DNA of 64,000 nucleotides, taken from assembly GCA_965202585.1 (NCBI GenBank), contig CBDBBG010000273.1:1-64000 (forward strand), written 5' to 3'. The translations under genes were made by a program, and so were the position numbers. This stretch comes from Thalia democratica (Eukaryota). The notes beneath the pieces were generated by a model that had not been told where the DNA came from, did no database searches, and was given only the letters and a program-made list of their open reading frames with translations. Positions within the stretch are counted from its first letter, which is position 1, and every line of letters starts with the position of its first letter. This document shows, one piece after another, positions 1 to 64,000 of the stretch.

Positions 1-391
1 TACCTGAAGTTAAATTTAAATCATTAGTTTTGTTGTTTTGTTTAATTAACTTTTTTTCAGTTTAATAGGATTTTACACTAATAAGTTGTATTATAAATAA
101 ATTAATAATAAAACTGCTGCAGATTAACTGTACTGATATAATTTATTGTATATTAATAATTTAAAGTACATGTAGTGCTGAAATAATTATATTTTTAAAA
201 GAAATGTTTCAGCAGTATTTATATTTACGTAATGGTTATAACTGTACAAATATATGAAAAAAAAATTAAACTGATAAATGTACTTATTACATAAAGTTTT
301 GATATTATGCTCAATATATAAATGGTTACATAAAACTAATGTACTTTATGAAGTTATTGTTGATTTATACATTTGGCTTAACAGTATTTCT

Positions 392-824
392 GGGGGTGCA
401 CAACTATTCAAAATCTGATAATTCAAATTCTTAAAAAAAAAAGTTGAAAAGGAAACAACTAAAAAAGTAATGTATATATGGAAATTAAAAAAAAATATTT
501 AGATCCTATTAGTATCTACAATCCGTTTTTTTCTTTTTGCAAAACATAAAATATTTTTTGAGATGGGGCTTAAAAAAAGTAAAAAACTTATTTAATTTTA
601 ATAATTTTAAAACATCTTAAAATTTTTTTAAGGTTTTGCGAAAAAGAAAAAGCAGCTTGTAGATATTGATACAATCTACATTTGTATTTTTTATTTTTTT
701 CAAATTTATAATACTTTTTAAGATATAGTCTTTTAAATATTTTTATAGGAATTTGAATTGTTAAAGTTTGACTTGCTTAAATTTGAATTGTCATTGAATT
801 TGAATATGGCTAGTACTTTTCACC
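392..824. mobile_element. Diverged second member of the same MITE family; also 23012-23444 and 45631-46063
   Basis: Collinear similarity to 1818-2233 (gggtgcac.actattcaaa, tattttttgagat, ttttttcaaattta, agatatagtc, tttgaattg); no clean TSD. Confidence 0.6.
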
Positions 825-1817
825 TTTTTTTTAAGTTTAAAGTTACATTGGATATGTTACAGACTAGGTTTGAGTGTTTAACAATTTGCTTATGGTAGGA
901 GCAAACTAAAATTTAAAGGTTAAAAGCAACTTGTAGCGCCTGCTTTTAAACTTTCTAACAGGAGCTAATGTTAAACTTTTTAATGAAATATTATTAAAAT
1001 TGATTTTATCTACCTAGGTTCTAGTTTTAAATTATATAAAAAAGAAAGAATCACCGTATTTGTACTAGTTATAAAATTATATACAAAACTTTTAAATGAA
1101 TGTCGTTAAAAGTGTAACCATTGGAGACTTTATATCATTCACAATATTTTGAATTTTTTTTTTTAAATACAGTTATAACTACTGTTATTGGCACAGTTTA
1201 TTCCAACATTGCTTTACAAAGATTAAAATAGGCTCTTAAATGAAAGTTTAGAATGTGAACTATTAGTAAGTTTTAAAATAATATAAAAGTTATATTCGTC
1301 TTTTATTTATAGCCACTTTGTAATAACGTTTCAGTATAAACCATTGGACAGCATTTTTTTAACTGTCAATTTTATCTTAATTATTTAACTTAATTACAAA
1401 TCTTTTCAAATTTAAAAGTACATACCAATTTTTTATAAAATGATCCTTGCACTATTAAAGCAACCTGTCAGAACAAAATAATTATGCTAATTAATTCATT
1501 ATTCTATTTAATTTTAATTGGGTCCATCATTGTTGACACAATGTTGATACAAATGCGTAAATTTTCCAAAATATTAAATATACTTATAGTTAGTGTATAT
1601 ACACTACAGTGACCTCTCTCTACGCACAGTTTTCCCACAGCAAAAGTGCGTAGTTACACAAGAGAACATAATTTAAAAAGAGGTGCATTACAAAGTTGAA
1701 AAAAAATCAACTGAATATTTGCAAGAACATGCATTTTTACAAAAGTACATTTTAATTTAAAGTATTATGTTGTTAATTGAAAAAATACAATAAATTTATT
1801 GCTTCAGTAGTAAAAAA

Positions 1818-2233
1818 GGGTGCACGACTATTCAAATTTGGACTATTCAAATTCCGACAATTTAAATTCTTAATAAAAAATTGTAAAGGCTATAAGTAAA
1901 AAAATAAGATATATTTGTCAAAAATAAAAAATATAAATGTAGGTTACATAAATATCCACAAGACATTTTTTATATTCTGCAATAAACTTAGTATTTTTTG
2001 AGATATGGCTCGAGTAAATCAAAAAACATAGTTATTTTAGTAAATTTATGAAATCTTTGAAATGTTTTAGATTTTGCAAAAAAGAAAGCTTGTAAATATT
2101 AACAAGATCTAAATATGCATTTTTTATTTTTTTCAAATTTATTTTACTTTATGAGATATAGTCTTTTTAGTAGTTTTTTAAGAACTTGAGTTGTCAAAAT
2201 TTGAGTTGTCCGAGTTTGAATTGTAATTTAACC
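1818..2233. mobile_element. Mutator-like (MULE) MITE with 9-bp TSD; also 24437-24852 and 47056-47471
   Basis: GG...CC ends, degenerate inverted arms (actattcaaat.../...tttgaattg), 9-bp direct repeat agtaaaaaa at 1809-1817 and 2234-2242; absent from the homologous site in the other sub-repeat units. Confidence 0.75.
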
Positions 2234-2513
2234 AGTAAAAAATATTTAAATTATAAATATTTTTTTTGAGAGTTCTAACAAACGTAACCAAACGAGAGTG
2301 GGTAGATTTGTGAGAGGTTATTGTATTTAAACAGAGTTCTAACAAGTTGTTGCTTATTTAAGTATAAGTTTGTTATTGAAAAATTTCATACAAAATAAAG
2401 TTCAATAGATTTCGTTCACCAAAAATTATAAAAAAAAAAGTTACTAAGCAGTAGAATTTATCTATTTGAAAATATGCTAATAAAAATAGAAACATTTAAT
2501 AAGTATTTTTTAG

Positions 2514-2615
2514 ACGGATAAATGCTCACACACTTTCGCTTGGAACAAGATACAAATCAAAACTTTACAAAAGTATTCTGCCCTTATTGGAAGGATTGTT
2601 TCAACTGCCAACTAA
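2514..2615 (+). pseudogene. 102-nt exon-like module repeated in the sub-repeats (also 3807-3903 with frameshift, 5009-5110, 7069-7170)
   Basis: tttAG and GTCAGT boundaries in all four copies; three keep 102 nt and an open phase 2-2 frame (RINAHTLSLGTRYKSKLYKSILPLLEGLFQLPT-like); one has a 5-nt deletion. Confidence 0.4.
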
Positions 2616-5600
2616 GTCAGTTTTTTTATTAAACTTAGTGTTTTGATAATATGAGCTTTGTAATGATTAAGATTTATACAGGTTTTTAATCCACTAAAAA
2701 GTTTCTGAAACTATTTGCGTTTAATAAATTTAATTTAATTTTAACTTTTGTAAGTGACTCAGCTTTCTATCCTTATAAATAAATTTAGTTTGTATATATT
2801 TGTACAAAATGCTACTTAGTACGCAATATCAAATAATTACTAACAAATTTAATTCCATAATTAAGTTAATATATACTTAAAGTTTTATGTATGAATTATG
2901 TTCTTACTACAATTGAACTTTAAGTAAAAAATCCTAGTTTTCATAGTTATGATTATTTAGTGTATAAACTAATTTATAATTATATATTCATAATTATACA
3001 GCAGTTACGATGTTTAGTCTGAAAGTTATTGCTAAAAAACATCGAGTATGAATATGAGGCCAACTATATAGTTTTAGCTCGATATTGGTACGAATTTATG
3101 CTGGGTATTTAACAATAATTGTTTTCTTTACATTTGTATAAGACTTATTTTTCAAGATGACTGTTTAAAACATACCTTTTCTATAAATCGATCCTTGCAC
3201 TATTAAAACATCATGTCAGAACAAAACAATTGTGCTATTTAATCAACTAAATATTACTAACTAATTCTTATTGGGTCTATCAAATGTTGTACAAATTCGT
3301 CAATCTTTCTAAAGTATTAAATTTATCTATGATTAGTGTATATACATTACAGTGACCTCTCGCAAATTTACGAATACTGTGCCTACAAAAAAAAGTGTAG
3401 TTAAACGAAAGAACGTAATTTAACGACAGGTGCAATGTAATTTTAAAACCAAAACAAGTGAATATTTGCAAGATTATGCATTTTTACAAAAGTAAATGTT
3501 GTTTATAGCATTATTTTGTTAATTCAAAACATACATTACAATAAATTATTGGTAGATAAACTTCAAATTGTATATATTTTTGTGTTTTTTTGTAGATTTG
3601 TGAGAGATTATTGATTTATTCAGTGTTTTAACAAGTTGTTGCTTATCTAAGTGTAAGTTTGTTATTGAAAATTTCACACAAATAATAATTCAATAGATAT
3701 CGTTCACCAAAAATTTAGGAACAACTAATACAATTAACAAGCGGTAACATTTATCTTATTGAAAATATGCTAATAAGAACAGCAACATGAAATAAATATT
3801 TTTTAGACGAATAAATGCTCACACACTTTCGCTTGGAACAAGATACAAATCAAAACTGTTCAAAATTCTTCTTATTGGAAGGATCGTTTCAACTGCCAAC
3901 TAGGTCAGTTTTCTTATTAGTTTTAGTGTATTAATAATATGAGCTTTGTATTGCTTAAGACTTATACTGGTTTTTATTTCACTAAAAAGTTTCTAAAACC
4001 ATTTGCTTTAAATAACTTATTTTATATTTTATAAGTAACTCAGCTTTCTATCCTAATAAATAGATTTAAAATGTATATAAATTTGTACAACATTCTACTT
4101 GGTATATAATATCGAATAATTACAAACAAGTTTAAGTCCATAATAAAGCGATTATATACTTAAAATGTGAACTATAAGTAGGCTTATCAAATGTTAACAA
4201 AATTTTAATAATCTACTTATGTATAGTCATTTTGTAGAAATATTTCAGTATAAACCATTAAACAGCAGTTTTTTTTACTGCCAATTTTCTCAGTAAATTA
4301 TAAATTGACTACAAATATTTTTTTTTATTTTTACAATTAAGAGTAAATATCGATTGATTTATAAAGTGATCCTTGCACTATTAAAACAACCTGTCAGATT
4401 AAAAAAAGCTAATTGATCAATTAATTATTCTAATTAATTTTTTTCAAGTCCATAAATGTTGTAGAAATGCAACAAACTTTTTGAAGTATTAAAAATATCT
4501 TTGATTAGTGTATATGTATTACAGTGACCTCTCGCGAATTTACGCACTATGTGCTCACAGCAAAAACTGCGTAGTTAAACGAGAGATCGTAATTTACCGA
4601 GAGGTGCATTACAAAGTTGAAAGATTGAATATTTGCAAGAATATGCATTTTTACAATCCACTATTTTAATTTAAAGTATTATGTTGTTAATTCAAGACAT
4701 ACAATAAATTTATTTCTACAATACTAAAAAAACTTTAAATTATATGTATGTGTTTTGAGAGTTCTAACAAACGTTACCAAACGATAGTGGGTAGATTTGT
4801 GAGAGGTTATTGTATTTAAACAGTGTTCTAACAAGTTGTTGCTTATCTAAGTATAAATCTGTTATTGAAAAATTTCATACGAAATAAAATTCAATACATA
4901 TTGTTCATAAAAAGTTGAGGAACAAGTAATAAAATTACTAAGTGGTAACGTTTATATGAACTAAAATATGTTAATAAGAACAGCAACAATAAATAAATAA
5001 TTTTTTAGACGGTTAAATGCTCACACACTTATGCTTGGAACAAGATACAGCTCACAACTGTACAAAGTTATTCTGTCCTTATTTGAAGGATCGTTTCAAC
5101 TGCCAACTAGGTCAGTTTTCTTATTAGTTTTAGTGTATTAATAATATGAGCTTTGTATTGCTTTAGGTTTATAAGAGTTTTTATTCCACTAAAAAGTTTC
5201 TAAAACTATTTGCGTTTAATAATTTATTTTATATTTTGTAAGTAACTCAGCTTTCTATCCTAATGAATAGATTTAAAATGTGTATATATTTGTACAAAAT
5301 TGTACTTGGTATGTAATATCAAATAATTACAAACAAGTTTAAGTTCATAATAAAGCAATTATTTACTCAGAATGTGAATTATAAGTAGGCTTATCAAATG
5401 TTACGATAATTTTAATAATCTATTTATGTATAGGTATTTGTAAAAACGAAATACATTGTTTTGCAAAAGTTGAAATAGGCTGTAAATAAAAGCTTTGAAT
5501 GTAAACTAGAAGTAAAATTTCAAATAATATAAAATATTTGGTCATCTGTTTATGAAAAGTCAATTAGTGAAAAATTTTCAGCATAAACCTATGGAATGCA

Positions 5601-7370
5601 ATTGTTTTGTTGTCAATTTTCTCAGTAATTTGTTTAAAAGTAAATACCAATTTTTTTTTATAAAATAGTCCTTGCACTATTAACACAACGTGTCAGAACA
5701 AATTGAAACGATTATGCTAATTACACTCACCTCCCGCGAATCTACGCACATTGTGTCCACAGCGAAAGTGTGTAACTAAACAAGAGGTAGTAAATATACC
5801 TTCTATATCGGTTGTTTTTTTATATTTGATTAAATACAGTTTTTGGACTTTACCGCTTTTATTGTTCGCAGAAATAAGTTTCATTCAAGTTCTAATTGTG
5901 GAAAAGTTTTGAATAAAAATTTTTATCTGTTGAGAAAAAATATATTTTATACCTTGAATAAATATTGTTCTATAATACCACTCAAGATAAGTTTAATTTT
6001 AGGTGGGCTTACAAAAAATATGCTTAAAATAAAAGATTTATTGCCTTGAAATGAAACTTTATGCCATAAATATTGTGGGCAAACAATGTACTTTGTTTGA
6101 ATTGTAGGTATGAAGGGGGCTAAAAAACCTAAAGTTTAAAAAACAAAGCCGTACAGTTTAAGAGGTTTTTTATCGAAGGCACTAACTAAAATTGCAAATT
6201 CATTATTTAATAAAAAATATATCTTCTATATTTATCCAAATATAAATTTGAATTATTTACGAAATATTTTAAACTATATTTTTTATTCTGTGAGAATTCT
6301 AAAATGCTAAACGGTAATGGGTGACCAAATGAGCGCTTAGATTTGTGAGAGATGACTGTAGTCCATTATTACTAATTACTTTAGTTGTGTCCATCAAAGT
6401 TGACACAAATGTTGTACAAATGCGTCGCTTACCTTTTCTCTTTTTTATATGAGTTTAGTAAAAAGGTAGTGACTAACTTTATTTAGTTTTAGAAATATAT
6501 TTTATAATGTTTTTGTAAAGTATGTCATTTGCAAACTTTTGAAAGAACTTAATTTATCCATGACTATCGTATACACATTACATAGACCTTTCGCGTATTT
6601 ACGCACAGTGTGCTCACAGCAAAAAGTGCGTAATTAAACGAGAAAACGTAATTTAACGAGAGGTGCATTACAAAGTTGAAACGAAAACGACTGAATATTT
6701 GCAAGAATATGCATTTTTACAACCCAACATTTTATTTTAAAGCATTTTGTTGTTAATTTAAAACATGCAATAAATTTATTGGTACAATATTAAAAAAGCT
6801 TTAAATTATAAATATTTATTTTAAGAGTTCTAACAAACGTAACTAAACGAGAGTGGGTAGATTTGTGAGAGGTTATTGTATTTAAACAGTGTTCTAACAA
6901 GTTGTTGCTTCTTTAAGTATAAGTTTGTTATTGAAAAATTTAATACAAAATAAAAATTCAATAGATATCGTTCACCAAAAATTAAGTAACAAAGTTACTA
7001 AGTGGTAATATTTATATAAAATAAAATATGTTAATAAGAACAGCAACATTAAATAAATAATTCTTTAGACGGATAGATGCTCACACACTTATGCTTGGAA
7101 CAAGAAACAATTTACAACTGTTCAAAAGTATTCTGTTCTTATTGGAAGGATTGTTTCAACTGCAAACTAAGTCAGTTTATTTATTAGTTTTAGTATTTTA
7201 ATATTAAGATATTGCTTTAGATTTATAAGAGTTTTTATTCCACTAAGAAAGTTTCTAAAGCTATTTGCCTTAAATAATTTTTTTTATCTTTTGTAACTAA
7301 CTCAGCTTTCTATCTCAATAAATTGATTTAAACTATGTATATATGTGTACAAAATGCTACTAAATATGTT

Positions 7371-7500
7371 GGGTAGCTGTAAAATTAGCTCAAATTTACG
7401 AAATTGCACAAGGGCACAAAATTGCACGAAGACACTTTTGCACGAGGTGACATAAAACTACACGAAGAAACTTTTGCACGACGGTACATTTTTGCAACAA
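7371..7500. mobile_element. Truncated insertion with (t)tgcacga subrepeats; also at +22619 and +45238
   Basis: Starts gggtagctg, several ttgcacga/ttgcaca motifs, flanked by duplicated tgtacaaaatgctactaa (7346-7363, 7530-7547). Confidence 0.5.
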
Positions 7501-8706
7501 CATACATTTTAGCATGTAAAATATATATTTGTACAAAATGCTACTAATTATGTTATCACAATTGATTACGACCAAATTTATGTCAGTAAGGTTTAAATCA
7601 AAAGTTTTATTTTTACTGAAACTATTCATAATCTGAACATTTTTTCGATTAAGTTTAGTTCAAATAAAGTATACATTTGTAAAATTGTTCACAATCTTTT
7701 ATATTTAACGAATCACTTACACATAGTATATCTCCTTACTTATTTTGCTCATGATAGCTAAAATCGTCTCGAGGGGATATATTGTTCAACTTCGGGAAAC
7801 CTTGATGTATATAATTGATTATACAGAGTTATAATAAACTGTTAATTCATTTTTTCTAGTAAAATTGATATAAAGTAGACTGAAGTCAATTGAATACACT
7901 AAGTAATGAAGGTAAGCTTTATAACCTTTTGTAACTGATTCAGTTTTCTGCCTTAATAAAAAGATTAAGACATTTTCAATTTATATATATTTCTACAAAA
8001 TACCATTCAGTATGTAAAACTAAATAATTACGAACTAATGCAAGCCAGTAAGAATTAAAACACAAACTTAAAAAAAATTAGTTAGTTGAAAACAACTAGT
8101 ATTAAAATAAAAGATAAACTAGTGTAACAAGTTATTAAATCAAGAAAACGTATATATTTTAATGTAGATAATGATTGTAATAATAATTTTAAGTCGGAGC
8201 TATTGTTACCAATTATTCGATATGTACCAGCAATTGACGTTACTTTTAGTTTTATTCTGCTAAAGTGCTTAATTTTATAAATATTTTATTCTATATGTTT
8301 GAAATAAGCGATGGTTTACTTCTAATTAAACAAATATGTCTGCTAAATATTTATAAAACTTCTTTTACTACTAGCTACTCTTGATTAATTAATTTCAGCA
8401 CAAATGTTGTACAGGTTTGTCAAATAATAATTTTTTGTTTGAATTCGGTATTGTTACCAGATATTTTTTTTGCAGTCAACACACATAGTTATTATTAAAA
8501 TTTACATCCATCGGTTCTATAGGGTCTATGTCATAGGTAGGCAGATTTTTATAAGTCGTGTCTTTCAATAATAGTTTGCTCGCGTGCCACACTTTTGAGA
8601 AAAAAATCGCAGTTATATTAAATAAATGTTTTATTTAGTGAAATTTAAACTAAAACCTTGATAATTTACCATAATCAATAGCAATTAGTAAATACATAGC
8701 CTAATT

Positions 8707-8881
8707 CAGTGCTTCTGAAATGGGGTTCCGCGGAACCCTAGGGTTCCGCGAAGCCTTTCGAAATTAAAAAAAAAATATTTATTCAATTAAACATTTTATG
8801 TAGAATTAAAATTAGGGGTTCCGCGGAAAAATTGAATTTTGGAAAAGGGTTCCGCCACTAGAAAAAGGTTCAGAAGCACTG
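8707..8881. mobile_element. hAT-superfamily MITE (175 bp), copy 1
   Basis: TIR cagtgcttctgaa...ttcagaagcactg; perfect 8-bp TSD gcctaatt (8699-8706, 8882-8889); internal gggttccgc motifs. Confidence 0.92.
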
Positions 8882-10175
8882 GCCTAATTGTAGCTTAGCC
8901 TCAAATTTTATTACTTTTTATAAATATTTTTTGTTAGCTAATCGCGTATCGCAGTTAACTGTCCCCAGTTTGCCCTGGTATATGTGAATAAAATAAAACC
9001 ATGTTTATATTGTGCGCATAAAAGTCTTTTATATTAACTTACAAATCAACTCAGTTTTTTATTTAATCAATCAAGTACTTTTTATTTAATGTCGTCACTG
9101 CTGTACAATTCATTCCTAATTTAAAACTCACAATTTTAGTCAGTAAGGCAGGATTGTTCCATTGTTTTACTGGGATGATTTTATTTTTTGAAGTATCACT
9201 ATTGTTCTTTATTTAATATTAATTGATCTTCGTTGTCAATTGACTGTTAACGCAGCGGTTTTCAAATATTTCAAAAACTGTCCACAGCAAATTACTGAAT
9301 ACAAGTTCTGCGCATTCTAAACTATTGTATACATTTTTACTACTAATACTTTTGTTATTATGAATTAATTTTGAAGGATAAAGTAAAATTTGTTTTACAA
9401 AATCAATTAACTGCGTAGTGATTTTAATAATAAATTTTACAACTCATTGTTATTTCCGTGCACACTGAATATTTTTTTTTTTGAGAAACACTTTTTTACT
9501 CTGACTGTGAAGTTTAGCTAAATCATTATGCAGAAATAGTTTCTTTGTTCTACGAATTTTACTATGAAAAGAATTAATTTCTTAAAATCTTAGATAAAAA
9601 AACGAAGTATATTGTATATGATGAACATTAAGTTTAGTTTGACTTTCAATAACAAATTTAATACTTGAAGTGTTTTTATTTTCTTTGCTTCAACCTTTGC
9701 AACTTATCAGTTCTATCTTAACATGCTCACCAATAAAAGTTTTTTTTTAATAAGTACAATGTTTCAAAAAAAAGCTTACTTTAACTCACTGTGACCCTTA
9801 AACGACTTTTTATTTTTTAGTAAAGATTATGTCTCTTCTGATCCGTACTAGAAGCTGTTGTTATACAATACAAAAAGTAAACATAAATAACAATTTTAAT
9901 ATGTAATATAAGTATTAAAATCAGTTTTCATACAAAATCTATTGTTTCAATAACAACTCATACTGATTATAAAATATTATTTGTTTTTATATTTATTATT
10001 ATCTGGTTACAATATATAACTGTCGATTCCTTTATTCAGTAAGCGCTTTTGATTTTCAATTTTTTTTTAAACTATATTACATCAATCATTATGTGTGTAT
10101 ACAAAAGTAAATGTTTATAAAATTATTTTGTAACTATAAGCTAACTGTTTAGTTTGGATATAAAAGCATACTTAA

Positions 10176-11243
10176 CACCTGGGTTTTTACTAAACTAGGA
10201 AAAATAAAATCCGGGATTTAAAAAAAAAAAACTATAATTTAAAAAAAACCTTGTGTTCAATATATGCTTGTCAATTAAAAGTTATCAAAAATTTGTCTAA
10301 ATGAAAATTTTAAAACGTATGAATTAATTTTGGCATTCTGAAACATTATTAATATCATACAACAGAAAAATAAGATTTTGTACTAAAGGTGTTGTAAATT
10401 TTTAATATTTTAGTGAAAACTAAGTCAACTGTTAAACCTTAGTTGAGTTTAGTATCCTTAATAACTTTTGATAAAAACATAGACTTAAGAATTTAGCTTT
10501 CTTTTGCATATTTTAAAATGAATTGATATAGACATTTTATAACTTGGGTACTTTACACATAGTGAAAAGATTGCTAAGTTATCTAAATATGTAAATGCTT
10601 ATGTATAATATGAATAAGTTATAAATAACTAACAACTTTAGTACTTAACTGTTGATAAAAAAGACATTCAATTTTTCTAGCATTCTTAAGGTTTTTTTTT
10701 TAAGAAATGAAATTATCAAGAATATTTATATTACAATATCTTTTGTATTTCACAAAAAAAATCCAACTCGATTTTAAATGAAGTATTTTATTATCTCCTT
10801 TAATAGAAAAGAAAGTATAATATTTTGTGTTTAGAACGCTAGTTTTGAAATCATCATTTGAAAAGAGTAATACATTAGTGAAAAGTTATAAATATACTTA
10901 ATTTTTGATCTTCATATTACATTAAATGCAATTCAAAGTATTGAAAAGTTATAAATTAAAAATAAGTCAAGTATTGTAAATAAAAAATAATTAAACTAAT
11001 TTATCAACTAAAACAAATTATGATAAGAACAAGTTTCGAGTTTTGTTAAACTTTTTTAACAATTTTCGATTTATTTCCCTTGTCACAAATATCATAGTTT
11101 TAGTTTTATCTTATATTAGTAAAAAAAATATAGTTATTATAAGTATAAACTATAGTTATTAAAAGCATAAACTAATATTTACATAGGCTATTTATAACAT
11201 TAAGAGCTTAACAAAAGAATTTGTCATTTGAAAACCCCAGGTG
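10176..11243. mobile_element. Possible old TIR element bounded by cacctggg(g)tttt inverted repeats
   Basis: cacctgggttttt at 10176 and aaaaccccaggtg at 11231-11243; no TSD established. Confidence 0.25.
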
Positions 11244-11599
11244 AACTTAATTGTATATTTAAGAAATAATCTTTTAATTATCAAACTTATAACTTATAAT
11301 AAAAAAATTAACACTACTTAAGTTAATATATTCAGGCGACTATCAATCAGTTTTCGGTTAGGGGATTTTTTTTGGTTCATTGAACAGAAAATTGGTAAAA
11401 AAAAGGTGCTCACCTTTCGGCGGCACCTTCAAGAAGTTTGAAACTTGAAAAAAAATATATTCATAAAAATAATAAGTGGAATGATAAAAATACAGCTACA
11501 AACGACAAAAAAAAATGACTCTCTTGAGGTAGCTAATTTGTAAAAAATTGGTAAAAAAACAGACGCTCATCTTACGATGAACGTCTTTCAAAAAAAAAA

Positions 11600-11707
11600 T
11601 ATGGAAGAAAAAGTTGGAAAAAATTCGAGCAAAAACGGCCCCAATTTCGCCCGCGGGCGAAATTGGGGCCTTTTTTGCTCGAATTTTTTCCAACTTTTTC
11701 TTTCATA
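11600..11707. repeat. 108-bp spacerless near-perfect palindrome; also 34219-34326 and 56837-56944
   Basis: tatggaagaaaaagttgg...gcccgcgggc...ccaactttttctttcata, centred at 11653/11654; two non-Watson-Crick positions in copies 1-2, one in copy 3. Confidence 0.97.
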
Positions 11708-12162
11708 CTCTACCAATCCTTCACTTTCCATTCAAAATTCAATTCTCACAACTTTTCGAAAAAACTCCCCCTCCCTTAATTTGAAAATATTTTTTCAAAG
11801 CTTCTGCTTACACCGCAAAATGCTTTTTATCAGCTCTGATCGTGACGGCGACTGCGAGATGCAGCCGCTTCTCTGCCCGTCACATTTTGAGTGCTTCACC
11901 TTTCGCCCCTGCATTTTCTTCCGCCTTCTCTGCTTCAGTCGCCCGCTTGAAGCTTCTATAAATGCACGGCTTTAATCACTTCATTTCTGCACTCGTTCTT
12001 TTAACTGGGCTGAATCATCTCAGAGCTTTATGCTTACTTCTATGGCTGCTTTCGGACGGTACTTGCCTTTATTCTTGCTCTAATTTCCCTCCCTACACAT
12101 ACAATCGGGTCTGCTATGCGACCTTAACTGCTGCGCTCTTTCGATGCCAGCTTAAGTCGACG

Positions 12163-12334
12163 GCCAGTCGACTCAAGCTATAACCAATCCCTGCCTGCAT
12201 TAACAACCAAACCGCCTTGACGACTTCACGTCTACCCGCCTCGACGCCAGTCGACTCAAGCTATTACCAATCCCTGCCTGCATTAACAACCAACCCGCCT
12301 TGACGACTTCACGTCTACCCGCCTCTACGGCCAG
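12163..12334. repeat. 83-bp tandem duplication (2 units plus start of a third)
   Basis: gccagtcgactcaagcta.accaatccctgcc... at 12163 and 12246; gccag again at 12330. Confidence 0.95.
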
Positions 12335-12376
12335 GCATTTCCTCGTTAAAAGCCTACAACGCTTTGCATTATAAAA
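12183..12376 (+). promoter_or_regulatory. Putative Pol II promoter inside the TIR element
   Basis: CCAAT and CCCGCC (GC-box-like) motifs in each 83-bp unit, followed by TATAAAA at 12370-12376; motif evidence only. Confidence 0.4.
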
Positions 12377-12874
12377 TCCCTAAGCGTCAAGTCGACCGAA
12401 CGCACGAAAGCGTATCTCTTACTAGTGTAACATTAAGCATACGCGTATGATGCCGAAATGCTCTTGTTGGAAATATTCTACTAGGCTACCTCAAGAGAGT
12501 CAAACTTTCACCTTTACTCAACTTTTTTTCATTACATGTACTTCTTTATACCTATATAAAATTTGTTTAGTCTTATAAAATTTTTGCCAAACACTTTAGA
12601 GACACCGATAAGGTACGCACTTTAAAAGGTACGCACTTGAGTAAAATTAAGTTTCAAATAAAGTGTACATCACCTCTTAACATTTTACCAGCAGTCTAAC
12701 AGATTGTAAGGTTATCATACCTCTTTATAACAATTATTCTGATAAAAACTGTACTTTGAGCTAAATTGTTTGTTTATTACATAAGTATGCTGTATAATTG
12801 TAACGGTATACTATTAATTTCTTGTTTATTTTTGCTAACTAGTTTTTATTTTCTCACAACCAAACAAACGATAG

Positions 12875-13049
12875 TGGCAAACTTGCTGTGAAAATATCCA
12901 ACATTCATCTGAGCACATAGCAGTCAAGTTTTACCTGCAACATGCACATTATTTCACGCAATTTAAATCCATGGTGATTGGAAACAAGAGCAGGAGAAAC
13001 TCACATGTCAAAGCTGCATACAAGACTTTTGAGCTAAGTATATTTGAAG
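12875..13049 (+). CDS. Candidate internal exon, unknown protein (WQTCCENIQHSSEHIAVKFYLQHAHYFTQFKSMVIGNKSRRNSHVKAAYKTFELSIFE); also at +22619 and +45237
   Basis: AG before 12875, GAAG|GTAAAA donor, 175 nt open frame, GC above flanks; no recognisable family. Confidence 0.3.
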
Positions 13050-15026
13050 GTAAAATATATACAACATTTACAAACATGTACTTTAAAAGCTATTTGAGAA
13101 ACCTACTAACTTGTATTAGTTTTTAGATAAGTGAATTTAAAAAAATGTATTATGTTTAAGGCTTTTTATATCAAATCAATTACAAACTGGTATTATTTTT
13201 TTCAAGGCAAAACTTAATAGATAAATAGTAATAATGTAATATTTAAACAATATTTAACTCTTTAAACAATTTTTATGACTATATTAAATTTTCACTAGCA
13301 TTTGTTTTTGTATATTATATGACTATATAAAAGTTTGTTTTAAAGTACTAGTACACAAACAGTTGTTGAGCCTGATACGTTACAACAAGCTGTTTGGATT
13401 CATAGATTTGAATTAAAATGCGATATCATTTTTTCGAATAAGCACATTCCTAGTATAATTCAAGTTTTTATGACATATTAATTTACTATTAAATCTTAAA
13501 CAATTATTTTGTAGGCTTAGAGTTTTTGGATAAACACAATTGTTTGTTAATACTTTGTTTCTCATCTTACTAAGTAGAAACCAATTTATAGTTTAAGCTG
13601 TCAATGAACTGTATGCTTCAAAAAACACTAGGTGGTACTTTCAATAACTGTTAAATATATTCTGTTAAAATGTACTTTATATTTGTTTGTCAGTAATGCC
13701 AGTTTGTATCCTGCTTAACATAACTGATGTTAAACAACATTTACCACAAAAACAAACATCACACATACAGAAAAGCTTTTGTATTCTACTACGATTGTTC
13801 ATACCTTTGTTACTGAGAAAAGTGAAAAAGTCTTACAGTATTTTTTTCTGAAATAGCTTTATTTTGAAAAATGTACTACTAGTAAATAAATATGTTGTTA
13901 AGTTAATTGTTACATTAATACAGTATATAAAATGTAGTTGTTAAGCTGTAAGAGTTTGAAAAACTATAACAAAAAATGTTATGTCAGACAATTAAAAAAA
14001 ATTAGTAGACATCAAGATAGTAAGTACTTAATTTTTTTTAAACTTAATCTTGACCATTCTGTTTTTTTAACTATATTGCTATTAATACATCCATTTCGTA
14101 TTTAGACATTATTTCCTTTCTTTACAGTTTTTCATTGTTAAAAATTGCAATTCTAAATCAAAAAATTAAAATAAAGGGCTTTAATGTTTTCGGATATATT
14201 GTTGATTTCGTCAATACTTTTATATTTACTAATGAATTTAATTAAACAAATATTTTAAACTGTTGTTAGTTTTTACAGATATTATAATATCTAATCGTTT
14301 TTAAGTATACGATAGAAAAGGTTTGAGTTTTATTTATTAAACTAATTAATTTTTAAATATACAATAAATATTTCATGATTTTCCTTATTTAACTTAATAT
14401 ATTAGATAAGATTTATATTCTTTTCAACCACCATTAGTAACTTAAAATAAAACAAACATTGAAAGTTTTGACTAATTTATTCTCGCAACAAATAACAACT
14501 TAAAAATCTAAAACGCTAAGTTTCAAAGCAATAAATTTTCAAATTGTACTTTATTCAAGTTTTAAAAACTATTTTTATAATTAAAAGCTACAAAATTTTC
14601 TATATGGGAACTTTTCTTTGAGGTTTAGCCGGAACAAAAAGGTTTTAAGTTTTATTAATTTGAAAAATAGTTAAATATAAGAATTAAATAACGCCTAAAA
14701 GTTTAAAACTTTGTGCCTTTAACTTACAGAAACTTAAGAAAGAAATATTTAATAACTGGATAAATCGGTAAAAAAGAAGAAAAATTCAAAAACAATACGT
14801 ATTCAAACTAAACTAACAAATATATTTTAATCTTTAACCACCAGAACTACAAACAACAAAAACTAAATTCATTAAATACTTTGTTCTTACGATATGTCAG
14901 AAATAGAATACTTTTTCGGAATATATAAAATATTTCTTCATGCATAGAAAGTGAAAAGTCAACAAAAGGGGAAATTCCCCGAGTCGAAAGTGGCGGTATT
15001 GTACTAAGCAGGGATAAATACGGGAT

Positions 15027-17581
15027 TCAAGAGTGGTGGAGCTTGTGGGGGCAGTGGGACCCTTTTTTGATTCTTCCGTCGCAGCACACAGATATCGAGG
15101 GGTCGTACACGTGCAATCCTCCGCAGCAAGCCTGAAAAATGAAAAGAATAAATATTAATACTTGAGAAAAATGGATATTGCATAAAATTTATTTTAATTG
15201 ATGTTTGCAAAAATAAATGTATTTCGGCTTTGTTATATGTAACAATATGTCAAATTTTACAATACTTGACCAAATAGTCATAAAAATTAAAATATCGATA
15301 AAACCAGTTTTTATGCATTTCAGCTAGAATAAAACAAATTGTAACCCTCCACAACAGACATGAAAACAGTTTAGAGATCTAAATAAAAAATACTTGTAAA
15401 ATTAAGCAACATATTGATTTTTTTTAGGTTTAAAATATTTTTGAACTTTAAACAAAACTAAAATTTTTAACAGCATTACCTAATTTTTAAAGGTTGGTAC
15501 AAGTAAATTAACCATCTTAGTTTATAACATATACTTAATTGTCTTTATTTCTTTAGAAAAGACACATTGTAATAAATTTCATGGTTTTATTATTAATCAA
15601 GCCCTAATCAGCTTAAATTATATTAATTGTACATTTTTTATTGAACACTGTTTTTGTAATTACGTTTAATTTTTTTTGTGTGCTGCGGGTTTTAAATAAA
15701 ACAAACAAAGATTAATTAAATAAGAAAGACCTCTCCTCTTTACTTTGTTACATAAACACATACATTATTATGATCAGGTAATTTGTTTTTAACCTCAGAC
15801 AAAAACCTTTAAGCTAAAAATCGTCTTTTGAACAAAAAAAAAATCAGATAAAAGCATTTAAAGAACAATTGCTTATGTCTGGTCTATACAAATGTTTATT
15901 TAAATACCAAAAAAATAATTGCTTAGCAGAAATTATGGTGAAGATAAAGATCTATCACGTGCTTTTGTTGTTAAATATCAAATTATAAATTGACTGATTA
16001 CATTGTTAATTTCACTAGTTTAATATATTGTTCTGATAAATTATTTCAATTTATGTGTTAGACTATAGTAGTAACTAAGAAACAAATAGTTTTAAATTTT
16101 TTTCATTAACAAAACAAAGTATGTGTTTAAAAACCAAGTATACTATTTGTTTGACTCAACAAAAATTTATAATTTCTGATTTAATATTTTCGATTATTTT
16201 TACGATACGTAAAAAAGAAATAAAGAAATTCAATAACATTTAGTTTTTAATTTTAAGTAAGTTGTTTATATTCTTTATAGTTGTATGATGGCTAAACAAG
16301 TCCTAATTTTTTACTACATACCAAATGTTTAGAGTTAAATGGTATTATCCATCTTTTTTTTGGGAAATCAATAAAGAAATAAAAAATTTCTATCAAAGTC
16401 AACAGTTTCCTTAAATAATGCACATTACAATAAACAAATTATACCGTTATTTTGAAATTGAGTTTATTTTTTGAAACTTTTGATTGGAATTAACTTTGAC
16501 ATGATAAGTTTTTCTGCAATATTTGCTACTTTTTGCAGTTTATTATTATTTTTACAACCAAAAACTGTTATATTTACTCACTTTTTTAGAACTTGCGTAA
16601 GGAACTCCGTTGCAACCTCCGCAACAGGCATCAGGTCTCAGGCTCATGAGGGAAATTCCCTTTTTACATTTCTTTCCCGACCCCTCGCGGAAGAAACATA
16701 TGCACTGCTGCAAGCACTTGTCTGTGTTTTCTATAGATAAAAAGTCAAATATTATTTAATTCCAATTATATAAAGTTTTTTTTTTCAGTAAATAAAACAA
16801 GAAAAAAGTTTAGTTATATATTTAGATTTTCAAAATCATAACGTTTGTAATTCTGTAAGAAATTTAACTTAATTGAAAAACATAACTATTTTTCATCAGA
16901 CTTATTTCATTTATTTTGCATTTGTTTACTACTAGTTTAGTTTCTATTGTATAAAACTAATACAAACCTTCAACATTGATGGAATCGGTTTTAAATATTT
17001 CCTTCTCGCTGCTCAACAACGTTTTAAGTTGTCCCTGCAATTCTTCAGCTTGTAACTCCCTGTTGGCGTATGTTGGTGAGAACAATGAGTACTTAACTGT
17101 GTATTCATTCTCTTCTTCTACTGCTTCCGATCTGTATGAGAGAATGAATATTAGTGTTTAGGGATGATTTATTAGAAATTTATACAACTATTAGAGTTAA
17201 ATATAAACTTATAATGTTTCTTGTGAAAAATTGGAGTCGATATAGATTTATTAGCACTTATAAAAAGTATAAGAAATGTAAAAAAAATATGTAAATTAAA
17301 AAAAATATATGTAACAAGCTTAAGTAGTAGTTGCTTTAGAAGGCTTCATACAAAGGTTTTAATACTATAAATAAGCTCTTAGTTAAAATAGTTTTGTAAA
17401 GTTTTACGTTGCAAATCCATCAAAACACCAGCACTAAAAAACAACTTTATTGCTTAAACTCAATATTTTTGGTTTATAAAACATTTAAACTAAAAATAAC
17501 TAACGAGATTCCGTTCTTTTTGACATCTTCAATTTCTACAACTATATCTGTCACTCCGGAGTTAGTCAAAACTTTCAATAT
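15027..17581 (-). CDS. 3' four exons of a spliced gene: SEA-like segment plus Cys-rich galaxin-type repeats (5' end unresolved), copy 1
   Basis: Exons 17581-17505, 17131-16968, 16730-16582 and 15131-15027 have AG/GT boundaries and compatible phases (0-2, 2-1, 1-0, 0-stop). They splice to ILKVLTNSGVTDIVVEIEDVKKNGISSEAVEEENEYTVKYSLFSPTYANRELQAEELQGQLKTLLSSEKEIFKTDSINVEENTDKCLQQCICFFREGSGKKCKKGISLMSLRPDACCGGCNGVPYASSKKACCGGLHVYDPSISVCCDGRIKKGSHCPHKLHHS*. The CC-G...Y(D)P...CC-G pattern matches galaxin-type repeats. The SEA-like call is a by-eye resemblance only. Confidence 0.85.
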
Positions 17582-17767
17582 CTGCAAAACATAGTTAAAT
17601 TTTAACTTTTTATCTATTTTACCTATTTAATCTAAAAACCTAATATCTATTTACAAATATTGACGGTTGAAAGGTTAACAGCTGCACAAAGTGTTTTTTA
17701 AGTGATTAACATTCTAATAAATCTCATGAATGGTCAATGGAAGCTTTATCAAATGTCACAATTTACA

Positions 17768-17911
17768 TCAAAGGTCACTAAAGGGCTTTTTATTTAATCG
17801 GATTTTTGAGCGAGATCGCCTGAAAGGTCTGTCTAATCTCCTTTTTATTGAGAATTGGCAGTAAAGTTTGTCGTCGTTAGTGTTTTGATTAGTAGTTCGT
17901 AGAAAAACGAG
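17768..17911 (-). CDS. Candidate terminal exon (LVFLRTTNQNTNDDKLYCQFSIKRRLDRPFRRSRSKIRLNKKPFSDL*); also at +22619 and +45237
   Basis: Pyrimidine tract plus AG (tttttctaatttag), 48 codons to TGA, GC above background. Confidence 0.35.
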   Translation of the reverse strand, partial: LVFLRTTNQNTNDDKLYCQFSIKRRLDRPFRRSRSKIRLNKKPFSDL

Positions 17912-18739
17912 CTAAATTAGAAAAATAAATTGTAAAAATTAAGTTTGAGTCACCACAGGGAAACTAGTTTCAATTACAACACAATATGAAATAGTAAAGA
18001 AACACTGTTGACAATAGATAATGAAATCTTTTTTTTCTTAATGTACCTAAAGTTTATGAACTAATGTACAAGGTATGCTAGATATTTTCGTAAAACTTTA
18101 TGTTTTTGAACTAGTGTTTGTTTTGTCAACTGATATTTTTATGTATGTGATGACAAAAATAACTTATTGTGTACATTTGAAACAAGTATTGCAAAATTTT
18201 TGATTAAAGTCTTCTTTAAACAGTTTTAAAGTTCAAAGAAAAAAAACTTATGAAAGCTTATTTTGTCCATAAGTCTCAGTAAAAACAAAAACTTTATCTG
18301 CCTAGCATTGATTTATTAATAACTATTAAAAAAAAGTTGTAAAACTTGAGAACAAGATTTCTTCTGTTGTGTTTATAAGTTATTTATTCAAATAAAGATG
18401 TTAAAATTAAATATTTTATTTACAACCAGGTTTTGGTGACAAAATTTGCGACCTTTTCAAGTGAAATAAAATAGTTTTAGTTTAGATATTTTAGTGAAGA
18501 CAAATAACTGTAAAGTTATTTATTCAAAAAGGCCGTCTAATGCAAAATAAAATATGTCAAGTAAAGTAAATTTATTAACACTGTAACTATTTTAAACTGT
18601 TAAAATGAAATATTACTAACAACATTACTTGAAAAAACCTTATACAATACATTATTTATAACATGTAGCTTTAAATAACTCTGTAAAATAATAAAAAAAT
18701 GATTGATTGTAACCGAACACGTCAAATAAATCACAAGCA

Positions 18740-18871
18740 CTAAAGTTTCTTGTTTTCGTAACTAGCATCAAAAGCGCGTTGTAATTCTTTGGAATTCGTG
18801 TTTTTGGTAAAAGTTGAAAAACTTGTTTTCAGTAAATTTTTAATAGTCAGAGCCTGTGCAATGGTCTTAAT
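18740..18871 (-). CDS. Candidate terminal exon (IKTIAQALTIKNLLKTSFSTFTKNTNSKELQRAFDASYENKKL*); also at +22619
   Basis: Acceptor gtttctgacgctttcatag, 44 codons to TAG. Confidence 0.4.
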   Translation of the reverse strand: MKTIAQALTIKNLLKTSFSTFTKNTNSKELQRAFDASYENKKL

Positions 18872-19493
18872 CTATGAAAGCGTCAGAAACAATATTTTAT
18901 TTAATTATTTTTATGCTTATGCAAAAACAAACTATTTTTTTGTTTTTATTTATGTTTACAAGATATTAAAATTTGATATACTGACAAGTTTAAATACAAT
19001 TAACCACAAATTAGACTGTTCTTGTGTTTATACACTTTATTGTACTTGTTAAAAAGATTTTACTTTTTTTTTAACTTTTATTTAAGTCTACAAAACATAT
19101 AAAAGATTAATTATGAAATTATTTTACCAAAAATTTAATAAAAAGCATATTTTTAGAGATTAAACTTTGTGTCGCAAAAATACATCTGCTAAGAAATATA
19201 ATAAATAAAAAATAGAAATATGTATATAAATTTTTTGAAACATTTTATTGCAGACTACATCAGTTTAATATCGGTATTCGAAATTGGCATGTAATAGGCA
19301 ATTGGGCTACAATAAATAGATTAGAGACCACATATAAAATCGGAATTCATTCAAAGTACTGTTTGATCAGCTGTAGAAATTTAACATTCGAACGTTCGTA
19401 GAGTTTAAAAATACCAGGGCAAAGTTAAAAGTTTTAAATAAGTTCGTTTTGAAGTGCTTACGTAATACAACAAGTATTGACCACTTAACTTAC

Positions 19494-19520
19494 TGTTGAA
19501 CTTGTTTGAAAATTAAAAAT
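19494..19520 (-). CDS. Candidate 27-nt phase 0-0 micro-exon (IFNFQTSST); also at +22619
   Basis: gttttAG acceptor and consensus GTAAGT donor. Confidence 0.35.
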
Positions 19521-20459
19521 CTAAAACAACTTCTTGCAGAACTATTTTATAGAGTATTTTTTTTAATACGTTAGTCTTTGTATTATATGAAACATCACAA
19601 AAAGAAAAATGATGCAGTAAAAAAGGCTAATTGAAAATAATTAGCCTACAAAATATTTCATTTTTATTCTTTCTACTTAAACTAGCTACTTCAAAGCTAG
19701 TTGTTATTATAAGATTTTTTTTTTCAGGCTTTTTGCTAACAATTTTAAATCATACAACTCTTAAGCTCGCCGTTTAAGTTTAAGTTTTTCAAAAATTTAA
19801 ATTTAATAATAAAGAAACCTATTCAAGGGTTAAATTTTATTGTATTTATAAAATGTTTTGCAATCTAAGAAACTGAAATTCAACTATTCTCAACAAATTG
19901 AATTATCTAAGTAAAGTTTTGCAATAAGTCCTGGACAAGAAAATAACAGGTATCCAAGTGGTGTGCGACTCGATTACCGAAAGGTTCTTCGTGCACCAGG
20001 TCCTAGGATTAAGCTTTTTAGCGATTATTTTTTGTAGTTCAATAAATAATATGTATTATTATTGTTTATCGAAAAATAGAAAAAGCAACTTTTTTTGAAA
20101 AAAATAATATAGATTTTCTTTATAAATTAAATTAAGTAAAGTATAAGTTTAAAAAAGGTCATTACTTAATCAAATATGATAGTTAGCTTTAAATGTACTG
20201 TTTTTTTTTACTTTTATGTCGTAGTATTCATTAAATTCTAATTTAAGTTTGTTGCCTTACATATTATTTAATTTTTTATAACTCAACTTACAAAACAAAA
20301 CTATAATTATTTTTGTTAGTACAAAATTAAACTTTTAAGCCTTGTACTAAACTAATAATAAATTTGAAAAACACTTTTGCTTATTTAACTTTTCGCCCAT
20401 GATGTTGTAAAGATATTTAATAAACAAAAATAAAACCCACAGTGCTGTAAAATTTTCAG

Positions 20460-20519
20460 AAAAAAAAAATTTCCAAGCACAGATGAAAACAAAAAGACTT
20501 TGATGGCAAAAGAATTCAG
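20460..20519 (+). CDS. Candidate 60-nt phase 2-2 exon (KKKFPSTDENKKTLMAKEF); also at +22619
   Basis: ttttcAG acceptor, strong CAG|GTATGT donor, length a multiple of 3, open frame. Confidence 0.35.
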
Positions 20520-21333
20520 GTATGTATTTATTTAATATTTATTTAATGACTAACTCAACAAAAAAAATTACTGATACAAATATCATATTTTCACATATAG
20601 GCCTTATTGTTCTTAACAAAAATATCATAAGAGTTGCCACACAGTCAGACTAGTTTAAATTTAAGAAAACACAGACATGATTAAAGTTTTTTTTTAAAGT
20701 CAGACCTTTTTAAATTTTATATTCTTATTATTAGGCTGTTTTCTTTACATTAAAATTAATTTATTTTATCTTAATTATTCAAATATATCTTAACTTAAGC
20801 CATTCTAATGGTTTTTGAAAATATTCAAGCTTGATTAATGTATATTCTGGAGTCCAGATATAACCTGGAATTCAAAAATTAAGGAAAATATGATCTAGAA
20901 TTAAATATATTTTTCTTTAAACCTGGAAATGTAAACAAAAATCTTGTTATTAACCAATATTTAAATAAAATTTTAATGAAATTTAGTAAAAAAATGAAAT
21001 CTAGATAAGTTAGAAGGTAATTATAATGCAAAATTATTTTATAAATTAGTTAGATAATTTTTTAAAAGGAATTACAGTACCTTTCCGGTTATTCTATGCT
21101 ATATCTAGCAACAAAACTTGTTTTCCAAAAAACTGAAAGAAAATAAAAAATCAGAACTTTTTGTTTTTTAACCAGTGCATTAAAAGCATGATTTATTATT
21201 TTTTCAAATTTTAAATACTCATAATAAAATCAGGCTGCAATAAATTCATATGGATTTTAAATAAAATTTCTCAAACTGTTCAAAACTATTTTGATGGCTT
21301 TGGTTGCAAACATTAAAAATAAAAATAAATTTA

Positions 21334-21719
21334 AGGTTGCCACACACTTATGCTCAGGATATTTTTGAGTTTTTGAAAATCTCAGGATAACTGGATTTTA
21401 TTAATTTATTTATATAACAGTTTTGTGTTTTTTATAATAGACTTAAGATAGTTCAAATAGAAAAAAAATCAGGACAGATTAAGTTGATCTTGTTTAATAA
21501 TTGCTATTTTCAGTATAACTAGTTTTCTTCAAGAACTTGATTTTTATTGATTTTGAAATGCTTGTTTTAGTTTCCTGCTGGCTTTTCAATACTTTTAGAA
21601 ATATCATTGTGTTTGTGCTACAGCAAAAAACACTTTTAAGGATTTTAAAAAATCAGTAAAGCTCAGAATAGCTTAAGGTCACTTAGTACAGTTTTTTGAC
21701 TCAAAGATTGGCAACCCTG
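21334..21719. mobile_element. Degenerate hAT-like MITE; also 43953-44338
   Basis: aggttgcca...tggcaaccctg ends; near-TSD taaattta/taagttta (7 of 8). Confidence 0.55.
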
Positions 21720-24700
21720 TAAGTTTAAGTACCATGTGTTTGATAATACTTAATAATACTTATTTACCGTATACATTACAAAGTTTTAGTTTACTTTAAT
21801 TTCAATTACTATAATTTACAAAGTGACAAGTTCAACATAGGGCGCCTATTTTACTTGATAAATCTGAATTTTGACAAACTCTCATGAGTTAAAATAATAA
21901 GTTCTGAGTTGAACAAAAATAGTTAAGTAATTACATAGCATGATGTTCACCAATATCGAAATTACATCATATTTAATATCTATTGTCACCATAGTTTTAT
22001 GCTAAAAATCAATGTTTAAAGCCTAGTATGTTTAATCTAAAGAGATACTTTGTTTTAAACTAGCTTTACAAATAGATAAATAAAATTAAATTTGTTTAAT
22101 AATTAAGTTTTCATTTTCTAGATTTGTAGTAATATAAATTATTCTAAAATGAAAGTGATTAAATATTCAAGTTTTATTGAATTATGATTTATAAATTAGA
22201 TTTTATTATATGTGTTTATAAATTGTTGTTTTTGTCTCAAATTATTGTTAAACTAGACCTCAAATAAAATAAAGTTTCAGTTTGATATTGGTGTACATCA
22301 TGCTTTTTTTTTTTTTTATGGTAAAAAAACATCAGTCTCAAACTCTACCCCTTGCAACGATAAACGTTTTCTGGGGGTAATTATCAATATTTGTGATATG
22401 TAAATTAAAATTATTGTTATTTAAAGCTATAACTATTTTATTATATATTAAAAGTATCATATTAATATCTTTTAAGTGATAAAATAAACATTTTTTGTCT
22501 TAGATTTTAATTTTAACTAAAAAAGGACAATTAAGCTTGAGCTTAAAAAAACCTGGACGAAAATTAGAAAACTTGGAAAAAATATCTTATATACCAGTGG
22601 CCACTCTTTTAATAACATACTACCTGAAGTTAAATTTAAATCATTAGTTTTGTTGTTTTGTTTAATTAACTTTTTTTCAGTTTAATAGGATTTTACACTA
22701 ATAAGTTGTATTATAAATAAATTAATAATAAAACTGCTGCAGATTAACTGTACTGATATAATTTATTGTATATTAATAATTTAAAGTACATGTAGTGCTG
22801 AAATAATTATATTTTTAAAAGAAATGTTTCAGCAGTATTTATATTTACGTAATGGTTATAACTGTACAAATATATGAAAAAAAAATTAAACTGATAAATG
22901 TACTTATTACATAAAGTTTTGATATTATGCTCAATATATAAATGGTTACATAAAACTAATGTACTTTATGAAGTTATTGTTGATTTATACATTTGGCTTA
23001 ACAGTATTTCTGGGGGTGCACAACTATTCAAAATCTGATAATTCAAATTCTTAAAAAAAAAAGTTGAAAAGGAAACAACTAAAAAAGTAATGTATATATG
23101 GAAATTAAAAAAAAATATTTAGATCCTATTAGTATCTACAATCCGTTTTTTTCTTTTTGCAAAACATAAAATATTTTTTGAGATGGGGCTTAAAAAAAGT
23201 AAAAAACTTATTTAATTTTAATAATTTTAAAACATCTTAAAATTTTTTTAAGGTTTTGCGAAAAAGAAAAAGCAGCTTGTAGATATTGATACAATCTACA
23301 TTTGTATTTTTTATTTTTTTCAAATTTATAATACTTTTTAAGATATAGTCTTTTAAATATTTTTATAGGAATTTGAATTGTTAAAGTTTGACTTGCTTAA
23401 ATTTGAATTGTCATTGAATTTGAATATGGCTAGTACTTTTCACCTTTTTTTTAAGTTTAAAGTTACATTGGATATGTTACAGACTAGGTTTGAGTGTTTA
23501 ACAATTTGCTTATGGTAGGAGCAAACTAAAATTTAAAGGTTAAAAGCAACTTGTAGCGCCTGCTTTTAAACTTTCTAACAGGAGCTAATGTTAAACTTTT
23601 TAATGAAATATTATTAAAATTGATTTTATCTACCTAGGTTCTAGTTTTAAATTATATAAAAAAGAAAGAATCACCGTATTTGTACTAGTTATAAAATTAT
23701 ATACAAAACTTTTAAATGAATGTCGTTAAAAGTGTAACCATTGGAGACTTTATATCATTCACAATATTTTGAATTTTTTTTTTTAAATACAGTTATAACT
23801 ACTGTTATTGGCACAGTTTATTCCAACATTGCTTTACAAAGATTAAAATAGGCTCTTAAATGAAAGTTTAGAATGTGAACTATTAGTAAGTTTTAAAATA
23901 ATATAAAAGTTATATTCGTCTTTTATTTATAGCCACTTTGTAATAACGTTTCAGTATAAACCATTGGACAGCATTTTTTTAACTGTCAATTTTATCTTAA
24001 TTATTTAACTTAATTACAAATCTTTTCAAATTTAAAAGTACATACCAATTTTTTATAAAATGATCCTTGCACTATTAAAGCAACCTGTCAGAACAAAATA
24101 ATTATGCTAATTAATTCATTATTCTATTTAATTTTAATTGGGTCCATCATTGTTGACACAATGTTGATACAAATGCGTAAATTTTCCAAAATATTAAATA
24201 TACTTATAGTTAGTGTATATACACTACAGTGACCTCTCTCTACGCACAGTTTTCCCACAGCAAAAGTGCGTAGTTACACAAGAGAACATAATTTAAAAAG
24301 AGGTGCATTACAAAGTTGAACAAAATCAACTGAATATTTGCAAGAACATGCATTTTTACAAAAGTACATTTTAATTTAAAGTATTATGTTGTTAATTGAA
24401 AAAATACAATAAATTTATTGCTTCAGTAGTAAAAAAGGGTGCACGACTATTCAAATTTGGACTATTCAAATTCCGACAATTTAAATTCTTAATAAAAAAT
24501 TGTAAAGGCTATAAGTAAAAAAATAAGATATATTTGTCAAAAATAAAAAATATAAATGTAGGTTACATAAATATCCACAAGACATTTTTTATATTCTGCA
24601 ATAAACTTAGTATTTTTTGAGATATGGCTCGAGTAAATCAAAAAACATAGTTATTTTAGTAAATTTATGAAATCTTTGAAATGTTTTAGATTTTGCAAAA

Positions 24701-27700
24701 AAGAAAGCTTGTAAATATTAACAAGATCTAAATATGCATTTTTTATTTTTTTCAAATTTATTTTACTTTATGAGATATAGTCTTTTTAGTAGTTTTTTAA
24801 GAACTTGAGTTGTCAAAATTTGAGTTGTCCGAGTTTGAATTGTAATTTAACCAGTAAAAAATATTTAAATTATAAATATTTTTTTTGAGAGTTCTAACAA
24901 ACGTAACCAAACGAGAGTGGGTAGATTTGTGAGAGGTTATTGTATTTAAACAGAGTTCTAACAAGTTGTTGCTTATTTAAGTATAAGTTTGTTATTGAAA
25001 AATTTCATACAAAATAAAGTTCAATAGATTTCGTTCACCAAAAATTATAAAAAAAAAAGTTACTAAGCAGTAGAATTTATCTATTTGAAAATATGCTAAT
25101 AAAAATAGAAACATTTAATAAGTATTTTTTAGACGGATAAATGCTCACACACTTTCGCTTGGAACAAGATACAAATCAAAACTTTACAAAAGTATTCTGC
25201 CCTTATTGGAAGGATTGTTTCAACTGCCAACTAAGTCAGTTTTTTTATTAAACTTAGTGTTTTGATAATATGAGCTTTGTAATGATTAAGATTTATACAG
25301 GTTTTTAATCCACTAAAAAGTTTCTGAAACTATTTGCGTTTAATAAATTTAATTTAATTTTAACTTTTGTAAGTGACTCAGCTTTCTATCCTTATAAATA
25401 AATTTAGTTTGTATATATTTGTACAAAATGCTACTTAGTACGCAATATCAAATAATTACTAACAAATTTAATTCCATAATTAAGTTAATATATACTTAAA
25501 GTTTTATGTATGAATTATGTTCTTACTACAATTGAACTTTAAGTAAAAAATCCTAGTTTTCATAGTTATGATTATTTAGTGTATAAACTAATTTATAATT
25601 ATATATTCATAATTATACAGCAGTTACGATGTTTAGTCTGAAAGTTATTGCTAAAAAACATCGAGTATGAATATGAGGCCAACTATATAGTTTTAGCTCG
25701 ATATTGGTACGAATTTATGCTGGGTATTTAACAATAATTGTTTTCTTTACATTTGTATAAGACTTATTTTTCAAGATGACTGTTTAAAACATACCTTTTC
25801 TATAAATCGATCCTTGCACTATTAAAACATCATGTCAGAACAAAACAATTGTGCTATTTAATCAACTAAATATTACTAACTAATTCTTATTGGGTCTATC
25901 AAATGTTGTACAAATTCGTCAATCTTTCTAAAGTATTAAATTTATCTATGATTAGTGTATATACATTACAGTGACCTCTCGCAAATTTACGAATACTGTG
26001 CCTACAAAAAAAAGTGTAGTTAAACGAAAGAACGTAATTTAACGACAGGTGCAATGTAATTTTAAAACCAAAACAAGTGAATATTTGCAAGATTATGCAT
26101 TTTTACAAAAGTAAATGTTGTTTATAGCATTATTTTGTTAATTCAAAACATACATTACAATAAATTATTGGTAGATAAACTTCAAATTGTATATATTTTT
26201 GTGTTTTTTTGTAGATTTGTGAGAGATTATTGATTTATTCAGTGTTTTAACAAGTTGTTGCTTATCTAAGTGTAAGTTTGTTATTGAAAATTTCACACAA
26301 ATAATAATTCAATAGATATCGTTCACCAAAAATTTAGGAACAACTAATACAATTAACAAGCGGTAACATTTATCTTATTGAAAATATGCTAATAAGAACA
26401 GCAACATGAAATAAATATTTTTTAGACGAATAAATGCTCACACACTTTCGCTTGGAACAAGATACAAATCAAAACTGTTCAAAATTCTTCTTATTGGAAG
26501 GATCGTTTCAACTGCCAACTAGGTCAGTTTTCTTATTAGTTTTAGTGTATTAATAATATGAGCTTTGTATTGCTTAAGACTTATACTGGTTTTTATTTCA
26601 CTAAAAAGTTTCTAAAACCATTTGCTTTAAATAACTTATTTTATATTTTATAAGTAACTCAGCTTTCTATCCTAATAAATAGATTTAAAATGTATATAAA
26701 TTTGTACAACATTCTACTTGGTATATAATATCGAATAATTACAAACAAGTTTAAGTCCATAATAAAGCGATTATATACTTAAAATGTGAACTATAAGTAG
26801 GCTTATCAAATGTTAACAAAATTTTAATAATCTACTTATGTATAGTCATTTTGTAGAAATATTTCAGTATAAACCATTAAACAGCAGTTTTTTTTACTGC
26901 CAATTTTCTCAGTAAATTATAAATTGACTACAAATATTTTTTTTTATTTTTACAATTAAGAGTAAATATCGATTGATTTATAAAGTGATCCTTGCACTAT
27001 TAAAACAACCTGTCAGATTAAAAAAAGCTAATTGATCAATTAATTATTCTAATTAATTTTTTTCAAGTCCATAAATGTTGTAGAAATGCAACAAACTTTT
27101 TGAAGTATTAAAAATATCTTTGATTAGTGTATATGTATTACAGTGACCTCTCGCGAATTTACGCACTATGTGCTCACAGCAAAAACTGCGTAGTTAAACG
27201 AGAGATCGTAATTTACCGAGAGGTGCATTACAAAGTTGAAAGATTGAATATTTGCAAGAATATGCATTTTTACAATCCACTATTTTAATTTAAAGTATTA
27301 TGTTGTTAATTCAAGACATACAATAAATTTATTTCTACAATACTAAAAAAACTTTAAATTATATGTATGTGTTTTGAGAGTTCTAACAAACGTTACCAAA
27401 CGATAGTGGGTAGATTTGTGAGAGGTTATTGTATTTAAACAGTGTTCTAACAAGTTGTTGCTTATCTAAGTATAAATCTGTTATTGAAAAATTTCATACG
27501 AAATAAAATTCAATACATATTGTTCATAAAAAGTTGAGGAACAAGTAATAAAATTACTAAGTGGTAACGTTTATATGAACTAAAATATGTTAATAAGAAC
27601 AGCAACAATAAATAAATAATTTTTTAGACGGTTAAATGCTCACACACTTATGCTTGGAACAAGATACAGCTCACAACTGTACAAAGTTATTCTGTCCTTA

Positions 27701-30700
27701 TTTGAAGGATCGTTTCAACTGCCAACTAGGTCAGTTTTCTTATTAGTTTTAGTGTATTAATAATATGAGCTTTGTATTGCTTTAGGTTTATAAGAGTTTT
27801 TATTCCACTAAAAAGTTTCTAAAACTATTTGCGTTTAATAATTTATTTTATATTTTGTAAGTAACTCAGCTTTCTATCCTAATGAATAGATTTAAAATGT
27901 GTATATATTTGTACAAAATTGTACTTGGTATGTAATATCAAATAATTACAAACAAGTTTAAGTTCATAATAAAGCAATTATTTACTCAGAATGTGAATTA
28001 TAAGTAGGCTTATCAAATGTTACGATAATTTTAATAATCTATTTATGTATAGGTATTTGTAAAAACGAAATACATTGTTTTGCAAAAGTTGAAATAGGCT
28101 GTAAATAAAAGCTTTGAATGTAAACTAGAAGTAAAATTTCAAATAATATAAAATATTTGGTCATCTGTTTATGAAAAGTCAATTAGTGAAAAATTTTCAG
28201 CATAAACCTATGGAATGCAATTGTTTTGTTGTCAATTTTCTCAGTAATTTGTTTAAAAGTAAATACCAATTTTTTTTTATAAAATAGTCCTTGCACTATT
28301 AACACAACGTGTCAGAACAAATTGAAACGATTATGCTAATTACACTCACCTCCCGCGAATCTACGCACATTGTGTCCACAGCGAAAGTGTGTAACTAAAC
28401 AAGAGGTAGTAAATATACCTTCTATATCGGTTGTTTTTTTATATTTGATTAAATACAGTTTTTGGACTTTACCGCTTTTATTGTTCGCAGAAATAAGTTT
28501 CATTCAAGTTCTAATTGTGGAAAAGTTTTGAATAAAAATTTTTATCTGTTGAGAAAAAATATATTTTATACCTTGAATAAATATTGTTCTATAATACCAC
28601 TCAAGATAAGTTTAATTTTAGGTGGGCTTACAAAAAATATGCTTAAAATAAAAGATTTATTGCCTTGAAATGAAACTTTATGCCATAAATATTGTGGGCA
28701 AACAATGTACTTTGTTTGAATTGTAGGTATGAAGGGGGCTAAAAAACCTAAAGTTTAAAAAACAAAGCCGTACAGTTTAAGAGGTTTTTTATCGAAGGCA
28801 CTAACTAAAATTGCAAATTCATTATTTAATAAAAAATATATCTTCTATATTTATCCAAATATAAATTTGAATTATTTACGAAATATTTTAAACTATATTT
28901 TTTATTCTGTGAGAATTCTAAAATGCTAAACGGTAATGGGTGACCAAATGAGCGCTTAGATTTGTGAGAGATGACTGTAGTCCATTATTACTAATTACTT
29001 TAGTTGTGTCCATCAAAGTTGACACAAATGTTGTACAAATGCGTCGCTTACCTTTTCTCTTTTTTATATGAGTTTAGTAAAAAGGTAGTGACTAACTTTA
29101 TTTAGTTTTAGAAATATATTTTATAATGTTTTTGTAAAGTATGTCATTTGCAAACTTTTGAAAGAACTTAATTTATCCATGACTATCGTATACACATTAC
29201 ATAGACCTTTCGCGTATTTACGCACAGTGTGCTCACAGCAAAAAGTGCGTAATTAAACGAGAAAACGTAATTTAACGAGAGGTGCATTACAAAGTTGAAA
29301 CGAAAACGACTGAATATTTGCAAGAATATGCATTTTTACAACCCAACATTTTATTTTAAAGCATTTTGTTGTTAATTTAAAACATGCAATAAATTTATTG
29401 GTACAATATTAAAAAAGCTTTAAATTATAAATATTTATTTTAAGAGTTCTAACAAACGTAACTAAACGAGAGTGGGTAGATTTGTGAGAGGTTATTGTAT
29501 TTAAACAGTGTTCTAACAAGTTGTTGCTTCTTTAAGTATAAGTTTGTTATTGAAAAATTTAATACAAAATAAAAATTCAATAGATATCGTTCACCAAAAA
29601 TTAAGTAACAAAGTTACTAAGTGGTAATATTTATATAAAATAAAATATGTTAATAAGAACAGCAACATTAAATAAATAATTCTTTAGACGGATAGATGCT
29701 CACACACTTATGCTTGGAACAAGAAACAATTTACAACTGTTCAAAAGTATTCTGTTCTTATTGGAAGGATTGTTTCAACTGCAAACTAAGTCAGTTTATT
29801 TATTAGTTTTAGTATTTTAATATTAAGATATTGCTTTAGATTTATAAGAGTTTTTATTCCACTAAGAAAGTTTCTAAAGCTATTTGCCTTAAATAATTTT
29901 TTTTATCTTTTGTAACTAACTCAGCTTTCTATCTCAATAAATTGATTTAAACTATGTATATATGTGTACAAAATGCTACTAAATATGTTGGGTAGCTGTA
30001 AAATTAGCTCAAATTTACGAAATTGCACAAGGGCACAAAATTGCACGAAGACACTTTTGCACGAGGTGACATAAAACTACACGAAGAAACTTTTGCACGA
30101 CGGTACATTTTTGCAACAACATACATTTTAGCATGTAAAATATATATTTGTACAAAATGCTACTAATTATGTTATCACAATTGATTACGACCAAATTTAT
30201 GTCAGTAAGGTTTAAATCAAAAGTTTTATTTTTACTGAAACTATTCATAATCTGAACATTTTTTCGATTAAGTTTAGTTCAAATAAAGTATACATTTGTA
30301 AAATTGTTCACAATCTTTTATATTTAACGAATCACTTACACATAGTATATCTCCTTACTTATTTTGCTCATGATAGCTAAAATCGTCTCGAGGGGATATA
30401 TTGTTCAACTTCGGGAAACCTTGATGTATATAATTGATTATACAGAGTTATAATAAACTGTTAATTCATTTTTTCTAGTAAAATTGATATAAAGTAGACT
30501 GAAGTCAATTGAATACACTAAGTAATGAAGGTAAGCTTTATAACCTTTTGTAACTGATTCAGTTTTCTGCCTTAATAAAAAGATTAAGACATTTTCAATT
30601 TATATATATTTCTACAAAATACCATTCAGTATGTAAAACTAAATAATTACGAACTAATGCAAGCCAGTAAGAATTAAAACACAAACTTAAAAAAAATTAG

Positions 30701-31325
30701 TTAGTTGAAAACAACTAGTATTAAAATAAAAGATAAACTAGTGTAACAAGTTATTAAATCAAGAAAACGTATATATTTTAATGTAGATAATGATTGTAAT
30801 AATAATTTTAAGTCGGAGCTATTGTTACCAATTATTCGATATGTACCAGCAATTGACGTTACTTTTAGTTTTATTCTGCTAAAGTGCTTAATTTTATAAA
30901 TATTTTATTCTATATGTTTGAAATAAGCGATGGTTTACTTCTAATTAAACAAATATGTCTGCTAAATATTTATAAAACTTCTTTTACTACTAGCTACTCT
31001 TGATTAATTAATTTCAGCACAAATGTTGTACAGGTTTGTCAAATAATAATTTTTTGTTTGAATTCGGTATTGTTACCAGATATTTTTTTTGCAGTCAACA
31101 CACATAGTTATTATTAAAATTTACATCCATCGGTTCTATAGGGTCTATGTCATAGGTAGGCAGATTTTTATAAGTCGTGTCTTTCAATAATAGTTTGCTC
31201 GCGTGCCACACTTTTGAGAAAAAAATCGCAGTTATATTAAATAAATGTTTTATTTAGTGAAATTTAAACTAAAACCTTGATAATTTACCATAATCAATAG
31301 CAATTAGTAAATACATAGCCTAATT

Positions 31326-31500
31326 CAGTGCTTCTGAAATGGGGTTCCGCGGAACCCTAGGGTTCCGCGAAGCCTTTCGAAATTAAAAAAAAAATATTTA
31401 TTCAATTAAACATTTTATGTAGAATTAAAATTAGGGGTTCCGCGGAAAAATTGAATTTTGGAAAAGGGTTCCGCCACTAGAAAAAGGTTCAGAAGCACTG
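31326..31500. mobile_element. hAT MITE, copy 2
   Basis: Same TIRs and gcctaatt TSD as 8707-8881. Confidence 0.92.
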
Positions 31501-34134
31501 GCCTAATTGTAGCTTAGCCTCAAATTTTATTACTTTTTATAAATATTTTTTGTTAGCTAATCGCGTATCGCAGTTAACTGTCCCCAGTTTGCCCTGGTAT
31601 ATGTGAATAAAATAAAACCATGTTTATATTGTGCGCATAAAAGTCTTTTATATTAACTTACAAATCAACTCAGTTTTTTATTTAATCAATCAAGTACTTT
31701 TTATTTAATGTCGTCACTGCTGTACAATTCATTCCTAATTTAAAACTCACAATTTTAGTCAGTAAGGCAGGATTGTTCCATTGTTTTACTGGGATGATTT
31801 TATTTTTTGAAGTATCACTATTGTTCTTTATTTAATATTAATTGATCTTCGTTGTCAATTGACTGTTAACGCAGCGGTTTTCAAATATTTCAAAAACTGT
31901 CCACAGCAAATTACTGAATACAAGTTCTGCGCATTCTAAACTATTGTATACATTTTTACTACTAATACTTTTGTTATTATGAATTAATTTTGAAGGATAA
32001 AGTAAAATTTGTTTTACAAAATCAATTAACTGCGTAGTGATTTTAATAATAAATTTTACAACTCATTGTTATTTCCGTGCACACTGAATATTTTTTTTTT
32101 TGAGAAACACTTTTTTACTCTGACTGTGAAGTTTAGCTAAATCATTATGCAGAAATAGTTTCTTTGTTCTACGAATTTTACTATGAAAAGAATTAATTTC
32201 TTAAAATCTTAGATAAAAAAACGAAGTATATTGTATATGATGAACATTAAGTTTAGTTTGACTTTCAATAACAAATTTAATACTTGAAGTGTTTTTATTT
32301 TCTTTGCTTCAACCTTTGCAACTTATCAGTTCTATCTTAACATGCTCACCAATAAAAGTTTTTTTTTAATAAGTACAATGTTTCAAAAAAAAGCTTACTT
32401 TAACTCACTGTGACCCTTAAACGACTTTTTATTTTTTAGTAAAGATTATGTCTCTTCTGATCCGTACTAGAAGCTGTTGTTATACAATACAAAAAGTAAA
32501 CATAAATAACAATTTTAATATGTAATATAAGTATTAAAATCAGTTTTCATACAAAATCTATTGTTTCAATAACAACTCATACTGATTATAAAATATTATT
32601 TGTTTTTATATTTATTATTATCTGGTTACAATATATAACTGTCGATTCCTTTATTCAGTAAGCGCTTTTGATTTTCAATTTTTTTTTAAACTATATTACA
32701 TCAATCATTATGTGTGTATACAAAAGTAAATGTTTATAAAATTATTTTGTAACTATAAGCTAACTGTTTAGTTTGGATATAAAAGCATACTTAACACCTG
32801 GGTTTTTACTAAACTAGGAAAAATAAAATCCGGGATTTAAAAAAAAAAAACTATAATTTAAAAAAAACCTTGTGTTCAATATATGCTTGTCAATTAAAAG
32901 TTATCAAAAATTTGTCTAAATGAAAATTTTAAAACGTATGAATTAATTTTGGCATTCTGAAACATTATTAATATCATACAACAGAAAAATAAGATTTTGT
33001 ACTAAAGGTGTTGTAAATTTTTAATATTTTAGTGAAAACTAAGTCAACTGTTAAACCTTAGTTGAGTTTAGTATCCTTAATAACTTTTGATAAAAACATA
33101 GACTTAAGAATTTAGCTTTCTTTTGCATATTTTAAAATGAATTGATATAGACATTTTATAACTTGGGTACTTTACACATAGTGAAAAGATTGCTAAGTTA
33201 TCTAAATATGTAAATGCTTATGTATAATATGAATAAGTTATAAATAACTAACAACTTTAGTACTTAACTGTTGATAAAAAAGACATTCAATTTTTCTAGC
33301 ATTCTTAAGGTTTTTTTTTTAAGAAATGAAATTATCAAGAATATTTATATTACAATATCTTTTGTATTTCACAAAAAAAATCCAACTCGATTTTAAATGA
33401 AGTATTTTATTATCTCCTTTAATAGAAAAGAAAGTATAATATTTTGTGTTTAGAACGCTAGTTTTGAAATCATCATTTGAAAAGAGTAATACATTAGTGA
33501 AAAGTTATAAATATACTTAATTTTTGATCTTCATATTACATTAAATGCAATTCAAAGTATTGAAAAGTTATAAATTAAAAATAAGTCAAGTATTGTAAAT
33601 AAAAAATAATTAAACTAATTTATCAACTAAAACAAATTATGATAAGAACAAGTTTCGAGTTTTGTTAAACTTTTTTAACAATTTTCGATTTATTTCCCTT
33701 GTCACAAATATCATAGTTTTAGTTTTATCTTATATTAGTAAAAAAAATATAGTTATTATAAGTATAAACTATAGTTATTAAAAGCATAAACTAATATTTA
33801 CATAGGCTATTTATAACATTAAGAGCTTAACAAAAGAATTTGTCATTTGAAAACCCCAGGTGAACTTAATTGTATATTTAAGAAATAATCTTTTAATTAT
33901 CAAACTTATAACTTATAATAAAAAAATTAACACTACTTAAGTTAATATATTCAGGCGACTATCAATCAGTTTTCGGTTAGGGGATTTTTTTTGGTTCATT
34001 GAACAGAAAATTGGTAAAAAAAAGGTGCTCACCTTTCGGCGGCACCTTCAAGAAGTTTGAAACTTGAAAAAAAATATATTCATAAAAATAATAAGTGGAA
34101 TGATAAAAATACAGCTACAAACGACAAAAAAAAA

Positions 34135-35121
34135 TGACTCTCTTGAGGTAGCTAATTTGTAAAAAATTGGTAAAAAAACAGACGCTCATCTTACGATGAA
34201 CGTCTTTCAAAAAAAAAATATGGAAGAAAAAGTTGGAAAAAATTCGAGCAAAAACGGCCCCAATTTCGCCCGCGGGCGAAATTGGGGCCTTTTTTGCTCG
34301 AATTTTTTCCAACTTTTTCTTTCATACTCTACCAATCCTTCACTTTCCATTCAAAATTCAATTCTCACAACTTTTCGAAAAAACTCCCCCTCCCTTAATT
34401 TGAAAATATTTTTTCAAAGCTTCTGCTTACACCGCAAAATGCTTTTTATCAGCTCTGATCGTGACGGCGACTGCGAGATGCAGCCGCTTCTCTGCCCGTC
34501 ACATTTTGAGTGCTTCACCTTTCGCCCCTGCATTTTCTTCCGCCTTCTCTGCTTCAGTCGCCCGCTTGAAGCTTCTATAAATGCACGGCTTTAATCACTT
34601 CATTTCTGCACTCGTTCTTTTAACTGGGCTGAATCATCTCAGAGCTTTATGCTTACTTCTATGGCTGCTTTCGGACGGTACTTGCCTTTATTCTTGCTCT
34701 AATTTCCCTCCCTACACATACAATCGGGTCTGCTATGCGACCTTAACTGCTGCGCTCTTTCGATGCCAGCTTAAGTCGACGGCCAGTCGACTCAAGCTAT
34801 AACCAATCCCTGCCTGCATTAACAACCAAACCGCCTTGACGACTTCACGTCTACCCGCCTCGACGCCAGTCGACTCAAGCTATTACCAATCCCTGCCTGC
34901 ATTAACAACCAACCCGCCTTGACGACTTCACGTCTACCCGCCTCTACGGCCAGGCATTTCCTCGTTAAAAGCCTACAACGCTTTGCATTATAAAATCCCT
35001 AAGCGTCAAGTCGACCGAACGCACGAAAGCGTATCTCTTACTAGTGTAACATTAAGCATACGCGTATGATGCCGAAATGCTCTTGTTGGAAATATTCTAC
35101 TAGGCTACCTCAAGAGAGTCA
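34135..35121. mobile_element. 18-bp-TIR element, copy 2
   Basis: Same as copy 1. Confidence 0.7.
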
Positions 35122-37645
35122 AACTTTCACCTTTACTCAACTTTTTTTCATTACATGTACTTCTTTATACCTATATAAAATTTGTTTAGTCTTATAAAAT
35201 TTTTGCCAAACACTTTAGAGACACCGATAAGGTACGCACTTTAAAAGGTACGCACTTGAGTAAAATTAAGTTTCAAATAAAGTGTACATCACCTCTTAAC
35301 ATTTTACCAGCAGTCTAACAGATTGTAAGGTTATCATACCTCTTTATAACAATTATTCTGATAAAAACTGTACTTTGAGCTAAATTGTTTGTTTATTACA
35401 TAAGTATGCTGTATAATTGTAACGGTATACTATTAATTTCTTGTTTATTTTTGCTAACTAGTTTTTATTTTCTCACAACCAAACAAACGATAGTGGCAAA
35501 CTTGCTGTGAAAATATCCAACATTCATCTGAGCACATAGCAGTCAAGTTTTACCTGCAACATGCACATTATTTCACGCAATTTAAATCCATGGTGATTGG
35601 AAACAAGAGCAGGAGAAACTCACATGTCAAAGCTGCATACAAGACTTTTGAGCTAAGTATATTTGAAGGTAAAATATATACAACATTTACAAACATGTAC
35701 TTTAAAAGCTATTTGAGAAACCTACTAACTTGTATTAGTTTTTAGATAAGTGAATTTAAAAAAATGTATTATGTTTAAGGCTTTTTATATCAAATCAATT
35801 ACAAACTGGTATTATTTTTTTCAAGGCAAAACTTAATAGATAAATAGTAATAATGTAATATTTAAACAATATTTAACTCTTTAAACAATTTTTATGACTA
35901 TATTAAATTTTCACTAGCATTTGTTTTTGTATATTATATGACTATATAAAAGTTTGTTTTAAAGTACTAGTACACAAACAGTTGTTGAGCCTGATACGTT
36001 ACAACAAGCTGTTTGGATTCATAGATTTGAATTAAAATGCGATATCATTTTTTCGAATAAGCACATTCCTAGTATAATTCAAGTTTTTATGACATATTAA
36101 TTTACTATTAAATCTTAAACAATTATTTTGTAGGCTTAGAGTTTTTGGATAAACACAATTGTTTGTTAATACTTTGTTTCTCATCTTACTAAGTAGAAAC
36201 CAATTTATAGTTTAAGCTGTCAATGAACTGTATGCTTCAAAAAACACTAGGTGGTACTTTCAATAACTGTTAAATATATTCTGTTAAAATGTACTTTATA
36301 TTTGTTTGTCAGTAATGCCAGTTTGTATCCTGCTTAACATAACTGATGTTAAACAACATTTACCACAAAAACAAACATCACACATACAGAAAAGCTTTTG
36401 TATTCTACTACGATTGTTCATACCTTTGTTACTGAGAAAAGTGAAAAAGTCTTACAGTATTTTTTTCTGAAATAGCTTTATTTTGAAAAATGTACTACTA
36501 GTAAATAAATATGTTGTTAAGTTAATTGTTACATTAATACAGTATATAAAATGTAGTTGTTAAGCTGTAAGAGTTTGAAAAACTATAACAAAAAATGTTA
36601 TGTCAGACAATTAAAAAAAATTAGTAGACATCAAGATAGTAAGTACTTAATTTTTTTTAAACTTAATCTTGACCATTCTGTTTTTTTAACTATATTGCTA
36701 TTAATACATCCATTTCGTATTTAGACATTATTTCCTTTCTTTACAGTTTTTCATTGTTAAAAATTGCAATTCTAAATCAAAAAATTAAAATAAAGGGCTT
36801 TAATGTTTTCGGATATATTGTTGATTTCGTCAATACTTTTATATTTACTAATGAATTTAATTAAACAAATATTTTAAACTGTTGTTAGTTTTTACAGATA
36901 TTATAATATCTAATCGTTTTTAAGTATACGATAGAAAAGGTTTGAGTTTTATTTATTAAACTAATTAATTTTTAAATATACAATAAATATTTCATGATTT
37001 TCCTTATTTAACTTAATATATTAGATAAGATTTATATTCTTTTCAACCACCATTAGTAACTTAAAATAAAACAAACATTGAAAGTTTTGACTAATTTATT
37101 CTCGCAACAAATAACAACTTAAAAATCTAAAACGCTAAGTTTCAAAGCAATAAATTTTCAAATTGTACTTTATTCAAGTTTTAAAAACTATTTTTATAAT
37201 TAAAAGCTACAAAATTTTCTATATGGGAACTTTTCTTTGAGGTTTAGCCGGAACAAAAAGGTTTTAAGTTTTATTAATTTGAAAAATAGTTAAATATAAG
37301 AATTAAATAACGCCTAAAAGTTTAAAACTTTGTGCCTTTAACTTACAGAAACTTAAGAAAGAAATATTTAATAACTGGATAAATCGGTAAAAAAGAAGAA
37401 AAATTCAAAAACAATACGTATTCAAACTAAACTAACAAATATATTTTAATCTTTAACCACCAGAACTACAAACAACAAAAACTAAATTCATTAAATACTT
37501 TGTTCTTACGATATGTCAGAAATAGAATACTTTTTCGGAATATATAAAATATTTCTTCATGCATAGAAAGTGAAAAGTCAACAAAAGGGGAAATTCCCCG
37601 AGTCGAAAGTGGCGGTATTGTACTAAGCAGGGATAAATACGGGAT

Positions 37646-40200
37646 TCAAGAGTGGTGGAGCTTGTGGGGGCAGTGGGACCCTTTTTTGATTCTTCCGTCG
37701 CAGCACACAGATATCGAGGGGTCGTACACGTGCAATCCTCCGCAGCAAGCCTGAAAAATGAAAAGAATAAATATTAATACTTGAGAAAAATGGATATTGC
37801 ATAAAATTTATTTTAATTGATGTTTGCAAAAATAAATGTATTTCGGCTTTGTTATATGTAACAATATGTCAAATTTTACAATACTTGACCAAATAGTCAT
37901 AAAAATTAAAATATCGATAAAACCAGTTTTTATGCATTTCAGCTAGAATAAAACAAATTGTAACCCTCCACAACAGACATGAAAACAGTTTAGAGATCTA
38001 AATAAAAAATACTTGTAAAATTAAGCAACATATTGATTTTTTTTAGGTTTAAAATATTTTTGAACTTTAAACAAAACTAAAATTTTTAACAGCATTACCT
38101 AATTTTTAAAGGTTGGTACAAGTAAATTAACCATCTTAGTTTATAACATATACTTAATTGTCTTTATTTCTTTAGAAAAGACACATTGTAATAAATTTCA
38201 TGGTTTTATTATTAATCAAGCCCTAATCAGCTTAAATTATATTAATTGTACATTTTTTATTGAACACTGTTTTTGTAATTACGTTTAATTTTTTTTGTGT
38301 GCTGCGGGTTTTAAATAAAACAAACAAAGATTAATTAAATAAGAAAGACCTCTCCTCTTTACTTTGTTACATAAACACATACATTATTATGATCAGGTAA
38401 TTTGTTTTTAACCTCAGACAAAAACCTTTAAGCTAAAAATCGTCTTTTGAACAAAAAAAAAATCAGATAAAAGCATTTAAAGAACAATTGCTTATGTCTG
38501 GTCTATACAAATGTTTATTTAAATACCAAAAAAATAATTGCTTAGCAGAAATTATGGTGAAGATAAAGATCTATCACGTGCTTTTGTTGTTAAATATCAA
38601 ATTATAAATTGACTGATTACATTGTTAATTTCACTAGTTTAATATATTGTTCTGATAAATTATTTCAATTTATGTGTTAGACTATAGTAGTAACTAAGAA
38701 ACAAATAGTTTTAAATTTTTTTCATTAACAAAACAAAGTATGTGTTTAAAAACCAAGTATACTATTTGTTTGACTCAACAAAAATTTATAATTTCTGATT
38801 TAATATTTTCGATTATTTTTACGATACGTAAAAAAGAAATAAAGAAATTCAATAACATTTAGTTTTTAATTTTAAGTAAGTTGTTTATATTCTTTATAGT
38901 TGTATGATGGCTAAACAAGTCCTAATTTTTTACTACATACCAAATGTTTAGAGTTAAATGGTATTATCCATCTTTTTTTTGGGAAATCAATAAAGAAATA
39001 AAAAATTTCTATCAAAGTCAACAGTTTCCTTAAATAATGCACATTACAATAAACAAATTATACCGTTATTTTGAAATTGAGTTTATTTTTTGAAACTTTT
39101 GATTGGAATTAACTTTGACATGATAAGTTTTTCTGCAATATTTGCTACTTTTTGCAGTTTATTATTATTTTTACAACCAAAAACTGTTATATTTACTCAC
39201 TTTTTTAGAACTTGCGTAAGGAACTCCGTTGCAACCTCCGCAACAGGCATCAGGTCTCAGGCTCATGAGGGAAATTCCCTTTTTACATTTCTTTCCCGAC
39301 CCCTCGCGGAAGAAACATATGCACTGCTGCAAGCACTTGTCTGTGTTTTCTATAGATAAAAAGTCAAATATTATTTAATTCCAATTATATAAAGTTTTTT
39401 TTTTCAGTAAATAAAACAAGAAAAAAGTTTAGTTATATATTTAGATTTTCAAAATCATAACGTTTGTAATTCTGTAAGAAATTTAACTTAATTGAAAAAC
39501 ATAACTATTTTTCATCAGACTTATTTCATTTATTTTGCATTTGTTTACTACTAGTTTAGTTTCTATTGTATAAAACTAATACAAACCTTCAACATTGATG
39601 GAATCGGTTTTAAATATTTCCTTCTCGCTGCTCAACAACGTTTTAAGTTGTCCCTGCAATTCTTCAGCTTGTAACTCCCTGTTGGCGTATGTTGGTGAGA
39701 ACAATGAGTACTTAACTGTGTATTCATTCTCTTCTTCTACTGCTTCCGATCTGTATGAGAGAATGAATATTAGTGTTTAGGGATGATTTATTAGAAATTT
39801 ATACAACTATTAGAGTTAAATATAAACTTATAATGTTTCTTGTGAAAAATTGGAGTCGATATAGATTTATTAGCACTTATAAAAAGTATAAGAAATGTAA
39901 AAAAAATATGTAAATTAAAAAAAATATATGTAACAAGCTTAAGTAGTAGTTGCTTTAGAAGGCTTCATACAAAGGTTTTAATACTATAAATAAGCTCTTA
40001 GTTAAAATAGTTTTGTAAAGTTTTACGTTGCAAATCCATCAAAACACCAGCACTAAAAAACAACTTTATTGCTTAAACTCAATATTTTTGGTTTATAAAA
40101 CATTTAAACTAAAAATAACTAACGAGATTCCGTTCTTTTTGACATCTTCAATTTCTACAACTATATCTGTCACTCCGGAGTTAGTCAAAACTTTCAATAT
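37646..40200 (-). CDS. SEA-like/galaxin-repeat gene 3' exons, copy 2
   Basis: Exons 40200-40124, 39750-39587, 39349-39201, 37750-37646; same as copy 1. Confidence 0.85.
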
Positions 40201-43200
40201 CTGCAAAACATAGTTAAATTTTAACTTTTTATCTATTTTACCTATTTAATCTAAAAACCTAATATCTATTTACAAATATTGACGGTTGAAAGGTTAACAG
40301 CTGCACAAAGTGTTTTTTAAGTGATTAACATTCTAATAAATCTCATGAATGGTCAATGGAAGCTTTATCAAATGTCACAATTTACATCAAAGGTCACTAA
40401 AGGGCTTTTTATTTAATCGGATTTTTGAGCGAGATCGCCTGAAAGGTCTGTCTAATCTCCTTTTTATTGAGAATTGGCAGTAAAGTTTGTCGTCGTTAGT
40501 GTTTTGATTAGTAGTTCGTAGAAAAACGAGCTAAATTAGAAAAATAAATTGTAAAAATTAAGTTTGAGTCACCACAGGGAAACTAGTTTCAATTACAACA
40601 CAATATGAAATAGTAAAGAAACACTGTTGACAATAGATAATGAAATCTTTTTTTTCTTAATGTACCTAAAGTTTATGAACTAATGTACAAGGTATGCTAG
40701 ATATTTTCGTAAAACTTTATGTTTTTGAACTAGTGTTTGTTTTGTCAACTGATATTTTTATGTATGTGATGACAAAAATAACTTATTGTGTACATTTGAA
40801 ACAAGTATTGCAAAATTTTTGATTAAAGTCTTCTTTAAACAGTTTTAAAGTTCAAAGAAAAAAAACTTATGAAAGCTTATTTTGTCCATAAGTCTCAGTA
40901 AAAACAAAAACTTTATCTGCCTAGCATTGATTTATTAATAACTATTAAAAAAAAGTTGTAAAACTTGAGAACAAGATTTCTTCTGTTGTGTTTATAAGTT
41001 ATTTATTCAAATAAAGATGTTAAAATTAAATATTTTATTTACAACCAGGTTTTGGTGACAAAATTTGCGACCTTTTCAAGTGAAATAAAATAGTTTTAGT
41101 TTAGATATTTTAGTGAAGACAAATAACTGTAAAGTTATTTATTCAAAAAGGCCGTCTAATGCAAAATAAAATATGTCAAGTAAAGTAAATTTATTAACAC
41201 TGTAACTATTTTAAACTGTTAAAATGAAATATTACTAACAACATTACTTGAAAAAACCTTATACAATACATTATTTATAACATGTAGCTTTAAATAACTC
41301 TGTAAAATAATAAAAAAATGATTGATTGTAACCGAACACGTCAAATAAATCACAAGCACTAAAGTTTCTTGTTTTCGTAACTAGCATCAAAAGCGCGTTG
41401 TAATTCTTTGGAATTCGTGTTTTTGGTAAAAGTTGAAAAACTTGTTTTCAGTAAATTTTTAATAGTCAGAGCCTGTGCAATGGTCTTAATCTATGAAAGC
41501 GTCAGAAACAATATTTTATTTAATTATTTTTATGCTTATGCAAAAACAAACTATTTTTTTGTTTTTATTTATGTTTACAAGATATTAAAATTTGATATAC
41601 TGACAAGTTTAAATACAATTAACCACAAATTAGACTGTTCTTGTGTTTATACACTTTATTGTACTTGTTAAAAAGATTTTACTTTTTTTTTAACTTTTAT
41701 TTAAGTCTACAAAACATATAAAAGATTAATTATGAAATTATTTTACCAAAAATTTAATAAAAAGCATATTTTTAGAGATTAAACTTTGTGTCGCAAAAAT
41801 ACATCTGCTAAGAAATATAATAAATAAAAAATAGAAATATGTATATAAATTTTTTGAAACATTTTATTGCAGACTACATCAGTTTAATATCGGTATTCGA
41901 AATTGGCATGTAATAGGCAATTGGGCTACAATAAATAGATTAGAGACCACATATAAAATCGGAATTCATTCAAAGTACTGTTTGATCAGCTGTAGAAATT
42001 TAACATTCGAACGTTCGTAGAGTTTAAAAATACCAGGGCAAAGTTAAAAGTTTTAAATAAGTTCGTTTTGAAGTGCTTACGTAATACAACAAGTATTGAC
42101 CACTTAACTTACTGTTGAACTTGTTTGAAAATTAAAAATCTAAAACAACTTCTTGCAGAACTATTTTATAGAGTATTTTTTTTAATACGTTAGTCTTTGT
42201 ATTATATGAAACATCACAAAAAGAAAAATGATGCAGTAAAAAAGGCTAATTGAAAATAATTAGCCTACAAAATATTTCATTTTTATTCTTTCTACTTAAA
42301 CTAGCTACTTCAAAGCTAGTTGTTATTATAAGATTTTTTTTTTCAGGCTTTTTGCTAACAATTTTAAATCATACAACTCTTAAGCTCGCCGTTTAAGTTT
42401 AAGTTTTTCAAAAATTTAAATTTAATAATAAAGAAACCTATTCAAGGGTTAAATTTTATTGTATTTATAAAATGTTTTGCAATCTAAGAAACTGAAATTC
42501 AACTATTCTCAACAAATTGAATTATCTAAGTAAAGTTTTGCAATAAGTCCTGGACAAGAAAATAACAGGTATCCAAGTGGTGTGCGACTCGATTACCGAA
42601 AGGTTCTTCGTGCACCAGGTCCTAGGATTAAGCTTTTTAGCGATTATTTTTTGTAGTTCAATAAATAATATGTATTATTATTGTTTATCGAAAAATAGAA
42701 AAAGCAACTTTTTTTGAAAAAAATAATATAGATTTTCTTTATAAATTAAATTAAGTAAAGTATAAGTTTAAAAAAGGTCATTACTTAATCAAATATGATA
42801 GTTAGCTTTAAATGTACTGTTTTTTTTTACTTTTATGTCGTAGTATTCATTAAATTCTAATTTAAGTTTGTTGCCTTACATATTATTTAATTTTTTATAA
42901 CTCAACTTACAAAACAAAACTATAATTATTTTTGTTAGTACAAAATTAAACTTTTAAGCCTTGTACTAAACTAATAATAAATTTGAAAAACACTTTTGCT
43001 TATTTAACTTTTCGCCCATGATGTTGTAAAGATATTTAATAAACAAAAATAAAACCCACAGTGCTGTAAAATTTTCAGAAAAAAAAAATTTCCAAGCACA
43101 GATGAAAACAAAAAGACTTTGATGGCAAAAGAATTCAGGTATGTATTTATTTAATATTTATTTAATGACTAACTCAACAAAAAAAATTACTGATACAAAT

Positions 43201-46200
43201 ATCATATTTTCACATATAGGCCTTATTGTTCTTAACAAAAATATCATAAGAGTTGCCACACAGTCAGACTAGTTTAAATTTAAGAAAACACAGACATGAT
43301 TAAAGTTTTTTTTTAAAGTCAGACCTTTTTAAATTTTATATTCTTATTATTAGGCTGTTTTCTTTACATTAAAATTAATTTATTTTATCTTAATTATTCA
43401 AATATATCTTAACTTAAGCCATTCTAATGGTTTTTGAAAATATTCAAGCTTGATTAATGTATATTCTGGAGTCCAGATATAACCTGGAATTCAAAAATTA
43501 AGGAAAATATGATCTAGAATTAAATATATTTTTCTTTAAACCTGGAAATGTAAACAAAAATCTTGTTATTAACCAATATTTAAATAAAATTTTAATGAAA
43601 TTTAGTAAAAAAATGAAATCTAGATAAGTTAGAAGGTAATTATAATGCAAAATTATTTTATAAATTAGTTAGATAATTTTTTAAAAGGAATTACAGTACC
43701 TTTCCGGTTATTCTATGCTATATCTAGCAACAAAACTTGTTTTCCAAAAAACTGAAAGAAAATAAAAAATCAGAACTTTTTGTTTTTTAACCAGTGCATT
43801 AAAAGCATGATTTATTATTTTTTCAAATTTTAAATACTCATAATAAAATCAGGCTGCAATAAATTCATATGGATTTTAAATAAAATTTCTCAAACTGTTC
43901 AAAACTATTTTGATGGCTTTGGTTGCAAACATTAAAAATAAAAATAAATTTAAGGTTGCCACACACTTATGCTCAGGATATTTTTGAGTTTTTGAAAATC
44001 TCAGGATAACTGGATTTTATTAATTTATTTATATAACAGTTTTGTGTTTTTTATAATAGACTTAAGATAGTTCAAATAGAAAAAAAATCAGGACAGATTA
44101 AGTTGATCTTGTTTAATAATTGCTATTTTCAGTATAACTAGTTTTCTTCAAGAACTTGATTTTTATTGATTTTGAAATGCTTGTTTTAGTTTCCTGCTGG
44201 CTTTTCAATACTTTTAGAAATATCATTGTGTTTGTGCTACAGCAAAAAACACTTTTAAGGATTTTAAAAAATCAGTAAAGCTCAGAATAGCTTAAGGTCA
44301 CTTAGTACAGTTTTTTGACTCAAAGATTGGCAACCCTGTAAGTTTAAGTACCATGTGTTTGATAATACTTAATAATACTTATTTACCGTATACATTACAA
44401 AGTTTTAGTTTACTTTAATTTCAATTACTATAATTTACAAAGTGACAAGTTCAACATAGGGCGCCTATTTTACTTGATAAATCTGAATTTTGACAAACTC
44501 TCATGAGTTAAAATAATAAGTTCTGAGTTGAACAAAAATAGTTAAGTAATTACATAGCATGATGTTCACCAATATCGAAATTACATCATATTTAATATCT
44601 ATTGTCACCATAGTTTTATGCTAAAAATCAATGTTTAAAGCCTAGTATGTTTAATCTAAAGAGATACTTTGTTTTAAACTAGCTTTACAAATAGATAAAT
44701 AAAATTAAATTTGTTTAATAATTAAGTTTTCATTTTCTAGATTTGTAGTAATATAAATTATTCTAAAATGAAAGTGATTAAATATTCAAGTTTTATTGAA
44801 TTATGATTTATAAATTAGATTTTATTATATGTGTTTATAAATTGTTGTTTTTGTCTCAAATTATTGTTAAACTAGACCTCAAATAAAATAAAGTTTCAGT
44901 TTGATATTGGTGTACATCATGCTTTTTTTTTTTTTTATGGTAAAAAAACATCAGTCTCAAACTCTACCCCTTGCAACGATAAACGTTTTCTGGGGGTAAT
45001 TATCAATATTTGTGATATGTAAATTAAAATTATTGTTATTTAAAGCTATAACTATTTTATTATATATTAAAAGTATCATATTAATATCTTTTAAGTGATA
45101 AAATAAACATTTTTTGTCTTAGATTTTAATTTTAACTAAAAAAGGACAATTAAGCTTGAGCTTAAAAAAACCTGGACGAAAATTAGAAAACTTGGAAAAA
45201 ATATCTTATATACCAGTGGCCACTCTTTTAATAACATACTACCTGAAGTTAAATTTAAATCATTAGTTTTGTTGTTTTGTTTAATTAACTTTTTTTCAGT
45301 TTAATAGGATTTTACACTAATAAGTTGTATTATAAATAAATTAATAATAAAACTGCTGCAGATTAACTGTACTGATATAATTTATTGTATATTAATAATT
45401 TAAAGTACATGTAGTGCTGAAATAATTATATTTTTAAAAGAAATGTTTCAGCAGTATTTATATTTACGTAATGGTTATAACTGTACAAATATATGAAAAA
45501 AAAATTAAACTGATAAATGTACTTATTACATAAAGTTTTGATATTATGCTCAATATATAAATGGTTACATAAAACTAATGTACTTTATGAAGTTATTGTT
45601 GATTTATACATTTGGCTTAACAGTATTTCTGGGGGTGCACAACTATTCAAAATCTGATAATTCAAATTCTTAAAAAAAAAAGTTGAAAAGGAAACAACTA
45701 AAAAAGTAATGTATATATGGAAATTAAAAAAAAATATTTAGATCCTATTAGTATCTACAATCCGTTTTTTTCTTTTTGCAAAACATAAAATATTTTTTGA
45801 GATGGGGCTTAAAAAAAGTAAAAAACTTATTTAATTTTAATAATTTTAAAACATCTTAAAATTTTTTTAAGGTTTTGCGAAAAAGAAAAAGCAGCTTGTA
45901 GATATTGATACAATCTACATTTGTATTTTTTATTTTTTTCAAATTTATAATACTTTTTAAGATATAGTCTTTTAAATATTTTTATAGGAATTTGAATTGT
46001 TAAAGTTTGACTTGCTTAAATTTGAATTGTCATTGAATTTGAATATGGCTAGTACTTTTCACCTTTTTTTTAAGTTTAAAGTTACATTGGATATGTTACA
46101 GACTAGGTTTGAGTGTTTAACAATTTGCTTATGGTAGGAGCAAACTAAAATTTAAAGGTTAAAAGCAACTTGTAGCGCCTGCTTTTAAACTTTCTAACAG

Positions 46201-49200
46201 GAGCTAATGTTAAACTTTTTAATGAAATATTATTAAAATTGATTTTATCTACCTAGGTTCTAGTTTTAAATTATATAAAAAAGAAAGAATCACCGTATTT
46301 GTACTAGTTATAAAATTATATACAAAACTTTTAAATGAATGTCGTTAAAAGTGTAACCATTGGAGACTTTATATCATTCACAATATTTTGAATTTTTTTT
46401 TTTAAATACAGTTATAACTACTGTTATTGGCACAGTTTATTCCAACATTGCTTTACAAAGATTAAAATAGGCTCTTAAATGAAAGTTTAGAATGTGAACT
46501 ATTAGTAAGTTTTAAAATAATATAAAAGTTATATTCGTCTTTTATTTATAGCCACTTTGTAATAACGTTTCAGTATAAACCATTGGACAGCATTTTTTTA
46601 ACTGTCAATTTTATCTTAATTATTTAACTTAATTACAAATCTTTTCAAATTTAAAAGTACATACCAATTTTTTATAAAATGATCCTTGCACTATTAAAGC
46701 AACCTGTCAGAACAAAATAATTATGCTAATTAATTCATTATTCTATTTAATTTTAATTGGGTCCATCATTGTTGACACAATGTTGATACAAATGCGTAAA
46801 TTTTCCAAAATATTAAATATACTTATAGTTAGTGTATATACACTACAGTGACCTCTCTCTACGCACAGTTTTCCCACAGCAAAAGTGCGTAGTTACACAA
46901 GAGAACATAATTTAAAAAGAGGTGCATTACAAAGTTGAACAAAATCAACTGAATATTTGCAAGAACATGCATTTTTACAAAAGTACATTTTAATTTAAAG
47001 TATTATGTTGTTAATTGAAAAAATACAATAAATTTATTGCTTCAGTAGTAAAAAAGGGTGCACGACTATTCAAATTTGGACTATTCAAATTCCGACAATT
47101 TAAATTCTTAATAAAAAATTGTAAAGGCTATAAGTAAAAAAATAAGATATATTTGTCAAAAATAAAAAATATAAATGTAGGTTACATAAATATCCACAAG
47201 ACATTTTTTATATTCTGCAATAAACTTAGTATTTTTTGAGATATGGCTCGAGTAAATCAAAAAACATAGTTATTTTAGTAAATTTATGAAATCTTTGAAA
47301 TGTTTTAGATTTTGCAAAAAAGAAAGCTTGTAAATATTAACAAGATCTAAATATGCATTTTTTATTTTTTTCAAATTTATTTTACTTTATGAGATATAGT
47401 CTTTTTAGTAGTTTTTTAAGAACTTGAGTTGTCAAAATTTGAGTTGTCCGAGTTTGAATTGTAATTTAACCAGTAAAAAATATTTAAATTATAAATATTT
47501 TTTTTGAGAGTTCTAACAAACGTAACCAAACGAGAGTGGGTAGATTTGTGAGAGGTTATTGTATTTAAACAGAGTTCTAACAAGTTGTTGCTTATTTAAG
47601 TATAAGTTTGTTATTGAAAAATTTCATACAAAATAAAGTTCAATAGATTTCGTTCACCAAAAATTATAAAAAAAAAAGTTACTAAGCAGTAGAATTTATC
47701 TATTTGAAAATATGCTAATAAAAATAGAAACATTTAATAAGTATTTTTTAGACGGATAAATGCTCACACACTTTCGCTTGGAACAAGATACAAATCAAAA
47801 CTTTACAAAAGTATTCTGCCCTTATTGGAAGGATTGTTTCAACTGCCAACTAAGTCAGTTTTTTTATTAAACTTAGTGTTTTGATAATATGAGCTTTGTA
47901 ATGATTAAGATTTATACAGGTTTTTAATCCACTAAAAAGTTTCTGAAACTATTTGCGTTTAATAAATTTAATTTAATTTTAACTTTTGTAAGTGACTCAG
48001 CTTTCTATCCTTATAAATAAATTTAGTTTGTATATATTTGTACAAAATGCTACTTAGTACGCAATATCAAATAATTACTAACAAATTTAATTCCATAATT
48101 AAGTTAATATATACTTAAAGTTTTATGTATGAATTATGTTCTTACTACAATTGAACTTTAAGTAAAAAATCCTAGTTTTCATAGTTATGATTATTTAGTG
48201 TATAAACTAATTTATAATTATATATTCATAATTATACAGCAGTTACGATGTTTAGTCTGAAAGTTATTGCTAAAAAACATCGAGTATGAATATGAGGCCA
48301 ACTATATAGTTTTAGCTCGATATTGGTACGAATTTATGCTGGGTATTTAACAATAATTGTTTTCTTTACATTTGTATAAGACTTATTTTTCAAGATGACT
48401 GTTTAAAACATACCTTTTCTATAAATCGATCCTTGCACTATTAAAACATCATGTCAGAACAAAACAATTGTGCTATTTAATCAACTAAATATTACTAACT
48501 AATTCTTATTGGGTCTATCAAATGTTGTACAAATTCGTCAATCTTTCTAAAGTATTAAATTTATCTATGATTAGTGTATATACATTACAGTGACCTCTCG
48601 CAAATTTACGAATACTGTGCCTACAAAAAAAAGTGTAGTTAAACGAAAGAACGTAATTTAACGACAGGTGCAATGTAATTTTAAAACCAAAACAAGTGAA
48701 TATTTGCAAGATTATGCATTTTTACAAAAGTAAATGTTGTTTATAGCATTATTTTGTTAATTCAAAACATACATTACAATAAATTATTGGTAGATAAACT
48801 TCAAATTGTATATATTTTTGTGTTTTTTTGTAGATTTGTGAGAGATTATTGATTTATTCAGTGTTTTAACAAGTTGTTGCTTATCTAAGTGTAAGTTTGT
48901 TATTGAAAATTTCACACAAATAATAATTCAATAGATATCGTTCACCAAAAATTTAGGAACAACTAATACAATTAACAAGCGGTAACATTTATCTTATTGA
49001 AAATATGCTAATAAGAACAGCAACATGAAATAAATATTTTTTAGACGAATAAATGCTCACACACTTTCGCTTGGAACAAGATACAAATCAAAACTGTTCA
49101 AAATTCTTCTTATTGGAAGGATCGTTTCAACTGCCAACTAGGTCAGTTTTCTTATTAGTTTTAGTGTATTAATAATATGAGCTTTGTATTGCTTAAGACT

Positions 49201-52200
49201 TATACTGGTTTTTATTTCACTAAAAAGTTTCTAAAACCATTTGCTTTAAATAACTTATTTTATATTTTATAAGTAACTCAGCTTTCTATCCTAATAAATA
49301 GATTTAAAATGTATATAAATTTGTACAACATTCTACTTGGTATATAATATCGAATAATTACAAACAAGTTTAAGTCCATAATAAAGCGATTATATACTTA
49401 AAATGTGAACTATAAGTAGGCTTATCAAATGTTAACAAAATTTTAATAATCTACTTATGTATAGTCATTTTGTAGAAATATTTCAGTATAAACCATTAAA
49501 CAGCAGTTTTTTTTACTGCCAATTTTCTCAGTAAATTATAAATTGACTACAAATATTTTTTTTTATTTTTACAATTAAGAGTAAATATCGATTGATTTAT
49601 AAAGTGATCCTTGCACTATTAAAACAACCTGTCAGATTAAAAAAAGCTAATTGATCAATTAATTATTCTAATTAATTTTTTTCAAGTCCATAAATGTTGT
49701 AGAAATGCAACAAACTTTTTGAAGTATTAAAAATATCTTTGATTAGTGTATATGTATTACAGTGACCTCTCGCGAATTTACGCACTATGTGCTCACAGCA
49801 AAAACTGCGTAGTTAAACGAGAGATCGTAATTTACCGAGAGGTGCATTACAAAGTTGAAAGATTGAATATTTGCAAGAATATGCATTTTTACAATCCACT
49901 ATTTTAATTTAAAGTATTATGTTGTTAATTCAAGACATACAATAAATTTATTTCTACAATACTAAAAAAACTTTAAATTATATGTATGTGTTTTGAGAGT
50001 TCTAACAAACGTTACCAAACGATAGTGGGTAGATTTGTGAGAGGTTATTGTATTTAAACAGTGTTCTAACAAGTTGTTGCTTATCTAAGTATAAATCTGT
50101 TATTGAAAAATTTCATACGAAATAAAATTCAATACATATTGTTCATAAAAAGTTGAGGAACAAGTAATAAAATTACTAAGTGGTAACGTTTATATGAACT
50201 AAAATATGTTAATAAGAACAGCAACAATAAATAAATAATTTTTTAGACGGTTAAATGCTCACACACTTATGCTTGGAACAAGATACAGCTCACAACTGTA
50301 CAAAGTTATTCTGTCCTTATTTGAAGGATCGTTTCAACTGCCAACTAGGTCAGTTTTCTTATTAGTTTTAGTGTATTAATAATATGAGCTTTGTATTGCT
50401 TTAGGTTTATAAGAGTTTTTATTCCACTAAAAAGTTTCTAAAACTATTTGCGTTTAATAATTTATTTTATATTTTGTAAGTAACTCAGCTTTCTATCCTA
50501 ATGAATAGATTTAAAATGTGTATATATTTGTACAAAATTGTACTTGGTATGTAATATCAAATAATTACAAACAAGTTTAAGTTCATAATAAAGCAATTAT
50601 TTACTCAGAATGTGAATTATAAGTAGGCTTATCAAATGTTACGATAATTTTAATAATCTATTTATGTATAGGTATTTGTAAAAACGAAATACATTGTTTT
50701 GCAAAAGTTGAAATAGGCTGTAAATAAAAGCTTTGAATGTAAACTAGAAGTAAAATTTCAAATAATATAAAATATTTGGTCATCTGTTTATGAAAAGTCA
50801 ATTAGTGAAAAATTTTCAGCATAAACCTATGGAATGCAATTGTTTTGTTGTCAATTTTCTCAGTAATTTGTTTAAAAGTAAATACCAATTTTTTTTTATA
50901 AAATAGTCCTTGCACTATTAACACAACGTGTCAGAACAAATTGAAACGATTATGCTAATTACACTCACCTCCCGCGAATCTACGCACATTGTGTCCACAG
51001 CGAAAGTGTGTAACTAAACAAGAGGTAGTAAATATACCTTCTATATCGGTTGTTTTTTTATATTTGATTAAATACAGTTTTTGGACTTTACCGCTTTTAT
51101 TGTTCGCAGAAATAAGTTTCATTCAAGTTCTAATTGTGGAAAAGTTTTGAATAAAAATTTTTATCTGTTGAGAAAAAATATATTTTATACCTTGAATAAA
51201 TATTGTTCTATAATACCACTCAAGATAAGTTTAATTTTAGGTGGGCTTACAAAAAATATGCTTAAAATAAAAGATTTATTGCCTTGAAATGAAACTTTAT
51301 GCCATAAATATTGTGGGCAAACAATGTACTTTGTTTGAATTGTAGGTATGAAGGGGGCTAAAAAACCTAAAGTTTAAAAAACAAAGCCGTACAGTTTAAG
51401 AGGTTTTTTATCGAAGGCACTAACTAAAATTGCAAATTCATTATTTAATAAAAAATATATCTTCTATATTTATCCAAATATAAATTTGAATTATTTACGA
51501 AATATTTTAAACTATATTTTTTATTCTGTGAGAATTCTAAAATGCTAAACGGTAATGGGTGACCAAATGAGCGCTTAGATTTGTGAGAGATGACTGTAGT
51601 CCATTATTACTAATTACTTTAGTTGTGTCCATCAAAGTTGACACAAATGTTGTACAAATGCGTCGCTTACCTTTTCTCTTTTTTATATGAGTTTAGTAAA
51701 AAGGTAGTGACTAACTTTATTTAGTTTTAGAAATATATTTTATAATGTTTTTGTAAAGTATGTCATTTGCAAACTTTTGAAAGAACTTAATTTATCCATG
51801 ACTATCGTATACACATTACATAGACCTTTCGCGTATTTACGCACAGTGTGCTCACAGCAAAAAGTGCGTAATTAAACGAGAAAACGTAATTTAACGAGAG
51901 GTGCATTACAAAGTTGAAACGAAAACGACTGAATATTTGCAAGAATATGCATTTTTACAACCCAACATTTTATTTTAAAGCATTTTGTTGTTAATTTAAA
52001 ACATGCAATAAATTTATTGGTACAATATTAAAAAAGCTTTAAATTATAAATATTTATTTTAAGAGTTCTAACAAACGTAACTAAACGAGAGTGGGTAGAT
52101 TTGTGAGAGGTTATTGTATTTAAACAGTGTTCTAACAAGTTGTTGCTTCTTTAAGTATAAGTTTGTTATTGAAAAATTTAATACAAAATAAAAATTCAAT

Positions 52201-53944
52201 AGATATCGTTCACCAAAAATTAAGTAACAAAGTTACTAAGTGGTAATATTTATATAAAATAAAATATGTTAATAAGAACAGCAACATTAAATAAATAATT
52301 CTTTAGACGGATAGATGCTCACACACTTATGCTTGGAACAAGAAACAATTTACAACTGTTCAAAAGTATTCTGTTCTTATTGGAAGGATTGTTTCAACTG
52401 CAAACTAAGTCAGTTTATTTATTAGTTTTAGTATTTTAATATTAAGATATTGCTTTAGATTTATAAGAGTTTTTATTCCACTAAGAAAGTTTCTAAAGCT
52501 ATTTGCCTTAAATAATTTTTTTTATCTTTTGTAACTAACTCAGCTTTCTATCTCAATAAATTGATTTAAACTATGTATATATGTGTACAAAATGCTACTA
52601 AATATGTTGGGTAGCTGTAAAATTAGCTCAAATTTACGAAATTGCACAAGGGCACAAAATTGCACGAAGACACTTTTGCACGAGGTGACATAAAACTACA
52701 CGAAGAAACTTTTGCACGACGGTACATTTTTGCAACAACATACATTTTAGCATGTAAAATATATATTTGTACAAAATGCTACTAATTATGTTATCACAAT
52801 TGATTACGACCAAATTTATGTCAGTAAGGTTTAAATCAAAAGTTTTATTTTTACTGAAACTATTCATAATCTGAACATTTTTTCGATTAAGTTTAGTTCA
52901 AATAAAGTATACATTTGTAAAATTGTTCACAATCTTTTATATTTAACGAATCACTTACACATAGTATATCTCCTTACTTATTTTGCTCATGATAGCTAAA
53001 ATCGTCTCGAGGGGATATATTGTTCAACTTCGGGAAACCTTGATGTATATAATTGATTATACAGAGTTATAATAAACTGTTAATTCATTTTTTCTAGTAA
53101 AATTGATATAAAGTAGACTGAAGTCAATTGAATACACTAAGTAATGAAGGTAAGCTTTATAACCTTTTGTAACTGATTCAGTTTTCTGCCTTAATAAAAA
53201 GATTAAGACATTTTCAATTTATATATATTTCTACAAAATACCATTCAGTATGTAAAACTAAATAATTACGAACTAATGCAAGCCAGTAAGAATTAAAACA
53301 CAAACTTAAAAAAAATTAGTTAGTTGAAAACAACTAGTATTAAAATAAAAGATAAACTAGTGTAACAAGTTATTAAATCAAGAAAACGTATATATTTTAA
53401 TGTAGATAATGATTGTAATAATAATTTTAAGTCGGAGCTATTGTTACCAATTATTCGATATGTACCAGCAATTGACGTTACTTTTAGTTTTATTCTGCTA
53501 AAGTGCTTAATTTTATAAATATTTTATTCTATATGTTTGAAATAAGCGATGGTTTACTTCTAATTAAACAAATATGTCTGCTAAATATTTATAAAACTTC
53601 TTTTACTACTAGCTACTCTTGATTAATTAATTTCAGCACAAATGTTGTACAGGTTTGTCAAATAATAATTTTTTGTTTGAATTCGGTATTGTTACCAGAT
53701 ATTTTTTTTGCAGTCAACACACATAGTTATTATTAAAATTTACATCCATCGGTTCTATAGGGTCTATGTCATAGGTAGGCAGATTTTTATAAGTCGTGTC
53801 TTTCAATAATAGTTTGCTCGCGTGCCACACTTTTGAGAAAAAAATCGCAGTTATATTAAATAAATGTTTTATTTAGTGAAATTTAAACTAAAACCTTGAT
53901 AATTTACCATAATCAATAGCAATTAGTAAATACATAGCCTAATT

Positions 53945-54119
53945 CAGTGCTTCTGAAATGGGGTTCCGCGGAACCCTAGGGTTCCGCGAAGCCTTTCGAA
54001 ATTAAAAAAAAAATATTTATTCAATTAAACATTTTATGTAGAATTAAAATTAGGGGTTCCGCGGAAAAATTGAATTTTGGAAAAGGGTTCCGCCACTAGA
54101 AAAAGGTTCAGAAGCACTG
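53945..54119. mobile_element. hAT MITE, copy 3
   Basis: Same TIRs and gcctaatt TSD as 8707-8881. Confidence 0.92.
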
Positions 54120-56753
54120 GCCTAATTGTAGCTTAGCCTCAAATTTTATTACTTTTTATAAATATTTTTTGTTAGCTAATCGCGTATCGCAGTTAACTGT
54201 CCCCAGTTTGCCCTGGTATATGTGAATAAAATAAAACCATGTTTATATTGTGCGCATAAAAGTCTTTTATATTAACTTACAAATCAACTCAGTTTTTTAT
54301 TTAATCAATCAAGTACTTTTTATTTAATGTCGTCACTGCTGTACAATTCATTCCTAATTTAAAACTCACAATTTTAGTCAGTAAGGCAGGATTGTTCCAT
54401 TGTTTTACTGGGATGATTTTATTTTTTGAAGTATCACTATTGTTCTTTATTTAATATTAATTGATCTTCGTTGTCAATTGACTGTTAACGCAGCGGTTTT
54501 CAAATATTTCAAAAACTGTCCACAGCAAATTACTGAATACAAGTTCTGCGCATTCTAAACTATTGTATACATTTTTACTACTAATACTTTTGTTATTATG
54601 AATTAATTTTGAAGGATAAAGTAAAATTTGTTTTACAAAATCAATTAACTGCGTAGTGATTTTAATAATAAATTTTACAACTCATTGTTATTTCCGTGCA
54701 CACTGAATATTTTTTTTTTTGAGAAACACTTTTTTACTCTGACTGTGAAGTTTAGCTAAATCATTATGCAGAAATAGTTTCTTTGTTCTACGAATTTTAC
54801 TATGAAAAGAATTAATTTCTTAAAATCTTAGATAAAAAAACGAAGTATATTGTATATGATGAACATTAAGTTTAGTTTGACTTTCAATAACAAATTTAAT
54901 ACTTGAAGTGTTTTTATTTTCTTTGCTTCAACCTTTGCAACTTATCAGTTCTATCTTAACATGCTCACCAATAAAAGTTTTTTTTTAATAAGTACAATGT
55001 TTCAAAAAAAAGCTTACTTTAACTCACTGTGACCCTTAAACGACTTTTTATTTTTTAGTAAAGATTATGTCTCTTCTGATCCGTACTAGAAGCTGTTGTT
55101 ATACAATACAAAAAGTAAACATAAATAACAATTTTAATATGTAATATAAGTATTAAAATCAGTTTTCATACAAAATCTATTGTTTCAATAACAACTCATA
55201 CTGATTATAAAATATTATTTGTTTTTATATTTATTATTATCTGGTTACAATATATAACTGTCGATTCCTTTATTCAGTAAGCGCTTTTGATTTTCAATTT
55301 TTTTTTAAACTATATTACATCAATCATTATGTGTGTATACAAAAGTAAATGTTTATAAAATTATTTTGTAACTATAAGCTAACTGTTTAGTTTGGATATA
55401 AAAGCATACTTAACACCTGGGTTTTTACTAAACTAGGAAAAATAAAATCCGGGATTTAAAAAAAAAAAACTATAATTTAAAAAAAACCTTGTGTTCAATA
55501 TATGCTTGTCAATTAAAAGTTATCAAAAATTTGTCTAAATGAAAATTTTAAAACGTATGAATTAATTTTGGCATTCTGAAACATTATTAATATCATACAA
55601 CAGAAAAATAAGATTTTGTACTAAAGGTGTTGTAAATTTTTAATATTTTAGTGAAAACTAAGTCAACTGTTAAACCTTAGTTGAGTTTAGTATCCTTAAT
55701 AACTTTTGATAAAAACATAGACTTAAGAATTTAGCTTTCTTTTGCATATTTTAAAATGAATTGATATAGACATTTTATAACTTGGGTACTTTACACATAG
55801 TGAAAAGATTGCTAAGTTATCTAAATATGTAAATGCTTATGTATAATATGAATAAGTTATAAATAACTAACAACTTTAGTACTTAACTGTTGATAAAAAA
55901 GACATTCAATTTTTCTAGCATTCTTAAGGTTTTTTTTTTAAGAAATGAAATTATCAAGAATATTTATATTACAATATCTTTTGTATTTCACAAAAAAAAT
56001 CCAACTCGATTTTAAATGAAGTATTTTATTATCTCCTTTAATAGAAAAGAAAGTATAATATTTTGTGTTTAGAACGCTAGTTTTGAAATCATCATTTGAA
56101 AAGAGTAATACATTAGTGAAAAGTTATAAATATACTTAATTTTTGATCTTCATATTACATTAAATGCAATTCAAAGTATTGAAAAGTTATAAATTAAAAA
56201 TAAGTCAAGTATTGTAAATAAAAAATAATTAAACTAATTTATCAACTAAAACAAATTATGATAAGAACAAGTTTCGAGTTTTGTTAAACTTTTTTAACAA
56301 TTTTCGATTTATTTCCCTTGTCACAAATATCATAGTTTTAGTTTTATCTTATATTAGTAAAAAAAATATAGTTATTATAAGTATAAACTATAGTTATTAA
56401 AAGCATAAACTAATATTTACATAGGCTATTTATAACATTAAGAGCTTAACAAAAGAATTTGTCATTTGAAAACCCCAGGTGAACTTAATTGTATATTTAA
56501 GAAATAATCTTTTAATTATCAAACTTATAACTTATAATAAAAAAATTAACACTACTTAAGTTAATATATTCAGGCGACTATCAATCAGTTTTCGGTTAGG
56601 GGATTTTTTTTGGTTCATTGAACAGAAAATTGGTAAAAAAAAGGTGCTCACCTTTCGGCGGCACCTTCAAGAAGTTTGAAACTTGAAAAAAAATATATTC
56701 ATAAAAATAATAAGTGGAATGATAAAAATACAGCTACAAACGACAAAAAAAAA

Positions 56754-57739
56754 TGACTCTCTTGAGGTAGCTAATTTGTAAAAAATTGGTAAAAAAAAAG
56801 ACGCTCATCTTACGATGAACGTCTTTCAAAAAAAAATATGGAAGAAAAAGTTGGAAAAAATTCGAGCAAAAAAGGCCCCAATTTCGCCCGCGGGCGAAAT
56901 TGGGGCCGTTTTTGCTCGAATTTTTTCCAACTTTTTCTTCCATACTCTACCAATCCTTCACTTTCCATTCAAAATTCAATTCTCACAACTTTTCGAAAAA
57001 ACTCCCCCTCCCTTAATTTGAAAATATTTTTTCAAAGCTTCTGCTTACACCGCAAAATGCTTTTTATCAGCTCTGATCGTGACGGCGACTGCGAGATGCA
57101 GCCGCTTCTCTGCCCGTCACATTTTGAGTGCTTCACCTTTCGCCCCTGCATTTTCTTCCGCCTTCTCTGCTTCAGTCGCCCGCTTGAAGCTTCTATAAAT
57201 GCACGGCTTTAATCACTTCATTTCTGCACTCGTTCTTTTAACTGGGCTGAATCATCTCAGAGCTTTATGCTTACTTCTATGGCTGCTTTCGGACGGTACT
57301 TGCCTTTATTCTTGCTCTAATTTCCCTCCCTACACATACAATCGGGTCTGCTATGCGACCTTAACTGCTGCGCTCTTTCGATGCCAGCTTAAGTCGACGG
57401 CCAGTCGACTCAAGCTATAACCAATCCCTGCCTGCATTAACAACCAAACCGCCTTGACGACTTCACGTCTACCCGCCTCGACGCCAGTCGACTCAAGCTA
57501 TTACCAATCCCTGCCTGCATTAACAACCAACCCGCCTTGACGACTTCACGTCTACCCGCCTCTACGGCCAGGCATTTCCTCGTTAAAAGCCTACAACGCT
57601 TTGCATTATAAAATCCCTAAGCGTCAAGTCGACCGAACGCACGAAAGCGTATCTCTTACTAGTGTAACATTAAGCATACGCGTATGATGCCGAAATGCTC
57701 TTGTTGGAAATATTCTACTAGGCTACCTCAAGAGAGTCA
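56754..57739. mobile_element. 18-bp-TIR element, copy 3 (palindrome variant)
   Basis: Same TIRs; four differences near the palindrome. Confidence 0.7.
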
Positions 57740-60263
57740 AACTTTCACCTTTACTCAACTTTTTTTCATTACATGTACTTCTTTATACCTATATAAAATT
57801 TGTTTAGTCTTATAAAATTTTTGCCAAACACTTTAGAGACACCGATAAGGTACGCACTTTAAAAGGTACGCACTTGAGTAAAATTAAGTTTCAAATAAAG
57901 TGTACATCACCTCTTAACATTTTACCAGCAGTCTAACAGATTGTAAGGTTATCATACCTCTTTATAACAATTATTCTGATAAAAACTGTACTTTGAGCTA
58001 AATTGTTTGTTTATTACATAAGTATGCTGTATAATTGTAACGGTATACTATTAATTTCTTGTTTATTTTTGCTAACTAGTTTTTATTTTCTCACAACCAA
58101 ACAAACGATAGTGGCAAACTTGCTGTGAAAATATCCAACATTCATCTGAGCACATAGCAGTCAAGTTTTACCTGCAACATGCACATTATTTCACGCAATT
58201 TAAATCCATGGTGATTGGAAACAAGAGCAGGAGAAACTCACATGTCAAAGCTGCATACAAGACTTTTGAGCTAAGTATATTTGAAGGTAAAATATATACA
58301 ACATTTACAAACATGTACTTTAAAAGCTATTTGAGAAACCTACTAACTTGTATTAGTTTTTAGATAAGTGAATTTAAAAAAATGTATTATGTTTAAGGCT
58401 TTTTATATCAAATCAATTACAAACTGGTATTATTTTTTTCAAGGCAAAACTTAATAGATAAATAGTAATAATGTAATATTTAAACAATATTTAACTCTTT
58501 AAACAATTTTTATGACTATATTAAATTTTCACTAGCATTTGTTTTTGTATATTATATGACTATATAAAAGTTTGTTTTAAAGTACTAGTACACAAACAGT
58601 TGTTGAGCCTGATACGTTACAACAAGCTGTTTGGATTCATAGATTTGAATTAAAATGCGATATCATTTTTTCGAATAAGCACATTCCTAGTATAATTCAA
58701 GTTTTTATGACATATTAATTTACTATTAAATCTTAAACAATTATTTTGTAGGCTTAGAGTTTTTGGATAAACACAATTGTTTGTTAATACTTTGTTTCTC
58801 ATCTTACTAAGTAGAAACCAATTTATAGTTTAAGCTGTCAATGAACTGTATGCTTCAAAAAACACTAGGTGGTACTTTCAATAACTGTTAAATATATTCT
58901 GTTAAAATGTACTTTATATTTGTTTGTCAGTAATGCCAGTTTGTATCCTGCTTAACATAACTGATGTTAAACAACATTTACCACAAAAACAAACATCACA
59001 CATACAGAAAAGCTTTTGTATTCTACTACGATTGTTCATACCTTTGTTACTGAGAAAAGTGAAAAAGTCTTACAGTATTTTTTTCTGAAATAGCTTTATT
59101 TTGAAAAATGTACTACTAGTAAATAAATATGTTGTTAAGTTAATTGTTACATTAATACAGTATATAAAATGTAGTTGTTAAGCTGTAAGAGTTTGAAAAA
59201 CTATAACAAAAAATGTTATGTCAGACAATTAAAAAAAATTAGTAGACATCAAGATAGTAAGTACTTAATTTTTTTTAAACTTAATCTTGACCATTCTGTT
59301 TTTTTAACTATATTGCTATTAATACATCCATTTCGTATTTAGACATTATTTCCTTTCTTTACAGTTTTTCATTGTTAAAAATTGCAATTCTAAATCAAAA
59401 AATTAAAATAAAGGGCTTTAATGTTTTCGGATATATTGTTGATTTCGTCAATACTTTTATATTTACTAATGAATTTAATTAAACAAATATTTTAAACTGT
59501 TGTTAGTTTTTACAGATATTATAATATCTAATCGTTTTTAAGTATACGATAGAAAAGGTTTGAGTTTTATTTATTAAACTAATTAATTTTTAAATATACA
59601 ATAAATATTTCATGATTTTCCTTATTTAACTTAATATATTAGATAAGATTTATATTCTTTTCAACCACCATTAGTAACTTAAAATAAAACAAACATTGAA
59701 AGTTTTGACTAATTTATTCTCGCAACAAATAACAACTTAAAAATCTAAAACGCTAAGTTTCAAAGCAATAAATTTTCAAATTGTACTTTATTCAAGTTTT
59801 AAAAACTATTTTTATAATTAAAAGCTACAAAATTTTCTATATGGGAACTTTTCTTTGAGGTTTAGCCGGAACAAAAAGGTTTTAAGTTTTATTAATTTGA
59901 AAAATAGTTAAATATAAGAATTAAATAACGCCTAAAAGTTTAAAACTTTGTGCCTTTAACTTACAGAAACTTAAGAAAGAAATATTTAATAACTGGATAA
60001 ATCGGTAAAAAAGAAGAAAAATTCAAAAACAATACGTATTCAAACTAAACTAACAAATATATTTTAATCTTTAACCACCAGAACTACAAACAACAAAAAC
60101 TAAATTCATTAAATACTTTGTTCTTACGATATGTCAGAAATAGAATACTTTTTCGGAATATATAAAATATTTCTTCATGCATAGAAAGTGAAAAGTCAAC
60201 AAAAGGGGAAATTCCCCGAGTCGAAAGTGGCGGTATTGTACTAAGCAGGGATAAATACGGGAT

Positions 60264-62818
60264 TCAAGAGTGGTGGAGCTTGTGGGGGCAGTGGGACCCT
60301 TTTTTGATTCTTCCGTCGCAGCACACAGATATCGAGGGGTCGTACACGTGCAATCCTCCGCAGCAAGCCTGAAAAATGAAAAGAATAAATATTAATACTT
60401 GAGAAAAATGGATATTGCATAAAATTTATTTTAATTGATGTTTGCAAAAATAAATGTATTTCGGCTTTGTTATATGTAACAATATGTCAAATTTTACAAT
60501 ACTTGACCAAATAGTCATAAAAATTAAAATATCGATAAAACCAGTTTTTATGCATTTCAGCTAGAATAAAACAAATTGTAACCCTCCACAACAGACATGA
60601 AAACAGTTTAGAGATCTAAATAAAAAATACTTGTAAAATTAAGCAACATATTGATTTTTTTTAGGTTTAAAATATTTTTGAACTTTAAACAAAACTAAAA
60701 TTTTTAACAGCATTACCTAATTTTTAAAGGTTGGTACAAGTAAATTAACCATCTTAGTTTATAACATATACTTAATTGTCTTTATTTCTTTAGAAAAGAC
60801 ACATTGTAATAAATTTCATGGTTTTATTATTAATCAAGCCCTAATCAGCTTAAATTATATTAATTGTACATTTTTTATTGAACACTGTTTTTGTAATTAC
60901 GTTTAATTTTTTTTGTGTGCTGCGGGTTTTAAATAAAACAAACAAAGATTAATTAAATAAGAAAGACCTCTCCTCTTTACTTTGTTACATAAACACATAC
61001 ATTATTATGATCAGGTAATTTGTTTTTAACCTCAGACAAAAACCTTTAAGCTAAAAATCGTCTTTTGAACAAAAAAAAAATCAGATAAAAGCATTTAAAG
61101 AACAATTGCTTATGTCTGGTCTATACAAATGTTTATTTAAATACCAAAAAAATAATTGCTTAGCAGAAATTATGGTGAAGATAAAGATCTATCACGTGCT
61201 TTTGTTGTTAAATATCAAATTATAAATTGACTGATTACATTGTTAATTTCACTAGTTTAATATATTGTTCTGATAAATTATTTCAATTTATGTGTTAGAC
61301 TATAGTAGTAACTAAGAAACAAATAGTTTTAAATTTTTTTCATTAACAAAACAAAGTATGTGTTTAAAAACCAAGTATACTATTTGTTTGACTCAACAAA
61401 AATTTATAATTTCTGATTTAATATTTTCGATTATTTTTACGATACGTAAAAAAGAAATAAAGAAATTCAATAACATTTAGTTTTTAATTTTAAGTAAGTT
61501 GTTTATATTCTTTATAGTTGTATGATGGCTAAACAAGTCCTAATTTTTTACTACATACCAAATGTTTAGAGTTAAATGGTATTATCCATCTTTTTTTTGG
61601 GAAATCAATAAAGAAATAAAAAATTTCTATCAAAGTCAACAGTTTCCTTAAATAATGCACATTACAATAAACAAATTATACCGTTATTTTGAAATTGAGT
61701 TTATTTTTTGAAACTTTTGATTGGAATTAACTTTGACATGATAAGTTTTTCTGCAATATTTGCTACTTTTTGCAGTTTATTATTATTTTTACAACCAAAA
61801 ACTGTTATATTTACTCACTTTTTTAGAACTTGCGTAAGGAACTCCGTTGCAACCTCCGCAACAGGCATCAGGTCTCAGGCTCATGAGGGAAATTCCCTTT
61901 TTACATTTCTTTCCCGACCCCTCGCGGAAGAAACATATGCACTGCTGCAAGCACTTGTCTGTGTTTTCTATAGATAAAAAGTCAAATATTATTTAATTCC
62001 AATTATATAAAGTTTTTTTTTTCAGTAAATAAAACAAGAAAAAAGTTTAGTTATATATTTAGATTTTCAAAATCATAACGTTTGTAATTCTGTAAGAAAT
62101 TTAACTTAATTGAAAAACATAACTATTTTTCATCAGACTTATTTCATTTATTTTGCATTTGTTTACTACTAGTTTAGTTTCTATTGTATAAAACTAATAC
62201 AAACCTTCAACATTGATGGAATCGGTTTTAAATATTTCCTTCTCGCTGCTCAACAACGTTTTAAGTTGTCCCTGCAATTCTTCAGCTTGTAACTCCCTGT
62301 TGGCGTATGTTGGTGAGAACAATGAGTACTTAACTGTGTATTCATTCTCTTCTTCTACTGCTTCCGATCTGTATGAGAGAATGAATATTAGTGTTTAGGG
62401 ATGATTTATTAGAAATTTATACAACTATTAGAGTTAAATATAAACTTATAATGTTTCTTGTGAAAAATTGGAGTCGATATAGATTTATTAGCACTTATAA
62501 AAAGTATAAGAAATGTAAAAAAAATATGTAAATTAAAAAAAATATATGTAACAAGCTTAAGTAGTAGTTGCTTTAGAAGGCTTCATACAAAGGTTTTAAT
62601 ACTATAAATAAGCTCTTAGTTAAAATAGTTTTGTAAAGTTTTACGTTGCAAATCCATCAAAACACCAGCACTAAAAAACAACTTTATTGCTTAAACTCAA
62701 TATTTTTGGTTTATAAAACATTTAAACTAAAAATAACTAACGAGATTCCGTTCTTTTTGACATCTTCAATTTCTACAACTATATCTGTCACTCCGGAGTT
62801 AGTCAAAACTTTCAATAT
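60264..62818 (-). CDS. SEA-like/galaxin-repeat gene 3' exons, copy 3
   Basis: Exons 62818-62742, 62368-62205, 61967-61819, 60368-60264; same as copy 1. Confidence 0.85.
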
Positions 62819-64000
62819 CTGCAAAACATAGTTAAATTTTAACTTTTTATCTATTTTACCTATTTAATCTAAAAACCTAATATCTATTTACAAATATTGA
62901 CGGTTGAAAGGTTAACAGCTGCACAAAGTGTTTTTTAAGTGATTAACATTCTAATAAATCTCATGAATGGTCAATGGAAGCTTTATCAAATGTCACAATT
63001 TACATCAAAGGTCACTAAAGGGCTTTTTATTTAATCGGATTTTTGAGCGAGATCGCCTGAAAGGTCTGTCTAATCTCCTTTTTATTGAGAATTGGCAGTA
63101 AAGTTTGTCGTCGTTAGTGTTTTGATTAGTAGTTCGTAGAAAAACGAGCTAAATTAGAAAAATAAATTGTAAAAATTAAGTTTGAGTCACCACAGGGAAA
63201 CTAGTTTCAATTACAACACAATATGAAATAGTAAAGAAACACTGTTGACAATAGATAATGAAATCTTTTTTTTCTTAATGTACCTAAAGTTTATGAACTA
63301 ATGTACAAGGTATGCTAGATATTTTCGTAAAACTTTATGTTTTTGAACTAGTGTTTGTTTTGTCAACTGATATTTTTATGTATGTGATGACAAAAATAAC
63401 TTATTGTGTACATTTGAAACAAGTATTGCAAAATTTTTGATTAAAGTCTTCTTTAAACAGTTTTAAAGTTCAAAGAAAAAAAACTTATGAAAGCTTATTT
63501 TGTCCATAAGTCTCAGTAAAAACAAAAACTTTATCTGCCTAGCATTGATTTATTAATAACTATTAAAAAAAAGTTGTAAAACTTGAGAACAAGATTTCTT
63601 CTGTTGTGTTTATAAGTTATTTATTCAAATAAAGATGTTAAAATTAAATATTTTATTTACAACCAGGTTTTGGTGACAAAATTTGCGACCTTTTCAAGTG
63701 AAATAAAATAGTTTTAGTTTAGATATTTTAGTGAAGACAAATAACTGTAAAGTTATTTATTCAAAAAGGCCGTCTAATGCAAAATAAAATATGTCAAGTA
63801 AAGTAAATTTATTAACACTGTAACTATTTTAAACTGTTAAAATGAAATATTACTAACAACATTACTTGAAAAAACCTTATACAATACATTATTTATAACA
63901 TGTAGCTTTAAATAACTCTGTAAAATAATAAAAAAATGATTGATTGTAACCGAACACGTCAAATAAATCACAAGCACTAAAGTTTCTTGTTTTCGTAACT

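Follow-up and report, generated by a model that had tools for sequence, protein, structure and literature searches.

A mirror-image palindrome core in a tandem array of Thalia democratica, probably made by a single template switch in a likely rDNA-derived element

Yeast HOT1 is composed of an rDNA promoter plus an enhancer, and the flip/flop hairpins of parvoviruses are mirror-image isomers of an imperfect palindrome. Polymerase I transcription at HOT1 drives recombination between the repeats that flank it, as described in the available part of PMC4470286. Yeast REG2 shows the inversion plus arm conversion reported below, brought about by an inter-strand template switch (PMC8604942), and the same pattern appears in Fig. 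1F of PMC8794818; in the accessible portions of these two sources one intermolecular switch at REG2 or SYG1 inverts the core and homogenizes the arms, and repeated switches keep the stems perfect. Dispersed repeats carrying pieces of rDNA and tracking the host sequence are represented by Cassandra, SINE3, SINE28 and Pokey/mPok (PMC10946416 and PMC3849761, each in the part available). The element described here resembles them in these respects and differs in what is carried, the rDNA-derived mobile elements listed in the available part of PMC10946416, a 2024 review, having 5S (polymerase III) promoters, 28S fragments or spacer repeats, with no element combining a 45S start region and terminators in its table as available. 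Helitron2/HINE elements have hairpins, short internal tandem repeats, a short inverted pair in some copies and tandem arrays, all with counterparts here (PMC11417382, in the part available). The present element shares with HOT1 the occurrence of rDNA control sequences outside the rDNA (PMC4470286, same portion), whereas HOT1 was placed experimentally and this element is natural, has at least 179 copies and combines a structured 0.7-kb body with a long palindrome, its function being predicted. It is not a parvoviral end and not a true rDNA unit, and it lacks a Helitron2 feature, short terminal inverted repeats in every copy. Literature searches, at the level of listings, returned no described element of this kind; the flip behaves like known template switching, in an element whose make-up resembles that of HOT1.

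The window, the whole 64,000-nt stretch analyzed, is the start of a contig (C282) in the AT-rich 802-Mb genome assembly and comprises 2.83 copies, arranged head to tail, of a 22,619-bp (~22.6-kb) unit, the first at 1-22620, the second at 22621-45239 and the third, strand-neutral, at 45240-64000 within the window, with the contig end at 67,857. C282 contains exactly three units and a second contig, C1351, exactly one, and both contigs are self-closing; they are therefore assembler circles of a collapsed array sited in a gap on the chromosome-scale contig C4, where a 24.9-kb sister unit adjoins the gap. The last array unit after the C4 gap carries the five changes of copy 3 described below, and between unit positions 3,555 and 16,747 it shows no other difference from copy 2; copy 3 and this unit may be one physical unit. 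The longest open reading frame of the unit has 143 amino acids. Each unit also contains four or five degenerate 1.2-kb repeats (window 900-8500), which are common to arrays on C6, C7, C253 and C538 and gave no family match, and a small dispersed repeat is present as two inverted copies at window 393-800 and 1810-2230 with 15-bp tandem units at its ends.

Full comparison of the copies gives six differences in the window. Position 1701 accounts for one, and the other five occur in copy 3 alone, confined to 145 bp; under a uniform model the chance of five changes falling within 145 of 13,193 bp is ~7e-8. Three of the five lie in a loop-less 108-bp palindrome with two 54-bp arms, placed in copy 3 at 56837-56944 and strand-neutral. 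In copies 1 and 2 an inner mismatch pairs a left-arm C with a right-arm T (11636/11671 and 34255/34290), and copy 3 is the mirror image with A at 56873 and G at 56908. This inverted core, claimed by an earlier sequence-only reading, is confirmed base by base in the assembly. The outer G/T mismatch, which that reading took to be repaired, is indeed lost in copy 3, where the T of copies 1 and 2 (11703 and 34322) is replaced by C at 56940 on the plus strand. The two further changes it placed within about 40 bp upstream are C to A at 56798 and one A fewer at the end of the adjoining A-run (~56836-56837), and the single difference it saw elsewhere is the one at 1701. The right arm of copy 3 is thus the left arm of copies 1 and 2, and its inner left arm is their right arm. 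The C-bearing core occurs at six sites in the assembly, with the C in the left arm at four (unflipped) and in the right arm at two (flipped). Both mismatches of copies 1 and 2 are derived, because the palindrome of the sister 24.9-kb unit is perfect. The A at 56798 extends and perfects the stem of an adjacent short hairpin and is also the state of more distant, older paralogs.

Patterns matching the exact palindrome center hit 34 and 72 sites in the assembly, and the 86 sites with arms of at least 30 bp were examined after two further short matches were dropped. Sixty-eight of these palindromes are perfect, 14 have a substitution mismatch and four differ by an indel only, the perfect ones comprising 25 distinct arm types with a mean identity of 85% and a minimum of 63%. 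When 14 subfamily copies are compared, 27 of 53 palindrome pairs have changed at both partner bases and no pair at a single partner, whereas in the two short hairpins 8 of 27 pairs vary at one partner alone. Two-sided change with no one-sided change therefore points to copying between the arms at the DNA level, and such arm-to-arm copying is pervasive in the family. Head-to-head giant palindromes are found at 0 of the 86 sites, and one family copy (C6:26,924,028) lacks its right arm, lost from the center.

The flip is best explained, with a probability well above even, by a single template switch that acted on the copy-1/2 sequence within an rDNA-derived unit whose terminator-type hairpin has overgrown into the palindrome. 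When one segment of copy 1 is replaced by its mirror, 160 choices of the two switch points produce copy 3, and no choice works in the reverse direction. Copies 1 and 2 are likely the parent form and copy 3 the derived one, the reverse being impossible by one switch. After base 5-36 of the left arm the polymerase would abandon its template, copy the opposite strand through the palindrome center and return after base 104-108, which would invert the core and overwrite the outer mismatch in one go. Repeated switches between arms would likewise keep every palindrome of the family symmetric, and the flip would be a by-product, not a regulated isomer. Template switching was among the options of the sequence-only reading, and a single inter-strand switch reproduces copy 3 exactly for the three palindrome changes, the other two of the five (56798 and the A-run) falling outside it. 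A conversion tract from an unseen unit could possibly have supplied the A at 56798, since that base is the state of more distant paralogs. The flip is likely one complex one-off replication event and not a standing hot spot, because the five changes are so tightly clustered and the differences of sister units are only scattered. The flip requires inverted copying between arms, which a template switch explains exactly. Relative to REG2 and SYG1 as described in the available parts of PMC8604942 and PMC8794818, the arms here are 54 bp long without a spacer, the palindrome belongs to a multicopy element and the inversion is visible only through the internal mismatch.

The strongest alternative keeps the same element and changes the route, the core being inverted by extrusion of a cruciform or single-strand hairpin followed by mismatch repair, or by inverted ectopic conversion between units, in which the left arm of one unit serves as donor for the right arm of a different unit, perhaps by way of an unseen paralog. 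This route is improbable. The perfected neighboring hairpin in copy 3 and the A at 56798 in older paralogs are both consistent with it, as is the C6:26,924,028 copy, in which loss of an arm from the center is typical of palindrome breakage. It needs at least two steps, however, where one switch is enough, and at all flanking sites diagnostic against the sister unit copy 3 has the copy-1/2 alleles, with no donor of the copy-3 haplotype among the 86 sites.

A consensus or polishing artefact, in which bases were exchanged because reads had been assigned to the wrong arm, is given a low probability; public contigs do not phase the arms, the inner site lying more than one word length away from unique sequence. 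Palindromes are prone to mis-mapping, the collapsed array was assembled as self-closing contigs and the two flipped sites are perhaps a single physical unit, all of which would suit an error of this kind. Against it, copies 2 and 3 differ despite more than 10 kb of identical context, the five-change haplotype occurs in two contigs and is tied to the unique edge of the array, and two of the changes fall outside the palindrome.

Comparably slight is the chance of an enzymatic flip-flop at the nicking or replication site of an element, of rolling-circle or Helitron2 type, that would also build the arrays, a class of explanation that takes in parvovirus-like terminal resolution, a protelomerase or a recombinase site. 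The palindrome is loop-less and conserved in length, the arrays are head-to-tail, and in some subfamilies an inverted 18-nt pair surrounds the palindrome, with the left member in either or both orientations, features that such an enzyme would account for. In place of the two standing isomers of parvoviral hairpins, the survey of other genomic copies proposed by the sequence-only reading yields a reciprocal pair in this array alone, at one of the 86 palindromes, and the palindromes of sister arrays are unchanged; its suggestion of an actively isomerizing nicking or replication site is therefore not upheld. Extended head-to-head junctions are likewise found at none of the 86 sites, where the arms measure 52-61 bp. 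Its parvoviral comparison fares no better, the site being internal to head-to-tail units and not terminal, with no Rep-type family or NS1 among the frames scanned. The unit contains no Rep or recombinase open reading frame, nor do 45 open reading frames of other arrays, a scan of 7 plus 25 of the 88 frames detected no Rep/NS1 family in cis, and a genome-wide search for the Helitron Rep family (RepHel partner), run without a positive control, found none. The arrays both begin and end with the host segment and not with the element, and, in contrast to Helitron2/HINE as described in the available part of PMC11417382, the inverted pair is a copy of 28S that is direct, doubled or absent in other subfamilies. 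That two point mutations arose independently at mirror positions beside the A-run is very improbable: homopolymer edges often mutate and three other copies are mismatched at nearby positions, but the uniform model gives an independent mirror mutation ~0.3% and the five-change cluster is left unexplained. A mutation hot spot in the palindrome was also considered and rejected, four sister-unit comparisons giving 2-8 scattered differences each and none in the palindrome, after a misaligned fifth had been dropped.

The unit in which the proposed template switch took place is a 1-kb element that, judged by its sequence, is likely a miniature RNA polymerase I unit with one terminator-type hairpin overgrown into the palindrome. 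A segment at 57622-57706 on the minus strand, 82% identical to the rDNA 442-526 nt upstream of 18S, is the likely core promoter and start for RNA polymerase I. The matching rDNA segment sits where AT-rich spacer gives way to GC-rich leader before 18S and is identical in three rDNA units, and a homolog is present in 16 of the 16 element copies tested (79-88% over 54-93 bp, profile E 2e-21). The shared segment is the likely promoter, and its position would put the start near 57660. A CTAG near 57660 was considered as a Helitron 3' end and rejected, as it lies inside the rDNA-homologous segment. From about 57660, minus-strand transcription would run through a putative non-coding body (56945-57621, minus strand) to the hairpins and U-tracts near 56800. 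The body is ~70-80% conserved between subfamilies, against ~40% outside it, and does not significantly match either the rRNA genes or the ETS; an 83-bp tandem repeat of variable copy number within it (57394-57571, minus strand) has a weak, non-significant likeness to the 5' ETS.

Downstream on the minus strand, a GNRA-loop hairpin with a T-tract at 56791-56826 resembles the hairpin just after 28S, and a second hairpin followed by a T-tract, a terminator-like repeat by sequence and fold, lies at 56641-56667. These hairpin/T-tract repeats match the post-28S region with an E of 2e-7, a composition-biased value (bias 21 on a score of 18). They have the same order and strand as in rDNA, the palindrome and repeats being placed ~700-850 nt downstream of the start segment, and by eye in alignments the minus-strand distal arm of the palindrome resembles the T-tract plus spacer of the adjacent hairpin repeats. 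Among 30 variants of the short hairpins on the minus strand, two of which are other hairpins caught by the pattern, 26 have GNRA loops, and G-U pairs outnumber A-C by 52 to 6. A conserved body hairpin at 57386-57416, minus strand, shows the same G-U-tolerant variation (13 versus 1). The G-U bias would mark selection on a minus-strand RNA, the variants sharing ancestry so that the counts are not independent. Rfam has no family at gathering score in the unit, where 18S, 5.8S and 28S genes are not encountered, and microRNA-type matches below the cut-off were set aside as reflecting the hairpin only. Neither an LTR nor a poly(A) tail was found in the element, nor a transposase or a sharp terminus.

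The tips of the element are copies of 28S rRNA sequence. The left tip (56754-56771, plus strand) is an 18-19-nt copy from the Pokey/R2 target region whose orientation varies by subfamily, and the right tip (57721-57739, minus strand), in rRNA sense, lies just upstream of the promoter homolog; both match the 28S of this genome exactly and are absent from its real rDNA spacer. The 28S region fits the target-site base preferences of Pokey, and R2 and R5 insert nearby (PMC3849761, in the part available), the Pokey target TTAA reading TTGA in the 28S of this genome (C141, C520). The left motif is inverted, direct, doubled or absent depending on the subfamily. The 18-nt inverted pair was considered as transposon ends and rejected, being 28S sequence of varying orientation that also lies inside an unrelated dispersed element. 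That element has CACAGTG ends, is present in 94 exact copies with the same 28S motif ~190 bp inside the element end (L083-L089) and is taken to be Transib-like. The 28S 18-mer occurs 623 times in the assembly and tracks the variant of the host. The left motif of some copies forms a 37-bp palindrome of its own (L067:5160-5200 and 5440-5480; L068:5768-5803), and other copies retain just one half, in either orientation. In the 15.8-kb rDNA unit the spacer houses two 5S genes together with U2 and U5 snRNA genes (L168:7461-7579; L169:435-553, 2281-2395 and 2477-2672).

The element is associated with gene arrays. A promoter-segment pattern has 179 exact matches in the genome, i.e. at least 179 element copies, and among the first 100 matches listed 85 lie no more than 60 kb from another, the gaps having a median of 29 kb. 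Of the 30 loci that these matches form, 15 are clusters with a spacing of 14-59 kb, the other half being single. The CACAGTG-ended element served as control, five of its 94 sites on small contigs being dropped, and has a neighbor within 60 kb at 7 of 89 sites, with clusters at 3 of 85 loci. The excess of clusters is significant (Fisher p 3e-8, or 5e-6 with looser joining), and since the rarely clustered control carries the 28S motif, that motif alone does not make arrays. In the three arrays inspected a host segment is followed by repeats of element plus host segment, a layout expected from recombination between repeats flanking a hot spot, as at yeast HOT1 in the available part of PMC4470286. 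The cargo differs between arrays. In the window a putative gene with spliced Cys-rich exons at 60267-62863, minus strand, has a weak galaxin-repeat match below the cut-off and is found only in this array; a scan of 45 of 66 frames from other arrays revealed BACK-Kelch or CUB frames. A role of the element as promoter for its cargo genes is not supported, as the cargo is on the same strand here and on the opposite strand for the Kelch and CUB frames.

The association suggests that the element may help to amplify the arrays, and preferential insertion of the element into amplifying regions fits as well. By analogy, and on a weaker footing, transcription next to a cruciform-prone palindrome might form a hot spot that seeds tandem arrays of neighboring genes. 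Taken further, hundreds of natural HOT1-like modules, miniature polymerase I units excised from the rDNA control region with a self-perfecting palindrome, would have spread through the genome and would amplify and homogenize any neighboring gene in the manner of rDNA, building tandem arrays of 17-35 kb with Kelch, CUB, galaxin-like and other genes as cargo; this is offered tentatively. Its corollary, that the flip is a fresh footprint of replication stress at the module, is similarly doubtful. In animals polymerase I is not known to serve much beyond the rDNA. If the elements are transcribed, they would amount to a large family of polymerase I genes outside the ribosomal set, with a perfect hairpin RNA of 54 bp as product. 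If they cause the arrays, they would be a portable gene-amplification device, and a comparison of loci that have the module with loci that lack it would make the in-place expansion of some gene families testable. The flip illustrates a known mutation process cleanly and in nature, and the element matters more.

Further features accompany the arrays. Orientation switches in blocks at C1:93.2-93.42 Mb and C2:92.58-94.0 Mb, with breakpoints that are not at the examined palindromes. The C7 and C253 arrays contain repeated open frames of 180-380 amino acids with no Pfam match (L051:2842-6018; L055, L057). A 130-bp dispersed repeat lies at window 19920-20057, near the end of the host segment of the array, and the left edge of the C4 array holds a LINE with a 992-amino acid open frame encoding an endonuclease and a reverse transcriptase (L033:5053-8028).
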